Origin: Candidatus Binatia bacterium
GTDB taxonomy: Bacteria > Desulfobacterota > Binatia > UBA9968 > JAJDTQ01
Length of the DNA stretch: 64,000 nt
Assembly (NCBI GenBank): GCA_963666515.2
Contig: OY762897.2
Span: 1,254,370-1,318,369 of the forward strand
Direction: 5' to 3'
The position numbers were made by a program, and so were the translations under genes. This document shows, piece after piece, positions 1 through 64,000 of this stretch; within the stretch, counting starts at the first letter, position 1, and the number at the start of each line of letters is the position of its first letter. The notes beneath the pieces were generated by a model, which saw nothing but the letters and a program-made list of their open reading frames with translations, did not search any database and was not told the DNA's origin.

Positions 1-1309
1 GGCCAAGCTGGTGGGCGACGGCATCATCACCCGGCGCGCCTACGAACGGGCGTTGCAGGAGGTCTTCGAGAAGCGGGAGCCCATACGGCTCACCAACGGC
101 GCGCCGTATTTCACCGACTACGTGAAGAAGGAGCTGGCCGCCCACTACAGCAACGACGTGTTGACCGCCGAGGGGCTGCGCATCTTCACGAGTCTGGACC
201 TGGAGGCCCAGCAGGCCGCCGCGGCGGCCCTGTCCAGGGGGCTCGGGAGGCTGGAGAAGGACTATGGGCACTTGCGCAAGATCGCCAAGACCGACGATCT
301 GGAGGGCGCCCTGGTGGTGATCAAGCCGCAGACCGGCGAGATCAAGGCCATGGTCGGCGGCCGTGACTACCGCAAGTCCCAGTTCAACCGGGTGGCTCAG
401 GCCAAGCGGCAACCCGGCTCGGTCTTCAAGCCGTTCGTTTTTCTGGCCGCCTTGACCCACGGCTCGGCCCAGAGTCAGGAGCCCTATCACAGCACGACGT
501 TCGTGGAAGACGCGCCGTTCACGTGGAGCTACGGCCGCCAGAACTGGGCGCCGGAGAACTACAAGCAACGGTACTACGGCTGGGTGACCATGCGCGAGGC
601 CATGGAGAAGTCCCTGAACGCCGCGACCGCGCGCATCGCGCAGGACGTGGGCATCAAGAAGGTGCGCGAGATGGCTTACCGGATGGGTATCCAGAGCCGG
701 CTTCCGCTGCTGCCGTCGCTGGCCCTGGGCGCGGTCGAAGTCACGCCCCTCGAAATGGCGGGAGCGTTTTCGGCCCTGGCCAACAACGGCATCCGCACCC
801 ACCTGCTGTCCATCAAGAACGTGCTGGACCGCAACGGCAACGTGCTGGAGAAGCGGAACATCCGGGTGAAGCGGGTCATCTCGCCTCAGGTGGCTTTCGA
901 CATGAATAATATGCTGCGCGGCGTGGTGGACCGCGGCACGGCGCGCGGCGCGCGCCGCCTGGGTTTCACGCGCCCCGCGGCCGGGAAGACCGGCACCACC
1001 AACGACGCCAGGGACGCTTGGTTCGCGGGCTACACCCCCGACCTGCTGGCGCTGGTGTGGGTCGGCTTCGACCGCCAGTCGGAGTTGGGGCTCGCGGGGT
1101 CGCAGGCCGCCCTGCCCATCTGGACCGACTTCATGAAGAAGGCTACCAGCAGGGTTCCGGTCACGGATTTCGTGACCCCTCCAGGGGTCTCGGCCTTCGA
1201 GGCCGGCCCGCGTGCCGCCGGCGCCTCGCGGTGCCCGGGCGGAGTCCAGGGAGGGGATTCCGGCGCGGAAGGGACCCGGCCTGCGGCATCGGTGGCGACA
1301 TGCGGGTAG
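1..1309 (+). CDS. Class A penicillin-binding protein (PBP1A-like), C-terminal transpeptidase portion; 5' end outside window
   Basis: Frame of ORF 11..1309 stays open to the window edge. Transpeptidase motifs occur in order: SxxK (GSVFKP), SxN (KSLNAAT), KTG (GKTGTT). Confidence 0.85.
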   Translation, partial: AKLVGDGIITRRAYERALQEVFEKREPIRLTNGAPYFTDYVKKELAAHYSNDVLTAEGLRIFTSLDLEAQQAAAAALSRGLGRLEKDYGHLRKIAKTDDLEGALVVIKPQTGEIKAMVGGRDYRKSQFNRVAQAKRQPGSVFKPFVFLAALTHGSAQSQEPYHSTTFVEDAPFTWSYGRQNWAPENYKQRYYGWVTMREAMEKSLNAATARIAQDVGIKKVREMAYRMGIQSRLPLLPSLALGAVEVTPLEMAGAFSALANNGIRTHLLSIKNVLDRNGNVLEKRNIRVKRVISPQVAFDMNNMLRGVVDRGTARGARRLGFTRPAAGKTGTTNDARDAWFAGYTPDLLALVWVGFDRQSELGLAGSQAALPIWTDFMKKATSRVPVTDFVTPPGVSAFEAGPRAAGASRCPGGVQGGDSGAEGTRPAASVATCG

Positions 1310-1349
1310 GGACGGCCCTGGAGCCCGCCGGCGGCGCGGGCGTCGCGCC

Positions 1350-1973
1350 ATGATACGGTTCGGCCGTCTGTTGCAGGCCACCGTCTGGCTGGTGGCGGCT
1401 TCCATGATGTCGGCGTGCGCGATGCAGCAGGGACCCGCTCCTTCACCGGGGAAGGAGGGCGGCTCGTCCGCGGCCGCGGCGATGAGGCCCTCATCCCGAG
1501 GCATGGGGAGATCCCCGGCGCCCGGCGTGTCGGGGACGGCGCCGGAGCGCAGCCTGCGGATGCAGCGCGGTTCGTCGCCCCAGCGCGTCGCGTCGGTGCG
1601 CATGACCGAGCGGGCGGTGCGGCTGCTCCGCTCCGGTCAGCACGACCGGGCTTTGAGTGAGCTGGAAAAGAGCCTTTCCACCGACGGCACCAATCCGTAT
1701 GCCCATTACTACATCGCGGTGGCCCACTACCGGTTGGGCGACTTCAAGGCTTCGCTGGACTTCCTGGACGCGGTCGAGTCCGTCCTGGGCCGCGACCCTT
1801 CGTGGTTCGTGCAGGGCCTGGTCCTTCGAGGCGACAACCTTCGGGCCCTGGGCCGGTTCGGCGCCGCGGGGGAGGCCTATCGGAGGGCTCTCTCCATGGA
1901 TGCGGCCAATCCGTCGGCCGCCCGCGGTCTTCAGTGGACCCGGCAGCGTTCGCGGCAGGTCCGGTCGTGGTAG
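1350..1973 (+). CDS. TPR-repeat lipoprotein (predicted)
   Basis: Internal ATG of ORF 1212..1973 gives MIRFGRLLQATVWLVAASMMSAC, a signal peptide with a lipobox-like Cys. TPR-like helices follow (NPYAHYYIAVAHYRLGDFKASLDFL; LGRFGAAGEAYRRALSMD). Confidence 0.6.
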   Translation: MIRFGRLLQATVWLVAASMMSACAMQQGPAPSPGKEGGSSAAAAMRPSSRGMGRSPAPGVSGTAPERSLRMQRGSSPQRVASVRMTERAVRLLRSGQHDRALSELEKSLSTDGTNPYAHYYIAVAHYRLGDFKASLDFLDAVESVLGRDPSWFVQGLVLRGDNLRALGRFGAAGEAYRRALSMDAANPSAARGLQWTRQRSRQVRSW

Positions 1974-2062
1974 ACTCGTCGTGCCGCCTCCGTGCGGTTC
2001 GGGAAACCGCGTCGGCGGGACGCGACGGTACAGATTCGGTACGAATTCAATGGAGGTGAGTC

Positions 2063-3058
2063 GTGATCGTGTTGGGCGTCGAGACCTCGTGTGACGACAC
2101 CGCGGCGGCGGTTCTCGAAGACGGCAGGGCCGTGCGGGCCAACCTGGTGTCGTCCCAGGATGCCGTCCACGCACCCTACGGCGGCATCGTGCCGGAGATG
2201 GCCTCGCGCCAGCACATACGCACCATCCAGCCCATGGTGGATAGGGCCCTGGAGCGTGCGGAGGTCGGCATCGGCGACCTCGACGGCCTGGCGGTCACCT
2301 ACGGTCCCGGGTTGACCGGGTCGCTGCTGGTGGGGCTCTCGTTCGTCAAGGGGTGGTCCTTCCGTTCCGGCATCCCCTACGTGGGGGTCAACCACCTCGA
2401 GGCGCACGTGCTGTCCATCTTCCTGGAGAAGGAAGTGGCCTTCCCGTATCTTGCGCTGGTGGCTTCCGGCGGACACACGCTGCTCTACGTGGTGCGGGGA
2501 TTCGGCGAGTACGAGCACCTGGGGGGCACCCTCGACGACGCCGCCGGCGAGGCCTACGACAAGGTCGCCAAGATGATGGGGCTGGGGTTCCCCGGCGGAC
2601 GCGTCATCGACGACCTGGCCAAGCAGGGGGACCCGCGCGCGGTGGCCTTTCCCCGGGCGCGCCTGCGCACCCCCTACGACTTCAGCTTCAGCGGGCTCAA
2701 GACGTCCGTCTGGCACTACCTGACGCGGAAGCGGGCGGACCGCTGGCGCGACGAGATGGCGGACATCGCGGCGAGCTTCCAGGAGGCGGTGGTGGACATG
2801 CTGATCGCCCCGACGCTCAGGGCCGCGGCGGAGTTCGGCATCGAGCACATCGTCCTGGGCGGCGGCGTCGCCGCCAACAGCCGGCTGCGCGCCAAGATGG
2901 CCGAGAAGGCCGGCGAGATGGGAGCGGAACTCCACTGCCCCTCGCTGCGTTTCTGCACCGACAACGGCGCCATGATCGCGCTGGTGGGGAGCCACCTGCT
3001 GGAGCGGGGCGGCCGAAATGGTCCCCGCCTGAACGCAGACCCCGCGCTGATCCTTTGA
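2063..3058 (+). CDS. tsaD: tRNA N6-adenosine threonylcarbamoyltransferase TsaD (Kae1/Gcp family)
   Basis: 331-aa ORF starting VLGVETSCDDTAAAV, with VNHLEAH and ASGGHT motifs of the family. GGAGG Shine-Dalgarno a few nt upstream of the GTG start. Confidence 0.9.
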   Translation: MIVLGVETSCDDTAAAVLEDGRAVRANLVSSQDAVHAPYGGIVPEMASRQHIRTIQPMVDRALERAEVGIGDLDGLAVTYGPGLTGSLLVGLSFVKGWSFRSGIPYVGVNHLEAHVLSIFLEKEVAFPYLALVASGGHTLLYVVRGFGEYEHLGGTLDDAAGEAYDKVAKMMGLGFPGGRVIDDLAKQGDPRAVAFPRARLRTPYDFSFSGLKTSVWHYLTRKRADRWRDEMADIAASFQEAVVDMLIAPTLRAAAEFGIEHIVLGGGVAANSRLRAKMAEKAGEMGAELHCPSLRFCTDNGAMIALVGSHLLERGGRNGPRLNADPALIL

Positions 3059-3090
3059 GGAGACCCGGATCGCTCGCAGTCATCGGAAGG

Positions 3091-3185
3091 GTCCTTCGAC
3101 TTCGCTTCACTACGCTCAGGACGAACGGAGCACAATCCCCATCATCACCGTTCGTCCTGAGCGTAGCGAAGCGAAGTCGAAGGAC
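3091..3185. repeat. Palindromic REP/MITE-like element, family A (38-bp arms, 19-nt loop)
   Basis: Arm 3091-3128 (gtccttcgacttcgcttcactacgctcaggacgaacgg) is the reverse complement of arm 3148-3185 with one mismatch. It fills the tsaD-rsmA spacer. Confidence 0.9.
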
Positions 3186-4058
3186 ATGACGACCCTTCAC
3201 CAAGAGGCGAGGAACGCTTGGCGCGAGTTGGGGTTCACCCCCCGCAAGGCGCGCGGTCAGAACTTTCTCGTCCACCGGCGGGTTATCGACACCATCCTTC
3301 AGCTCCTCGAGCTGGGAGAAGACGACCGCATCCTGGAAGTGGGGCCCGGCCTGGGTTTCGTCACCCGCCATCTGGTAGGGAAGCAGCGGAGCGTGTGGGC
3401 CGTCGAGGTGGACCCGTTGCTGGTGCAATGGCTCCGCGACGGTCCGTTGGGATCGTGCCCGGAGTTTCACCTGGTGCACGAGGACGTGCTGGAGACGGAT
3501 TTCCGGCGCCTGCTGCCGGAGGACGGATTCAAGGTGGTGGCGAACCTTCCCTACAGCGTGGCGGCGCCGGTGCTGCTGCGCCTGTTCGAGGCGTCGCCGC
3601 GCTTCACCGTCCTGGTGGTGATGCTGCAGAAGGAAGTGGCCCGAAGACTGGCGGCGGAGCCGGGCGCGTCCGCCTACGGCGCGCTTTCGGTGTGGCGCCG
3701 GCTGTACGGGCGGGTCACCGGAAGGATCGCGGTGTCTCCCGAGGCGTTCACGCCCAGGCCCAGGGTGGACTCCACGCTGCTGAGGATCGAGCTGCACCGG
3801 GACCCGCTGGTCCCCGCCCGGGAGATACCCTTGCTGAGGGAAGTGGTGCGCGCGGGGTTCGGCCGGCGGCGCAAGATGCTGGGCAACGCACTGGCGGGCC
3901 TGTTCGGTTCACGGGGACAGGACATCTTCGACCGCGCCGCCATCGACCCGCGGCGGCGGGCCGAGACCCTGAACCTGGAGGAGTTTGCCCGGTTGGCGCG
4001 CGCCTTCGGGGAGGTGCGGGGCGCGGAAGGGAAGGGCAGCGATGCCGGAGCTTCCTGA
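3186..4058 (+). CDS. rsmA: 16S rRNA (adenine1518/1519-N6)-dimethyltransferase RsmA/KsgA
   Basis: RKARGQNFL near the N-terminus, SAM-binding ILEVGPGLGFVT, and VANLPYSV motif. Confidence 0.9.
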   Translation: MTTLHQEARNAWRELGFTPRKARGQNFLVHRRVIDTILQLLELGEDDRILEVGPGLGFVTRHLVGKQRSVWAVEVDPLLVQWLRDGPLGSCPEFHLVHEDVLETDFRRLLPEDGFKVVANLPYSVAAPVLLRLFEASPRFTVLVVMLQKEVARRLAAEPGASAYGALSVWRRLYGRVTGRIAVSPEAFTPRPRVDSTLLRIELHRDPLVPAREIPLLREVVRAGFGRRRKMLGNALAGLFGSRGQDIFDRAAIDPRRRAETLNLEEFARLARAFGEVRGAEGKGSDAGAS

Positions 4059-4866
4059 AGTCGAGACCGTGTGCCGCACGCTGCGCGAGCGGCTTCGCGG
4101 GGCCACCATCGTCGAAGTCCGGGTCATCGAAGGGCGCCTGCGCCGGCCCGTGGCCGGGGACTTCGCGACCCGCCTGGAGGGGCGGCGGGTGGCCGCGGTG
4201 ACCCGGCGGGGCAAGTACATCGTGACCGAGCTGGAGGGCGCCTGGACCTGGGTCACGCACCTGGGAATGTCGGGCAAGCTGACGTTTCGGGAGCCGGGCG
4301 CGTCCGTCGAGAAACACGACCACCTGGTGTTCACCCTCGACCGCGGCGGCGAGCTTCGCTACCACGACCCGCGGCGTTTCGGGCTGTGCGTGGCGCTGCC
4401 CAGCTCGGAGCTGGACGCGTGGCCGCCGTTTGCCGGACTGGGCGTGGACCCGCTGGGCCGCGGTTTCACCGGCGACTACCTCTACGGCTTCCTGCACCGT
4501 TCCCGCAGGACGGTCCGGGACCTGCTCTTGGACCAGCAGATCGTCTGCGGTCTCGGCAACATCTACGTCAACGAGGTGCTCTTTCGCGTCGGCGCCCGTC
4601 CCACCCGCCGGAGCCACCGCATATCCAGGGCATTGAGCGCGCAGCTCGTGAGTGAAATCCGTTCGTTGCTGCGCGAGGCCATTCGATGGCGGGGCAGCTC
4701 GGTGTCGGACTACCGCGACGGCAACGATGACCGCGGCGGCTTTCAGTGGCGGCTCCAGGTGTACGACCGCAAGGGCGCGCCCTGCTACCGGTGCGGTGCC
4801 CCCATCAAGCGGATCGGGCGGGGCAACCGCGGCGTCTTCTACTGCCCCCGCTGCCAGCGCTGGTAG
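4042..4866 (+). CDS. mutM: Formamidopyrimidine-DNA glycosylase MutM/Fpg
   Basis: Start set at the internal ATG giving the catalytic N-terminus MPELPEVE. C-terminal zinc finger CYRCGAPI...YCPRCQ. Overlaps the rsmA 3' end by 17 nt. Confidence 0.9.
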   Translation: MPELPEVETVCRTLRERLRGATIVEVRVIEGRLRRPVAGDFATRLEGRRVAAVTRRGKYIVTELEGAWTWVTHLGMSGKLTFREPGASVEKHDHLVFTLDRGGELRYHDPRRFGLCVALPSSELDAWPPFAGLGVDPLGRGFTGDYLYGFLHRSRRTVRDLLLDQQIVCGLGNIYVNEVLFRVGARPTRRSHRISRALSAQLVSEIRSLLREAIRWRGSSVSDYRDGNDDRGGFQWRLQVYDRKGAPCYRCGAPIKRIGRGNRGVFYCPRCQRW

Positions 4867-4941
4867 CGGCGCCTGGCCGGCCGCCCCTGCATCCCGGCGC
4901 CGTTGCGGCGCGGGCTCCCGGACGCAACCCCGCTACGCCCG

Positions 4942-5469
4942 TCACCCCACAATCTTGTAGTCGCCTCCCAGGTAGCTGCGGCACAGCTCGGCGTAGGTGG
5001 AAGAGCCCATCTTGATCCAGTTCAGGGCCTCGCCGCTGATCTCCTTCTTGACCTTGGCCGGGCTGCCGGCCGCCAGGCAGCGCGGCGGAATGCGGGTGTG
5101 CGGCACCACCACGCTGCCGGCCGCGATGAGGGACTCCTCGCCGATCTCGGTATCCTCCAGCAGGGTCGAGTTCATGCCGATGATGGCGGACCTGCGGATG
5201 GTGGCGCCCTCCATGATGGCGGCGTGCCCCACGGTCACGTCCTCTTCGATGATCACCGCGCCCTCGCCCGAATGCATCACGCAATTGTCCTGGACGCTGG
5301 TCCGGGCGCCGATGACGATGGGGTTCTGGTTCTCGTCGGAGCGGAGCACCGCGCCGAACCAGATGCTGGCGCCGGCCTCCACCGTGACGTCGCCGATGAG
5401 AACGGCGGTGGGAGCGACGAACGCTTCCGGGGAAACCCTGGGGCTCTGCCCCTTGTACTGGATGAGCAT
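4942..5469 (-). CDS. Gamma-carbonic-anhydrase-like hexapeptide-repeat protein (YrdA/PaaY family)
   Basis: 175 aa. N-terminal PRVSPEAFVAPTAVLIGDVTVEAGASIWFGAVLR, followed by left-handed beta-helix hexapeptide periodicity. Confidence 0.8.
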   Translation of the reverse strand: MLIQYKGQSPRVSPEAFVAPTAVLIGDVTVEAGASIWFGAVLRSDENQNPIVIGARTSVQDNCVMHSGEGAVIIEEDVTVGHAAIMEGATIRRSAIIGMNSTLLEDTEIGEESLIAAGSVVVPHTRIPPRCLAAGSPAKVKKEISGEALNWIKMGSSTYAELCRSYLGGDYKIVG

Positions 5470-5490
5470 GTGGATCTCCTTGCTCCCTCT

Positions 5491-5597
5491 CCGTGATTCC
5501 CGCGAAAGCGGGAATCACGGGGTGGAGCGGGGCGAGATGTACGTGCTAGCCGTCCCCGCCCAGCCTGGATTCCCGCTTTCGCGGGAATCACGATTCG
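5491..5597. repeat. Nested-palindrome REP/MITE-like element, family B, copy 1
   Basis: Perfect hairpin ccgtgattcccgc-gaaa-gcgggaatcacgg (5491-5520). Mirror hairpin gattcccgc-tttc-gcgggaatc (5568-5589). They flank a G-rich/C-rich inverted core. Same architecture as 11000-11107. Confidence 0.85.
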
Positions 5598-5647
5598 GGG
5601 CGGCTGGCACCCTTGTAACCCGTCGAAGCCGAATGCTGTTCCGTGCC

Positions 5648-5678
5648 TCTTGAGCGTAGCAGCACGAAGTCGAAGGAC
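5648..5678. repeat. Half-copy of family A repeat arm
   Basis: tcttgagcgtagcagcacgaagtcgaaggac aligns with the right arm of the 3091-3185 palindrome (tcctgagcgtagcgaagcgaagtcgaaggac). No partner arm seen. Confidence 0.7.
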
Positions 5679-5692
5679 GTCTTCACGGGATC

Positions 5693-6925
5693 TCACGAAG
5701 CCAGATGCCGCGACGCGGTCTGGCAGATGGTGTCGGCGATGCCCAGGGACGAGGTGGCGCCGGGGGAAGGGGCGTTGAGCACGTGCACGGCGCCCTCGGA
5801 CTCGGCGATGACGAAGTCGTCCACCAGCTTGCCGCTGGCCGACACGGCCTGGGCGCGCACCCCCGCGCCGCTGTACACCAGGTCGTCCGACTGGATGGCC
5901 GGAATCAGGCGCTGAAGCTCGCGCGTGAAGGCGCGCTTGTCGAAGGAGCGGCGCAGCTCCGGCAGCGAGGTCTTCCAGTGCTTCCGCGCCATGGCCCAGA
6001 AACCGCCGTAGGTGAAGACCTGGTACAGGTCCCGCAAGTTGACGTCGCTTTGCCGGTATCCCTGGCGCGCGAACGCCAGCACGGCGTTGGGGCCCACCTC
6101 TACCCGGCCGTGGACCGTGGGGGTGAAATGAACCCCGAGGAAGGGGAACTGGGGGTCGGGCACCGGGTAGACGAGCCCCTTGACCAGCCCCTGCTTGTCC
6201 GGCTTGAGGCGGTGGTACTCGCCACGGAACGGAACGATGCGCACCGGCTCGTCGATGCCGCCGCTCTGGCTTTCCGCGAAGCCCGGCGTCATGGCCGCCA
6301 CCCGGTCGACGAACAGACCCGCGCAGTTGATCAGCGTGCGCGTCTCCACCGCGTCGCGGGAGGTCTCGATGACGAACCCGGTTCCCGAGCGGGTCATGCC
6401 GGTGACCTCGCACGAGGTGCGGACGGCGCCGCCGGCCGCCTCGAACAGCCGCGCATAGGCTCGCGCCACGTCGCCGAAGTCGATGATGCCGGTGAACGGA
6501 GCGTGCAGCGCCTTGATTCCGGTGCAGTGGGGCTCGATCTCCCGCAGCTCCTCCGGGCCGATCATGCGCACACCCTCGACCCCGTTGGCCTCGGCGCGCC
6601 GGTTCAGCTCGTCCAGGCGCGGAAGTTCCTCCGGGCGGGTGGCGACGATGACCTTGCCGCAAAGGTCGTAGTGGATGCGGTGCTCGTCGCAGAACTCCAG
6701 CAGCGCCTTCTTCCCGGCCACGCAGGTGCGCGCCTTCACCGATCCCGGCCGGTAGTAGATGCCGGAGTGGAGCACGCCGCTGTTGTGGCCGGTCTGGTGC
6801 ATGCCCAGCTCCGGCTCCTTCTCCAGCAGCGCGCACCGCAGCCCCGGATGCTCCCGCGCCATGCGCATGGCCGTGGCCAATCCGACGATGCCGCCGCCGA
6901 TGATGGTGAGGTCGAACTTTTCCAT
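5693..6925 (-). CDS. lhgO: L-2-hydroxyglutarate oxidase/dehydrogenase (FAD-dependent, LhgO family)
   Basis: Start set at MEKFDLTIIGGGIVGLATA (FAD dinucleotide fold). HQTGHNSGVLHSGIYY motif present. The upstream 298 codons of the 708-aa ORF are antisense to uvrB and were discarded. Confidence 0.8.
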   Translation of the reverse strand: MEKFDLTIIGGGIVGLATAMRMAREHPGLRCALLEKEPELGMHQTGHNSGVLHSGIYYRPGSVKARTCVAGKKALLEFCDEHRIHYDLCGKVIVATRPEELPRLDELNRRAEANGVEGVRMIGPEELREIEPHCTGIKALHAPFTGIIDFGDVARAYARLFEAAGGAVRTSCEVTGMTRSGTGFVIETSRDAVETRTLINCAGLFVDRVAAMTPGFAESQSGGIDEPVRIVPFRGEYHRLKPDKQGLVKGLVYPVPDPQFPFLGVHFTPTVHGRVEVGPNAVLAFARQGYRQSDVNLRDLYQVFTYGGFWAMARKHWKTSLPELRRSFDKRAFTRELQRLIPAIQSDDLVYSGAGVRAQAVSASGKLVDDFVIAESEGAVHVLNAPSPGATSSLGIADTICQTASRHLAS

Positions 6926-7060
6926 GGGGACGAGAAGGGATGCCGCCGTGACATCGGTGGGCAACCGCGATACGGAACTTAACAGCTTCCGCGCGCGCGT
7001 GTCCAGGGAGCAGGAGTCGCCGTTTTGCACACCCACGGTCCGCGGTGTTATTCCTTTGAC

Positions 7061-9097
<2,037 letters not shown>

Positions 9098-9113
9098 GTG
9101 GTCCCTTCAAGTC

Positions 9114-10961
9114 ATGAACGTCGAGGAGCTGAAGGACAAGCTCGACACGCTGCCCGCCGGGCCCGGCGTCTACCTGATGCGGGACCGCGGCGGCAAGGTC
9201 GTCTACGTCGGCAAGGCCAAGGAGTTGCGCGCGCGGGTGCGCTCCTACCTGCGAGGCGGCGACGGCCGCCCGCACGTGGCTTTCCTCATGCGGCAGGTGG
9301 AGGACATCGAGACCCTGGTGACCAGCAACGAGAAGGAAGCGCTGATCCTCGAGAACAACCTCATCAAGCAGTACAAGCCGCGCTACAACATCCGCCTCAA
9401 GGACGACAAGAGCTACCTGAGCATCAAGGTGACCGGGGGCGACTGGCCGCGTATCCTCGCCACCCGCAGCATCGTCAAGGACGGCAGCCGCTACTTCGGC
9501 CCCTACGCTTCCGCGGTGGCCGTGCGCGAGACCCTGGAGGTCATCGAGAAGCACTTCCTGCTGCGGAGCTGCACCGACTACAACTTCCGCAACCGCGACC
9601 GCCCGTGCCTGCAGTACCAGATCAAGCGTTGCCCGGCGCCCTGCGTCCATCCCGTGGACGCGGAGGAGTACGCCGGCAACCTGCGCCAGGCGGTGCTGTT
9701 CATCGAGGGCAAGAGCGCCGACCTGCTGCGGCAACTGCGGGTGCGCATGCGGGAGCGCGCCGACGCGCTGGAGTTCGAGCAGGCGGCCAAGCTGCGGGAC
9801 CGCATCCGCGCGGTGGAGAAGACCCTGGAGAAGCAGCGCATGGTGTCCCACTGGGGCGCTGACCAGGACATCTTCGGACTGTACCGGGAGGGCGGCTTCA
9901 TCGAGGTCCAGGTCATCTTCGTGCGCCAAGGCAAGCTCACCGGCAACCAAGCCTATTCCCTGGAAGACCACCATTTCGACGACGAGGCAATCGTCGCCGC
10001 GCTGCTGACCCAGTTCTACCAGGGCAGCCGCTTCGTTCCCGAGGAGATCCTGGTGCCGGTGGAGTTGGAGGACCGCGCCGTGCACGAGGAGTACCTGGAG
10101 GAACGCAAGGGGCGGCGGGTGACGGTGAACCAGCCCCGGCGGGGCGAGAAGCGCAAGCTTCTGGAGATGGCCCTCAACAACGCCCGCCAGGGCTTCAACG
10201 AGCGCCACGACCAGGAGCGGGAGCGGGAGAAGATGCTGCGCGAGCTGCAGCAGAGGCTGCGGCTGCGGCGCTATCCCCAGCGCATCGAGTGCTACGACAT
10301 CTCCATGATCCAGGGGACCCACGCCGTGGGCTCGCGGGTGTCGTTCTTCGACGGCGAGCCCGACAAGCAGAACTACCGCCGCTACCGCGTGCGCACGGTC
10401 GGCCCGGAGACCCGCGGCGACGACTTCGCCATGATGTACGAGGTCGTCAAGCGACGCTTCCAGCGCGGCCTCAAGGAGACCGACCTGCCGGACCTCATGG
10501 TAGTGGACGGCGGCAAGGGGCAGTTGCAGGTGGCGCTGACGGCGCTGGCGGACCTGCGGGTCACCGACGTGGACGTGGTGGCCCTGGCCAAGATGCGCGT
10601 CACCGCGTCGCCGCGGCTGGCGGAGATCGAGCGCTCGGAGGAGCGCGTGTTCCTGCCCTATCGCAGCAACCCCGTGGTGCTGCGGCGCAACTCCAACGCC
10701 CTGTTCCTGCTCCAGCGCATCCGCGACGAGGCCCACCGCTTCGCCATCACCTACCACCGCAGCATCCGCAAGCGCGAGACCCTGCGCTCGGGCCTCGACG
10801 GCATCCCCGGCGTCGGGCCGTCGCGCCGCAAGGCCCTGCTGCGCCGCTTCGGCAGCCTGAAGCGGTTGCGGGATGCCTCGCTGGAAGAGCTGCTGGAGGT
10901 TCCGTCCATGAGCCGCCCGGTAGCCGAGCGCATCCTGGAATCGTTCCAGGCCGCGGAGTGA
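9114..10961 (+). CDS. uvrC: Excinuclease ABC subunit C
   Basis: GIY-YIG N-terminus (GVYLMRDRGGKVVYVGKAKELRARV), UVR domain EFEQAAKLRDRI, and C-terminal HhH (GIPGVGPSRRKALL). Confidence 0.95.
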   Translation: MNVEELKDKLDTLPAGPGVYLMRDRGGKVVYVGKAKELRARVRSYLRGGDGRPHVAFLMRQVEDIETLVTSNEKEALILENNLIKQYKPRYNIRLKDDKSYLSIKVTGGDWPRILATRSIVKDGSRYFGPYASAVAVRETLEVIEKHFLLRSCTDYNFRNRDRPCLQYQIKRCPAPCVHPVDAEEYAGNLRQAVLFIEGKSADLLRQLRVRMRERADALEFEQAAKLRDRIRAVEKTLEKQRMVSHWGADQDIFGLYREGGFIEVQVIFVRQGKLTGNQAYSLEDHHFDDEAIVAALLTQFYQGSRFVPEEILVPVELEDRAVHEEYLEERKGRRVTVNQPRRGEKRKLLEMALNNARQGFNERHDQEREREKMLRELQQRLRLRRYPQRIECYDISMIQGTHAVGSRVSFFDGEPDKQNYRRYRVRTVGPETRGDDFAMMYEVVKRRFQRGLKETDLPDLMVVDGGKGQLQVALTALADLRVTDVDVVALAKMRVTASPRLAEIERSEERVFLPYRSNPVVLRRNSNALFLLQRIRDEAHRFAITYHRSIRKRETLRSGLDGIPGVGPSRRKALLRRFGSLKRLRDASLEELLEVPSMSRPVAERILESFQAAE

Positions 10962-10999
10962 AGGAGGAGGGGATTGTTGGGGAGTTTCACTGTATTCGC

Positions 11000-11107
11000 G
11001 AATCGTCATTCCGGCGAAAGCCGGAATCCAGGTGGAGTGGGGCGGGGAATCACTGCCGTCGGCCCCTCCCCACCCCTGGATTCCGGCTTTCGCCGGAATG
11101 ACGATTC
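11000..11107. repeat. Nested-palindrome REP/MITE-like element, family B, copy 2
   Basis: Termini gaatcgtcattccggcg / cgccggaatgacgattc are perfect inverted repeats. Internal hairpins attccggc-gaaa-gccggaat and attccggc-tttc-gccggaat. Colinear with copy 1. Confidence 0.9.
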
Positions 11108-11149
11108 GTAGGGCGTGTTTCGGATCAATCTTCACGAATTCATTGCAAC

Positions 11150-12721
11150 ATGGTCATCGGACACCCCACGGGCGTGCTGGTCCTGCCGCTGTTGGCTTTA
11201 CTCGGCGGACAGGCCATGGCGGTCATGGCCGATGCTGCCGGCGTGTGGCCGGTTACGTTGGTCTTGACCGCGTTCTCCTTGGCTTTCTGCTTCGTCAGAC
11301 CTCGTTGGGCAATTCTCGGCCTCGTTTGCGCGCTCGCGTTTCACTGGGGATTCGCCGCGCACCACGGGCTGCTCCATCCGCGGCTGCCCGCCGATCACAT
11401 TCAGCACCTCACCGGGCGCACTAGAGCCGTCCTCATCGAAGGGCGCCTCTACCGCGAGCCGGAAGGGCAGGGCGGCCGCAGCCGCTGGCATCTCGCCGCG
11501 GAACGGGAGTGGACCCGGGAAGGGGCGCGCGACGCCACTGGCAACGTGCGGGTGACTGTCCGCAATGCCTACCGCCACTGGCGCTACGGGGACGTGATAC
11601 GGGTGCCGTTGCGCCTGCGCGCGCCGAAGAACTGGGACGAACAGTTCGACTACACGGCCTACTTGGCGCGCCGCGGAATCTACCACGTGGCCTACCTGCA
11701 CAACGACTGGGAAGTGCGGCTGGTACGGCGCGAGGGCGGCGGCGCGCGCGACTGGATCGAGACCGGGCGGCGGCGCATCGGCCGGTTCCTGGAGCGCGTG
11801 TTCGAGCTGGAAGCCGGTGGTCTGCTCAAGGCGCTGGTGGTGGGGGACCGCGGCGGGCTCACCGCGGAGGTGCGGGACCGCTTTGTGGCCGTCGGCATGT
11901 CCCACGTGCTGTCCATATCAGGGCTGCACGTGGGCATGTTGAGCCTGGCGGTCTGGTTCCTCTGCCGCACGCTCGCCGCCCGCAGCACCTGGCTGCTCCT
12001 GCGCTTTCCGGTCCACAAGCTGGCGGCGCTCGGCTCGCTGGCGCCGGTCCTCCTCTACACCGCGGTGGCCGGCGCCCGCATACCGACGGTACGCGCCGCC
12101 ATCATGATCGGCTTGTACCAACTGGCGGTGCTGAGCGGGCGCAATGCAAGTATCTTCAGGAGCCTCACCCTGGCCGCCCTCATTGCCGCGTTGATCTGGC
12201 CGGGGGCCGTCATGGAGGCTTCCTTCCAGCTCTCCTTCCTGGCCGTGCTGTCCATCGCCGCAGGCATACGGATCTTCCGCGGAACGTCGTTCATGCAGCC
12301 GTCCCAGGCGCCGCGCGATGGTTGGCTGCAACGCTACCGTCCGGCCATTCTGCTGTCCGTCCTCGTCCCCGTATTCGCCACCCTCGGCACCGGGCCGATC
12401 GTGGCGCACCACTTCGGCATCCTCTCCCTAGCCGGCTTCATCGCCAACCCGCTGCTGGTGCCGCTGGTTGGATTCTTCATCGTTCCCGCGGGACTCCTCA
12501 CGGGCTTCCTGTGCCTGTTCGCACCCGCCGTTTCCACGCTCTTGGCACGCGTGGTCGAACCCGCCGCTACGCTTTTCCTCCGGGCCGTCGACCTCCTGGC
12601 CGGCTTTCCCATGGCCGCGTTCTCCCTTCCGCGTCCGGGTTGGGTGATGGTGGGGGCGAGCTACGTCCTCGTCCTGACGCTGGCCGCTGGCGTTCACCGG
12701 TTCCTCCGGCGGACACCGTGA
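11150..12721 (+). CDS. comEC: ComEC/Rec2 family competence membrane protein (no C-terminal metallo-beta-lactamase domain)
   Basis: Polytopic 523-aa protein with LKALVVGDRGGL...GMSHVLSISGLHVGML, typical of the ComEC competence domain. Confidence 0.85.
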   Translation: MVIGHPTGVLVLPLLALLGGQAMAVMADAAGVWPVTLVLTAFSLAFCFVRPRWAILGLVCALAFHWGFAAHHGLLHPRLPADHIQHLTGRTRAVLIEGRLYREPEGQGGRSRWHLAAEREWTREGARDATGNVRVTVRNAYRHWRYGDVIRVPLRLRAPKNWDEQFDYTAYLARRGIYHVAYLHNDWEVRLVRREGGGARDWIETGRRRIGRFLERVFELEAGGLLKALVVGDRGGLTAEVRDRFVAVGMSHVLSISGLHVGMLSLAVWFLCRTLAARSTWLLLRFPVHKLAALGSLAPVLLYTAVAGARIPTVRAAIMIGLYQLAVLSGRNASIFRSLTLAALIAALIWPGAVMEASFQLSFLAVLSIAAGIRIFRGTSFMQPSQAPRDGWLQRYRPAILLSVLVPVFATLGTGPIVAHHFGILSLAGFIANPLLVPLVGFFIVPAGLLTGFLCLFAPAVSTLLARVVEPAATLFLRAVDLLAGFPMAAFSLPRPGWVMVGASYVLVLTLAAGVHRFLRRTP

Positions 12722-12775
12722 AGTTACGACTTTCCCCAGGGACCGTTCAATGCCGGTTGGGTTCAAGGCACTTGA

Positions 12776-12805
12776 TTGGAAACACATACAAAATCACGGT
12801 ATAAC
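12776..12805 (+). promoter_or_regulatory. Candidate sigma70-type promoter of the Xre-RES pair
   Basis: TTGGAA (12776-12781), 18-nt spacer, TATAAC (12800-12805), in an AT-rich stretch. GAGG Shine-Dalgarno precedes the ATG at 12829. Confidence 0.4.
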
Positions 12806-12828
12806 AGGTAAAATATTGCGAGGTTGAT

Positions 12829-13179
12829 ATGCGCTTCAGTGAGTTCGTGACGGATCAGGTATTTTCTCCGGTACTCATCGCAGCAGCGCTCCGCACTACC
12901 AAGTCGGAGATCGCGGGGACTCTGGGGCTGGGTAGAGACGCGTTCTCGCGGGCCTCACGTATCCGAGCGCGGAAGACACAGGTTCGCCTCCGCCAGATGT
13001 TGGAGATTCTCAACCGGGTCGAGGCCGAAACCGGCTCACCGCTGGCGGCCTATGCCTGGTTCCGCTCCGCGCCGCTGCCCGGCTTCGGCGGCGCCACCGC
13101 GGATTCATTGTTGCGCCAAGGCAAGGCTGATCAGGTGCACGCCCATCTGGATCGGATCATGGCGGGCGGATACGCCTGA
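12829..13179 (+). CDS. Xre-like/DUF2384 antitoxin (ParS/MbcA-type)
   Basis: 116 aa. C-terminal AYAWFRSAPLPGFGGATADSLLRQGKADQVHAHLDRIMAGGYA matches the DUF2384 antitoxin pattern. Lies 11 nt upstream of a RES-domain gene. Confidence 0.8.
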   Translation: MRFSEFVTDQVFSPVLIAAALRTTKSEIAGTLGLGRDAFSRASRIRARKTQVRLRQMLEILNRVEAETGSPLAAYAWFRSAPLPGFGGATADSLLRQGKADQVHAHLDRIMAGGYA

Positions 13180-13190
13180 CCCGTCGTCCC

Positions 13191-13694
13191 ATGCGGTTCC
13201 GATGGATCGTGTATCGAGCCCACAATCCCCAATGGTCCTGGACACCGTTGTCGGGCGAGGGTGCACAACGCCACGGAGGACGCTTCAACCGGCGCGGGAT
13301 CCCCGCGCTCTACACCTCTCTGGACCCCATGACGGCGATTCGTGAGGCACAGCCGCTGGGCCGTTCCCTGCAACCCATCACGCTGTGCGCCTACGAGGTC
13401 GATGCCCACCCGGTGTTCGACACGGGCGACAGCTCTGAACGAGCAGCGCTGAAGGTAGCCGATTCTGAACTCGCCCGTCCGGTCTGGGAAGCGGAAATGC
13501 TGGAAGGTCGCGTTCCTGCGTCACAGAGGCTTGCCGACCGTCTGATCGAAGCCGGCTACGTTGGGATGCTCGTCCGAAGCTTTGCCGCCGGGCCCGGTAT
13601 CGATGAACTGAATCTGGTGCTCTGGCGATGGGGCGACGACCGCCCCAGCCGTGTGACCCTGATTGACGATGAAGGACGCCTTGTGCGGAACTGA
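13191..13694 (+). CDS. RES-domain toxin (ParT/MbcT-type, NAD+-targeting family)
   Basis: 167 aa. YRAHNPQW...GGRFNRRGIPALYTSLDPMTAIREA, plus the characteristic size and pairing with a DUF2384 partner. Confidence 0.85.
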   Translation: MRFRWIVYRAHNPQWSWTPLSGEGAQRHGGRFNRRGIPALYTSLDPMTAIREAQPLGRSLQPITLCAYEVDAHPVFDTGDSSERAALKVADSELARPVWEAEMLEGRVPASQRLADRLIEAGYVGMLVRSFAAGPGIDELNLVLWRWGDDRPSRVTLIDDEGRLVRN

Positions 13695-13890
13695 GAGCGG
13701 AACTGACAAAGCGTGAACGAAACCGGGAAGTTCGCCTTCTGTCAGGCGCAGCCCGTTTGTTTGACTTTCCGCCACGCCTCTGTTAGCTCGTAACCATCCT
13801 GGCAGCATGTGCTTGAATCCTCCTGCCATCGAAACCGACTCCCCTCAGGACAATGAAGATTGCGGCTTGGGCGCCCGTTTGGTGGTGCAT

Positions 13891-15144
13891 ATGAACCTGA
13901 CGCGTATCAAGGGTTTCGCCGACGTCCTGCCCGGCGACGTGGAGACGTGGCAACGGATCGAAAGGGCGGCGGAACGGGTATTTGCGAGCTACAACTTCAA
14001 GGAGATTCGCATACCTGTGCTGGAGAAGTCGGAGCTGTTCTCGCGTTCCCTGGGCGAGTCCACCGACGTCATCGAGAAGGAGATGTACACGTTCGCCGAC
14101 CGGGACTCCAAGGCGACGCTGTTGAGCCTCCGGCCCGAGGGCACCGCGGGGGTGGTGCGGGCGTACGGCGAAGGCAAGCTCCACCAAGTGGAGCCGGTGC
14201 GCAAGCTCTACTACCTGGGCCCTATGTTCCGCCGCGAGCGCCCCCAGAAGGGGCGGCTGCGGCAGTTCCACCAGATCGGCGCCGAGGTCTTCGGCCGGAC
14301 CGATCCCTACATCGACGCCGAGTTGCTGTTGCTGCTGCGGGACCTGTGGGAGGAGCTGGGGGTGGCGGACACGATCCTGGAGGTGAACTCCATCGGTTGC
14401 GCCGATTGCCGCCCCGGCTACCGCGCGGCGCTGGTGGCGTTCCTGGAGGGGCGCCGGGCCGAGCTGTGCGCCGACTGCGACCGCCGGCTGGAGAACAATC
14501 CGCTGCGGGTGCTGGACTGCAAGCGCCCGTCCTGCGGCGGAATCGTGGGCGCGGCGCCGTCGATCCTCTCCCACCTGTGTGATAACTGCCGGAGCCACTT
14601 CGACACGGTGCTGGAGCTGCTCCAGGATTTCCGGCCCGAGCCGGTGGTGAACCCGCGCCTGGTGCGCGGCCTGGACTACTACTGCCGGACCACGTTCGAG
14701 TGGAAGGCCGGCGCGGGCCTGGGGAGCCAGAACACGGTGGCCGCGGGCGGCCGCTACGACGGGCTGGTGCAGTCCCTGGGGGGGCCGCCGGTGGCGGGCG
14801 TGGGGTTCGCCCTGGGGGTGGAGCGCCTGGCGCTGCTCCTGTCGGAAGGGGACGCGGACGAAAGCGGCGCGCCGCTGCTCTATCTCGCCTGGATGGGTGA
14901 CGAGGCGCAACGCTGGACGTTCGACTTGGCCCACCGGCTGCGCCGGCGCGGCCGGCGGGTGGAGTTGGAAGGAGAGGCCCGGAGCCTCAAGAGCCAGATG
15001 CGGCGCGCCGACAAGCAGGGGGCGAGCGTGGTGCTCATCGTCGGCCCCGACGAGATGGCCAAGGGCTTGGCGCTGGTGCGCCACATGGCGACCAAGGAAC
15101 AGGCCGAGGTGGATTTCGCGGACGTCGAGGAAAGTCTCGGGTGA
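13891..15144 (+). CDS. hisS: Histidine--tRNA ligase
   Basis: Start set at [14 protein letters not shown]. Class II motif 2 [26 protein letters not shown] motif present. Confidence 0.9.
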
Positions 15145-15193
15145 ACAGGTGAGCCCTTCGGGGGAACACGTGAACAAGCGGAATGTGGATCTG

Positions 15194-16966
15194 ATGGGCG
15201 ACTGGCAGCGGAGCTGCCGCTGCGGCGAGCCGGGCGAGGGCGACGTGGGCCGGGCGTTGACCCTGATGGGCTGGACCCAGTCCGTGCGGGACCACGGCGG
15301 CCTCCTCTTCATCGACCTCCGGGACCGTTCCGGCGTGGTCCAGGTGGTGCTGAACCCCGAGGTGACGCCCGAGTCCCACGACAAGGCCAAGCGGGTGCGT
15401 TCCGAGGACGTGCTGGCGGTACGCGGGACCCTGGTGCACCGTTCCGAGGAGACCGTGAACCCGAACCTCGCCACCGGCGCGGTGGAGCTGATGGCGCAGG
15501 AACTGCGCGTGCTGAACCCGTCGCGGGTGCCGCCGTTCCAGGTGGACGACGACGTCGAGCCCACCGAGACCAGTCGTTTCCGCTACCGCTACCTGGACCT
15601 GCGTCGGCCGCGCAGCCTGCGCCCGCTGGAGATCCGCCACCGCATGCTGTCCGCGGTCCGCGACCACCTGAACGGCCTGTCGTTCATGGAGGTGGAGACC
15701 CCGGTGCTTACCAAGAGCACGCCGGAAGGCGCGCGCGACTACCTGGTGCCGAGCCGCATTCACCCGGGCAAGTTCTACGCGCTGCCGCAGTCGCCCCAGC
15801 TCTTCAAGCAGATCCTCATGGTGGGCGGGGTGGACCGCTACTTCCAGATCGTGCGCTGCTTCCGCGACGAGGACCTGCGCATGGACCGGCAGCCCGAGTT
15901 CACCCAGCTCGACATCGAGATGTCCTTCGTGCAGCCCGAGGACGTCTTCGCCATGGTCGAGGGCATGATGGCGCGGGTGTTCCGGGAGGTCCGTGGGATC
16001 GAGCTGGAGACGCCGTTTCGCCGCCTGAGTTGGGAGGAGGCCATGGGTCGGTACGGCACCGACAAGCCCGACCTCCGCTTCGGCCTGGAACTGGTGGAGC
16101 TGTCGGACACGTTCCGCGAATCCAAGGTGGCCATCTTCACGCGCGCGCTGGCCTCCGGCGGCATCGTCAAGGGCCTGCGGGCGCCCGGCGCCGGCAACCT
16201 CTCGCGCAAGGAGCTGGACGACCTCACCGAGCTGGTGGGCCGTTACGGCGCCAAGGGGCTCGCCTGGATCAAGGTCACCGGCAGCGAGTGGCAGTCGCCG
16301 CTCACCAAGTTCCTGAGCGAGGCCGAGAAGGACGCGCTCCGCAACCTCACGGGCGTGCAGCCCGGCGACGTGATCTTCATGCTCGCCGACGACTTCGACA
16401 TCGTCAACGAGGGCCTCGCCAACCTGCGGCTGGAGATGGGCCGGCGGCTCGGGCTTGTGCAGGAGGGCGTCCAGGCGTTCGCGTGGGTCCTCGACTTCCC
16501 GCTTGTGGAGTGGAAGAAAGCCGAAAGCCGCTACACCGCGGTACACCACCCGTTCACCGCCCCGCGGGAACAGGACCTGCCGCTACTGGAATCCGACCCC
16601 GCCCGGGTGAAATCCCGCGCCTACGACCTGGTGCTCAACGGCATGGAGCTGGGCGGCGGCAGCATCCGGATCCACTCCCCAGAGTTGCAGCGGCGGGTGC
16701 TGGCGCTGCTCGACGTGAACCCCGACACAGTGGAGGAGCAGTTCGGCTTCCTCCTGGAAGCGCTGGACCTCGGCGCCCCGCCCCACGGCGGCATCGCCTT
16801 CGGCGTCGACCGCCTGGCCATGCTCCTGAGCGATTCCCCCGCCATCCGCGACGTCATCGCCTTCCCCAAGAGCCAGCGCGCCGTGTGCATGCTGACGGAG
16901 GCGCCCACCGGGGTGGACGCGCGCCAGCTTTTGGAGCTGCAGATCAGGACGTTGGCCGGGGAGTGA
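15194..16966 (+). CDS. aspS: Aspartate--tRNA ligase
   Basis: Start set at the ATG after the hisS stop (MGDWQRS...). OB-fold [50 protein letters not shown] and [13 protein letters not shown] motifs. Confidence 0.9.
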
Positions 16967-17109
16967 GCACGCCTACGAAGCAACAGGGACGAAACGGAGG
17001 GTAACGTCAGGCTGGGCGAACTATATCAAGCCCGAAAAGGGCACCCGACATCCGTAATTTCGACTGTCAATACGGAGATGTCAAGATCAGGCCCAGGTGA
17101 TATGCGCTT

Positions 17110-17643
17110 CTATCGATTCGTCCCGTACCGCGCCAGTTCGGTCAGATAGGTCAGCGTCGTGAGGTCGGGCATGCGGTCCATGTAGACGTGGCCGCGCAGG
17201 TGGTCCACCTCGTGCTGGATGACACGCGCGTGGAAACCTTCGGCAACGAAGTCCAACGAGTTGCCGTCCCGGTCCAGCGCGGTGACCCGCAGCCGCTTGT
17301 AGCGGGGCACCAGGCCGCGGATGTCGGGGATGCTCAGACACCCCTCCCAGTCGTCTTCGGTTTCGTCGCCCAGCGGCGCGATATCGGGATTGATGAGGAC
17401 GGAAAGGGGCACGGCGTCCTTGCCGGGGTAGCGGGCGTTTTCGGCTACCTCCAGCACCGCCACCTGCATGGATTCGTGGACCTGCACCGCGGCCAAGCCG
17501 ACTCCTTGATACTCGCGCATGGTGACCACCATGTCGTCGATGAAGCGCTGGAAATCCGGCTGCCTTACGGCTTCGGCAGGAACTTGGCGGGCAGGCGTGC
17601 GCAGCACGGGATTGCCCAGGCGGGCGACCTTGAGAATGGCCAT
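17110..17643 (-). CDS. def: Peptide deformylase
   Basis: MAILKVARLGNPVLR start. Motifs GVGLAAVQV, EGCLSIP and HEVDHL. Confidence 0.9.
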   Translation of the reverse strand: MAILKVARLGNPVLRTPARQVPAEAVRQPDFQRFIDDMVVTMREYQGVGLAAVQVHESMQVAVLEVAENARYPGKDAVPLSVLINPDIAPLGDETEDDWEGCLSIPDIRGLVPRYKRLRVTALDRDGNSLDFVAEGFHARVIQHEVDHLRGHVYMDRMPDLTTLTYLTELARYGTNR

Positions 17644-17757
17644 CCGGCCTTGGTAGCACGGCGGTTTCAGGGCCTTCAAGCCGCCTTCCTGTCCGGTCCG
17701 AAGCCTTGCTGAATGTTGAAGTCAAGAGCCCTGGATCCGGTGGCGGACAGGGTCGGT

Positions 17758-17817
17758 GTTTGACAACATGGACGTTTTAGGTCTACGTTTGACACACGAC
17801 GTTTGCGCACGGAAGAT
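17758..17817 (+). promoter_or_regulatory. Tandem GTTTGACA..GACGTTT repeats plus candidate promoter upstream of the Rrf2-suf operon
   Basis: gtttgacaacatggacgttt (17758-17777) and gtttgacacacgacgttt (17787-17804). The second TTGACA (17789-17794) is followed by a 17-nt spacer and GAAGAT (17812-17817). Confidence 0.35.
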
Positions 17818-17924
17818 CTCTCGGGAGTTCTGATCCATAGCTTCGAACCAGTTTCGTCAGGGGATCCGGCATGCAAGAAACCGCTGTGAATTCCGTCAGA
17901 ACCACGGCCGACCGAAGCTCGCTG

Positions 17925-18359
17925 ATGAACATCGGCAGGAAGGTCGACTATGCCGTGCGCGCGCTTTCGTATCTGGCCGCCCAGCCGCACCTCTGGGTGG
18001 TGGGCAGCAAGGAGATCGCGGCGCGGCAGGACATTCCGACACACTACATGTCGAAGATCATGAAGGATCTCGCCGCGGCTGGGCTGGTTCAGTCTCATGT
18101 GGGCCGGAAGGGCGGCTTCAGCCTGGCGCGGCCGGCGGAGTCCATCAGCGTCAAGGAAGTCTACGAAGCCGTGGAGAAGCCGTTGAGCCTGATGGAGTGC
18201 CTGGATAATCACTGCTGCCCCTACGATTCCGTGTGCACGCAGATTTCCGTGTGGGAGCGGGCGCAGATGCTATTGGTGGAATACCTGGCGGGGGTCTCCA
18301 TCGGGAGCCTCGCCGACCGCGAAGGCCTCAAGGGCCGCTTGAACGGGCTGCACAGTTGA
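17925..18359 (+). CDS. Rrf2 family transcriptional regulator (IscR/SufR-like, Cys-rich)
   Basis: Start set at MNIGRKVDYAVRALSYLA (Rrf2 wHTH). Cys cluster ECLDNHCCPYDSVC suggests Fe-S ligation. First gene of the suf cluster. Confidence 0.85.
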   Translation: MNIGRKVDYAVRALSYLAAQPHLWVVGSKEIAARQDIPTHYMSKIMKDLAAAGLVQSHVGRKGGFSLARPAESISVKEVYEAVEKPLSLMECLDNHCCPYDSVCTQISVWERAQMLLVEYLAGVSIGSLADREGLKGRLNGLHS

Positions 18360-18404
18360 ATTTTTTAAGCTGAAGGCGGACCCTTCCGGTCCATCTTCGG
18401 ACGG

Positions 18405-19871
<1,467 letters not shown>

Positions 19872-19939
19872 GAGCGTGTCCGGGCAGTCGAATGCAGTGA
19901 GGGCAGGGCGACCGGCCGGTCGCCCACCAGGTGAAAAGA

Positions 19940-20704
19940 ATGCTTGAAGTTCGCAATTTGCATGCGCGCGTGGAGGGGAAAGAAATCCTTCGCGGCATCG
20001 ACCTGACGGTGAAGGCGGGAGAGGTCCACGCCATCATGGGTCCCAACGGCTCGGGCAAGAGCACCCTGGCGCAGGTGCTGGCCGGGCGCGATACCTATGA
20101 GGTCACCGCCGGCGAGGTCCGGTACAAGGGTGAGGACCTGCTCGGCATGGCGCCGGAGCTGCGGGCGGTCGAGGGGATATTCCTGGGCTTCCAGTACCCG
20201 GTGGAGATCCCGGGGCTGAACAGCCTCTACTTCCTGCGCGCGGCGGTCAACGCGGCCCGCGCCCACCGCGGCGAGGACGAGCTGGACGCGGTGGACTTCA
20301 TGGCCCTGGCCAAGGAGAAGATGAAGGCCGTGGAGATGGGCGAGGACCTGTTGCGGCGGCCGGTCAACGCGGGGTTCTCCGGCGGCGAGAAGAAGCGCGC
20401 CGAGATCTTCCAGATGACCGTGCTGGAGCCCACCCTGGCGATCCTGGACGAGACCGATTCCGGCCTGGACATCGACGCCTTGAAGGTCGTGTCCCACGGC
20501 ATCAACCTGTTCCGCGGCCCCGAGCGCGCCATCGTCCTGGTGACCCACTACCAGCGGCTGCTCAACTACGTGGTGCCCGACGTGGTCCACGTCATCCACA
20601 ACGGGCGGCTGGTGAAGTCCGGCGGCAAGGAGCTGGCCCGGGAGCTGGAGGACACCGGCTATTCTTGGGTGGAGGACGCGGCGGGCCGGGGGACCGGGGT
20701 ATGA
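19940..20704 (+). CDS. sufC: Fe-S cluster assembly ATPase SufC
   Basis: MLEVRNLHA start (an alternative GTG lies at 19931). Walker A GPNGSGKSTLA. FSGGEKKR signature. Confidence 0.9.
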   Translation: MLEVRNLHARVEGKEILRGIDLTVKAGEVHAIMGPNGSGKSTLAQVLAGRDTYEVTAGEVRYKGEDLLGMAPELRAVEGIFLGFQYPVEIPGLNSLYFLRAAVNAARAHRGEDELDAVDFMALAKEKMKAVEMGEDLLRRPVNAGFSGGEKKRAEIFQMTVLEPTLAILDETDSGLDIDALKVVSHGINLFRGPERAIVLVTHYQRLLNYVVPDVVHVIHNGRLVKSGGKELARELEDTGYSWVEDAAGRGTGV

Positions 20705-22008
20705 CGGAGACCGCGGGAGAGCAGCAGGGATACCTCGAGGATTTCGAGAAACTCGCGGCGCGGGCCTCGCGCAACGGCGGCGCCTGGGTCGGCGACCTGC
20801 GCCGCCGGGCCATGGACCGCTTCCGCTCCCTGGGGTTTCCGACGACCCGCGCCGAGGAGTGGAAGTACACGAGCCTGGAGGCGCTGCGAAGGGCGTGTCT
20901 GCGTACCGCTGACGCGACGGTGTCGAGCGCGGCACTGGGGCGCGACCCGTTCGATTCCGGCGGGTGGAAGCGCTACGAGTTGACGTTCCCTTGGACCGGC
21001 GAAGGCGCTGGCGAGGGACGCGACGAGGACATCTTCGTCGGCCGTCTGGCCGACGCCGTGGAGCAGCGGCTCCCGTGGGTGGAAGCGCATCTTGGACGCC
21101 ACGCCGACTATGACGGGCACGCGCTCCGGGCGCTCAACACCGCGTTCCTGGAAGACGGCGGCGCGGTCCGGCTGGGCTCCGGGCGGACTCTCGACCGGCC
21201 CGTCCGCCTGGTCTTTCTCGCCGGCCCAGGGCAGCCCTCCAACCGCATCGTGCACCCGCGCGCGCTGGTGGTGGTGGGCGCGGGCAGCCGGTTGACGCTG
21301 GTGGAGGCCTACGCCGGTTCCGGCGACGCAGTCTACTGCACCAACGCCGTCACCGAGATCGTGCTGGAGGACGACGCCGAGTTGGACCATTACCGGTTGG
21401 TGCGCGAGGGCGCAGGCGCATTCCATCTGGGGACTGTCCAGGTGCATCAGGCGCGCAACAGCCGCTACCGGTCGCTTTCCGTCACGTCAGGCGGGAGCAT
21501 GACCCGGGTGGAGATCAACGCCCTGCTCGACGGCGAGGGGGCCGACTGCCTGCTCCGGGGCCTCTACGTCGCCGGCGGCGCGCAGCACGTGGACAACCGC
21601 ACCGCCATCGAGCACGCCAAGCCCCACGGCACCAGCCGCGAACTGTACAAGGGGGTGCTGAGCGGACGGTCGCGGGCGGTGTTCAACGGCAAGATCGTCG
21701 TGCGCAAGGAAGCGCAGAAGACCGACGCGCAACAGTCCAACAAGAACCTGATGCTCTCCCGCGACGCGGAGATCGACAGCAAGCCGCAGTTGGAGATCCT
21801 GGCCGACGACGTCCGCTGCTCCCACGGCACCACCATCGGCCAACTGGAAGAGGACGAGCTTTTCTACCTGCGGTCGCGGGGACTGAACGAAGGGCTGGCC
21901 AGGGAATTGCTGGTCCACGGTTTCGCCGGCGAAATCCTCGACGGAATCGCCATCGAGCCGTTGCGCGACCGTGTCGAGAACGGAGTACTCTCCGAGCTGG
22001 GGGCGTGA
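20701..22008 (+). CDS. sufD: Fe-S cluster assembly protein SufD
   Basis: ATGA overlap with the sufC stop. C-terminal beta-helix region similar to SufB (SKPQLEILADDVRCSHGTTIGQL). Confidence 0.85.
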   Translation: MTETAGEQQGYLEDFEKLAARASRNGGAWVGDLRRRAMDRFRSLGFPTTRAEEWKYTSLEALRRACLRTADATVSSAALGRDPFDSGGWKRYELTFPWTGEGAGEGRDEDIFVGRLADAVEQRLPWVEAHLGRHADYDGHALRALNTAFLEDGGAVRLGSGRTLDRPVRLVFLAGPGQPSNRIVHPRALVVVGAGSRLTLVEAYAGSGDAVYCTNAVTEIVLEDDAELDHYRLVREGAGAFHLGTVQVHQARNSRYRSLSVTSGGSMTRVEINALLDGEGADCLLRGLYVAGGAQHVDNRTAIEHAKPHGTSRELYKGVLSGRSRAVFNGKIVVRKEAQKTDAQQSNKNLMLSRDAEIDSKPQLEILADDVRCSHGTTIGQLEEDELFYLRSRGLNEGLARELLVHGFAGEILDGIAIEPLRDRVENGVLSELGA

Positions 22009-23282
22009 CACGCATGGCACGGGTGAAGACGGCAGAGTGGAACAAGGCCGAAGGCAACGGCTTCGACGTGGCGCGGGTGCGCGAGAATTTCCCGATCCTC
22101 GGCGAGACCGTCCACGGCAAGCCCCTGGTCTACCTGGACAACGCCGCCACCGCGCAGAAGCCGAGGGCGGTGATCGAGCGCGTCGCGCGCTACTACGAGA
22201 CCGAGAACTCCAACATCCACCGCGGCGTGCACCGGCTGAGCGAGCAGGCCACCCGCGCCTACGAGGACGCCCGCGCCGCGGTGCGGCGTTTCCTCAACGC
22301 CGCCCACGACCGGGAGATCGTGTTCGTGCGGGGCGCCACCGAGGCCATCAACCTCGTCGCCCGGTGCTACGGCGGCGCCAACCTGGAGGCCGGGGACGAG
22401 GTGGTGATCTCCGCCATGGAGCACCATTCCAACATCGTGCCGTGGCAGCTCATCTGCCAGGAGAAGGGCGCGGTGCTCCGGGTCATTCCGGTGGACGACC
22501 GCGGCGACGTGGTCATGGAAGACTACCACCGCCTGCTGGGGCCGCGCACCCGCATCGTGGCGTTGCCGCACGTCTCCAACGCGCTGGGCACGGTGAACCC
22601 CGTCAAGGAGATGATCGCCGACGCCCACCGGGCCGGCGTTCCGGTGCTCATCGACGGCGCCCAGGGCGCCCCCCACGCAGGGGTGGACGTGCAGGACCTC
22701 GACTGCGACTTCTACGCCTTCTCCAGCCACAAGCTCTACGGCCCCACCGGCGTCGGCGTGCTTTACGGCAAGGCCGGCCTGCTGGAGGCCATGCCGCCCT
22801 ACCAGGGCGGCGGCGACATGATCCTCACGGTGAGCTTCGAGGCCACCGAGTACAACGCACTGCCCTACAAGTTCGAGGCCGGCACTCCCAACATCGCCGG
22901 GGTCATCGGCCTGGGCGCGGCCGTCGAGTACCTCGCCGGCCTCGGCATCGAGGCGGTGGCGGCGCACGAGGACCGGGTGCTGGCGTATGCGGTGGAGCGG
23001 CTCACGTCCATGCCCGGCCTGCGGCTCATCGGCACGCCCGAACGGCGGGCGTCGCTGGTATCGTTCGTTTTCGGCGACGTGCACGCCCACGACATCGGCA
23101 CCATCCTGGACCAGGACGGCATCGCCGTGCGCACCGGACACCATTGCGCCATGCCGGTGATGGACCGCTTCTGCGTGCCCGCCACCGTGCGCGCGTCGTT
23201 CGCGTGCTACAACACCGAGGCCGAGGTGGACGCGCTGGCGGAGGGGCTCGACAAGGTAAGGAGGCTGTTCGACGGTGTCTGA
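22005..23282 (+). CDS. sufS: Cysteine desulfurase SufS (class II)
   Basis: GTGA overlap with sufD (an alternative ATG lies at 22014). VYLDNAATAQKP. PLP-lysine region FSSHKLYGPTG. Active-site RTGHHCAMP. Confidence 0.9.
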   Translation: MTRMARVKTAEWNKAEGNGFDVARVRENFPILGETVHGKPLVYLDNAATAQKPRAVIERVARYYETENSNIHRGVHRLSEQATRAYEDARAAVRRFLNAAHDREIVFVRGATEAINLVARCYGGANLEAGDEVVISAMEHHSNIVPWQLICQEKGAVLRVIPVDDRGDVVMEDYHRLLGPRTRIVALPHVSNALGTVNPVKEMIADAHRAGVPVLIDGAQGAPHAGVDVQDLDCDFYAFSSHKLYGPTGVGVLYGKAGLLEAMPPYQGGGDMILTVSFEATEYNALPYKFEAGTPNIAGVIGLGAAVEYLAGLGIEAVAAHEDRVLAYAVERLTSMPGLRLIGTPERRASLVSFVFGDVHAHDIGTILDQDGIAVRTGHHCAMPVMDRFCVPATVRASFACYNTEAEVDALAEGLDKVRRLFDGV

Positions 23283-23727
23283 TCTGAGGGACCTCTACCA
23301 GGAGCTGATTCTGGACCACAACCGCAGGCCGCGGAACTTCGGGCCGCTGGCGGAAGCCAACCGCAGCGCCCGCGGCGTCAACCCGCTGTGCGGCGACAAG
23401 GTCGCGGTCCACCTGCACGTGGAAGGCGACCGGGTGAAGAAGGTGAGCTTCGAGGGTACGGGTTGCGCCATTTCCATCGCCTCCGCCTCGGTCATGACCG
23501 AGAGCCTGAAGGAGCAGAGTTGCGACGCCGCCAGGGACCTGTTCGAGCGGTTCCACCGGATGGTGGCGGCCGATGACGGCCAGGGCGCCGACGGCGACGG
23601 CATGGGCAAGCTGGCGGCGTTCGCGGGCGTGCGCGACTATCCGGCGCGCGTGAAGTGCGCTACGCTGGCGTGGCACACGTTGCGCGCGGCCCTGGACGGC
23701 GAAGACAAGGCCGTCAGCACCGAGTAG
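23275..23727 (+). CDS. sufU: SUF-type sulfur-transfer/scaffold protein SufU (NifU/IscU-like)
   Basis: Three conserved Cys contexts: NPLCGD, GTGCAIS, KCATLAW. Overlaps the sufS 3' end by 8 nt. Confidence 0.85.
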   Translation: MSDLRDLYQELILDHNRRPRNFGPLAEANRSARGVNPLCGDKVAVHLHVEGDRVKKVSFEGTGCAISIASASVMTESLKEQSCDAARDLFERFHRMVAADDGQGADGDGMGKLAAFAGVRDYPARVKCATLAWHTLRAALDGEDKAVSTE

Positions 23728-23755
23728 CGGGGCGAGACGGACCGGGAGACATTTC

Positions 23756-24079
23756 GTGGAAAGCGTTGCGGAGCAGAAGGACATCGAACGGCGCGCCATC
23801 GAGGCGATACAGACTTGCTATGACCCCGAGGTGCCGGTGAACATCCACGAAATGGGCCTGATCTACGGGGTGGAGGTGGACCCCCTGGGCCACGTGACCG
23901 TCACCATGACCCTCACCGCGCCCAACTGCCCGGCCGCCCAGTCGCTTCCCGCGGAGGTGGAGGAGAAGGTCCGGGCGGTGGAGGGCGTCAAGGACGTGCA
24001 GGTCGAGATCGTCTGGGAGCCGCCCTGGGACCCCAGCCTCATGTCGGACGCGGCCAAGTTGCAGCTCGGTATGCTGTGA
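23756..24079 (+). CDS. DUF59/MIP18-family Fe-S assembly protein (SufT-like)
   Basis: 107 aa. YDPEVPVNIHEMGLIY and MTLTAPNCP motifs of the DUF59 family. Last gene of the suf cluster. Confidence 0.8.
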   Translation: MESVAEQKDIERRAIEAIQTCYDPEVPVNIHEMGLIYGVEVDPLGHVTVTMTLTAPNCPAAQSLPAEVEEKVRAVEGVKDVQVEIVWEPPWDPSLMSDAAKLQLGML

Positions 24080-24121
24080 GCCGTCCCAGGTTCGCCCCGT
24101 ACGCACCGAAACCAAGACAGC

Positions 24122-25597
24122 ATGGACGAAGCCAACGAGCAGATGGCGGTGCGCCGCCGGAAGGTGGAGCAGCTCCAGGCACGGGGCCTCTCCGTCTATC
24201 CCAACGACTTCCGGCCCAGTCACGCGGCCGGGGCCGTGCGCGAGCGCCACGGCGACCTGGACCCGGAGGGACTCGATGCGTTGACCGAAGAGTTCACGCT
24301 GGCAGGCCGCATCCGCGCCCACCGGCCCCACGGCAAGGCGGCGTTCTTCGAGTTGGAAGACGGCACCGGCAGGCTCCAGGTCTACGCGCGAAAGGACAGG
24401 TTGGGGGAAGATGCTTACGAAGGGGTCCGTTCCCTGGATGTCGGCGACATCGCCGGCGTACGCGGCCGCCTGTTCCGGACCCGCACCAACGAGCTTACCA
24501 TCGAAGCCGCGGAGGTAAGGTTGCTGACCAAGTGCGTCCGGCCCCTGCCCGAGAAGTGGCACGGCCTGAAGGACGTGGAGACGCGCTACCGGCAGCGTTA
24601 CGTGGACCTGATGGTCAACCCCGATGTGCGGGAGGTGTTCCGCAGCCGTTCGCGGATCATCGGGCTCGTGCGCGGCTTCCTGGAGCGGAAGGGGTTCCTG
24701 GAAGTCGAGACCCCGATGATGCAGCCCATGGCCGGCGGCGCCGCGGCCAAACCCTTCGTGACCCACCACAACGCCCTGGACCGGGACCTCTACCTGCGAG
24801 TGGCCCCGGAGCTGTTTCTCAAGCGGCTGCTGGTGGGGGGCTTCGACCGCGTGTTCGAGTTGAACCGCAACTTCCGCAACGAAGGTCTCTCCACCCGGCA
24901 CAATCCCGAGTTCACCATGCTGGAGTTCTATCAGGCCTACGCCGACTACGAGGACCTGATGGAGCTTACGGAAGAGCTGTTCGTGATGCTGGCCGGGGAT
25001 ATCCGCGGGAGCCTGCGCATCCCCTGCGGCGGCCGCGAGGTGAACCTGGAAAGGCCGTGGCAGCGGCTTTCCGTGGCCGCAGGCGTCGCCGAGTACGGCG
25101 GCGTGGAGGAATCGGCGCTGGACACGCTCGATGGCGTGCGCGCGGTCGCGGACAGGCACGGGCTCAAGCTCGACCCCGGACTCGGCCGCGGCAAGCTGCT
25201 GGTGGAGGTGTTCGAGCACTTGGTGGAGCCGCACCTGGTCCAGCCCACGTTCGTGGTGGGCTATCCCCTGGAGGTCTCTCCGCTGGCGCGGCGCAACGAC
25301 AAGGTGCCGAGCCTGGTGGACCGTTTCGAGCTTTTCGTCGGCGGCAGGGAGCTGGCCAACGCCTTCTCCGAGCTGAATGATCCCGATGACCAGCGGCGGC
25401 GCTTCGAGGAACAGGCCGCGGCCCGGCGCGCCGGCGACGACACCGCCTGCGAGGTGGACGAGGACTACGTCCGCGCGCTGGAGTACGCCATGCCTCCGGC
25501 CGCGGGCGAAGGCATCGGCATCGACCGGCTGGTGATGCTGCTGACCGATTCGCCCTCGATCCGGGACGTGATCCTGTTCCCGCTCCTGCGCACGTGA
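24122..25597 (+). CDS. lysS: Lysine--tRNA ligase (class II)
   Basis: FRNEGLSTRHNPEFTMLEFY (motif 2) and PPAAGEGIGIDRLVMLL (motif 3). Confidence 0.9.
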   Translation: MDEANEQMAVRRRKVEQLQARGLSVYPNDFRPSHAAGAVRERHGDLDPEGLDALTEEFTLAGRIRAHRPHGKAAFFELEDGTGRLQVYARKDRLGEDAYEGVRSLDVGDIAGVRGRLFRTRTNELTIEAAEVRLLTKCVRPLPEKWHGLKDVETRYRQRYVDLMVNPDVREVFRSRSRIIGLVRGFLERKGFLEVETPMMQPMAGGAAAKPFVTHHNALDRDLYLRVAPELFLKRLLVGGFDRVFELNRNFRNEGLSTRHNPEFTMLEFYQAYADYEDLMELTEELFVMLAGDIRGSLRIPCGGREVNLERPWQRLSVAAGVAEYGGVEESALDTLDGVRAVADRHGLKLDPGLGRGKLLVEVFEHLVEPHLVQPTFVVGYPLEVSPLARRNDKVPSLVDRFELFVGGRELANAFSELNDPDDQRRRFEEQAAARRAGDDTACEVDEDYVRALEYAMPPAAGEGIGIDRLVMLLTDSPSIRDVILFPLLRT

Positions 25598-26844
25598 CGA
25601 TGCGGTACGAGTTGTTCGTAGGGCTGCGCTATCTCCGGGCCCGGCGCAGCGAACGGTTCATCTCCCTGCTGACCCTGATCTCGGTCCTGGGAGTGATGCT
25701 CGCGGTGGTCACGCTCAACCTGGCCATCGCGGTGATGAGCGGGTTCGAGGAGGCCTTCCGCGACCGTCTCCTGAGCCTTCACGCGCACATCCAACTGGTC
25801 AAGCCCGCGAGCTACCTGACCGGATACGAGGAGCTGGCGAAACGGCTGGAGAGCCGGGACGACGTGACCGCGGCCGCTCCCGCCCTCACCGGCCAGATCA
25901 TCCTTACGGCCGGGAGCCGGGTGTCCGGCGCGGTGGTGCGCGGCATCGACCCGGACCGTTCCCACGTGGACCTCGAAGGGTTCCTCACGCAGGGGCGCGT
26001 GGGCGATCTCAAGGCGCGCACGCCGGTAGTGGTGGACGGCCGGAATCTGGACCTCCCGGGCATCATCATCGGCGACCGGCTCGCGAGCCAACTCCGGGTG
26101 AGCAAGGGACAGGCGCTGCAGGCGGTCTCGCCCATCGGGAGCCCCACCGCGGTGGGGATCATCCCGCGGATCAGGCGTTTTGCGGTGGTGGGCATCTTCG
26201 ACTCGGGCATGCGCGAGTACGACGCCGGCCTGATCTTTCTGAACATTGCGGACGCGCAGCGCTTCTTCGGGATCGGAAAGGTCGCCACCGGCATCGAGAT
26301 CTCCGTCAGCGAGGTCGCGAAGGCGCGGGGCATCGCCGAGGAGATCCAGAACGACGTGGGCGGGAGGTACCTGGTGGAGGACTGGACGCGCCTGTGGCCC
26401 AATCTGTTCGCGGCGTTGCGGCTGGAGAAGACCGTGTACTTCCTGGTGCTGTTGCTGATGGTGCTGATCGCGGCCTTCAACATCGTGTCGACCCTGATCA
26501 TGGTGGTGATGGAAAAACGCAAGGACATCGCGGTGCTGCGGTCCATGGGCGCCACCCGCGGCGGCATCCGGGCGATCTTCCTCCTGAAGGGCTGGATCAT
26601 CGGCGCAGTCGGCACCGTGTCCGGGGTGGTCATCGGCTACGTGCTCGCGCTGCTGCTCCAGCGCTACCAGTTCATCGACCTGCCCGAGGACGTGTTCCCC
26701 GTGTCCACCGTCCCGGTAAGCATCTCTCCCCTGTACTTCGCCCTGGTAGCCCTGTCGTCCCTGGCCATCTGCTGTCTCGCCAGCATCTACCCCGCGCGGC
26801 AGGCCGCCCGGCTGCATCCGGTGGACGTCATCCGGTACGAGTAA
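25594..26844 (+). CDS. lolC: Lipoprotein-releasing system permease (LolC/LolE family)
   Basis: GTGA overlap with lysS (an alternative ATG lies at 25600). ELFVGLRYLRARR N-terminus. Large periplasmic loop and FtsX-type C-terminal TM bundle. Followed by lolD. Confidence 0.85.
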   Translation: MTMRYELFVGLRYLRARRSERFISLLTLISVLGVMLAVVTLNLAIAVMSGFEEAFRDRLLSLHAHIQLVKPASYLTGYEELAKRLESRDDVTAAAPALTGQIILTAGSRVSGAVVRGIDPDRSHVDLEGFLTQGRVGDLKARTPVVVDGRNLDLPGIIIGDRLASQLRVSKGQALQAVSPIGSPTAVGIIPRIRRFAVVGIFDSGMREYDAGLIFLNIADAQRFFGIGKVATGIEISVSEVAKARGIAEEIQNDVGGRYLVEDWTRLWPNLFAALRLEKTVYFLVLLLMVLIAAFNIVSTLIMVVMEKRKDIAVLRSMGATRGGIRAIFLLKGWIIGAVGTVSGVVIGYVLALLLQRYQFIDLPEDVFPVSTVPVSISPLYFALVALSSLAICCLASIYPARQAARLHPVDVIRYE

Positions 26845-26850
26845 CGGAAC

Positions 26851-27534
26851 GTGTCGTCGTTGATCGAAGTACGGGGATTGGCGAAGTCCTTCGCCGGCGG
26901 CGGCAGGCAGGTGGAGGTGCTGGCGGATCTGGACCTTTCCCTGGGCGAGGGCGAACGGCTCGCCATCATCGGCGAGTCCGGCGTCGGCAAGAGCACCCTG
27001 CTTTACATCATCGGCACCCTCGAGCGCCCCGACCGCGGCGCGCTGCGCTACGAGGGACGCGACGTCACCCTCTGGAACGACGACGAAGTCTCGCGGCTGC
27101 GCAACCGGACCATCGGCTTCGTCTTTCAGTTCCATCACCTGCTGCCCGACTTCAGCGCGCTCGAGAACGTCATGATGCCGGCCCTGGTGGCGCGCTGGGA
27201 CCGCCCCAGGGCGCTGGAGGCCGCGCGCGGGCTGCTGGAGACCGTCGGGCTGACGCACCGGCTGACGCACCGGCCGGGGGAGCTTTCCGGCGGCGAGCAG
27301 CAGCGGGTCGCCATCGCGCGCTCGTTGATCCTGGGACCGCGGGTGATGCTCGCCGACGAGCCCACGGGCAACCTGGACCCGGCGACCGCGGGCGAGATCG
27401 AGGACCTGCTGTGCGGGCTCAACGAGGACCGCGGCCTGGGCCTGATCGTGACCACCCACAACCGCCAGTTGGCCGGCCGCATGAACCGGCAACTGGAGCT
27501 TCGCGGCGGCCGTCTCTTCCCGGCCGCCCTCTGA
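26851..27534 (+). CDS. lolD: Lipoprotein-releasing system ATP-binding protein LolD
   Basis: Walker [10 protein letters not shown], signature [14 protein letters not shown], Walker [12 protein letters not shown]. Confidence 0.9.
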
Positions 27535-27640
27535 CACCGGGACGTGGGACCCTCCCAAGCGGTTTGGAGCCGCGCCCTGCGCTTTACAACCGTACGGGAA
27601 CTTGTTAGCAGATCACGAATAAAGTCCAGGTATTTTCGCG

Positions 27641-30010
27641 GTGTGGATCATCAGCCATAGAATCGCCGCGGCGCTGGTCGCCCTCCTGTGCTGGCTCGTG
27701 GCGTGGAGCGGCGGCGCCGCCGGCGCCTCCGTCATCAACGAAGTCCGTGTTCAGGGCAACCTCAGGGTCGAAGAGGACGCCATCCGGCTGAGCATCCAGG
27801 CGCAGCAGGGCCAGCCCTTGGATCGCGAGGCGGTGGACCGCGACGTCAAGGCCATCTACCGCATGGGCTTCTTCGACGACGTCAGCGCCGATTTCTCCGC
27901 CGAGGGCGTCCTGACCTACACGGTCAAGGAACGGCCCTACGTCAAGCAGGTTGAAATACTCGGCGCCGACAAGGTGTCGAAGGACGACGTGGAAGCTGCC
28001 CTCGGCATCAGCACGCGGACCGCCCTCGACGCCGGCCGTTTGCAGGAAGGCCTGCAGAGGGTGCTCAGGCTTTACAGCGAGGCGGGGCACGTCAACACGC
28101 GGGTCGACTACGTGCTGACGCCGGTCGAGAACAACCAGACCGTCATCACCCTGACGGTCACCGAAGGCAAGACGCTACGGATCAGGAAGATCACCTTCGA
28201 AGGGAACCGGGCGTTCCCGGACGACGAGCTCAAGGGCGTCATGAACACGAAGGAGGCCTGGTTCCTCCCGTTCACGAGCCACGGTATCCTGGACCCGGAC
28301 GTCCTGACCAACGACACCACGCTGCTGTCTTCCTTCTACTACGACCACGGATTCGTCGACCACAAGATCGACGAACCCATCATCCTGACGCGGGCCGAGG
28401 GGCTGGAGGTCGTCATCCGCGTCCAGGAGGGCGAGCGCTACCGGGTCGGCGCCGTGAAGCTCGGCGGAGACCTCGGCAGTACCCCGACACGGCTGCTGGA
28501 GGACGTCACCCTGACCTCCGGGCAGATCTTCCGCAGGAGCCGGCTTCTCAACGACGTGACGGCGCTTCAACAGCGGTACGCCGACCGCGGCTACGCGTTC
28601 GCGGACATCTCTCCGGCCACCCGGTTCAACCCCGAGGCCCGGCTCGTGGACGTGACCTACATGATCAAGCGCGGACCTCCGGTCTTCTTCGACCAAGTGG
28701 AGATCACGGGGAACGTCAAGACCCGTGACAAGGTGATCCGTCGCGGGCTGGAGGTGGCGGAGAAGAGCCGGTACTCCGAGGCGAAGGTCCGGGAGAGCCG
28801 GAACGCCCTGTTGCGGACGGGATACTTCAAGGACGTCACCATGTCCACCGAGAAGTCCGAGAAGGAAGACGAGGTGGACCTCCTGGTCAAGGTGGAGGAG
28901 GCGCCCACCGGCGCCTTCAGCATCGGCGCCGGCTACAGCACCGCAAGCGGGTTCTCGTTCCGCACGTCCCTCGAAGAGCGCAACCTTTTCGGGACCGGAA
29001 GGCGGGTGTCGGCCGACCTCCTCCTCAGCAGGACGGACCAGGACATCGTCCTCCGCCTGGTGGAGCCCCGTGTCCTGGACAGCCGCGCGGACCTCGGGTT
29101 CGACGTCTTCCATACCACCACCGAATACGCCTCCTGGACCAATCGCCGGAGCGGTTTCGCCACCCGCCTCAGCATGCCGATGCGCTACCTCCGCCTGCCC
29201 TACTTCGGACGTCGCGCCGACGCCCACCTCGCCGAAGGGTTCGACGCGGACCCGGGTTTCTCCGTCCTGGACCATCTCCGGGGAAGCATCGGCTACACGC
29301 TGTTCCGCTCCAGGGTCACGGACGTGGGCACGGACGCGCCGTCGAGCATCGAGCCGGGCACATCCCTCACCAGCGCGGTTACGTCCGGCGTCACCTACGA
29401 CACCCGCAACCACTTCTTCGTGCCCACCGAAGGCACCCGTTCGGTGGCGTCCGTCAAGCTGGCCGGACTGGGCGGGGATAACCGCTTCATGCGGAGCGAC
29501 GCCGCGGTGACCTGGTACTATCCCATCTTCGGGGGATTCGAGTGGGGTGAGAACTTCGCCGTCATGCTCGGCGGCCGGATCGGCTACGGCACGTCCTGGA
29601 CCGATCGTCCGCTGCCGTTGTTCGAGCGCTACTTCGTCGGCGGCATCAATTCGGTGCGCGGGTTCGAGTACCGCACCCTGGGTCCGCGGGAGTGTCCCAA
29701 GGACAAGCCCGACTGCGACGACCCCGACGCGGTGGGGGGCAACAAGCAGCTCATCCTGAAAGCGGAGTTGCACTTCCCGATCCTGGACCAGTGGGGTTTC
29801 CGGGGGTCCGCGTTCTTCGACCAGGGACAGGCCTTCGGGCCGTCCGAGAACATCGCCTTCGAGGACCTCAGGCGCTCGACGGGTCTGGCGATGCAGTGGC
29901 AGTCGCCCATCGGCCCGGTCAAGTTGAGCTGGGCGTTCCCCCTGAACGCCCAACCGTCCGACGACAAGGAGATCTTCGGGTTCGCCTTGGGCGCCATCGG
30001 TGATCTTTGA
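27641..30010 (+). CDS. bamA: Outer membrane protein assembly factor BamA (Omp85)
   Basis: 789 aa. Signal peptide, repeated POTRA-like modules ([12 protein letters not shown]..., [12 protein letters not shown]..., [14 protein letters not shown]...), and a C-terminal beta-barrel. Followed by skp and lpxD as in the conserved cluster. Confidence 0.9.
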
Positions 30011-30041
30011 CGGCGCGGGCCGGTGACGCAGTCTGGAGGTT

Positions 30042-30584
30042 ATGGTGATTGGAGTTTTCCGGTTCATTCTGCTGGCGATGCTGGCCGCGGCGGCGGCGAG
30101 TCCGGCGTGGGGTCAGGATCTCAAGGTCGGTTTCGTGAACCTTCAGAAGGCCATGAGCGAGTCGAAGCGCGGCAAGGACGCTCGCGCGAGTTTCCAGGCC
30201 GACCTCAAGGACAAGCAGGACGCCCTGTCGAGGGAGAAGAAGGCTATCGAGAAGCAGCAGAAGGACCTGGAAAAGCAGGCCGTTCTGATGAAGGACAGCG
30301 AGCGGGCCAGGGCGCAGCGCCGTTTGCAGCTCCGCGCGCGCGACTGGGAGCGCAAGATGAGGGACGTGCGGGAAGAGCTGGCCCTCAGAGAGCGCGAGCT
30401 GACCGACGAGATCCTCAAGGACCTTCAGAAGATCATCGGGGAGTTGGGCAAGACGGGCAAGTTCACCATGATCCTCGAACGGAGCCAGATGCTCTACACC
30501 GACAAGGGGACCGACGTCACCGACGAAGTGATCAAGCTCTACAACGAGCGTTTCCAGAACGGGACGGCCGACAAGAACAGGTGA
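30042..30584 (+). CDS. skp: Periplasmic chaperone Skp/OmpH
   Basis: 180 aa. Signal peptide ([12 protein letters not shown]), then a K/E/R-rich coiled-coil typical of OmpH. Positioned between bamA and lpxD. Confidence 0.85.
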
Positions 30585-31627
30585 CGACCTCCGGCAAATC
30601 GCTTGCGGACCTCGCCGAGCTGGTCGGCGGACGGGTGGTCGGCGACCCGGACGCGACCATCGAGGGGGTGGCGTCCATCGAGGACGCGGGTCCGGGAGAG
30701 ATCACCTTTCTCGCCCACCCACGTTATCGGCGGCACCTGGCTTCCTGCAACGCCGGCGCGGTCATCGTGGCGGACGAGCCGGAGGGCCGCACCGGCCTGA
30801 ACCTCCTCCGCGTCGAAGACCCCTACCGCGCGTTCGCGCGCATCCACGGACTGTTCAATCCTCCGGCGGCGCACGACGCCGTCACCAGCCCGCTGGCCTT
30901 CATCCACCCGACGGCCGTCGTCGGCTCGGAGGTCGCCCTCTATCCGCACTGCTACGTCGGCGAGGCGGCCCGGGTCGGAGACGGGACGGTGCTCATGCCC
31001 GGCGCCGCCGTCGGCTCCGGTGCGCACGTCGGCAAGGGCTGCGTGCTCCATCCCAACGTGACGGTGGCCGAGCGCTGCCGCATCGGCGACCGCGTTACGC
31101 TCCACGCCGGGGTGGTGATCGGAAGCGACGGCTTCGGCTACGCCGGCCGGGGGCCGCAACGGCTCAAGGTGCCCCAGGCCGGCATCGTGGAGGTGGGGGA
31201 CGACGTGGAGATCGGCGCCAACGCCACCGTGGACCGGGCCACCATCGGAAGCACCCGGATCGGCGCCGGGACGAAGATCGATAATCTCGTGCAGATCGGG
31301 CACAATGTACGAATCGGCGAACGCTGCCTGATCATCGCCCAGGCCGCGATTGCCGGCAGCGTAGTGGTAGGCGACGACGTGGTGATCGCGGGGCAGGCGG
31401 GCGTCAGCGATCACGTGGAGATCGGCGACCGGTCGATCATCGGGCCCAAGAGCAACGTCCTGCAGTCGGTTCCGCCCGGGTCCGTGCTGTCGGGCCTGGT
31501 CGAAGCCGCTCCTCACAGGCAGTGGCTCAGGGTGATGCGGCTGCTGCCCAGGCTGCCCGAGCTGTGGCGGCGGCTCTCGGAGGTCGAGCGCCGCACGGCG
31601 ACGCGGTCGGACAGGGAGGTCCGGTAA
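30581..31627 (+). CDS. lpxD: UDP-3-O-acylglucosamine N-acyltransferase LpxD
   Basis: GTG start in a GTGA overlap with the skp stop. [18 protein letters not shown]-terminus, hexapeptide repeats, GSDGFGYA. The upstream 186 codons of ORF 30023..31627 overlap skp and were discarded. Confidence 0.9.
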
Positions 31628-31631
31628 AGGC

Positions 31632-32060
31632 ATGATGGACGCAAACGAGATACGCAGGCTGATCCCGCATCGATACCCGTTTCTGCTGGTGGACCGGATC
31701 GTGGAGCTGGAGCCCGACCGGCGCATCGTCGGCATCAAGAACGTCACCATCAACGAGGGCTTCTTTCAGGGCCACTTCCCGGACAAGCCCATCATGCCGG
31801 GAGTGTTGATCTGCGAGGCCATGGCCCAGGTGGCCGCGGTCCTGGCCCGGTGCAGCGAATACGACCCGGACACGGTCTTCGTCCTGACGGGTGTCGATGG
31901 GGCGAGGTTCAAGCAGCCGGTGGCGCCGGGCGACCAGATGAGGATCGAGATCGAGATACTGAGGCGGCGCAAGAACTACTGGCGCCTTGCCGGTTGCGTA
32001 ACGGTGGACGGGAAACCGGTGGCCGAAGCGGAACTGTCCGCCATGGAGATGTCGGTCTAG
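31632..32060 (+). CDS. fabZ: 3-hydroxyacyl-ACP dehydratase FabZ
   Basis: IPHRYPFLLVDRI and FFQGHFPDKPIMPGVL hot-dog motifs. Confidence 0.95.
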   Translation: MMDANEIRRLIPHRYPFLLVDRIVELEPDRRIVGIKNVTINEGFFQGHFPDKPIMPGVLICEAMAQVAAVLARCSEYDPDTVFVLTGVDGARFKQPVAPGDQMRIEIEILRRRKNYWRLAGCVTVDGKPVAEAELSAMEMSV

Positions 32061-32117
32061 TCCCGGGGCCGAGGCGGATGGTCCGCTTGCCGCCGCCGAC
32101 GGACAAGGTTCGAAAAG

Positions 32118-32942
32118 ATGCCCGTGGACAAGGTCGGCCTGATTGCCGGAAGCGGACGTTTTCCCCTGATATTCGCCCGGAACGCCCGGGACATCGGGGT
32201 GCAGGTGGTCGCGGTGGCGCATCGCGGGGAGACCGCCGAAGAGATCGAGCAGTTCGTGGAGGACGTCACCTGGGTCCGGGTCGGGCAGCTCGGAAAGATC
32301 ATCCGCACCTTCCACCGGGCGGAGGTCCGCAACGCCGTGATGGCCGGCGGCATCCGCAAGGTGCGGATGTTCTCGAACTTCCGGCCCGATCCCAGGGGCC
32401 TTGCGCTGCTCGCCCGGATGAGGAGCCGCGACGACGACCAGTTGTTGCGGGGCGTCGCCGCGGAGCTGGAGAGGGAAGGGATACGCGTCCTGGAGTCGAC
32501 CCTGTTCCTGGAACGGATCATTCCGGCCGAGCCCGGCGTCCTCACGCGCACCCGGCCCAGCCCGGAACAGTGGAAGGACGTGCGCCTGGGCGTTCCCCTG
32601 GCCAAGACGCTGGGGCGCATGGGAATCGGCCAGACGCTGGTGCTCAGGGATGGAGTCATCGTCGCGGTCGAGGCCATCGAAGGCACGGACGCGGCCATTC
32701 GCCGCGGCGGCGAGATCGTGGAAGGCCCGGTGGTGGTAGTGAAGATGAGCAAGCCGGAACAGGACCTGCGTTTCGACGTGCCGGCCGTCGGTCCCCGCAC
32801 CATCGAGGTCATGAAGGAGGTGGGGGGAGGGGCGCTGGCAGTCGAGCGCCGGCGCTCGATCCTGCTGGACAGGGAGAGCCTGCTGGCCGCCGCGGACGAC
32901 GCCGGCATCGCCGTGGTCGCCGTGGACCCGGAAGCCGCATGA
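32118..32942 (+). CDS. lpxI: UDP-2,3-diacylglucosamine pyrophosphatase LpxI (DUF1009 family)
   Basis: GLIAGSGRFPL, GQTLVLRDGVIVAVEAIEGTDAAIRRGG and VVVKMSKPEQDLRFDVPAVG match my memory of the LpxI/DUF1009 family. Lies in the lpx cluster. Confidence 0.75.
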   Translation: MPVDKVGLIAGSGRFPLIFARNARDIGVQVVAVAHRGETAEEIEQFVEDVTWVRVGQLGKIIRTFHRAEVRNAVMAGGIRKVRMFSNFRPDPRGLALLARMRSRDDDQLLRGVAAELEREGIRVLESTLFLERIIPAEPGVLTRTRPSPEQWKDVRLGVPLAKTLGRMGIGQTLVLRDGVIVAVEAIEGTDAAIRRGGEIVEGPVVVVKMSKPEQDLRFDVPAVGPRTIEVMKEVGGGALAVERRRSILLDRESLLAAADDAGIAVVAVDPEAA

Positions 32943-33886
32943 GCGCGCCCGGAACCATCGCCGCGGGCGTGGTCGGAGTCGGCTACGCCGGCAGCCTGCA
33001 CGCGGCCAAGTACGCCGCGTTGCCCGCGGCCAGGCTCGTGGGCGTCGCCGACATCGATGAGGGGCGCGCCCGGGAGATCGGCGAGCGCTACCAAGCGCCC
33101 GCGGTGACGGACTACCGCGACCTTCTGGGCCGGGTCCGTTGCGTCAGCATCGCGGTCCCGACGCAGCAGCATTACCCCGTGGCGCGGGATTTTCTCGCCG
33201 CCGGCGTCGACGTGCTGGTGGAGAAACCCATTGCCTCCACCGTGTCCGACGCCGCCAAGCTGGTGGAGCTGGCGCGGGAGAACGGCTGCATCCTCCAGGT
33301 CGGGCATTTGGAGCGCTTCAACCCGGTGGTGCGCCGGCTCACCGGGTTCATCTCCGGGCCCCGGTTCATCGAATGCCACCGCCTGGCGCCCTTCACGACC
33401 CGCGGCACCGACGTCGACGTGGTGCTGGACCTGATGATCCACGACATCGACGTCATCTCCAGCCTCGTCGACGCGCCGGTGTCCAGCATCGACGCCACCG
33501 GCGTCGCCGTGCTCACGGACAAGCCGGACATCGCCAACGCGCGGATCCGGTTCGAGGACGGCTGCGTGGCCAACGTGACCGCGAGCCGCGTGTCGATGAA
33601 ACGCGAGCGCAAGATCCGGTTCTTTCAGCCGGATGCCTATATTTCCCTGGACTACGACGCCAAGACGGCCCAGGTCTACCGCATGGAAGACCGCAGCCTC
33701 GGCTGGGAGGGGATCCGGGGGCATCCGATCGCCACGGAGAACGGCGACGCCCTCCTGGACCAGATCGAGTCCTTCCTGGAGTCGGTGGCCGCCCGCAAGG
33801 CCCCGGTGGTGACCGGCGAGGACGGGCTGCGCGCGCTCGATATCGCTTCGAGGGTCAGCCGACGAATCCATGAATCGGGACACTAG
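32939..33886 (+). CDS. Gfo/Idh/MocA family NAD(P)-dependent oxidoreductase (GnnA-like candidate)
   Basis: ATGA overlap with lpxI. Rossmann N-terminus AAGVVGVGYAGSLHA. VLVEKPIAS (EKP motif). The upstream part of ORF 31850..33886 overlaps fabZ and lpxI and was discarded. Confidence 0.75.
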   Translation: MSAPGTIAAGVVGVGYAGSLHAAKYAALPAARLVGVADIDEGRAREIGERYQAPAVTDYRDLLGRVRCVSIAVPTQQHYPVARDFLAAGVDVLVEKPIASTVSDAAKLVELARENGCILQVGHLERFNPVVRRLTGFISGPRFIECHRLAPFTTRGTDVDVVLDLMIHDIDVISSLVDAPVSSIDATGVAVLTDKPDIANARIRFEDGCVANVTASRVSMKRERKIRFFQPDAYISLDYDAKTAQVYRMEDRSLGWEGIRGHPIATENGDALLDQIESFLESVAARKAPVVTGEDGLRALDIASRVSRRIHESGH

Positions 33887-35060
33887 CGCCGGTTCTCCGG
33901 ATCAGCGGCCGCTGGGGGTGATGCTGGTGGCCGGAGAGGCCTCGGGAGATGCCCGGGGAGCCGAGTTGGTGCGCGACCTGCGCCGGCGCGACCCGTCGGT
34001 GGAGTGCTTCGGCATGGGCGGCGCCAATCTCCGGGGCGCGGGCATGCGGGTGGTCCACGACATCGCGAGCGTGGCGAGCGTGGGCGTCGCGGAGATCTTC
34101 GGCAGCCTTCGCCACATCTGGCGGGCCTACCGGGCGTTGCGCCGGCTGCTCCTGGATGCGCGGCCGGCGTTGCTCATCCTGATCGACTTCCCGGAGTTCA
34201 ACATGCGGCTGGCGCGGATCGCGCGCCGCCACGGCATCACCGTCCTCTACTACATCAGCCCGCAGGTCTGGGCCTGGCGGTCGTACCGCATCCGGCGGAT
34301 CGCGTCGAGCGTGGACGCCATGGCGGTGGTCTTTCCCTTCGAGGCGGAACTCTACAGGGCCTTCGGCGTGGGCGCGGTGTCGTTCGTGGGACACCCCCTC
34401 GTGGACGTAGTGAGCGCCGGCCGGGACCGGGACGCGAGTCTCCGCTCCGCGGGACTGGATCGCACGAAGCTTACGGTGGCGATCATGCCCGGGAGCCGGA
34501 GGAGGGAGGTCGCTTCGCTCCTCGATCCCATGCTCGAAGCGGCCCGGGGTCTGGCCCGGGAGCGGGAGACGCAGTTCCTGCTCATCCGCGCCAGCACCAT
34601 CGAGCGCGGCGAGCTGGAGCGGGCGGTCGCGGGATCGCCCGTCACCCTCCGCATCGTCGACGGCGATACCTACGACATGCTGGCGGCCGCGGACCTCGTC
34701 TGGGTGGCCTCCGGGACGGCGACGCTGGAGGCCGGGCTGCTCGGCAAACCCATGGTGATCACCTATCGCCTGTCGCCGCTGAGCTACTGGCTCGGGCGCC
34801 TGCTGGTCAGGGTGGACCACATCGGCATGGTCAACATCATCGCCGGCGAGCGGGTGGTCCCGGAGCTGATCCAGAACGAGGTCACGGCCGAGCGCATCCT
34901 GTCCGAGACCCGGCGCATGCTGCAACCGGAGGTGCGGCGCGCGGTGGTGCGGAAACTGGAGGCGGTGCGGCAGCGCCTGGGTCCGTCCGGGGCTCCGGGA
35001 CGCGTGGCCGACATGGCCATGGCGCTGCTGGCGCAGACCCGTGTGCGGGCGACGCCATGA
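33870..35060 (+). CDS. lpxB: Lipid-A-disaccharide synthase LpxB
   Basis: MLVAGEASGD, LIDFPEFNMRLA and YYISPQVWAWR motifs. Confidence 0.9.
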   Translation: MNRDTSAGSPDQRPLGVMLVAGEASGDARGAELVRDLRRRDPSVECFGMGGANLRGAGMRVVHDIASVASVGVAEIFGSLRHIWRAYRALRRLLLDARPALLILIDFPEFNMRLARIARRHGITVLYYISPQVWAWRSYRIRRIASSVDAMAVVFPFEAELYRAFGVGAVSFVGHPLVDVVSAGRDRDASLRSAGLDRTKLTVAIMPGSRRREVASLLDPMLEAARGLARERETQFLLIRASTIERGELERAVAGSPVTLRIVDGDTYDMLAAADLVWVASGTATLEAGLLGKPMVITYRLSPLSYWLGRLLVRVDHIGMVNIIAGERVVPELIQNEVTAERILSETRRMLQPEVRRAVVRKLEAVRQRLGPSGAPGRVADMAMALLAQTRVRATP

Positions 35061-36790
35061 AGGTCTACCTGCGCCTGCTCCGGTACCTGCGGCCCTACGT
35101 GTGGCCGCACTTCTGCGGCGCCGTCCTCTGCATGCTCCTGTTCAGCGCCACCACCGCGATGATGCCCTTCCTGGTCCGTGACGCGGTGGACGAGGTGTTC
35201 GTGAAGCAGGACCCCGGGGTGCTGGGGGTCATCATCCTCATGGTCGTGGTCGTGTTCAGCTCCCGCGGCGTCTGCAACTTCGGCCAGCTCTATCTCATGG
35301 AACACGTCGGTCAGCGGATCATCCGCGATCTGCGTTCGGCCCTGTGCGAGAAGCTCCAGTGGCAATCGCTCGCCTACGTCCACCGCCACCCCACCGGCAC
35401 GCTGCTTTCCAGGGTTGCCAGCGACGTGGCGCTGGTGCGGACCGCGCTCACCACCTCGGTGGCCTCGGTGGCCCGCAACTGCACTTCGGTGGCGGCGCTG
35501 GCCGCGGTGGCCTTCTACATGGACTGGGTGCTGGCGTGCATCGCCTTCGTGGCCTTTCCCGGCTCGGTGCTTCCGGTCAGGCGCCTCACCCACCGCATCC
35601 GAAGGGCCACCACGAGGAGCCAGGTGAGCACCGGCACGCTGACCACGATCCTCCAGGAGAGCCTCCAGGGCAGCTCCATCGTCAAGGCCTTCGGCATGGA
35701 GCGTTACGAGCTGGAGCGGTTCAACCGGGAGAACCGGGAAATCCTGCGCCACACCATGAGGGCCGGCCGCGCCCGGGCGATCATGCCCTCGGCCATGGAA
35801 TGGCTGGCCGGTCTGGGCGCCGCCGGAGTGTTGTGGTACGGCGGCAACGCGGTCCTGGACGGCGGGCGCACCGCGGGCGAGTTCTTCGCCTTTCTCACCG
35901 CCATGTTCATGGTCTACGAGCCGGTCAAGCACCTGAGCCGGGCGCTGCCGGAAATCTACCAGGGCGTCGCCGGAGGAGACCGGATCTTCGAGGTGCTGGA
36001 CGCGCCGCTGGACGTCACGGACGCTCCGGACGCCGTGCCGGCCGCGGCCTTCTCGGACCGGATCGCGTTCCGGGACGTCCGCTTCGGCTACCGTGAGGAT
36101 ACGGTGCTGGCCGGCATCGACCTGGAGATCCGGCGCGGCGAGACGGTGGCGCTGGTGGGCATGAGCGGCGCCGGCAAGACCACCCTCTCGGCGCTGCTGC
36201 CGAGGTTCTACGACGTGACCTCGGGCCGCATCACCCTGGACGGAGTGGATATCCGCAAGCTGACCCTGGAGTCCCTGCGGCGCCAGATCGGCATCGTGAC
36301 GCAGCACACCTTCCTCTTCAACGACAGCGTGAGGGCCAACATCGCCTACGGCGATCCGGCCAAGGGCATGGACGACGTCGTCACGGCCGCCAGGGCCGCC
36401 AACGCCCACGACTTCATCGTGGAGCTGCCGTCCGGGTACGACACGGTGGTGGGAGAGCTGGGACTGGAGCTTTCCGGCGGCCAGCGCCAGCGGATCGCCA
36501 TCGCCCGGGCGGTGCTCAAGAACGCTCCCATCCTGGTCCTCGACGAAGCCACCTCCGCTCTCGACTCGGAGTCGGAGCGGCTGGTGCAGGATGCCCTCGA
36601 CGGCCTCATGAAGAACCGCACGAGCCTGGTCATCGCCCATCGCCTGTCCACCATCCGCAACGCCACGCGCATCGTCGTCCTGTCCAGGGGGACGGTCGTG
36701 GAACAGGGGACGCACCAGGACCTGCTGGCCCGGCGGAAGGAGTACAGCCGTCTCTACAACCTCCAGGCGGCCGGCGCGCCGCCCGGATAG
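35057..36790 (+). CDS. msbA: Lipid A export ABC transporter MsbA (permease-ATPase fusion)
   Basis: ATGA overlap with lpxB. Six-TM N-terminal domain. Walker A GMSGAGKTT, signature LSGGQRQRIAIARA, Walker B ILVLDEATSALD. Confidence 0.85.
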   Translation: MKVYLRLLRYLRPYVWPHFCGAVLCMLLFSATTAMMPFLVRDAVDEVFVKQDPGVLGVIILMVVVVFSSRGVCNFGQLYLMEHVGQRIIRDLRSALCEKLQWQSLAYVHRHPTGTLLSRVASDVALVRTALTTSVASVARNCTSVAALAAVAFYMDWVLACIAFVAFPGSVLPVRRLTHRIRRATTRSQVSTGTLTTILQESLQGSSIVKAFGMERYELERFNRENREILRHTMRAGRARAIMPSAMEWLAGLGAAGVLWYGGNAVLDGGRTAGEFFAFLTAMFMVYEPVKHLSRALPEIYQGVAGGDRIFEVLDAPLDVTDAPDAVPAAAFSDRIAFRDVRFGYREDTVLAGIDLEIRRGETVALVGMSGAGKTTLSALLPRFYDVTSGRITLDGVDIRKLTLESLRRQIGIVTQHTFLFNDSVRANIAYGDPAKGMDDVVTAARAANAHDFIVELPSGYDTVVGELGLELSGGQRQRIAIARAVLKNAPILVLDEATSALDSESERLVQDALDGLMKNRTSLVIAHRLSTIRNATRIVVLSRGTVVEQGTHQDLLARRKEYSRLYNLQAAGAPPG

Positions 36791-36817
36791 CCTCCACGTC
36801 GACGGAGCCCTGAGCCC

Positions 36818-38095
36818 GTGTTCATCCTCTACAACGCGCTCCTTCACGCGGGGCTGCTCCTGGGACTGCTGGCGTGGCCCCTGGGCTTCTTCCTGCGCCG
36901 TCATCCCTACCGGGGGCTGCGGGAGCGCTTCACGGCGTACCCGCCGGATCTCACGGCGCGCCTTGCCGGGTCCCGTCCCATCTGGATTCACGCCGCTTCC
37001 GTGGGCGAAGTGCGATCCGCCGCTCCGCTGGTGCGGCGCATGAGGATGAAGTGGCCGGAGCGCAAGCTCCTGGTGTCGACGGTGACCGTCACCGGACGCC
37101 AGACCGCTCGCGAAGCGCTGCCCGACGTCGACGCCGTGACCTATCTGCCGCTCGATCTGCCGTGGCTCGTTTCCCGAAGTCTCCGCCGGCTCGACCCCGA
37201 GGTCGTCATTCTGCTGGAAACGGAGATCTGGCCGAACTTCATCCGGGCCGCGGGCCGGCTGCGGATTCCGACATTGGTTCTGAGCGGCCGCCTGTCTCCC
37301 CGCGGCGCGCGCACGTACGAGCGTTTCCGGGCGCTTTTCAGGCCGGTGCTGGATGAGGTGGCAGGCTTCGGAATGCAGGACCGCGAGAACGCCGACCGCC
37401 TGCTGCGTCTCGGCGTGGACCCGCTCAAGGTGGCCGTCACCGGCTCCCTGAAGCATGCCGCGGCGGAAGCAGGTGCGCTCCCGCAAGTCCCGGTTTCCGG
37501 CAACCAACGCGGTCCCGTCGTGGTGGCGGGGAGCACCCATCGCGGCGAGGAGGAGGTCCTGCTGGAGGTTCTCCCCGAGTTGCGCCGCCGGTTTCCGGGC
37601 CTTCTCATGGTTCTCGCCCCAAGGCATCCGGAGCGGTTCGGTGAGGTGGAGCGGTTGCTCCGGCAAGGAAAGCTGGATTACCGCAAGCAGAGCGCGACGG
37701 GCGGAGCGCAATCGCCTGACTGTGGAGTCCTGCTGCTGGACACCCTGGGTGACTTGCCGCAGTACTACGGCTGGGCCGACGCGGCCTTCGTGGGCGGCAG
37801 CCTGGCGCCCGCCGGGGGGCACAACCTCATGGAGCCGGCGCGCTGGGGCACGCCCGTGCTTTTCGGGCCGCATCACGCCAACGTCGCCGAGGCCGCGCGG
37901 GAGCTGTTGCGGCAGGGCGGCGGCGTCGAGGTCCGGGACGGACAGGATCTCCTCAGGGAGGTCACGGACCTCCTGTCGGACCGTGCGCGGGCGGCCGCCA
38001 TGGGGCGTTGCGCCCGGGCGGTGGCCGAGACCGACCGGGAGGTGCTGTCGCGCAGCATGAGCCTGATCTACCGGCAGCTCCGGGATCGGCCGTGA
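36818..38095 (+). CDS. waaA: 3-deoxy-D-manno-octulosonic acid (Kdo) transferase WaaA/KdtA
   Basis: [11 protein letters not shown] and [16 protein letters not shown] motifs. N-terminal membrane anchor. Confidence 0.9.
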
Positions 38096-38097
38096 CC

Positions 38098-39198
38098 ATG
38101 GCCGCGGGCACGGGGACGGCTCTGGTCATGGACGCCTGGAAACGCCGCGGCGTTGCCGGCCGCGCCCTGTGGGCGCTGCTGCTGCCGTGGAGCGCGGCGT
38201 TCGGCGCCGCGGTCGGGGCGCGGAACCTTCTGTACGACCTCCGTTGGCTCAGGACCCGGCGGCTCCCCCTCCCGGTGGTCAGCGTCGGAAACCTCACGGT
38301 CGGGGGCACGGGCAAGACCCCGGCCGCGCTGTGGCTGGCGCAGAGCCTGCGGCGCCGCGGCCTCAACGCCGCGGTGCTGAGCCGCGGCTACGGCGGCGGC
38401 CGGGCGGCCGGGCGGCCCGCCACCGTCAAGGCGGAAGACGATCGGGCGTGGCTGGACGAACCTGCCGGGGAGCTGCTCGAATCCGGTGACGAGCCGGTCC
38501 TCTTGAGCGCCCTCTACGGGCTGACCGTAGGCGTCGGCGCCGACCGTTACCGGGCGGGCATGGAGTTGAGCCGGGAATCGCCGGACGCGCACCTTTTCCT
38601 GCTGGACGACGGGTTCCAGCATCGCCGCCTGGAACGGGATCTCGACATCGTCCTGCTGGGCGCCGACTGCGCCGGGTCGATGCTGCCGGCGGGCCCTTTC
38701 CGGGAGCCGCTGCGGTCGCTGCGGCGCGCGGACGTCCTCGTGATCACCGGCGCTCACGACCGCTGGCGGTCGATCCTGCGGGACCGTTTCGACGCTTCCA
38801 GGACCTTCTTCGCCGCCATCGAGCCGCGCGCTCTCCTGAGCCGCGCCGGACACGGCTTGAAGGAGTTTCCGCTGGCGGACCTCGCCGGCGTCAGGGTCCT
38901 GGCGGTTTCGGGCGTTGCCAAGCCGGAACGGTTCTACGACATGATCCGCGAATGTGAAGCGACCGTCGTCGAGACGCTGGAATATCCCGACCACCATTCC
39001 TATTCCGATAGGGACTGGCGCGAGATCAACCGCAACCGAAACCGGGTCGACAGGATCGTCACGACCGAGAAGGACTACGTGAAGCTCGCGCGCTTTCCCT
39101 TCTCCGCAGGCAGGCTTGCGGCGTTGAAGGTCGAAATGTCCGTTGACAGGCCGGAAGAGTTGCTGGACCGCGTCGCCGAGGTCGTGGAGAGGGTCTGA
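38098..39198 (+). CDS. lpxK: Tetraacyldisaccharide 4'-kinase LpxK
   Basis: [17 protein letters not shown]-loop and LLDDGFQH. An alternative GTG at 38092 would overlap the waaA stop. Confidence 0.9.
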
Positions 39199-39211
39199 TG
39201 CGGTTGGAGCG

Positions 39212-39958
39212 ATGAGACCGGGCGAGACGATTCCGGCGGGATTCGAGAAGGTGGTCCCCGCACCCGGTCTGACCGCGTGGGTGGCCCACGGCGTCGACGC
39301 CGGCCCGCTCGTGTCCCGGGTGCTCAAGCCTGCCGACACGCCGGCGCGGCACTTCGGGCGCGCGGGCCTGCAGGCGGTGGCGCTGGCGGACCGCGGGCAC
39401 GCTCTGGTCCGTTCATGCCGGCACGGAGGGGTGCTGCGCCACCTCACCCGCGGCTGGTTCATCAGCCGGCCGCCCAGGCCGTTCGTGGAACTGGCGGTCA
39501 CCGTTGCGGCCCGGCAGCGGGGACTGGCGGCGCCGGAGGTCCTGGCCGCGCTGGTGGCGCGTGGGTTCGGTCCCTGGTACCGGGGCTGGCTGGTCACCCG
39601 GGAGCTGGAGGACGCGCGCGATCTGTGGGCGGCGCTCCGGGAAGACCTCTCCGGCGCCGAGAAGGAGGCCGTGCTGCGGGGCGTCGGCCGTGTGTTGCGC
39701 CTCATGCACGCTTCCGGCATCGACCATGCCGACCTCAATCTGAGGAACATCCTGGTCGTGCGCGGGAAGCCGTGCCCGGAAATCTACGTCATCGACTTCG
39801 ACAAGGCGCGCCTCTTCCAGGGACCGGTGCCGGCGGCCAGCGCGCAACGGAACCTGCGCCGCCTGCTGCGCTCGGTCAACAAGCTCGACGGCGGGCGGGT
39901 GAGGGTCCGGCCGGAGGACTGGACGTGCCTCATGGACGCCTACCGGTCCGGTGACTGA
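39212..39958 (+). CDS. kdkA: Kdo kinase / LPS kinase family protein (KdkA-like)
   Basis: Start set at MRPGETI. HASGIDHADLNLRNILVV (catalytic loop) and IYVIDFDKA (DFD). About 248 aa, at the 3' end of the lpx/Kdo cluster. Confidence 0.65.
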   Translation: MRPGETIPAGFEKVVPAPGLTAWVAHGVDAGPLVSRVLKPADTPARHFGRAGLQAVALADRGHALVRSCRHGGVLRHLTRGWFISRPPRPFVELAVTVAARQRGLAAPEVLAALVARGFGPWYRGWLVTRELEDARDLWAALREDLSGAEKEAVLRGVGRVLRLMHASGIDHADLNLRNILVVRGKPCPEIYVIDFDKARLFQGPVPAASAQRNLRRLLRSVNKLDGGRVRVRPEDWTCLMDAYRSGD

Positions 39959-39972
39959 CGAAAACGGCTGGT

Positions 39973-40001
39973 TTGCATTGCAGGATGCATGAAGATAAAA
40001 T
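39973..40001 (+). promoter_or_regulatory. Near-consensus sigma70 promoter upstream of RRM protein gene 1
   Basis: TTGCAT (39973-39978), 17-nt spacer, TAAAAT (39996-40001). About 100 nt upstream of the ATG at 40105. Confidence 0.5.
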
Positions 40002-40104
40002 CGTCGCCAATTGCGGCTAGGACGCGAGCGGGCGACATCGGCACGAGCGGCGGCAACCCGAACGTCGGGCGCCGGCCGCCGGAATCTCGAATTCGGAGTT
40101 TTCC

Positions 40105-40368
40105 ATGGGTGACAGATTGTACGTGAGCGGGCTGCCTTACGCCGTAACCGAAGCCCAGTTGCACGACCTCTTCTCGGAGCATGGGTCGGTGGCGTCGGCC
40201 AGGATCGTCACCGACCGTTTCACCGGCCGTTCCCGCGGCTTCGGGTTCGTCGAGATGGGCTCCGAGGCCGAGGCCATGGCCGCCATGGAGGCATTGAACG
40301 GCACCGAGCTTCAGGGGCGCGTCCTCAAGGTGAACGAGGCCCACGAACGGCGAACGCGGGACACCTGA
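40105..40368 (+). CDS. RRM-type RNA-binding protein
   Basis: 87 aa. RNP2 LYVSGL and RNP1 RGFGFVEM. Confidence 0.85.
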   Translation: MGDRLYVSGLPYAVTEAQLHDLFSEHGSVASARIVTDRFTGRSRGFGFVEMGSEAEAMAAMEALNGTELQGRVLKVNEAHERRTRDT

Positions 40369-40381
40369 ACGCGAACGGACC

Positions 40382-41761
40382 ATGAAGGCACAAGGGATTA
40401 CCGTCACGGGTTGCAGTATTCTTCCGATGACGGGCGCCGCGGCGGTCATCGAGTCCGGCTACGTCAGCGTCCTGGACGGCGTCATCACCGCGGTCGGCGC
40501 GGGCGAGCCCCCGACAGGGGAGGCCGGGGAGGGGGGCGACGTCATCGACGGCCGGGGCAAGGTGCTGATGCCGGGCCTGATCAACGCCCACACCCACCTC
40601 TACCAAGTGCTCCTGAGGGCGGTGTGGGAGGACATGCCGTTCCTGGCGTGGCTCAAGCGCATCTACGGTGTGGCCGAAGCCCTGAACCCGGAGCACGTCC
40701 GGGCCGGGACGCTGCTGGGATGCCTGGAGAACCTCAAGGGCGGCGTAACCACCGTCTGCGAGCACAACTTCCTCAACCCGGACGCCGAGTGCGCCGCCGC
40801 GGCCGTGGACGCCATCTCGGAGTCCGGCCTGCGGGGCGTATTCGCCCGCACCGTCATGGACACCGGGGAGATCGTGCCGGACTGTACCAAGGAGACTCCG
40901 GAGACGGCCTTCAACCGGATCGAGGACCTGATGGCGCGTCATCGCGGCGACGGCCCGCCGCCGGAAGACCGCCGCCTCACCTTCCGCACGGGACCCAACA
41001 CGCCGCCCATCAACGCTTCTCCCGACCTTCTCCGGGAGATACGGCGGTTCGCCGACCACCATTCCATCGGCATCAGCGCCCACGTGGCCGAGTCGGCATC
41101 GGTGGTGGAGGTCACGCGCCGGGAACTCGGGCGGCCGGGCGTGGTCGCCCATCTGAAGGACTTCGGTATTCACGGGGAAGACGCCATCTTCGCCCACAGC
41201 GTGCACCTGTCGCCAGAGGAGATCGGACACCTGGCCGAGACCGGAACGTGCGTGTCGCACAACCCGGTGAGCAACATGATGCTGGGCGACGGCATCGCGC
41301 CGGTGGTGGAGATGCTGGCCGCCGGGGTCAAGGTCGGGCTCGGCAGCGACGGGGCCGCCAGCAACCACAGCCAGGACCTGTTCGAGACCATGAAGGCGGC
41401 GTCGCTGCTGCAGAAGGTCAAGCATCAGGACGCCGGCGTCATCGATCCCTACAGCGTGCTGCGCATGGCCACGGTGGACGGCGCCCACGCGATGGGACTG
41501 GCGTCCGTCTGCGGCACGGTGGAGGCGGGCAAGCGCGCGGACCTGATCCTGGTGGACGTGGAGACGCCCCACTTCCAGCCCGTCAACGACCTGGTCAGCC
41601 AACTGGTGCACTGCGCCAAGGCGACCGACGTGGACACGGTGCTGGTGGATGGAAGGGTGCTCATGCGCGAGCGCCGGTGCCCGTCGCTGGACGAGCCTGA
41701 AATCCTGCGGCGAGCCCAGGCCGCGCAAGGCGATCTCATGGCGCGCCTTGCCGCCGCCTAG
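40382..41761 (+). CDS. Amidohydrolase, chlorohydrolase/nucleoside-deaminase family (MtaD/SsnA-like, COG0402)
   Basis: LMPGLINAHTHL (HxH metal site), HVAES, GLGSDGAASN, and C-terminal GTVEAGKRADLILVD. Confidence 0.75.
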   Translation: MKAQGITVTGCSILPMTGAAAVIESGYVSVLDGVITAVGAGEPPTGEAGEGGDVIDGRGKVLMPGLINAHTHLYQVLLRAVWEDMPFLAWLKRIYGVAEALNPEHVRAGTLLGCLENLKGGVTTVCEHNFLNPDAECAAAAVDAISESGLRGVFARTVMDTGEIVPDCTKETPETAFNRIEDLMARHRGDGPPPEDRRLTFRTGPNTPPINASPDLLREIRRFADHHSIGISAHVAESASVVEVTRRELGRPGVVAHLKDFGIHGEDAIFAHSVHLSPEEIGHLAETGTCVSHNPVSNMMLGDGIAPVVEMLAAGVKVGLGSDGAASNHSQDLFETMKAASLLQKVKHQDAGVIDPYSVLRMATVDGAHAMGLASVCGTVEAGKRADLILVDVETPHFQPVNDLVSQLVHCAKATDVDTVLVDGRVLMRERRCPSLDEPEILRRAQAAQGDLMARLAAA

Positions 41762-41797
41762 CGCGGGCCGGTTCACGTCCGCTCGCGCGGAGCGGGA

Positions 41798-42019
41798 TCA
41801 GTTTCGGTGCCGGTAGGTAATCCGTCCGCGGCTCAGGTCGTAGGGCGACAGCTCCAGGGTGACCCGGTCGCCGGGCAGAATCTTGATGTAGAATTTGCGC
41901 ATCTTCCCCGCGGTGTACGCGAGGACGTTGTGCTTGTTGTCCAGTTCGACTTTGAACATGGCGTTGGGAAGGCTCTCCATCACCGTGCCGGTAACCTCGA
42001 TGTTGTCCTGCTTGCTCAT
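41798..42019 (-). CDS. infA: Translation initiation factor IF-1
   Basis: 73 aa. [53 protein letters not shown]... is near-canonical IF-1. Confidence 0.95.
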
Positions 42020-42168
42020 AGCGTGTGCTCCTTGCAGCGAACCTCCTCTCCCGGAAGCGGCCGGCCGCTCCGTTTCTTGACGCCATAATTAGCCTACGCG
42101 CCGCGAATTGTCCATCCCCGCGCGGATGCGTTGCAATCCACTCCCCCGTGTGGAAGACTCGGACGTTC

Positions 42169-42543
42169 ATGAGCGCGGACCGTCTATTCCTCCTGTTGGG
42201 GTCCCTTTCCGGCTTCACCGGAGTCGTGCTGGGAGCGTTCGCCGCCCACGGTCTGCGGGGAAGACTGACGGACGAACTGCTCAACGTGTTCGAGACCGGC
42301 GTCCGCTACCAGATATACCATGCCCTGGCCTTGTTGCTGGTGGCGTTGGCTTTCTCCCGCTGGCCCCGCGGCGAGTTCGCGGTGGCGGGATGGTGCTTCG
42401 TGCTGGGGACGGTGGTGTTCTCGGGAAGCCTCTACGCGTTGAGTCTCACGGGCACCCGGTGGCTGGGCGCCGTCACTCCCATCGGCGGGCTCGCGTTCCT
42501 GCTGGGCTGGCTCAGCATTGCCTGGGGCGCCTGGAAAGGGTAG
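42169..42543 (+). CDS. DUF423 (YgdD-like) small membrane protein
   Basis: Start set at MSADRLFLLLGSLSGFTGVVLGAFAAHGL. Four hydrophobic helices; GAFAAHG motif. Confidence 0.7.
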   Translation: MSADRLFLLLGSLSGFTGVVLGAFAAHGLRGRLTDELLNVFETGVRYQIYHALALLLVALAFSRWPRGEFAVAGWCFVLGTVVFSGSLYALSLTGTRWLGAVTPIGGLAFLLGWLSIAWGAWKG

Positions 42544-42612
42544 GCGGGGACACTCGTGACGCGCCGCGCCGCCGGAGACGGGAGGGCGCCGGTTCTCACA
42601 GGAGACGGAAGA

Positions 42613-43749
42613 ATGGCCAAGAACGGATTCAGGATACTCGATAGCGACATGCACATCATGGAGCCGCCGAACCTGTGGGAACGGTACCTGGAGCCCGAGT
42701 TCAAGGCCCAGGCGCCGCGCGGCGTAACCAGCGAGAACGTGCGCGACCTGCGCATGCAGCATCCCGACGGAAGGCTGTGGGGGCTGCCCGAGGTTCATGC
42801 CGGCAACGTCACCAAAGGGCACAACTTCGAGAAGAACCAGGGCATCTATGGCGACCACGCCGCCCGCGGCTGGGCGGCGGAGGTCCAGTTGGAGGCCATG
42901 GACATCGAGGGCATCGACGTGGCGGTGCTCTACCCCACCCGGGGCCTCCAGGCGCTCAGCGAGGGGGACATGGACCCTCGTTTCGCCGCGGCGCTGGCGC
43001 GGGCGTACAACAACTGGCTCTACGATTTCTGCAGCGCCGACCCCGCCCGGCTGCTGGGGGCGGGCATGCTTTCGCCCCTGGACGTGGACGAGGCCGTGGC
43101 CGAGGCCCGACGCTGCACCCGGGAACTCGGCTTCCGCGGGATCTTCATGCGCTCGAACCCCATCAACGGGCGCAACTTCCACGACGAGTACTACGAGCCT
43201 CTGTGGAGTGAGCTGGAGGAGCTGGGGATGCCTCTGGGCCTGCACGAATCGTCGTCTTCGGGGGTGCGGCAGGTGGGCGACCAGTTCGAGCCCAACTTCA
43301 TGCTCCGGCGCGTGTTCGCCCAGCCCGTGGAGCAGATGCTGGCCCTGGGCAGCATCTGCGCGGGCGGGGTCCTGGCCCGTCACCCGGACCTGAGGGTGGC
43401 CTTCCTGGAGGCCAACTGCGGCTGGCTGCCGTGGCTGCTCTGGCGCATGGACGAAGGCTACGAGAGGGAAGCCGACGTGTGGTCGCCGGACCTGGCGATG
43501 GCGCCGAGCGACTATTTCAAGCGGCAGTGCTTCGTTTCGGTGGAGCCGGACGAAGCTCCCGTCAAGTACGTCATCGACTACATGGGGAACGACCGCATCG
43601 TGTTCTCCACGGACTACCCGCACGGCGACTCCAAGTTCCCCCACGCGGTGGAGAGCTTCCTGGAACTCTCCACCATCAGCGAGGAAGACAAGCACAAGAT
43701 ACTCTGGGACAACTGCGCGGCCTACTATTCCCTGGACCGGGATGCATGA
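42613..43749 (+). CDS. Amidohydrolase-2 family metal-dependent hydrolase/decarboxylase (ACMSD-like TIM barrel)
   Basis: Start set at MAKNGFRILDSDMHIMEP. C-terminal VFSTDYPHGD is typical of the PF04909-type family. Confidence 0.7.
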   Translation: MAKNGFRILDSDMHIMEPPNLWERYLEPEFKAQAPRGVTSENVRDLRMQHPDGRLWGLPEVHAGNVTKGHNFEKNQGIYGDHAARGWAAEVQLEAMDIEGIDVAVLYPTRGLQALSEGDMDPRFAAALARAYNNWLYDFCSADPARLLGAGMLSPLDVDEAVAEARRCTRELGFRGIFMRSNPINGRNFHDEYYEPLWSELEELGMPLGLHESSSSGVRQVGDQFEPNFMLRRVFAQPVEQMLALGSICAGGVLARHPDLRVAFLEANCGWLPWLLWRMDEGYEREADVWSPDLAMAPSDYFKRQCFVSVEPDEAPVKYVIDYMGNDRIVFSTDYPHGDSKFPHAVESFLELSTISEEDKHKILWDNCAAYYSLDRDA

Positions 43750-44896
43750 CGGCCGGCCGGTCCGCGGGACGCTCTTCGCGGGAGCGCTCCTGTGGAACCT
43801 GTGCAACGGCATGCTGTTCGTGCTCACGCCGCTCTTCGGCGTGACCCTCGGCCTGTCCGTGCTCGACATCGGCTCCCTGGTGGGGCTTCCGTATCTGCTG
43901 ACCATCATCATGCGTTTCGCCGGCGGCGCCCTGGCGGACCGTTACGGCGAGCATCGCATGTTGCAGGCCTGCTACTCGCTCAACGTGCTGGCCGCGGTGG
44001 CCCTGTGCATGGCCAGCGGCTTTTTCTCGCTGATGCTGTCCAGCGCGCTGGCGAACCTTTCCCGCAGCATCTTCTGGGTTCCGGCCCAGTCCATGGCCAG
44101 CCAGCTTTCCAGCCTCAATCCCGGCAGGATGCTGGGCCAGTTGTCCGCGGCCAACTACACCGGCTCACTGCTGGGACTGGCTCTCGGAGGGATACTGGCC
44201 GGCTGGCTGGGGTACGGCGTCACTTTCCTTCTGCTCACCGCGGGCTGCGTCGCCGGCATGCTGCTGGGCCTGGTCCTCCCGCCGATCCGCTCCAGACCCG
44301 CGGGCCGCACCGTCTGGCAGGTGGCCGCGGGAATGAGCCGGCGGTTGATCGAGCGGCGCACCTGGCTGCTGCTTACCACCTCGTGCGCGGCCGCGGTGCC
44401 CTTCGGCATCACGCAGTCCATCTATCCGGTCTACATGAGCGGTCTCGCCTTCACCGAGGGGTGGATCAGCGTGGTGATCGCGGTACGCTCCATCGGCCCG
44501 GTGGTCATCGGCCTGGCCCTCGGGTCCGAGATCACCATCGAGCGCGAGAAGGCGTTCTACGCGGTCAGCATGGGAGGCCTCGGCGCGTGCATCCTCGCCA
44601 GCGCCTGGACCGGAGGATGGCTGCTGATGGGGCTCTGCATCGCCGGCCTGGGCATGGCCGGCGCGGTGGCGGACCTGCTCAACCAGGTCCAGGCCGTGGA
44701 CCTCAGCCGGGCCAGCGACCGGTCAGCGGTCATGGGGGTCACCGGCCTCGGCTGGAACATGGCTCCCATGGTCCTCCCACTGCTCCTGGGCTGGGCCGCG
44801 GACGTGTGGGGCTTCGGGATCATGTTCTTCGCTTCCGGCTGTTTCTTCCTGCTGGTGGCCCTGAGCACGCCCGCGATCTACCGTATTCTGCGTTAG
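43742..44896 (+). CDS. MFS transporter
   Basis: 384 aa, about 12 hydrophobic segments. GGALADRYGEHR loop between TM2 and TM3. 8-nt overlap with the preceding gene. Confidence 0.75.
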   Translation: MHDGRPVRGTLFAGALLWNLCNGMLFVLTPLFGVTLGLSVLDIGSLVGLPYLLTIIMRFAGGALADRYGEHRMLQACYSLNVLAAVALCMASGFFSLMLSSALANLSRSIFWVPAQSMASQLSSLNPGRMLGQLSAANYTGSLLGLALGGILAGWLGYGVTFLLLTAGCVAGMLLGLVLPPIRSRPAGRTVWQVAAGMSRRLIERRTWLLLTTSCAAAVPFGITQSIYPVYMSGLAFTEGWISVVIAVRSIGPVVIGLALGSEITIEREKAFYAVSMGGLGACILASAWTGGWLLMGLCIAGLGMAGAVADLLNQVQAVDLSRASDRSAVMGVTGLGWNMAPMVLPLLLGWAADVWGFGIMFFASGCFFLLVALSTPAIYRILR

Positions 44897-44921
44897 TCTC
44901 CACGGGCCGGGGAAACCGCTG

Positions 44922-44950
44922 TTGACACCCGCGACGCGGGCCAATAAGAT
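44922..44950 (+). promoter_or_regulatory. Near-consensus sigma70 promoter upstream of RRM protein gene 2
   Basis: TTGACA (44922-44927), 17-nt spacer containing the cccgcgacgcggg palindrome, TAAGAT (44945-44950). About 140-nt leader before the ATG at 45093, which has a GGAGGAGA Shine-Dalgarno. Confidence 0.5.
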
Positions 44951-45092
44951 GATCGAAGGGTGAGAAGCCCTGTTCCGCTTTGTCTGAGACAGCGTAAGAC
45001 CAAAGCCGACCGGAGTGTCGTGATCCTTCCACGTTTGCTCTGCTCCTTTCGCCGTGCCTGTCTCGTGGTCCAACAGAATGACGGAGGAGAGC

Positions 45093-45401
45093 ATGAACGA
45101 GAAACTGTACGTGGGCGGTCTGCCGTATTCGACAACGGAGGATCAGCTCCAGGACGTGTTCGCCGCGCACGGCACCGTGGTTTCAGCCAGAGTGATCACC
45201 GACAAGTTCACCGGCCGGTCCCGTGGATTCGGCTTCGTGGAAATGGGCTCCGGAGAAGAGGCACAACGGGCCATCGACGCCCTGCACGACTCGGAATTGG
45301 GAGGACGCAAGCTGACGGTGAGCGAGGCGCGTCCCCAGGAGCGTCGCGGGGGCTTCGGCGAAGGCCGGGGCGGCGGAGGCGGGGGCCGGAACCGCTGGTA
45401 G
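45093..45401 (+). CDS. RRM-type RNA-binding protein with Gly/Arg-rich tail
   Basis: RNP2 LYVGGL and RNP1 RGFGFVEM. C-terminal RRGGFGEGRGGGGGGRNRW. Confidence 0.85.
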   Translation: MNEKLYVGGLPYSTTEDQLQDVFAAHGTVVSARVITDKFTGRSRGFGFVEMGSGEEAQRAIDALHDSELGGRKLTVSEARPQERRGGFGEGRGGGGGGRNRW

Positions 45402-45410
45402 AACGACTCG

Positions 45411-46103
<693 letters not shown>

Positions 46104-46248
46104 GGCATTCCCCTGATGCGCTGGTCGGCGGCCATTGTAACGCAACGCCTGCCGCATGAGAAACTCCCGGCACGGCCGTCCCCCGGACCGGACGCACCGG
46201 CGCGAAGCCACCGCTTGAAAGGACCCGCCGCTGCGGTTAACCTTGGGC

Positions 46249-47061
46249 ATGCCTTTCACGCGGGCCATCCGGCTGATGATTTGCGCGTTGCTGGCGGCCT
46301 TGGCCGTTGGCTGCGCGCCGCTCAGCGTGGACCAGGAACGCAGCATGGGGGCCGACTTCTCCCGTGACTTCAACCGCCGCACGGCGCTCGTCCGGGACCC
46401 CGCCGTCGTGGGTTACGTGTCCGCCATCGGCAACAGGCTGTTGAAGCACGCGGGACCGCAACCCTTCACCTATCGCTTCAACGTCGTTCCGAAAGCCGAG
46501 GTCAACGCCTTCGCCGCGCCCGCCGGCTACATCTACATTCATACCGGCACGATACTCAAGGCGCGCAACGTCAGCGAACTGGCCGGCGTCGTCGCCCACG
46601 AGATCGGGCACGTTGCCAAGCGGCATATCGCCAACAACTTCAACCGCGCGCTGGCCACCAACATTCTGCACCAGGTCGGCGTGGTCGCGGCGGAGGTGGC
46701 CGCGGGTCCAGAGGCGGGCAGGGCGGCCCACAGCCTGGGCGGTCTTGCGGCCATGGGCTATCTCAACACCTTCAGCCGGGAGGCCGAACACGAAGCGGAC
46801 GAGTTCGCCGTGCAGCTCATGTTCAAGGCCGGCTACGACCCCCGCGGTCTGACGGCGTTCTTCGAGACCCTCAGGAAGGAAGGCGGGTCATCGGTGCCGG
46901 CGTTTCTGAGGACCCATCCGGCGACCTCCGAGCGCATCGCCCAAACCCGTGCGATGATCCGCAGGCTGCCCGCGCAGGCCCGCCTGGAACGCCGCGACAA
47001 TGGCCGGCTGGAGCGGATCCAGGGAATCCTTCGGAGGACCGCGGCCGAACGCCGGCCATGA
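46249..47061 (+). CDS. M48 family zinc metallopeptidase lipoprotein
   Basis: Lipobox LAALAVGC. HEXXH as AHEIGHVAKRH. Downstream EHEADEF third-ligand region. Confidence 0.8.
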   Translation: MPFTRAIRLMICALLAALAVGCAPLSVDQERSMGADFSRDFNRRTALVRDPAVVGYVSAIGNRLLKHAGPQPFTYRFNVVPKAEVNAFAAPAGYIYIHTGTILKARNVSELAGVVAHEIGHVAKRHIANNFNRALATNILHQVGVVAAEVAAGPEAGRAAHSLGGLAAMGYLNTFSREAEHEADEFAVQLMFKAGYDPRGLTAFFETLRKEGGSSVPAFLRTHPATSERIAQTRAMIRRLPAQARLERRDNGRLERIQGILRRTAAERRP

Positions 47062-47110
47062 AGCCTGTGAGCGGACCCTTGCGGCAGGACTCCAGCGCGG
47101 AAAGACACCT

Positions 47111-48496
47111 GTGGATATCCTCCTTCTCGTCATAGGGATTGTCGCGGGCGGGCTGCTCGCCTGGATCGTTGCCCGGTCCCGGCACACCGCCGCGGCCCGG
47201 GAACTCGCGAGCCGGCAAGAGGAGTTACGGCAGGAACGCGGCCGCGTCGAGGAGGCGCAGACGAGAATCCGGCAGCTCTCGGAGGACAAGGCCCGGGCGG
47301 AGCAGCAGGCCGGCCGGGTTCAGGGGCTGGAAGTCGAGTTGAAGGAAGCCCGTGATGCGGGCCGGCGCGCGGAGCTTCAGGCCGCCACCCTGGCAAAGGA
47401 ACGGGAAGCCGATGCGGAGAAGCTCCGCTGGGTGGAGCAGGCTGAAGGGAGACTCCGGGAGGTGTTTCAGGCCCTGGCCTCCCGTTCGCTCCAGGACAAC
47501 ACCGAGGGATTTCTCAAGCACACGCGGGAGCAGATGGGGCGCCTGTTGACGGAAGTGAGGGGTGACTGGGGCACGCACAAGGAGGAGTTGCGGAACCTCG
47601 TCGAGCCTCTCGGCAAGACCGTGAACGAGCTGGACCGGCAGGTGCAGCAGATGGAGCAGAAACGGGAAGGGGCGTACCAGGGAATCCAGGAACAGCTCCG
47701 GCAACTCGGCCCGCTGGTGCAGGCGTTGCGGGCGGCGCCTGACGCGCGCGGACGATGGGGAGAGCTTCAACTCCGCAGGGTGGTGGAGATGGCCGACCTG
47801 GTCGCCCACGTGGACTTCGAGGAACAGGCCGCGACCAACGAGGGCCGTCCGGACATGATCGTTCACCTGCCCAACCAGGGCATCCTGCCGGTGGACTCCA
47901 AGACCCCCATGCTGGCGTGGCTGAAGGCCCTGGAAGACGGCGACGGCGCAACCCGCGACGGCAGGCTGGAGGAGCACGCCGCGGCGATCCGCCGCCGCAT
48001 CCGCGAACTCGGCCAGAAGCGCTACTGGGAACAGTTCGACCGCGCCCCGGAGTTGGTGGTGATGTTCGTCGCCAACGATGCCTGCCTGAGCGCCGCCTTC
48101 GAGAAGTCCCCCGATCTCCTGGAGTACGCGATGCAGCAAAAGGTGCTTCCCACCACCCCGGTGACTCTGCTGGCCCTGCTGAAGACGGTGGCCTATGGCT
48201 GGCAGCAACACAAGGTGGCGGAGAACGCCAGGGAGATCGCGGAACAGGGAAGGGTGCTCCATGATCGCTTGGGCAAGTTCGTGGAGCACTTCCAGCGCGC
48301 CGGGAGCGGGCTGGACAACGCCGTCAGGGCCTACAACGACGCCGTGGGGTCGCTGGACAGCCGCCTCCTGCCGGCCGCCCGGCGGCTCAAGGAGATGGGC
48401 GCGGCGAGCGCCGAGATCCCGGCTCCGCCCGCGGTGGACCAGGCTTTGCGCACCTCCGGACAGCTTGCGTTGACAGACCTCACCGATGAAGAATAA
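47111..48496 (+). CDS. rmuC: DNA recombination protein RmuC
   Basis: GTG start giving an N-terminal anchor VDILLLVIGIVAGGLLAWIV. Long coiled coil. Conserved C-terminal nuclease-like region (MFVANDACLSAAFE...). The ORF start at 47000 would overlap the M48 gene by 62 nt. Confidence 0.85.
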   Translation: MDILLLVIGIVAGGLLAWIVARSRHTAAARELASRQEELRQERGRVEEAQTRIRQLSEDKARAEQQAGRVQGLEVELKEARDAGRRAELQAATLAKEREADAEKLRWVEQAEGRLREVFQALASRSLQDNTEGFLKHTREQMGRLLTEVRGDWGTHKEELRNLVEPLGKTVNELDRQVQQMEQKREGAYQGIQEQLRQLGPLVQALRAAPDARGRWGELQLRRVVEMADLVAHVDFEEQAATNEGRPDMIVHLPNQGILPVDSKTPMLAWLKALEDGDGATRDGRLEEHAAAIRRRIRELGQKRYWEQFDRAPELVVMFVANDACLSAAFEKSPDLLEYAMQQKVLPTTPVTLLALLKTVAYGWQQHKVAENAREIAEQGRVLHDRLGKFVEHFQRAGSGLDNAVRAYNDAVGSLDSRLLPAARRLKEMGAASAEIPAPPAVDQALRTSGQLALTDLTDEE

Positions 48497-49699
<1,203 letters not shown>

Positions 49700-49714
49700 G
49701 AACCTTCCAGGGCC

Positions 49715-52033
49715 ATGGAAGTCGTCGGCAAGCGCCGGAACCGCATCGAGGGGGTGGAGAAGGTCACCGGGGAGGCCAAGTTCTCGGGCGACCTGGACAT
49801 ACCCGGCGTCCTCGACGCCCGGGTGCTGCGCAGCACCTATCCCCATGCCCGCATCCGTGCCCTCGACGTGAGCGCGGCGCTCGACGTGCCGGGTGTGGTG
49901 GCCGTCCTGTCGAGGGACGACCTCCGGGACATGGACCCGTACTACGGCCACTGCCTGCGGGATCGGCCCATCCTGGCCATGGAGCGGGTGCGCTACGTGG
50001 GCGAGCCCGTGGCCGCGGTGGCCGCCCGGGACCGGCTGGCCGCGGAGGAAGCCGTGTCCCTCATCCGGGTCGAGTACGAAGAGCTTCCGCACGTCAACAC
50101 CTTCGACGAAGCCCTGGCCGGCGACGCGCCGGTGCTGCACGAGAAGGCCGCCGGCTCGGGAGACTTCCACGACGTCAACCTGTCGGACGCCCGCGAGCAC
50201 CCGAACATCTGCCATCACGAGCACATCGAGCTGGGCGACGTGGAGCGGGGCTTTGCCGAGTCGGACAAGATCTTCGAGGACGTGTTCCATTTTCCCATGG
50301 TGTGCCACTACTCCATGGAGCCCCACACCACCACCGCCCGGTTCCAGGGCGGGCAGGTGACGCTGTGGTCCGCGTCCGCCCATCCCTTCCTCATCCGCTC
50401 CGAGCTGGCGCGACTCTTCGGCCTCTCCATGACCGACGTCCAGGTGGTGGTGCCGTACGTCGGGGGCGCGTTCGGCGGCAAGTCCTATCTCAAGATCGAG
50501 CCCCTGGTGGTGGCGCTGGCGCGCAAGACCCAGGGGCAGCCGGTGCGTCTGGAACACTCCGTCACCGAGTCCATGCTGACGGCCCGTCGGCATTCCGCCC
50601 GCTGCCGGATCAAGACCGGGGTCAAGCGCGACGGTGCCATCCTGGCGCGCGACGTCAGGATGCATCTCGACACCGGCGCCTACGCCGACAACGGCCCCCG
50701 CGTGGTGGCCCGGTCCGTGCTGCGGGTGCACGGCGCCTACCGTTGCGCCAACTTCCGTTCCGACAGCTACGGCGTCTACACCAACTCGGTGCCGGCGGGC
50801 TCCATGCGCTCCATCGGCGGCCCCCAGTCGATCTGGCCGGTGGAAGCCCAGATGGACCGCATCGCCGAGGCCCTGGGGCTGGACCCCGTGCGCTACCGCA
50901 TGGAGCACCTGCTGGGCCGCAACGAGCAGATCCGGCCGAATTCCCGGGGCGTGGACGGCGACCTGCGGGAGGGACTGAGCAAGGTGGCCGAGTCGATGCG
51001 GCAAGGAAGCCGGCCGGGCTCCGGCTCCATCGACGGCGACCCGCGGACGGTGCGGCAGGGTGCCGAGCCCGAAACGGCCGCCGGCGCCGGCTTCGCCGTG
51101 GGCATCACCGACAGCGAGGCCAACCCCGTGTCCACCGCCATCGTGCGCCTGCTGAGCGACGGCAACGTCGTGGTCATGGCCGGCAGCACCGAGGTGGGGC
51201 AGGGGGCGCGCACGGTGCTGAGCCAGATCGCCGCCGAGGAGCTGTGCGTCCCCTTCGAGCGGGTGATGCTGCGCGGCACCGATACCCACACCACCCCCTT
51301 CGACCGCTCCACCGGCGCCAGCCGCTCCACTACGGTGATGGGAACCGCGGTGAAGTTCGCCGCCGCCGACGTCTGCCGCCAGATCCGCGCCATTGCCGCG
51401 GAACAGTTCGGCGTCGAGCCGGAGCGGGTGGTTCTCAAGGACGGGGCGGCCTGGTGCGGCGAGGCGCGGCGTGAGTACGCCGATGTGGTGGCCGGCTATT
51501 TCGGCATGCCCGGCGGCGAGCTGATCGGGCGCGGCTACGTCCGCGCCGGCGGCGGCATCTCGCCGATCCTGCCGATCTTCTGGGAAGTGGGCATCGGCGG
51601 AGCCGTGGTGGCCGTGGATGCCGATACCGGCCAGGTGACGCTCCAGCGCTATACCAGCGTGGCGGACGTGGGCAAGGCCATCAACCCGCGCCAAGCCGAG
51701 GGACAGGACGAGGGCGCCGCGGTCATGGCCATGGGCCACACCCTGTTCGAGTCGCTGCTCTACGAGGACGGGCAGCCCCTCAACCCCAACCTGGTGGACT
51801 ACCGGGTGCCTGCTTTCCGGGACGTGCCGCGCACCTTCGAGTCGAACCTGTTGGAGAACGGCGACGGCCCCGGACCCTACGGCGCCAAGGGAATGGGGGA
51901 GGGCGGCATCATCCCCGTAGCCCCCGCGGTCTGCAACGCCGTGGCCCAGGCCACCGGCGTGCGCATCCGCGAGCTTCCGCTGACGCCGGAACGCGTCTGG
52001 CGAGCCCTGCGCACCGCCGCCGATGATTCGTAG
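49715..52033 (+). CDS. Xanthine dehydrogenase/aldehyde oxidase family molybdopterin-binding large subunit
   Basis: 772 aa. N-terminal a/b-hammerhead-like region (KVTGEAKFSGDLDIPGVL). GGAFGGKS motif. C-terminal GAKGMGEGGIIP region. Confidence 0.8.
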   Translation: MEVVGKRRNRIEGVEKVTGEAKFSGDLDIPGVLDARVLRSTYPHARIRALDVSAALDVPGVVAVLSRDDLRDMDPYYGHCLRDRPILAMERVRYVGEPVAAVAARDRLAAEEAVSLIRVEYEELPHVNTFDEALAGDAPVLHEKAAGSGDFHDVNLSDAREHPNICHHEHIELGDVERGFAESDKIFEDVFHFPMVCHYSMEPHTTTARFQGGQVTLWSASAHPFLIRSELARLFGLSMTDVQVVVPYVGGAFGGKSYLKIEPLVVALARKTQGQPVRLEHSVTESMLTARRHSARCRIKTGVKRDGAILARDVRMHLDTGAYADNGPRVVARSVLRVHGAYRCANFRSDSYGVYTNSVPAGSMRSIGGPQSIWPVEAQMDRIAEALGLDPVRYRMEHLLGRNEQIRPNSRGVDGDLREGLSKVAESMRQGSRPGSGSIDGDPRTVRQGAEPETAAGAGFAVGITDSEANPVSTAIVRLLSDGNVVVMAGSTEVGQGARTVLSQIAAEELCVPFERVMLRGTDTHTTPFDRSTGASRSTTVMGTAVKFAAADVCRQIRAIAAEQFGVEPERVVLKDGAAWCGEARREYADVVAGYFGMPGGELIGRGYVRAGGGISPILPIFWEVGIGGAVVAVDADTGQVTLQRYTSVADVGKAINPRQAEGQDEGAAVMAMGHTLFESLLYEDGQPLNPNLVDYRVPAFRDVPRTFESNLLENGDGPGPYGAKGMGEGGIIPVAPAVCNAVAQATGVRIRELPLTPERVWRALRTAADDS

Positions 52034-52089
52034 GGCAGGTCCCGAACCCGCCCGTGCCCGCGTCACTCCGAAACGTGAACCCGGCGCCC

Positions 52090-52380
52090 ATGCGATCCGC
52101 CATCGCCCTCATCTGGCTCAGCCTCTTCTGGACCCTGCTCTGTTTCCTGTTCTACCGCGACCGGGAGGTGATCATCCAGGCGAGCCTGCCCGTGTGGATC
52201 GGCGCCGCGCTTGCCTGGATCGTCTACAGGGCCGTAACCGCAGCCGTCCCGCCAGGATGGTGGCGCCCGAGAGCCAAGCCGCCAAGGAAACGGGCCGCCT
52301 CGAAGTCGGCCTCCCGAGCCGGCGGCGCCCGCCGAACGGGCCGGACATCGGCGGCCAAGCCGCGTAAACGGTCGTCGTAG
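52090..52380 (+). CDS. Small membrane protein with a highly basic C-terminal tail (hypothetical)
   Basis: Two hydrophobic helices (AIALIWLSLFWTLLCFLF; LPVWIGAALAWIVY), then an R/K/S/A-rich tail (RPRAKPPRKRAASKSASRAGGARRTGRTSAAKPRKRSS). Alternative GTG starts at 52054 and 52075. No family recognised. Confidence 0.4.
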   Translation: MRSAIALIWLSLFWTLLCFLFYRDREVIIQASLPVWIGAALAWIVYRAVTAAVPPGWWRPRAKPPRKRAASKSASRAGGARRTGRTSAAKPRKRSS

Positions 52381-52392
52381 ACCCGCCTTTGC

Positions 52393-52854
52393 ATGCGGCG
52401 GGAGAAGCGCTATGATTTCCACATGACCATGATGCTCTCCTTCGCCACGGCTGCCGACACGCACAATCTCCATACCCGCCAATGCGCAACGCGGCGCAAG
52501 CCGCTCTGTCATACGCAAAGTACTATCCGTCAGCGGAACGACGGCGACTTGAAGGTCCAGTCCGTGCCCTTCAGCAAGGCGAAGCTCTATCATCGGCCCA
52601 ACTGGTTCACCTTACACGCCTTCCGCAAGACCAGCGATCCGCACGACGTCATCAGCACGGATCGGAGGCAGAATCCGACACTCCTCACTGGCTCGCGCTG
52701 GACCTTCTATGCGACCTTCGCCAGCCTGCTGAGGGCGGCAGTGGTATTCGGCCTCCGTGACATCAAGCAGCTCCGTCAGCAGGTCCCTTCGCACGGTTAT
52801 CACCGTGTGCGGATTGAACGGAATCCTGCGTCCGGCATGCTAGGGACAATCTGA
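52393..52854 (+). CDS. Hypothetical ORF, coding status uncertain (C-terminus faintly resembles tyrosine-recombinase box II)
   Basis: 153-aa ORF in lower-GC DNA that ends 2 nt before the HNH gene. The segment SRWTFYATFASLLRAAVVFGLRDIKQL...HGYHRV loosely resembles HxLRHTFAS-LL-aG-....I..LLGH....Y.H. Confidence 0.25.
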   Translation: MRREKRYDFHMTMMLSFATAADTHNLHTRQCATRRKPLCHTQSTIRQRNDGDLKVQSVPFSKAKLYHRPNWFTLHAFRKTSDPHDVISTDRRQNPTLLTGSRWTFYATFASLLRAAVVFGLRDIKQLRQQVPSHGYHRVRIERNPASGMLGTI

Positions 52855-52856
52855 CG

Positions 52857-53837
52857 ATGACAGATCTTCCCGCCGCCACCGTTGCCGCAGCGGATTTCTA
52901 CGACAAGTACTACGACGCCGGCGCTGAGCCCATCTTCCTTGAGCCTGGCATGAAGTTGATGCTGGGTAGCGCCGAGCGTCCCCGGCATTGCCGCTTCTGC
53001 GGGAAGGACGAGCCTGCGGTCACCTTTAAGGACGAAGCGCACGCGCTGCCGGCTGCATTCGGTAATACAGGCCTGTTCAGCAACTACGAATGCGATGTCT
53101 GCAATCATGTCTTTGGTGAGGGCATCGAGAACCATCTCGGTAACTGGACCAAGCCGATGCGCACCCTGTCCCGGATCAAGGGACGAAGTGGCGTGCCCAC
53201 GATCAAGAAGCCCGGCCCTGAAGAGGGCTGGCGTGTCGAGTATTCCGCTACGGGCTTTCAACTGAGGGAATATGAAAACGAGCCGTTTTTTGAGATAGAT
53301 AAGGAGGCCAAGCAACTCCGGTTCGAGCTACACCGGGACACCTACATTCCGGTAGCGGCGCTCAAAGGCCTAGTCAAAATCGGCCTGACCTTGATTCCTG
53401 ACGTAGAGACTCAGCACTTCCGCGAAACCTATATTTGGATTCGCGATACCGACCACTCGCGCAATTTCGTCGCCGAATTCCCGATATTCCGCACCTTCAT
53501 CCCCGGGCCGATGCCGAATGATTTGATTGTGCTTGTGCTCATGCGGCGGCGAGCCGGCATCGACACGGTCCCCTACGCCTTCTTCACCTTCGCCTATGGA
53601 AACGAAGTATTGCAGGTTTTCTTGCCATCGACCTCCCAGGACAAGTGTATTGATGGCAAGCCCCTGTCTCTCCCAGCCTTTCCGACGCCCGGTGCCCCTG
53701 ATCCGGCCCGCCACGGCCAGCCGCGTGTAATCGTCGAGCATCTGACCGGTCGGCAGCCGGTCAAAGGGGAGAAGGTGCCGGTTGTATTCCACTTCGACAA
53801 TATCGTGAAAACGAAGTCCAAAAACGCTTTGGACTGA
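52857..53837 (+). CDS. HNH_5-like endonuclease-domain protein with uncharacterised C-terminal region
   Basis: 326 aa. CRFCGK...EAHALPAAFGN...YECDVCNHVFG matches the CxxC / (E)H-x-(I/L)P-x-x-(L/F)G / CxxCN pattern of HNH_5-type nucleases as I remember it. The remaining roughly 230 aa match no family I recognise. Confidence 0.6.
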   Translation: MTDLPAATVAAADFYDKYYDAGAEPIFLEPGMKLMLGSAERPRHCRFCGKDEPAVTFKDEAHALPAAFGNTGLFSNYECDVCNHVFGEGIENHLGNWTKPMRTLSRIKGRSGVPTIKKPGPEEGWRVEYSATGFQLREYENEPFFEIDKEAKQLRFELHRDTYIPVAALKGLVKIGLTLIPDVETQHFRETYIWIRDTDHSRNFVAEFPIFRTFIPGPMPNDLIVLVLMRRRAGIDTVPYAFFTFAYGNEVLQVFLPSTSQDKCIDGKPLSLPAFPTPGAPDPARHGQPRVIVEHLTGRQPVKGEKVPVVFHFDNIVKTKSKNALD

Positions 53838-53969
53838 GCCTGATCGGAACTGTTCGGGCAGAGTCGCGAAGACCGCCGTCCAATCGATCATCGCGCCGCG
53901 CGGACCCCTGTTTGAATGCTCCGGCCTCGGAACCACCCTGCCGGTACCTCTTGCCGGTCTTTCGCTGGG

Positions 53970-54005
53970 GAAGTTCGGGTTAATACCGCCACTAACCTGA
54001 ACTTC
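53970..54005. repeat. 13-bp stem hairpin between the HNH gene and the IS
   Basis: gaagttcgggtta (53970-53982) pairs with taacctgaacttc (53993-54005), with one G-T position. The loop is 10 nt. Confidence 0.6.
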
Positions 54006-54065
54006 GAGCGACGAGATATACTAACTTATTGATTTGGAAGGGGAAAGGGGCGAAGGGGGTATGGG

Positions 54066-55805
54066 TTACTGAGTACGTTCGAGGCGCACCCCCAAGAGTT
54101 GGAAGATTTGAGCCTGGAGGGGGGTGGGGCGGGTAATGATGTCGAAGGGTTGAGAGTTGGCGAGTTGGGGAGCGACGACGCTGTTTATGGCGATGGTGGC
54201 CAGGTCGTCGAGCAGGGAGCGGAAGCTGTGCACGGGCAGGCCGGTGGCTGTGATCTTGCGGTCGGCCTTGTCCTTGGCGGCGGGGGAGACCTGAGCGGGG
54301 GCGACCACGGAGGGGCGCAGGGCTTCAGCGGCTTGTGGATCGTGGTCGTCGAACAGCAGGGGCTTGAGGCGTTGGCGCATGTGCCACTCGACATAGTAGG
54401 CGAGCATGCACAGGAAGACGTGTGCACGGACCCTGCGGGCGGCGTAGTGGAAGATGGGGCGTACCTTGAGGTCCACGGTCTTGTAGCTGCGGAAGGCTCG
54501 TTCCACCACACTCAGACTCTTGTAGGCGCCCACCGTCTCCTGAGTATTCAACACCGCCGTGGGTACGCTGGTGCGGATGACGTAGAAGCCGTCAAGGGCG
54601 GCTTCCTGAGCGATGGCTTCGGCACGGCGTTCATAGGTCAAGACGCCGTCCTCCGAGACTGCGGTCTCGAAGTGCTTGCCGACCTTGTGCTGGCTCAGGA
54701 CCTTGCCGAGGCGCTGCTGGATGCGGCCGGGGTCGGTCAAGCGGCGCTTCTCTCGGGTGGTGGCGGCGACGATGCGGTCGAGTTCCCGTTCGGTGGCCTG
54801 GAGCAAGGCTTCGCGCTTGCGCGCCCGCTCTTGGGCCAGCAGGGGATTGCGGCACACGATCAGGCGTTCTGCGGGATAGTCCTGGGATGTGATCTCGGCC
54901 AAGTGGCGCTGGTCGAACAGCGAGGGTTGCAAAGCCCCGTCTTCGGCCAGCCTGCGGATGGCCGGTGCGCGCAAGGCGCTGATCCAGTCCAACCCGGCGG
55001 GTTGCACTTCCTCGCGGATGCGCGCTGTGGTGAGCATGCCCCGGTCCCCCACCAGCACCACTCGGGAAAGGGCGAAGCGTCGGCGCAGCTTGTCGATCTG
55101 GGTGCTCAGGGTGGCGGGGTCTGCGGTGTGGCCCTCGAACACCTCCACCGCTACGGGACAGCCCTCTCGGTTGCACAACAGTCCGAAGACGATCTGAAGC
55201 TTGCCCCGTTTGCCGTCGCGGGAGTAGCCGTGCCGGGCCAGAGGACAGCGTCGGCCCTCGACGTAGCTTGAGGTCACGTCGTAGAGCACCAGGGAGCCTT
55301 CCTCAAGATGGCGCTTGGCCAGACGCTTCTCGATGGCCCCTTGGCGTTCCAACAGCCAGTCCATGGCCGCGTACAGGTCATCCTCGTTGCTGTCGTCCAG
55401 ACCGAGGGTTGAGGCCAGCGAATCCCGAGCGGTTTCCCGAGCCAGGCCGCGGGCGGTGGCCAGCTTCGAGCCCGGGGCCAGGACACGGGCCACCACCAGG
55501 GCGAGGACGCGGTCCCGTTCGGGCGAGGGTTGGGGTGAGATGAGGCGGTCCAATTCCAGCTTGCGCACGGTGCCCAGGGTAGCGGCCACATGACCGTGGG
55601 GCAGGGAGCGGACGATGTCGAAGGTTTGTTCCGGGGCCGCCAGCGGCTCGTCCTTGAGCACCCGACGCAGGGCTTCTACCCTGGCCTGGGGCCATTTGGA
55701 GAGGTTGGCGAGGGTGCGGCTTTTGACTTTGCCGTTGTGGCGGTAGCTTTCCCGCAGCAGGATGGCCGGGGGCGAGTTGCGGTTGGGGACGGCGGTTACG
55801 TACAT
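54066..55805 (-). CDS. IS1634 family (IS4-like DDE) transposase
   Basis: Start set at MYVTAVPNRNSPPAILLRESYRHNGKVKSRTLANLSKW. C-terminal YKSLSVVERAFRSYKTVDLKVRPIFHYAARRVRAHVFLCMLAYY is the IS4-superfamily YREK region. Confidence 0.85.
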   Translation of the reverse strand: MYVTAVPNRNSPPAILLRESYRHNGKVKSRTLANLSKWPQARVEALRRVLKDEPLAAPEQTFDIVRSLPHGHVAATLGTVRKLELDRLISPQPSPERDRVLALVVARVLAPGSKLATARGLARETARDSLASTLGLDDSNEDDLYAAMDWLLERQGAIEKRLAKRHLEEGSLVLYDVTSSYVEGRRCPLARHGYSRDGKRGKLQIVFGLLCNREGCPVAVEVFEGHTADPATLSTQIDKLRRRFALSRVVLVGDRGMLTTARIREEVQPAGLDWISALRAPAIRRLAEDGALQPSLFDQRHLAEITSQDYPAERLIVCRNPLLAQERARKREALLQATERELDRIVAATTREKRRLTDPGRIQQRLGKVLSQHKVGKHFETAVSEDGVLTYERRAEAIAQEAALDGFYVIRTSVPTAVLNTQETVGAYKSLSVVERAFRSYKTVDLKVRPIFHYAARRVRAHVFLCMLAYYVEWHMRQRLKPLLFDDHDPQAAEALRPSVVAPAQVSPAAKDKADRKITATGLPVHSFRSLLDDLATIAINSVVAPQLANSQPFDIITRPTPLQAQIFQLLGVRLERTQ

Positions 55806-55812
55806 GCCTACT

Positions 55813-55841
55813 ATAATAGGCTGCAATCAGAACTTTGTCAA
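55813..55841 (-). promoter_or_regulatory. Near-consensus promoter placing the transposase ATG at the predicted transcription start (leaderless)
   Basis: On the minus strand: TTGACA (55841-55836), 17-nt spacer, TATTAT (55818-55813), then 7 nt to the ATG at 55805. No Shine-Dalgarno. Confidence 0.45.
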
Positions 55842-56018
55842 TAAATAAAACAACAAATGACTCACGCATCCCGCATTTACATGCCTACATATAAACCCCC
55901 TTTCTACCTCGTGCCTGTGATTCCCTTGCCTTTTCAATCACTTGGCTCCGCAGCTCGCGCTTGGTAAACAGGGAAGTTCAGTCTAACGGCCATCCCAACG
56001 CGGTGGCGTTGAATGTCT

Positions 56019-58070
56019 TCAGACAGATTGTTCGAGAGCAAACTCCGGGGCACCCGTAGCCGCGCAGGCAAGCACCGCGACGGCAATCTCATCGCGTTCG
56101 TGCGGGCTGATTGCAGCAATTCGTCCCATGGTGTCGCCCATGAAGGCAGCGGCCGGGGATGCCGCATCCACGTCGGGATTGTAGCGAGTGCGCCACGCTG
56201 CCACGCCGGACTGATTGTACTCGTGGGATACCGCCAAGATGTGAAGAAAATCGGTCTCCATGGCTGCCTCGGGGAACTGGGCCGCCAACTGTTTCCAACT
56301 ATCGGGACTCGCCGACTCTTGCCAATACCTGCAGGCGTTCCACGCCCAAGCGTGTGGAGGACACTCCGGTGTGCTGTTCAGCATAAGCCATTGCGAATAG
56401 AAGCCAGCCAACGGATCACCTCTCCGGGTTTCCTCTCTAATAAGGTCCGTCGGTGCAACACCCCCTTGGGCCTTGGCGATTCGAGCGCGACTGAACTCGC
56501 CGCCGAGACGGCCGCGACGAAAAAGTTCGGTCAGGGCGGCGGGGGGAGGCACCGACGAGTGACCGCCATCAGTTGTGGCCGGAACCTCATTCTCGCGGCC
56601 TGCGTCGGAGGTATCGTCGTCCGAGGCATATTGCAGGCCGCTACGCATCCGGTCGAGAAATTCCCTGGCTTTCAGGCTTTCAGGTTCTTTTTCCAGGAAT
56701 TCAACCAGCAACGCCTTGGCGTCTCCCGGGCGGTCGCGCAAGACCAGTAGTCGGGCCATGGCTACCCGCGAGTGCTCGTTGCCTGGATCTCTATCCATCG
56801 CTTGCTGCAGCCAGTACCCTGCCTCGTCCCAATAGTACTCTCCTCGGCGGATCAGCAGACGCCCCAGTTCCACCCGGGCATGCAAGTCATTCGGAAACAG
56901 CCGTAGAATCTCGCGCAACGTCGATTCGTGCGCGTCGCGGTGGCCCTGGGCGCGAAACCAGTCCGCCCAAAGCATCCAGCAATAGAAGTTCGCTGGCTCC
57001 CAGACAAGGGCTCGTTCAATCATGACTCCAAATCGAACCATCTCGGCCTGACCGAGCTTATGATGTTCCAGCAGGCTGCTACCGAGGTTGTGCAGAGTAC
57101 GGACGAAAAAATGGCTTATGCCGGTGGCCTCGGCATAAACGTGGTTCTGCTCTAACAGCTCGAACAGGCGCCTGGCCAGAGTTTCCGGTTGATGGCTTGA
57201 GTTAAGGATTTCTGCCTTCAGACCGGCCCACTGTTCCTGTGATGCTGGCGCCGGCGTTGGCGTCTGGGTGCGTTTGGAATGCTGAGGCTTGGTCACCACT
57301 CCCGATCGCAAGACGTCAACCAACTCGCTTGCCAGTTGTTCCCGCGTAATGTGTTCCTTCGTATGTACTACGAAGCCGTCCAGTGCCCCCGTCAGGATAC
57401 GGTCCCAATATTGGGGGCCACGTGGATAGTGCCCGCGCAGGGCGGCAAAATGGCGATTGAAGAAGGTGTGCGCGGCGCCGACCTCGTGGCAAATCTGGAC
57501 GGCGTGGCGCAACAGCGCCTGCAGCATCAGCGTCTGGTTGGCCTGCGCGTTGTGTTGATTGGGCAATAATCGTAGCCCAGCCAGGGACACGGTCAAATAC
57601 TCGGGTCGAGGATCTGTGGCGAGCCGCAACCACATGGCTGTGTGGCCGGTATCAGGCTGTCCGCGGGTCAGTAACCGGAAACACTCCAGCGCCGGGTCGC
57701 GCTCCGGGGCCAGCCGCAACGGCAACAACCAGCGGAGCCAAGTGTCAATATCCGCTCGGATCTGATGTCGGGCCTCCGGCAAATCAAGCACTTGGAGAGC
57801 AATCAAGGCATCGCCGATTCGCTTGCCATAGACCGGAAAACCGAGACGCTTCACCTGCACCGGATAGTGCCCGCGCATGTCGAGCAGCCAGGATAGGAGC
57901 GCCTTGTCAAGCTCGGCACGCTCGCTGGCGAGATGCTGCGGGAAGGCCTGATACAACAAATCCGGCACGTCGAGGCGTAAGCTGGAAGCGACGCCCGCGC
58001 GTCCGCTGAATAGGTCGGCGACAGCCTGTTCGGGGTCACCGCGAAACGCCTCGAACCAGCGATCGATCAT
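56019..58070 (-). CDS. 683-aa TPR-containing protein of unknown function (gene B of a two-gene operon)
   Basis: Long uninterrupted ORF in lower-GC DNA. Its start ATG overlaps the stop of the upstream ORF (ATGA at 58067-58070). Residues about 345-475 show TPR-like repeats (WADWFRAQGHRDAHESTLREILRLFPND; ARVELGRLLIRRGEYYWDEAGYWLQQAMDRDPGN; SRVAMARLLVLRDRPGDAKALLVEFLEKEPES). The N-terminal 340 aa and C-terminal 200 aa are unassigned. Confidence 0.7.
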   Translation of the reverse strand: MIDRWFEAFRGDPEQAVADLFSGRAGVASSLRLDVPDLLYQAFPQHLASERAELDKALLSWLLDMRGHYPVQVKRLGFPVYGKRIGDALIALQVLDLPEARHQIRADIDTWLRWLLPLRLAPERDPALECFRLLTRGQPDTGHTAMWLRLATDPRPEYLTVSLAGLRLLPNQHNAQANQTLMLQALLRHAVQICHEVGAAHTFFNRHFAALRGHYPRGPQYWDRILTGALDGFVVHTKEHITREQLASELVDVLRSGVVTKPQHSKRTQTPTPAPASQEQWAGLKAEILNSSHQPETLARRLFELLEQNHVYAEATGISHFFVRTLHNLGSSLLEHHKLGQAEMVRFGVMIERALVWEPANFYCWMLWADWFRAQGHRDAHESTLREILRLFPNDLHARVELGRLLIRRGEYYWDEAGYWLQQAMDRDPGNEHSRVAMARLLVLRDRPGDAKALLVEFLEKEPESLKAREFLDRMRSGLQYASDDDTSDAGRENEVPATTDGGHSSVPPPAALTELFRRGRLGGEFSRARIAKAQGGVAPTDLIREETRRGDPLAGFYSQWLMLNSTPECPPHAWAWNACRYWQESASPDSWKQLAAQFPEAAMETDFLHILAVSHEYNQSGVAAWRTRYNPDVDAASPAAAFMGDTMGRIAAISPHERDEIAVAVLACAATGAPEFALEQSV

Positions 58071-59128
58071 AGCCGCCCCTCAAGAAATTCGCCAAAATGC
58101 TCGCGTCCGCACTCCACTTGCAACGTAATAAGGTGCAGGTCGCGCGCCTCACGCAGTTGTTCATCAGTCAGGCGGCGGGGGTCCCTGATCCAACCCAGCC
58201 GCCACAAGTGCTCGCGCTGGTAGTCGATTCGGCAATGGACCAGTTCGGCGGTAAGCGTGTCGGCCGAGTCGGGCGACAGGTGCACGGTAGCGCCGTATGG
58301 ATGCTCCCGCGGGACCGGAAAGAAGAACTCGTGCATGCCATTGTCGAGGACGGTGGGCATTGCGCAGGCGGCGGACCCTTCCCGATGGGCCGAAAAGACC
58401 TCCGCGAGGGGGTAGCGCATCAACGCGACTGCGAGCGGGGCACCACCGGCGAGCCCGTAGTGCCCAAGCCCGAGCCGGTCGCGGAGCGCGTGGGGCCAAT
58501 CTACGTCGTCCGCTTCTTGTTTCACCTCGTCATAGAAGGCGACAAAGGCGGGCCGGGCGTCCCGGCGCTGATTCCATGTATCGAAGAATATCTGGACTAC
58601 CCGGAGCGCATCGGAAACGCCGTTGTCCGCCTGTTGCAGCAGTCCGTCCAAATCCTCGAGTAACAGGCCGCTGGTCTGTAGTGGTTGGGTGAGGGCCTCG
58701 ATACGGACCACGGACTGGTTGTCGGAGAGATCGTCGAGCCAAGCGTCCTTATTGATGTCGAGAAAAGCATCGGGCAAGTTGAGGCTTGAGACATTGTAGT
58801 ACCGCTCCAAATGCAGCCGATTGGTTTCGCTCCAGTCCTGCCACTGAATCCCATCGGCACCGGCTGTCACTTCTGCAAGCAGGTCATCAAACCGTTGCCA
58901 CCGGGCAACGCCTGCCCGCTCGTCAAAGCGGCAATTGTCAGCCACGGCAGCCACGACGGTGTCGGTGGAGCGGCTGTGATGCTGTAGGAAGTCCTTGTGA
59001 ATAGTCACCCTTCCGTTCCTGTTGGCAACATCTTCAAGCGTTACCGGCAAATATACGCCCGCACATTGCGTAGTGAAAGGGACATCCTGGCTTTGGTTTG
59101 ACAGGAACACGGACCAAAAACAATTCAA
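58067..59128 (-). CDS. 353-aa protein of unknown family (gene A of a two-gene operon)
   Basis: ORF with a TTG as the most upstream possible start. No domain recognised by eye. Contains VVQIFFD(183)...FVAFYDE(201)VK(203), a pattern compatible with a PD-(D/E)xK core. Translationally coupled to gene B. Confidence 0.6.
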   Translation of the reverse strand: MNCFWSVFLSNQSQDVPFTTQCAGVYLPVTLEDVANRNGRVTIHKDFLQHHSRSTDTVVAAVADNCRFDERAGVARWQRFDDLLAEVTAGADGIQWQDWSETNRLHLERYYNVSSLNLPDAFLDINKDAWLDDLSDNQSVVRIEALTQPLQTSGLLLEDLDGLLQQADNGVSDALRVVQIFFDTWNQRRDARPAFVAFYDEVKQEADDVDWPHALRDRLGLGHYGLAGGAPLAVALMRYPLAEVFSAHREGSAACAMPTVLDNGMHEFFFPVPREHPYGATVHLSPDSADTLTAELVHCRIDYQREHLWRLGWIRDPRRLTDEQLREARDLHLITLQVECGREHFGEFLEGRL

Positions 59129-59195
59129 AACGGCATTCGGGTCTCCTTGCCACGGTGCCCAAGTGAGGTGGTCATGGTGTAACGCTATCGGGCGC

Positions 59196-59630
59196 TTACC
59201 GGCTGAGCATGTAGTCGATGGAAAGCGCTCCGGCGCCGCCCACCAGAATCGTCAGCGCCATCAGGAAGAGGGCGAGGCAGTACTCGATGCCCATACCCTT
59301 GCGGCCGCCGCCGGAGAGGAAGAAGCCGTGCTCCCAGTGGCTTGCCCAGATGGCCACGGCCAGAAAGATCATCAGCCCCAAGGCCAGCGGACGGACGGCA
59401 AAGCCCAGGATCATCGCCGGCACGCTGAGGATTTCCGTGAAGACCCCGACGACCCCGATCCAGATGGGGATACGGTATCGCTCTTTCCAGTTGCCCACTT
59501 GGCCCATGAGGCCTCGTCCTCCCATCCACCCGAACAGATGCTGGGTCCCGTGGGCGAAGAAGGTCACGGCCAGCCCCAGCCGCAGGACGATGAAGGCCAG
59601 ATTCGGTTCCGTTTGAAAGATCGCGTTCAT
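59196..59630 (-). CDS. DoxX family membrane protein
   Basis: 144 aa, four TM helices. LRLGLAVTFFAHGTQHLFG N-terminal DoxX signature. Confidence 0.8.
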   Translation of the reverse strand: MNAIFQTEPNLAFIVLRLGLAVTFFAHGTQHLFGWMGGRGLMGQVGNWKERYRIPIWIGVVGVFTEILSVPAMILGFAVRPLALGLMIFLAVAIWASHWEHGFFLSGGGRKGMGIEYCLALFLMALTILVGGAGALSIDYMLSR

Positions 59631-60430
59631 GCCAGAAACCTCCGTATGGCGGCGTGGGCCGCGTCGGGATTGACGAAAAAATAGCTGTGCTTCTCGCCCT
59701 TCAGCTCTACGAAGTCCGCGCCGGGGATCTCCGCGGCCAGCACGTCCGCGGCCTGCCGCAACGAAGTGTCGCTGGTGACGTGGTGCTCCTCCGCGCCCAC
59801 CAGGATCAGCGTGGGCACATCAATGTCCTTCAGCCGGTCCTTGAGGTCGTGCTGCTGGCGCGCGATGACGTGGCGGAAGTACTGCTCCACCGGGTTGAGA
59901 TGCGCCATCCGCACCGCCAGGTACCCCTCCACCCGCTGGGGATACCGCTTGATGAACTCATCGGTGAAACCCACGGTGACGCCGTGGTCCCGCACGTACC
60001 GCTCGTAACCCCACTCCACCATCTCCTTGGCGATGCGCAACGGGATGTCCTTGGTGGAGGGGTAGAAACCGCGGCCTGACGCGCAGATCAGCGCGGAGAC
60101 CCGGTCGGCGTGGTCCAGCGCCATCACCTGGGCCACGGACCCGCCCATGGAGTGGCCGCAGACCACGGCGTCCCGGGCGCCGACGTGCTCCAGCACAGCG
60201 GCAGCGTCGTCGGCGAAATCCTTGACGCTGTACGGCTCCGACGGCCAGTCCGAGCGGCCGGTGCCGCGGTAGTCGCACAGGATCACCTGGTGGTCGCGGG
60301 AGAAGGCCGGCACCTGGTGGAGCTTCCAGACGTCGCAGTGGCACGCGGTCTCGCTCAGGAACAGTAGCGGGCGGCCGTTGCCGTGGGTCTCGTAGTAGAG
60401 CTTCGTTCCTTCCCTGTCGATGAAGGGCAT
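59627..60430 (-). CDS. Alpha/beta-fold hydrolase
   Basis: 267 aa. Nucleophile elbow GHSMGG. HGNGRPLLFL oxyanion region. 4-nt overlap with the DoxX gene. Confidence 0.8.
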   Translation of the reverse strand: MPFIDREGTKLYYETHGNGRPLLFLSETACHCDVWKLHQVPAFSRDHQVILCDYRGTGRSDWPSEPYSVKDFADDAAAVLEHVGARDAVVCGHSMGGSVAQVMALDHADRVSALICASGRGFYPSTKDIPLRIAKEMVEWGYERYVRDHGVTVGFTDEFIKRYPQRVEGYLAVRMAHLNPVEQYFRHVIARQQHDLKDRLKDIDVPTLILVGAEEHHVTSDTSLRQAADVLAAEIPGADFVELKGEKHSYFFVNPDAAHAAIRRFLA

Positions 60431-60475
60431 GGTTGCGTCTCGGCGCCCGCGACTCGCAAGCGCTGAAGGATGTCG

Positions 60476-61924
60476 CTATCGCTCCCGCACCGGATAGCTC
60501 ATGGGCGCCACGTCGTCGATGGTCTCGCCCAGCGCGCGCCATTCCGGAACCGAGTCCCACAGCGGCTGGGCGCCTTCCTGGATCTCAGCCAGCAACCCGG
60601 CTTCGTCGAAACGCGTGGGACGGCCGTCCTCCAGCAGCGTCTCCCCGTCCACGATGATGGTCTCGACGTCGCTGCCGCTGCCGCCTTCCACGAATGACTT
60701 GATGGGGTCGCGCACGGCGCCGAAGTGGGTGCGGCGCAGGTCCACCATGATCATGTCGGCCTTGGCGCCGGGCGCCAGCCGTCCCAGGTCGTCGCGCCGC
60801 AAGGCCTTGGCGGCGCCCAGGGTGGCGGCGTTGTACACGTCGTAAGGCTTGCCGGCGCGGAAGCTTCCTTCCACGAGGCGGCAGGCGAGTCCGGCCAGGC
60901 GCATCTCGTGCACCATGTCCTGCGGGAAGGTGTCCGTCCCCAGCACCACGTTGATGCCGCGCCTGCGGTATTCGTCGAAGGATTCCAGCGCGATGCCCAT
61001 CTTGGCGTACTTGTAAGGGGCGTGGGCCACGGAGGCGCCGCTGTCCGCCAGCATTGAGAGGTCGTCGGTGTAGGGGTAGTGGCTCCAGGAGTGCCGGTTG
61101 TGGAAGACGCAGTGGCCCAGGATCACTTCCTCGCCCAGGAAGCCCAGGTCGTGAAGGTACTGGATCGGCGTCACCCCGCGCTGCCGCAGGGTCGACTGGA
61201 ACTCCAGTGGGTTCATGGCGGTGTGGAGCTGGATGCCGATGCCGAGTTCTCCTGCGGCGCGCTTGGTGGCCTGGAGCAGCTCGGGCGTACAGGTGTCCAG
61301 TTGTCCGGGATACAGCATGGCGCGGACGCGGCCGTTGTGCGCGCCGTCGTGCTGCTTCGCGTACTCCAGGGCCTGTGCCAGCCCCTGCTCTCCGTTGGCC
61401 TCGTTCCAGTCCCACTGAATGCGGCCCTGGTCGTCGAGCACGTAGGCTGCGCTCCGGTAGCCGGCGCCGAGGTAGGCGCGCACTCCCAGCTCGCCGATCA
61501 TCTCCGTGAAACCCTCGATCATGGTCCCGCGGGTGCCCACGTCCAGGATGGTGGTGGCGCCGCCGCGCATGGCGGCCCACACGCCGAACTTCCCCTCGAC
61601 CCCGGCCCGTGGCGGCGGCCCCATGCCCTTGGCGCCGCGCCGCATGGCGCCGTAGGAAAGGAAGTTCATGCCGAGGTAGTCAGCCTTGCTGGCGTCGTTC
61701 AGCATGACGTGGCGGGCGTTGGTGCCGGCGTGGATGTGGCAGTTGATCAGGCCTGGGCCGATGAGCCGGCCGCGCGCGTCAATGGTACGGTCTACCGGCC
61801 CGTCGAATTCGTAGCCGACGTGGACGATGCGGTCGTCCTCGTAGACCACCACGCCGTCCGGCAGCAGGTCATGGCCGCGGCCGTCGAAACCGACCACCCA
61901 GCCGCCGTGGATGAGTGTTTTCAT
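60476..61924 (-). CDS. Amidohydrolase (chlorohydrolase/aminohydrolase superfamily)
   Basis: 482 aa. GPGLINCHIHAG (HxH metal site), HTAMNP, VLGTDTFPQD, GAKADMIMVDL. Confidence 0.75.
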   Translation of the reverse strand: MKTLIHGGWVVGFDGRGHDLLPDGVVVYEDDRIVHVGYEFDGPVDRTIDARGRLIGPGLINCHIHAGTNARHVMLNDASKADYLGMNFLSYGAMRRGAKGMGPPPRAGVEGKFGVWAAMRGGATTILDVGTRGTMIEGFTEMIGELGVRAYLGAGYRSAAYVLDDQGRIQWDWNEANGEQGLAQALEYAKQHDGAHNGRVRAMLYPGQLDTCTPELLQATKRAAGELGIGIQLHTAMNPLEFQSTLRQRGVTPIQYLHDLGFLGEEVILGHCVFHNRHSWSHYPYTDDLSMLADSGASVAHAPYKYAKMGIALESFDEYRRRGINVVLGTDTFPQDMVHEMRLAGLACRLVEGSFRAGKPYDVYNAATLGAAKALRRDDLGRLAPGAKADMIMVDLRRTHFGAVRDPIKSFVEGGSGSDVETIIVDGETLLEDGRPTRFDEAGLLAEIQEGAQPLWDSVPEWRALGETIDDVAPMSYPVRER

Positions 61925-62027
61925 GTTCGTTTACCTCGACCGGAACGTCTCCGGCATGGTTGCCGTCTACTCGAAAGGTGCGCAGACTGTCAATCGAACC
62001 GCCGGGGGCGACCCGCGGTCGCCCTTG

Positions 62028-64000
62028 TCAAATTCCTTCTGCCAGCCGGGCGCGGAGGTTCGTGAGGCGGCGGGTGGAGCGGACGTTCTTCACCGCCATG
62101 GCCAGCGCCCGGGGTTGGCCGATGATGACCACCAGGCGCTTGCCCCGGGTCACCGCGGTGTAGAGCAGGTTGCGTTGCAGCAGCAGGTAGTGCTGCATGG
62201 CCAGGGGAATGACCACCGCGGGGTACTCCGAGCCCTGGCTCTTGTGCACCGAGGTGGCGTAGGCCAGGGAAATCTCGTCCAGCTCGCCCAGGTCGTAGGG
62301 CACCGTCCGGTCGTCGAAGGCCACGTGGACCTGCCCCTCGTCGAGGTCGACACAGGATACTTGCCCGATGTCGCCGTTGAACACGTCCTTGTCGTAGTCG
62401 TTGACGGTCTGGATGATCTTGTCCCGCGGCGCATAGGTCCAGCCGAAACGGCTGACCTGCGGTTCCGCGCCGGCGTTGAGACGTTTCTGCAATTCCACGT
62501 TCAGCGAGCGAGTGCCCAGGCTGCCCCGGTTCATGGGCGTCAGCACCTGGATGTCCCGGATGGGATTCATGCCGAAGCGCCTGGGGATGCGTTCGGTCAC
62601 CACCTGGAAGAGCTTGTCGTAGATGTCCTCGGGGGATTCCGCGGGAATGAAGTAGAAGTCCTGCAGCCCGTCGCCGTCGGGGGTCTCGATGGGCTGGCCG
62701 GCGTTGATGCGGTGGGCGTTGACCACGATGCTGGAGGAGGCCGCCTGCCGGAAAATTTCCGTGAGCCGCACCGTCGGTACCTGCTCCGACTCGATGACGT
62801 CCTGCAGCACCGCCCCCGGGCCGACCGAGGGGAGCTGGTCCACGTCGCCCACCAGCAGCACCGCGGCGTGGGAAGGCACCGCCTTCAGCAGGTGGTTCAT
62901 CAGCAGGACATCCACCATCGAGACCTCGTCGACGATCAACAGGTCCACGTCCAGGGGATCGGCCTCGTCCTTGCGGAAACCCGCCTGCCTGGGGTCGAAC
63001 TCCAGCAGCCGGTGGATGGTCCTGGCCTCGGCCCCGGCGGACTCGGAAAGCCGTTTGGCCGCGCGTCCGGTGGGCGCGCACAGCAGCACCTTGCCGCCGC
63101 GTCCCTCCACCAGTTTCAGGATGCTGTTGACGATGGTGGTCTTCCCGACCCCCGGCCCTCCGGTCAATACCGTGACCTTGCCCTTCAGCACGGTGTCCGC
63201 GGCTTCACGCTGGGACTCCGAAAGGCTCAAGCCGGTGACGGCCTCCACCCACGGTATGGCGCGTCCGCCGTCGATGGCGCCCCAGGGCGGCGGCCCCCTG
63301 AGCAACCGCCGGAGGTGGCCGGCCACGCCGATCTCGGCACGGTGCAGCGGAGTCAGGAACAGCGCCGGCTCGCCGCCCAGCGTCTCCGCCACCAGGTTTT
63401 CGGCCGCCACCTCGAGCCCGATGGCCTGTTCGACCATCTCGGCGGAGACCTCGATCCGTTCCGCGGTGCGTTCCACCAGCTCGCGCCTTTCCGCCGCGCA
63501 ATGCCCTTCCGCCGAGCGTTCCCACAGCACGTGGTGCAGGGCCGCCCGTATGCGGATGAGCGAATCGGGCGGGATGCCGAGCTTGCCGGCGATGACGTCC
63601 GCGGTGAGGAAGCCGATGCCGGTGATGTCCTGGGCCAAGCGGTAGGGGTTCTCGCGGATCCGCTCGATGGCCTGGTCCCCGTACACCCGGTAGATGCGGG
63701 CCGCCCGGGCGCTGCCGATCCCGTGGGAATGCAGGAAGACCATGATCTCCCGGATGGCCTTCTGCTCGCGCCATGCCTCGGTGACCCGCGCCTGCCGTTT
63801 GGCGCCGATGCCTTCCAGCGTCAGAAGGCGTTCCGGGTCTTGCTCGATCACCTCGAACACGTCGCCGCCGAAGGCCTTGACGAGCTGGTGCGCGAAATGC
63901 GGGCCGATGCCCTTGATGAGACCCGAGCCGAGGTACTTCTCGACCCCTTCGAGGGTCGTCGGCGGGATGACCCTCAGCGTGGAGGCGCGGAACTGGAGGC
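62028..64000 (-). CDS. recD2: RecD2-like SF1 ATP-dependent DNA helicase; N-terminus outside window
   Basis: Walker A LTGGPGVGKTT, LLVGDVDQLPSVGPG, ATSVHKSQGSEYPAVV, and HhH GIGAKRQARV. The frame stays open upstream of the listed Met to the window end (...KYLGSGLIKGIGPHFAHQLVKAFGG). Confidence 0.85.
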   Translation of the reverse strand, partial: LQFRASTLRVIPPTTLEGVEKYLGSGLIKGIGPHFAHQLVKAFGGDVFEVIEQDPERLLTLEGIGAKRQARVTEAWREQKAIREIMVFLHSHGIGSARAARIYRVYGDQAIERIRENPYRLAQDITGIGFLTADVIAGKLGIPPDSLIRIRAALHHVLWERSAEGHCAAERRELVERTAERIEVSAEMVEQAIGLEVAAENLVAETLGGEPALFLTPLHRAEIGVAGHLRRLLRGPPPWGAIDGGRAIPWVEAVTGLSLSESQREAADTVLKGKVTVLTGGPGVGKTTIVNSILKLVEGRGGKVLLCAPTGRAAKRLSESAGAEARTIHRLLEFDPRQAGFRKDEADPLDVDLLIVDEVSMVDVLLMNHLLKAVPSHAAVLLVGDVDQLPSVGPGAVLQDVIESEQVPTVRLTEIFRQAASSSIVVNAHRINAGQPIETPDGDGLQDFYFIPAESPEDIYDKLFQVVTERIPRRFGMNPIRDIQVLTPMNRGSLGTRSLNVELQKRLNAGAEPQVSRFGWTYAPRDKIIQTVNDYDKDVFNGDIGQVSCVDLDEGQVHVAFDDRTVPYDLGELDEISLAYATSVHKSQGSEYPAVVIPLAMQHYLLLQRNLLYTAVTRGKRLVVIIGQPRALAMAVKNVRSTRRLTNLRARLAEGI

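Follow-up and report, generated by a model that had tools for sequence, protein, structure and literature searches.

The window, that is, the whole 64,000-nucleotide stretch of Candidatus Binatia DNA analysed here, carries two overlapping minus-strand genes, A and B, and raises the question of whether they form a conflict system that has not been described.

Layout and pairing of genes A and B

Both open reading frames were present where the sequence-only reading had placed them. However, gene A encodes 313 aa rather than the 353 aa proposed, which had been counted from a TTG at 59128. Its homologues are ~315 aa long and start MT(I/T)H/Y at the position of a GTG at 59008 (an ATG in L001, the copy in a Binatia MAG); because of this length and these aligned N-termini, the start was assigned to GTG 59008. 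The region upstream (59009-59128) was similar to L001 at the nucleotide level only.

56019-58070, minus strand: gene B, 683 aa from an ATG start, a predicted soluble, all-helical scaffold (open reading frame and homologue alignment)
58067-58070, minus strand: ATGA start/stop overlap of the two genes, junction ...GAGGGGCGGCT-ATGA-TCGATC
58067-59008, minus strand: gene A, 313 aa from a GTG start, predicted to be soluble and enzyme-like (open reading frame and alignment to homologues)
59009-59128, minus strand: 5' extension of the mechanical TTG frame, probably an untranslated leader, absent from homologues

The ATGA overlap was seen as claimed, with the ATG of B at 58070-58068 and the TGA of A at 58069-58067. 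A Shine-Dalgarno-like GAGGGG lies in the last A codons (GAG GGG CGG), 6-11 nt upstream of the B ATG. A 4-bp overlap (ATGA or GTGA) was retained in 26 of 33 junctions spanning 44-68 % GC, and four further junctions had an 8-bp or 1-bp overlap. Homologues proved to be linked even in distant relatives: of the 33 loci with enough sequence, 32 had a B homologue immediately downstream of A, and the sole A copy without B (L004) was itself truncated. At locus L011, A was only 26 % identical, yet a B homologue still came after it (E = 2e-20 across 507 aa), and in the natural fusion P0407 the A domain was joined to B-like TPRs. Pairwise identities of A and B were correlated (r = 0.96; Mantel 0/5000), and the homologue counts were alike, with 342 matches for A and 321 for B, including one protein (P0121) 100 % identical to B. 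The dN/dS ratios of A and B were 0.18-0.36 (0.53 in one closely related B pair); together with the hundreds of homologues, these ratios argue that both genes are real and under purifying selection. Judged from these alignments, the pairing is beyond local chance: A and B form an obligate pair, are coupled in translation and evolve together. That they constitute a co-functional, translationally coupled unit from families in no library is strongly supported by sequence comparison.

Mobility of the cassette and its neighbourhoods

When the window was compared by blastn with the Binatia MAG carrying L001, similarity (87.8 % identity) was restricted to 55983-59150 and the flanks were unrelated. As delimited by such alignments, the pair is a self-contained mobile cassette of ~3.2 kb that contains a promoter-like site of its own.

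59009-59150, minus strand: cassette leader; nucleotide similarity to L001 extends upstream as far as 59150
59050-59077, minus strand: sigma-70-like putative promoter TTCACT-16-TATATT in the leader, both hexamers kept in the Binatia MAG copy
55988-56018, minus strand: cassette trailer with the hairpin CAACGC-N4-GCGTTG (55996-56011)

The neighbouring HNH nuclease and IS noted earlier were identified as an HNH_5 gene (52857-53837) and an IS1634-family element. The IS insertion splits the trailer at 55987/55983, and a further ~14 nt of it lie at 53980-53996. The IS was considered as the cassette vehicle and rejected; since it has its own target duplication (CTAAC) and is absent from the near-identical relative P0241, this copy is a separate, later insertion. 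The HNH_5 gene was rejected as a third component, no such gene adjoining the pair in other loci. At one locus alone (L040), an unrelated HNH_2 gene lay 1.3 kb from the pair. The cassette ends were checked for attC sites, terminal repeats and a recombinase, and only the 6-bp hairpin was found; no repeats were common to the cassette ends of different loci. An Rfam scan of 52-60 kb gave a single sub-threshold match, and a tRNA search of the window gave none.

The foreign composition claimed for the region was borne out, the pair having a GC of 0.60-0.62 and a GC3 of 0.68-0.70 against 0.66-0.72 and 0.85-0.95 in host genes; the adjoining HNH gene was the only one with lower GC than the pair. Across loci, the GC of the pair departed from that of its flanks in both directions. 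Hosts included Binatia, Spirochaetia, Pseudomonadales and other Gammaproteobacteria (four named lineages); a single-protein genome scan contributed four loci, and three loci came from sponge metagenomes. Two loci, L006 and L041, occupy one site, at which dS was 0.36-0.65 in the flanks and 1.2-1.4 in A and B. Faster evolution was rejected as the source of this divergence, because dS, and not only dN, was three times the flank value. Comparison of the two loci showed that one cassette had taken the place of another at a fixed conserved site, and comparison of loci across lineages showed that A and B move horizontally as one unit.

One way to read such mobility is that the pair is cargo of an unrecognised mobile element and acts, for example, in anti-defence or in the maintenance or transfer of that element, not as a host system. 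The foreign composition would suit this reading, as would the IS and HNH genes near the pair in the window and the transposases, ImmA/IrrE and T5orf172 found at L042 and L043. However, the unit common to the loci consists of two genes only, with no integrase, recombinase or terminal repeats travelling along, and the IS in the window arrived later. The pair was also not found in viral or plasmid collections: a search of IMG/VR returned one 33-residue fragment only, and INPHARED phages and PLSDB plasmids gave no match, two distant members having also been tried against the plasmids. We regard the cargo reading as very improbable.

Of 12 independent genome contexts, six (L002, L003, L005, L009, L042 and L043) had clear defence genes within ~10 kb of the pair, as a raw count. 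The neighbours were PDC-M68A/B at L002, a type I REase at L003, type I R-M, HipAB, PIN/Phd and AAA_14/DUF4143 at L005, PLD-SNF2 and an Eco57I methyltransferase at L009, a 1658-aa PNP-nSTAND protein, AAA_13 and a transposase at L042, and a helicase, a methyltransferase, T5orf172, HTH-M78 and a nuclease at L043. Three contexts were weak (the window, L001 and L040) and three were purely housekeeping (L006/L041, L007 and L008). Among 115 ORFs surveyed around 13 loci, namely ten from metagenomes and L001-L003, most were metabolic and no partner recurred. PADLOC-DB v2.0 gave no match for A or B. The phage-defence or toxin-regulator role suggested in the sequence-only reading is thus partly supported, by half of the contexts but not by the three housekeeping contexts, the metabolic census or the defence models.

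These neighbourhoods also bear on whether the pair is a selfish, toxin-antitoxin-like addiction module, with A as the toxin and B as a large antitoxin, spread by post-segregational killing and not by host benefit. Like type II TA and two-gene abortive-infection modules, the pair is compact, translationally coupled and horizontally mobile, and it lies in defence islands in about half of its genome contexts; TA genes often adjoin it (HipAB with PIN/Phd at L005, Phd at L040), and the only B-less A copy is truncated, which also counts for this reading. The sizes and gene order are nevertheless atypical, since a type II antitoxin is normally small, DNA-binding and encoded upstream, whereas B is a multi-domain repeat protein encoded downstream, and a protein of 683 aa that has a variable repeat array besides its three conserved domains exceeds what neutralisation needs. 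Known toxin, antitoxin and nuclease families in Pfam and NCBIfam matched neither protein, and no copy occurred on the plasmids searched. An addiction module is accordingly an improbable reading.

Architecture of the two proteins

The claim that A belongs to no recognisable family was upheld: no Pfam, NCBIfam, PADLOC or PHROG model matched the A domain when 47 diverse members were searched, and a literature search found no description of the A/B family. The A superfamily comprises 569 clusters at 50 % identity; the third word-indexed search recovered the close A subfamily only. Sequence profiles of A, built from close and from diverse members, returned only noise against PDB sequences. In hhalign comparisons, the A profile matched a RES toxin with a probability of 0.1 % and showed no relation to the N-terminal domain of B.

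An AlphaFold (AF2) model of A built from 105 diverse sequences reached a pLDDT of 96.2 and a pTM of 0.92. It replaced a run with 45 close homologues (pLDDT 61), for which Foldseek had been uninformative. The Foldseek check proposed for A was run on the new model, counting as a neighbour any solved or viral predicted structure with E below 1e-3 or TM above 0.5. No structural neighbour was found in PDB (best match E = 3.9, TMq 0.19 or less) or BFVD (best match E = 1.1, TM 0.21). The shape of A, as modelled, is confidently predicted and unlike solved structures in PDB. The N-terminal stretch, aa ~1-90, is helical and leads into an alpha/beta core at aa ~95-300; the alignments place the following motifs within the protein.

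58697-58708, minus strand: motif V-R102-I-E104, on the beta-strand that opens the core, with R and E nearly invariant superfamily-wide
58460-58501, minus strand: motif D-W171-PHAL-R176-DRL-G180-L181-G-H183, more strongly conserved in the superfamily than any other block
58343-58357, minus strand: motif P218-T219-V-L-D222, within a long ordered loop
58130-58237, minus strand: C-terminal motifs from HCRIDY (aa 258-263) to R289-D-L-H292-L, from the alignments

About 14 polar residues of A are invariant or nearly so: N25, R36, R102, E104, N146, R176, H183, Y199, T219, D222, E255, Y263 (nearly invariant in the superfamily alignment), R289 and H292. Because of these many invariant polar residues, A was read as an enzyme or effector; on this conservation pattern, it is a candidate enzyme.

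Gene B is modular, conserved domains alternating with variable segments.

57366-58070, minus strand: N-terminal domain (aa 1-235), kept even in 26 %-identical relatives, dN/dS 0.17-0.29
57186-57365, minus strand: variable linker 1 (aa 236-295), indel-rich, dN/dS 0.30-0.75
56637-57185, minus strand: conserved 'mid' helical segment (aa 296-345), then the TPR array with its capping helix (together aa 346-478), from Pfam and a repeat census
56535-56636, minus strand: acidic variable linker 2 (aa 479-512), with one K or R and seven D or E, dN/dS up to 0.9
56235-56534, minus strand: C-terminal domain (aa 513-612), GDPLAGFYSQWLM...PECPPHAWAWNACR.WQ, Trp-rich, dN/dS 0.11-0.19
56022-56234, minus strand: C-terminal tail (aa 613-683), weakly conserved

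The N-terminal domain matched no family, and its profile search against PDB sequences gave noise only. The C-terminal domain is specific to the close subfamily and was unaligned in the distant partner at L011. The C-terminal part had been described as rich in Trp, His and Cys; this was true of Trp (six residues in aa 513-683) but not of His (four) or Cys (three), and His was commoner in the N-terminal domain. Neither protein contains a P-loop ([AG]xxxxGK[ST]) or matches an NTPase model in Pfam or NCBIfam, in agreement with the claim that the pair is not a STAND NTPase. The absence of a signal peptide and TM segment was likewise correct; the highest 19-residue hydropathy was 1.27 in A and 1.51 in B, and therefore no TM segment is predicted.

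The TPR-like repeats proposed for B matched TPR_14 at aa 365-405, scoring 27.8 bits against a cut-off of 23.5, and TPR_19 at aa 415-464, scoring 35.2 bits against a cut-off of 25; both exceed the Pfam gathering thresholds and are the sole Pfam matches of the protein. An SRVELARLL...NP.N unit occurs in 1 to 8 near-identical copies across B homologues, with two in this B, and the unit number was correlated with B length (r = 0.93). The TPR region had a dN/dS of 0.19-0.41, with no gross non-synonymous excess. A full-length B profile retrieved only TPR proteins from the PDB sequences, the best being PA4667 (7rqf/8sxe, E = 1e-14) over aa 382-468, a match of generic TPR repeats.

PA4667, which we take to be LbcA, brings in the alternative that A and B are a niche-adaptive, non-immune pair in which B is a TPR adaptor that recruits substrates to A or activates it, so that proteins or metabolites are modified, in the manner of LbcA-CtpA or of 'eukaryote-like' TPR proteins. 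LbcA acts as a TPR-based scaffold for a distinct enzyme, which it binds and activates, and sponge symbionts are enriched in TPR proteins; the place of PA4667 at the top of the PDB matches, the several loci set amid metabolic genes and the sponge-metagenome origin of some close-subfamily loci would all favour such an adaptor. However, LbcA is a periplasmic lipoprotein, and unlike LbcA-CtpA of Pseudomonas aeruginosa, B has no signal peptide, neither protein has a TM segment, and A is not an S41 peptidase and matches no other enzyme family. The patchy cross-phylum distribution without synteny, the replacement of the cassette at a fixed site and the defence islands in half of the genome contexts also speak against it. 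We consider the adaptor reading unlikely.

A possible sensor-effector system

The reading that we prefer, tentatively and at somewhat short of an even chance, is that the pair is a sensor-effector conflict system of the abortive-infection kind, with A catalytic and B a regulatory or sensor scaffold. The two products most likely form a cytoplasmic heteromeric complex, in which the N-terminal helical domain of B, conserved along with A throughout the superfamily, would hold A, the putative catalytic subunit. The TPR array, resized by tandem duplication, would bind a protein or peptide ligand. B may silence A until its TPRs bind a trigger derived from a phage or mobile element, and A might then modify or destroy an essential target of the cell or the invader. 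A physical A-B complex, a defence role, the activity of A and ligand sensing by the TPRs are what we infer here. A bolder version, in which A founds a new enzyme fold or superfamily and forms with B an NTPase-free immune system that passes between phyla, bacteria of sponge microbiomes included, and is retuned by tandem TPR duplication, is possible but rather doubtful.

Among known systems, the anti-phage BcTir/Tpr of Bacillus cereus is encoded by a two-gene operon, its products act as a complex, one of them being a large protein with a C-terminal TPR array, and the number of TPR helices is reported to tune an enzymatic activity (bioRxiv 10.1101/2023.05.26.542521). The A-B pair is similarly a two-gene operon whose large partner carries a TPR array, the copy number of which varies among homologues. 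However, TIR and NADase domains were absent from A and B in the family searches. The BcTir/Tpr enzyme is the N-terminus of the TPR protein, whereas in the present pair the location of the conserved polar residues suggests that the enzyme is A, a protein of its own, and the N-terminal domain of B is an orphan unrelated to that enzyme. The sensor-plus-effector logic proposed for A-B resembles that of STAND, Avs (AVAST) and NLR-like proteins, and the sensor domains of NLR proteins, like B, typically contain TPR units that are nearly identical and vary in copy number. Unlike STAND and Avs proteins, the pair has no NTPase (no Walker A; no NACHT, NB-ARC or STAND match), and its putative effector is a separate polypeptide. 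At L042, the pair lies beside a STAND-type protein.

The A-B pair may therefore be an undescribed anti-phage or conflict system. If so, it would add an immune or conflict module to those described; its effector, to which nothing is related in sequence or in structure, could uncover a novel enzymatic means of stopping phages or killing infected cells. It would also represent minimal, NTPase-free, TPR-based sensing, with natural variants of 1-8 repeats ready for tests of specificity. Sponge microbiomes are reported to be enriched in defence functions (PMC5099237, PMC5649159). Whatever its function, the A family is large and unannotated and has a high-confidence model, which makes it a good structural and biochemical target, and the spread of the pair across phyla (three sponge-metagenome loci included), together with its allelic replacement, represents concrete gene flow between distant lineages.

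Gene structure of the A-B pair and its surroundings

Both minus-strand ORFs described in the sequence-only reading were present at its coordinates (56019-58070 for B; up to a TTG at 59128 for A). Its ATGA stop/start overlap also held: the minus-strand junction reads GAGGGGCGGCT-ATGA-TCGATC, in which the B ATG (58070-58068) and the A TGA (58069-58067) share 4 bp. However, the proposed 353-aa A proved to be only the mechanical ORF. All A homologues (~315 aa) begin at the position of a GTG at 59008, which is ATG in the closest relative, indicating that A has 313 aa. Apart from this length and an overstated His and Cys richness in the Trp-rich B C-terminus, the description was confirmed.

58067-59008, minus strand: A, 313 aa, GTG start set by homologue alignment
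56019-58070, minus strand: B, 683 aa
59077-59050, minus strand: promoter-like site TTCACT-16-TATATT in the leader, kept in the Binatia MAG copy
53997-55982: IS1634-family element of 1986 bp (transposase: 54066-55826, minus strand)

The pair had a GC of 0.60-0.62 and a GC3 of 0.68-0.70, compared with 0.66-0.72 and 0.85-0.95 in the host background. A plus-strand type II toxin-antitoxin pair at 12829-13694 (Xre/MbcA/ParS-type antitoxin, 12829-13179; RES-domain toxin, 13191-13694) was as foreign as the cassette (GC3 0.69-0.74). Two ORFs with no Pfam match, 34784-37876 (minus, 1030 aa) and 5705-6982 (plus, 425 aa), had unusually low GC3 (0.72 and 0.67) and may be additional foreign genes or else ORFs that a crude gene caller placed in the wrong frame. 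As noted earlier from sequence, an HNH nuclease gene (HNH_5) and an IS (IS1634 family) adjoin the pair. The HNH_5 endonuclease-like gene (52857-53837), whose product matched phrog_26663 (unknown function, E = 5.5e-47), follows an orphan 153-aa ORF in a plus-strand block (52393-53837); both genes are low in GC3, and the block directly adjoins B in the IS-less relative. HNH_5 was not tied to the pair elsewhere; in one related locus (L040), an HNH_2 gene lies on the 3' side of B, 1.3 kb away.

Pairing and protein architecture

Linkage of the homologues had been named as a test of the pair. HMM searches of 43 related genomic and metagenomic loci for both proteins placed a B homologue directly 3' of A in 32 of the 33 loci long enough; the A gene of the sole exception (L004) is truncated. 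Of the 33 junctions, 26 had the 4-bp ATGA/GTGA overlap, over a background GC range of 44-68%; overlaps of 8 bp (n = 3) and 1 bp (n = 1) and a 27-nt gap (n = 2) also occurred. An SD-like GAGGG just 5' of the B start codon is encoded by the conserved C-terminal E-G-R codons of A. Pairwise identities of A and B were correlated across 24 loci (r = 0.96; Mantel 0/5000), and both genes were under purifying selection of similar strength (dN/dS 0.18-0.32 for A and 0.20-0.36 for B, with one closely related B pair at 0.53). At L011, the gene of a distant A relative (26% identity) overlaps by 8 bp the gene that follows it, whose 838-aa product is homologous to B across the N-domain, the middle region and the TPRs (E = 2e-20). 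A homologous protein, P0407, carries an A-like domain and B-like helices and TPRs in a single polypeptide.

The TPR-like repeats (TPR_14/TPR_19, aa 365-464) were indeed the sole recognisable part of B. Walker A motifs and hydrophobic segments were absent from both proteins, in agreement with the earlier view of P-loop-free, probably cytoplasmic proteins. B is organized as follows:

aa 1-235: helical N-domain, conserved even in distant partners
between aa 235 and 296: variable linker
aa 296-478: conserved middle segment and TPR array
between aa 478 and 513: acidic variable linker
aa 513-612: Trp-rich C-domain, only in the close subfamily

No relative of the N-domain was found among PDB sequences. 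Homologues differ in how many tandem copies of the TPR unit, (H)SRVELARLLIRRGEDHWDEAERWLRE..NP.N, they carry, from 1 to 8 (two in 111 of 143 B proteins), and B length followed copy number (r = 0.93). Copies within expanded arrays were almost identical to each other, indicating that the expansions are recent and independent.

An exhaustive HMMER search showed the A family to be much larger than a first search suggested, with 569 clusters at the 50% level, mostly of 300-340 aa and 457 of them at an E of 1e-10 or better. Members that bear a name in their source are called "hypothetical protein". The A domain of 47 diverse members had no match in Pfam, PADLOC or NCBIfam, and window A had none in PHROG. 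AlphaFold performed poorly on A with close homologues only (pLDDT 61), but with 105 diverse sequences it reached a pLDDT of 96.2 and a pTM of 0.92 (all five models at least 95.8). The predicted structure has helices in its N-terminal part and, after them, an alpha/beta core with some five strands. Foldseek found no relative of this model in either the PDB (best E = 3.9, TM at most 0.19) or BFVD (best E = 1.1, TM 0.21), making it a candidate novel fold as judged against these two databases. Across the superfamily, some 26 positions show no or almost no variation, many of them polar (N25, R36, R102, E104, N146, R176, H183, Y199, T219, D222, E255, Y263, R289 and H292), a pattern typical of enzymes which suggests that A may be one.

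Cassette boundaries and horizontal exchange

The closest genome copy, in a Candidatus Binatia MAG (L001), matched at 88% nucleotide identity over 55983-59150 only, a segment that comprises A, B, a leader of ~140 nt and a short trailer; the flanks were unrelated. The IS1634-family element is inserted 32 nt past the B stop codon, at the downstream boundary of the cassette; it ends in inverted repeats (CTGAACTTC/GAAGTTCAG) and has duplicated 5 bp of its target (CTAAC). A near-identical relative (P0241) lacks the element, and its removal in silico extended the L001 similarity by just ~14 nt. Just outside the left end of the IS, a 13-nt stretch (53970-53982) shows 92% complementarity to the terminus at 53993-54005; it may be what is left of a solo inverted repeat, or else a favoured target resembling the IS end.

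Hosts of the close subfamily include MAGs of Binatia, Spirochaetia, Pseudomonadales and other Gammaproteobacteria. Three further loci are from sponges, Petrosia ficiformis (L014) and Aplysina aerophoba (L015/L016; PMC5099237). In high-GC hosts the pair was lower in GC than its flanks, whereas in low-GC hosts it was higher. The pair occupies a shared chromosomal site in two loci, L006 and L041, where dS was 0.36-0.65 for flanking genes and 1.2-1.4 for A and B at similar dN/dS, indicating replacement of the cassette by a divergent allele rather than plain faster evolution. At this site (L006 10001-10640; L041 9079-10001), the L006 gene call joins A to a ~190-aa IlvC N-terminal fragment (KARI_N), showing that the cassette lies beside a truncated ilvC.

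The family was absent from INPHARED phages and PLSDB plasmids, and IMG/VR held nothing but one 33-residue fragment. Neither an integrase nor an attC-like site nor terminal repeats were found accompanying the cassette. That the pair is cargo of an unrecognised mobile element is very unlikely; that it is a selfish, toxin-antitoxin-like addiction module is also unlikely, though less so. We are highly confident that the pair is a genuine two-gene module of undescribed families whose partners are obligately linked, co-evolve and are exchanged horizontally, A being without a detectable structural relative.

Gene neighbourhoods and possible function

No recurrent third gene accompanied the pair among the loci examined. 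Twelve independent genome contexts were graded by the genes within ~10 kb, with clear defence genes in six, weak contexts in three and housekeeping genes in three.

L005, clear: type I R-M, HipAB, PIN/Phd, AAA_14/DUF4143, DUF3644
L009, clear: PLD-SNF2 helicase, Eco57I-type methyltransferase, AAA_14/DUF4143
L042, clear: 1658-aa PNP-nSTAND protein, AAA_13, transposase
L043, clear: large helicase, Eco57I methyltransferase, T5orf172, HTH-peptidase M78, nuclease
L002, clear: PDC-M68A/B, adjacent
L003, clear: type I REase
Window, weak: HNH_5 and IS
L001, weak: SNF2/ZorD-like helicase
L040, weak: Phd antitoxin, HNH_2 gene
L006/L041, L007 and L008: housekeeping

The L042 protein (4336-9312, minus), ~0.7 kb upstream of the pair, has both an nSTAND NTPase and a nucleoside phosphorylase-like domain (PNP_UDP_1) and looks like an Avs-type defence protein. 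In L007, a giant ORF (12951-20948, >3384 aa) with weak LapA/Calx-beta-type matches starts right after B and is probably an unrelated adhesin. A census of 13 loci (L001-L003 and ten metagenomic ones) gave 115 flanking ORFs, mainly metabolic, with scattered conflict genes (Uma2, n = 3; ABC-3C CTD10, n = 2). These raw counts make a defence association suggestive rather than established. The phage-defence or toxin-regulator role proposed from sequence is likewise plausible but unproven. An enzyme-adaptor pair with no part in immunity, or a symbiosis factor, with which the metabolic census would agree better than the six defence contexts, is unlikely, if less so than an addiction module.

The likeness of B to PA4667 (LbcA, which serves the CtpA protease as its adaptor) was restricted to generic TPRs. 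The design of the pair resembles TPR-bearing STAND/Avs proteins and BcTir/Tpr (10.1101/2023.05.26.542521), but the P-loop NTPase of the former and the TIR or NADase defining the latter were absent when tested. The pair was therefore assigned to no known family, and literature searches found no published description of it. Tentatively, and ahead of the alternatives, A-B may be a sensor-effector conflict system, in which the B N-domain would hold A, the TPR array would bind an invader-derived ligand and A would act as the enzymatic effector.

A-B is thus a well-supported, widespread and uncharacterised module with an orphan fold predicted at high confidence and clear signs of horizontal turnover; that it is a sensor-effector type of cassette assembled from new parts is plausible but unproven.
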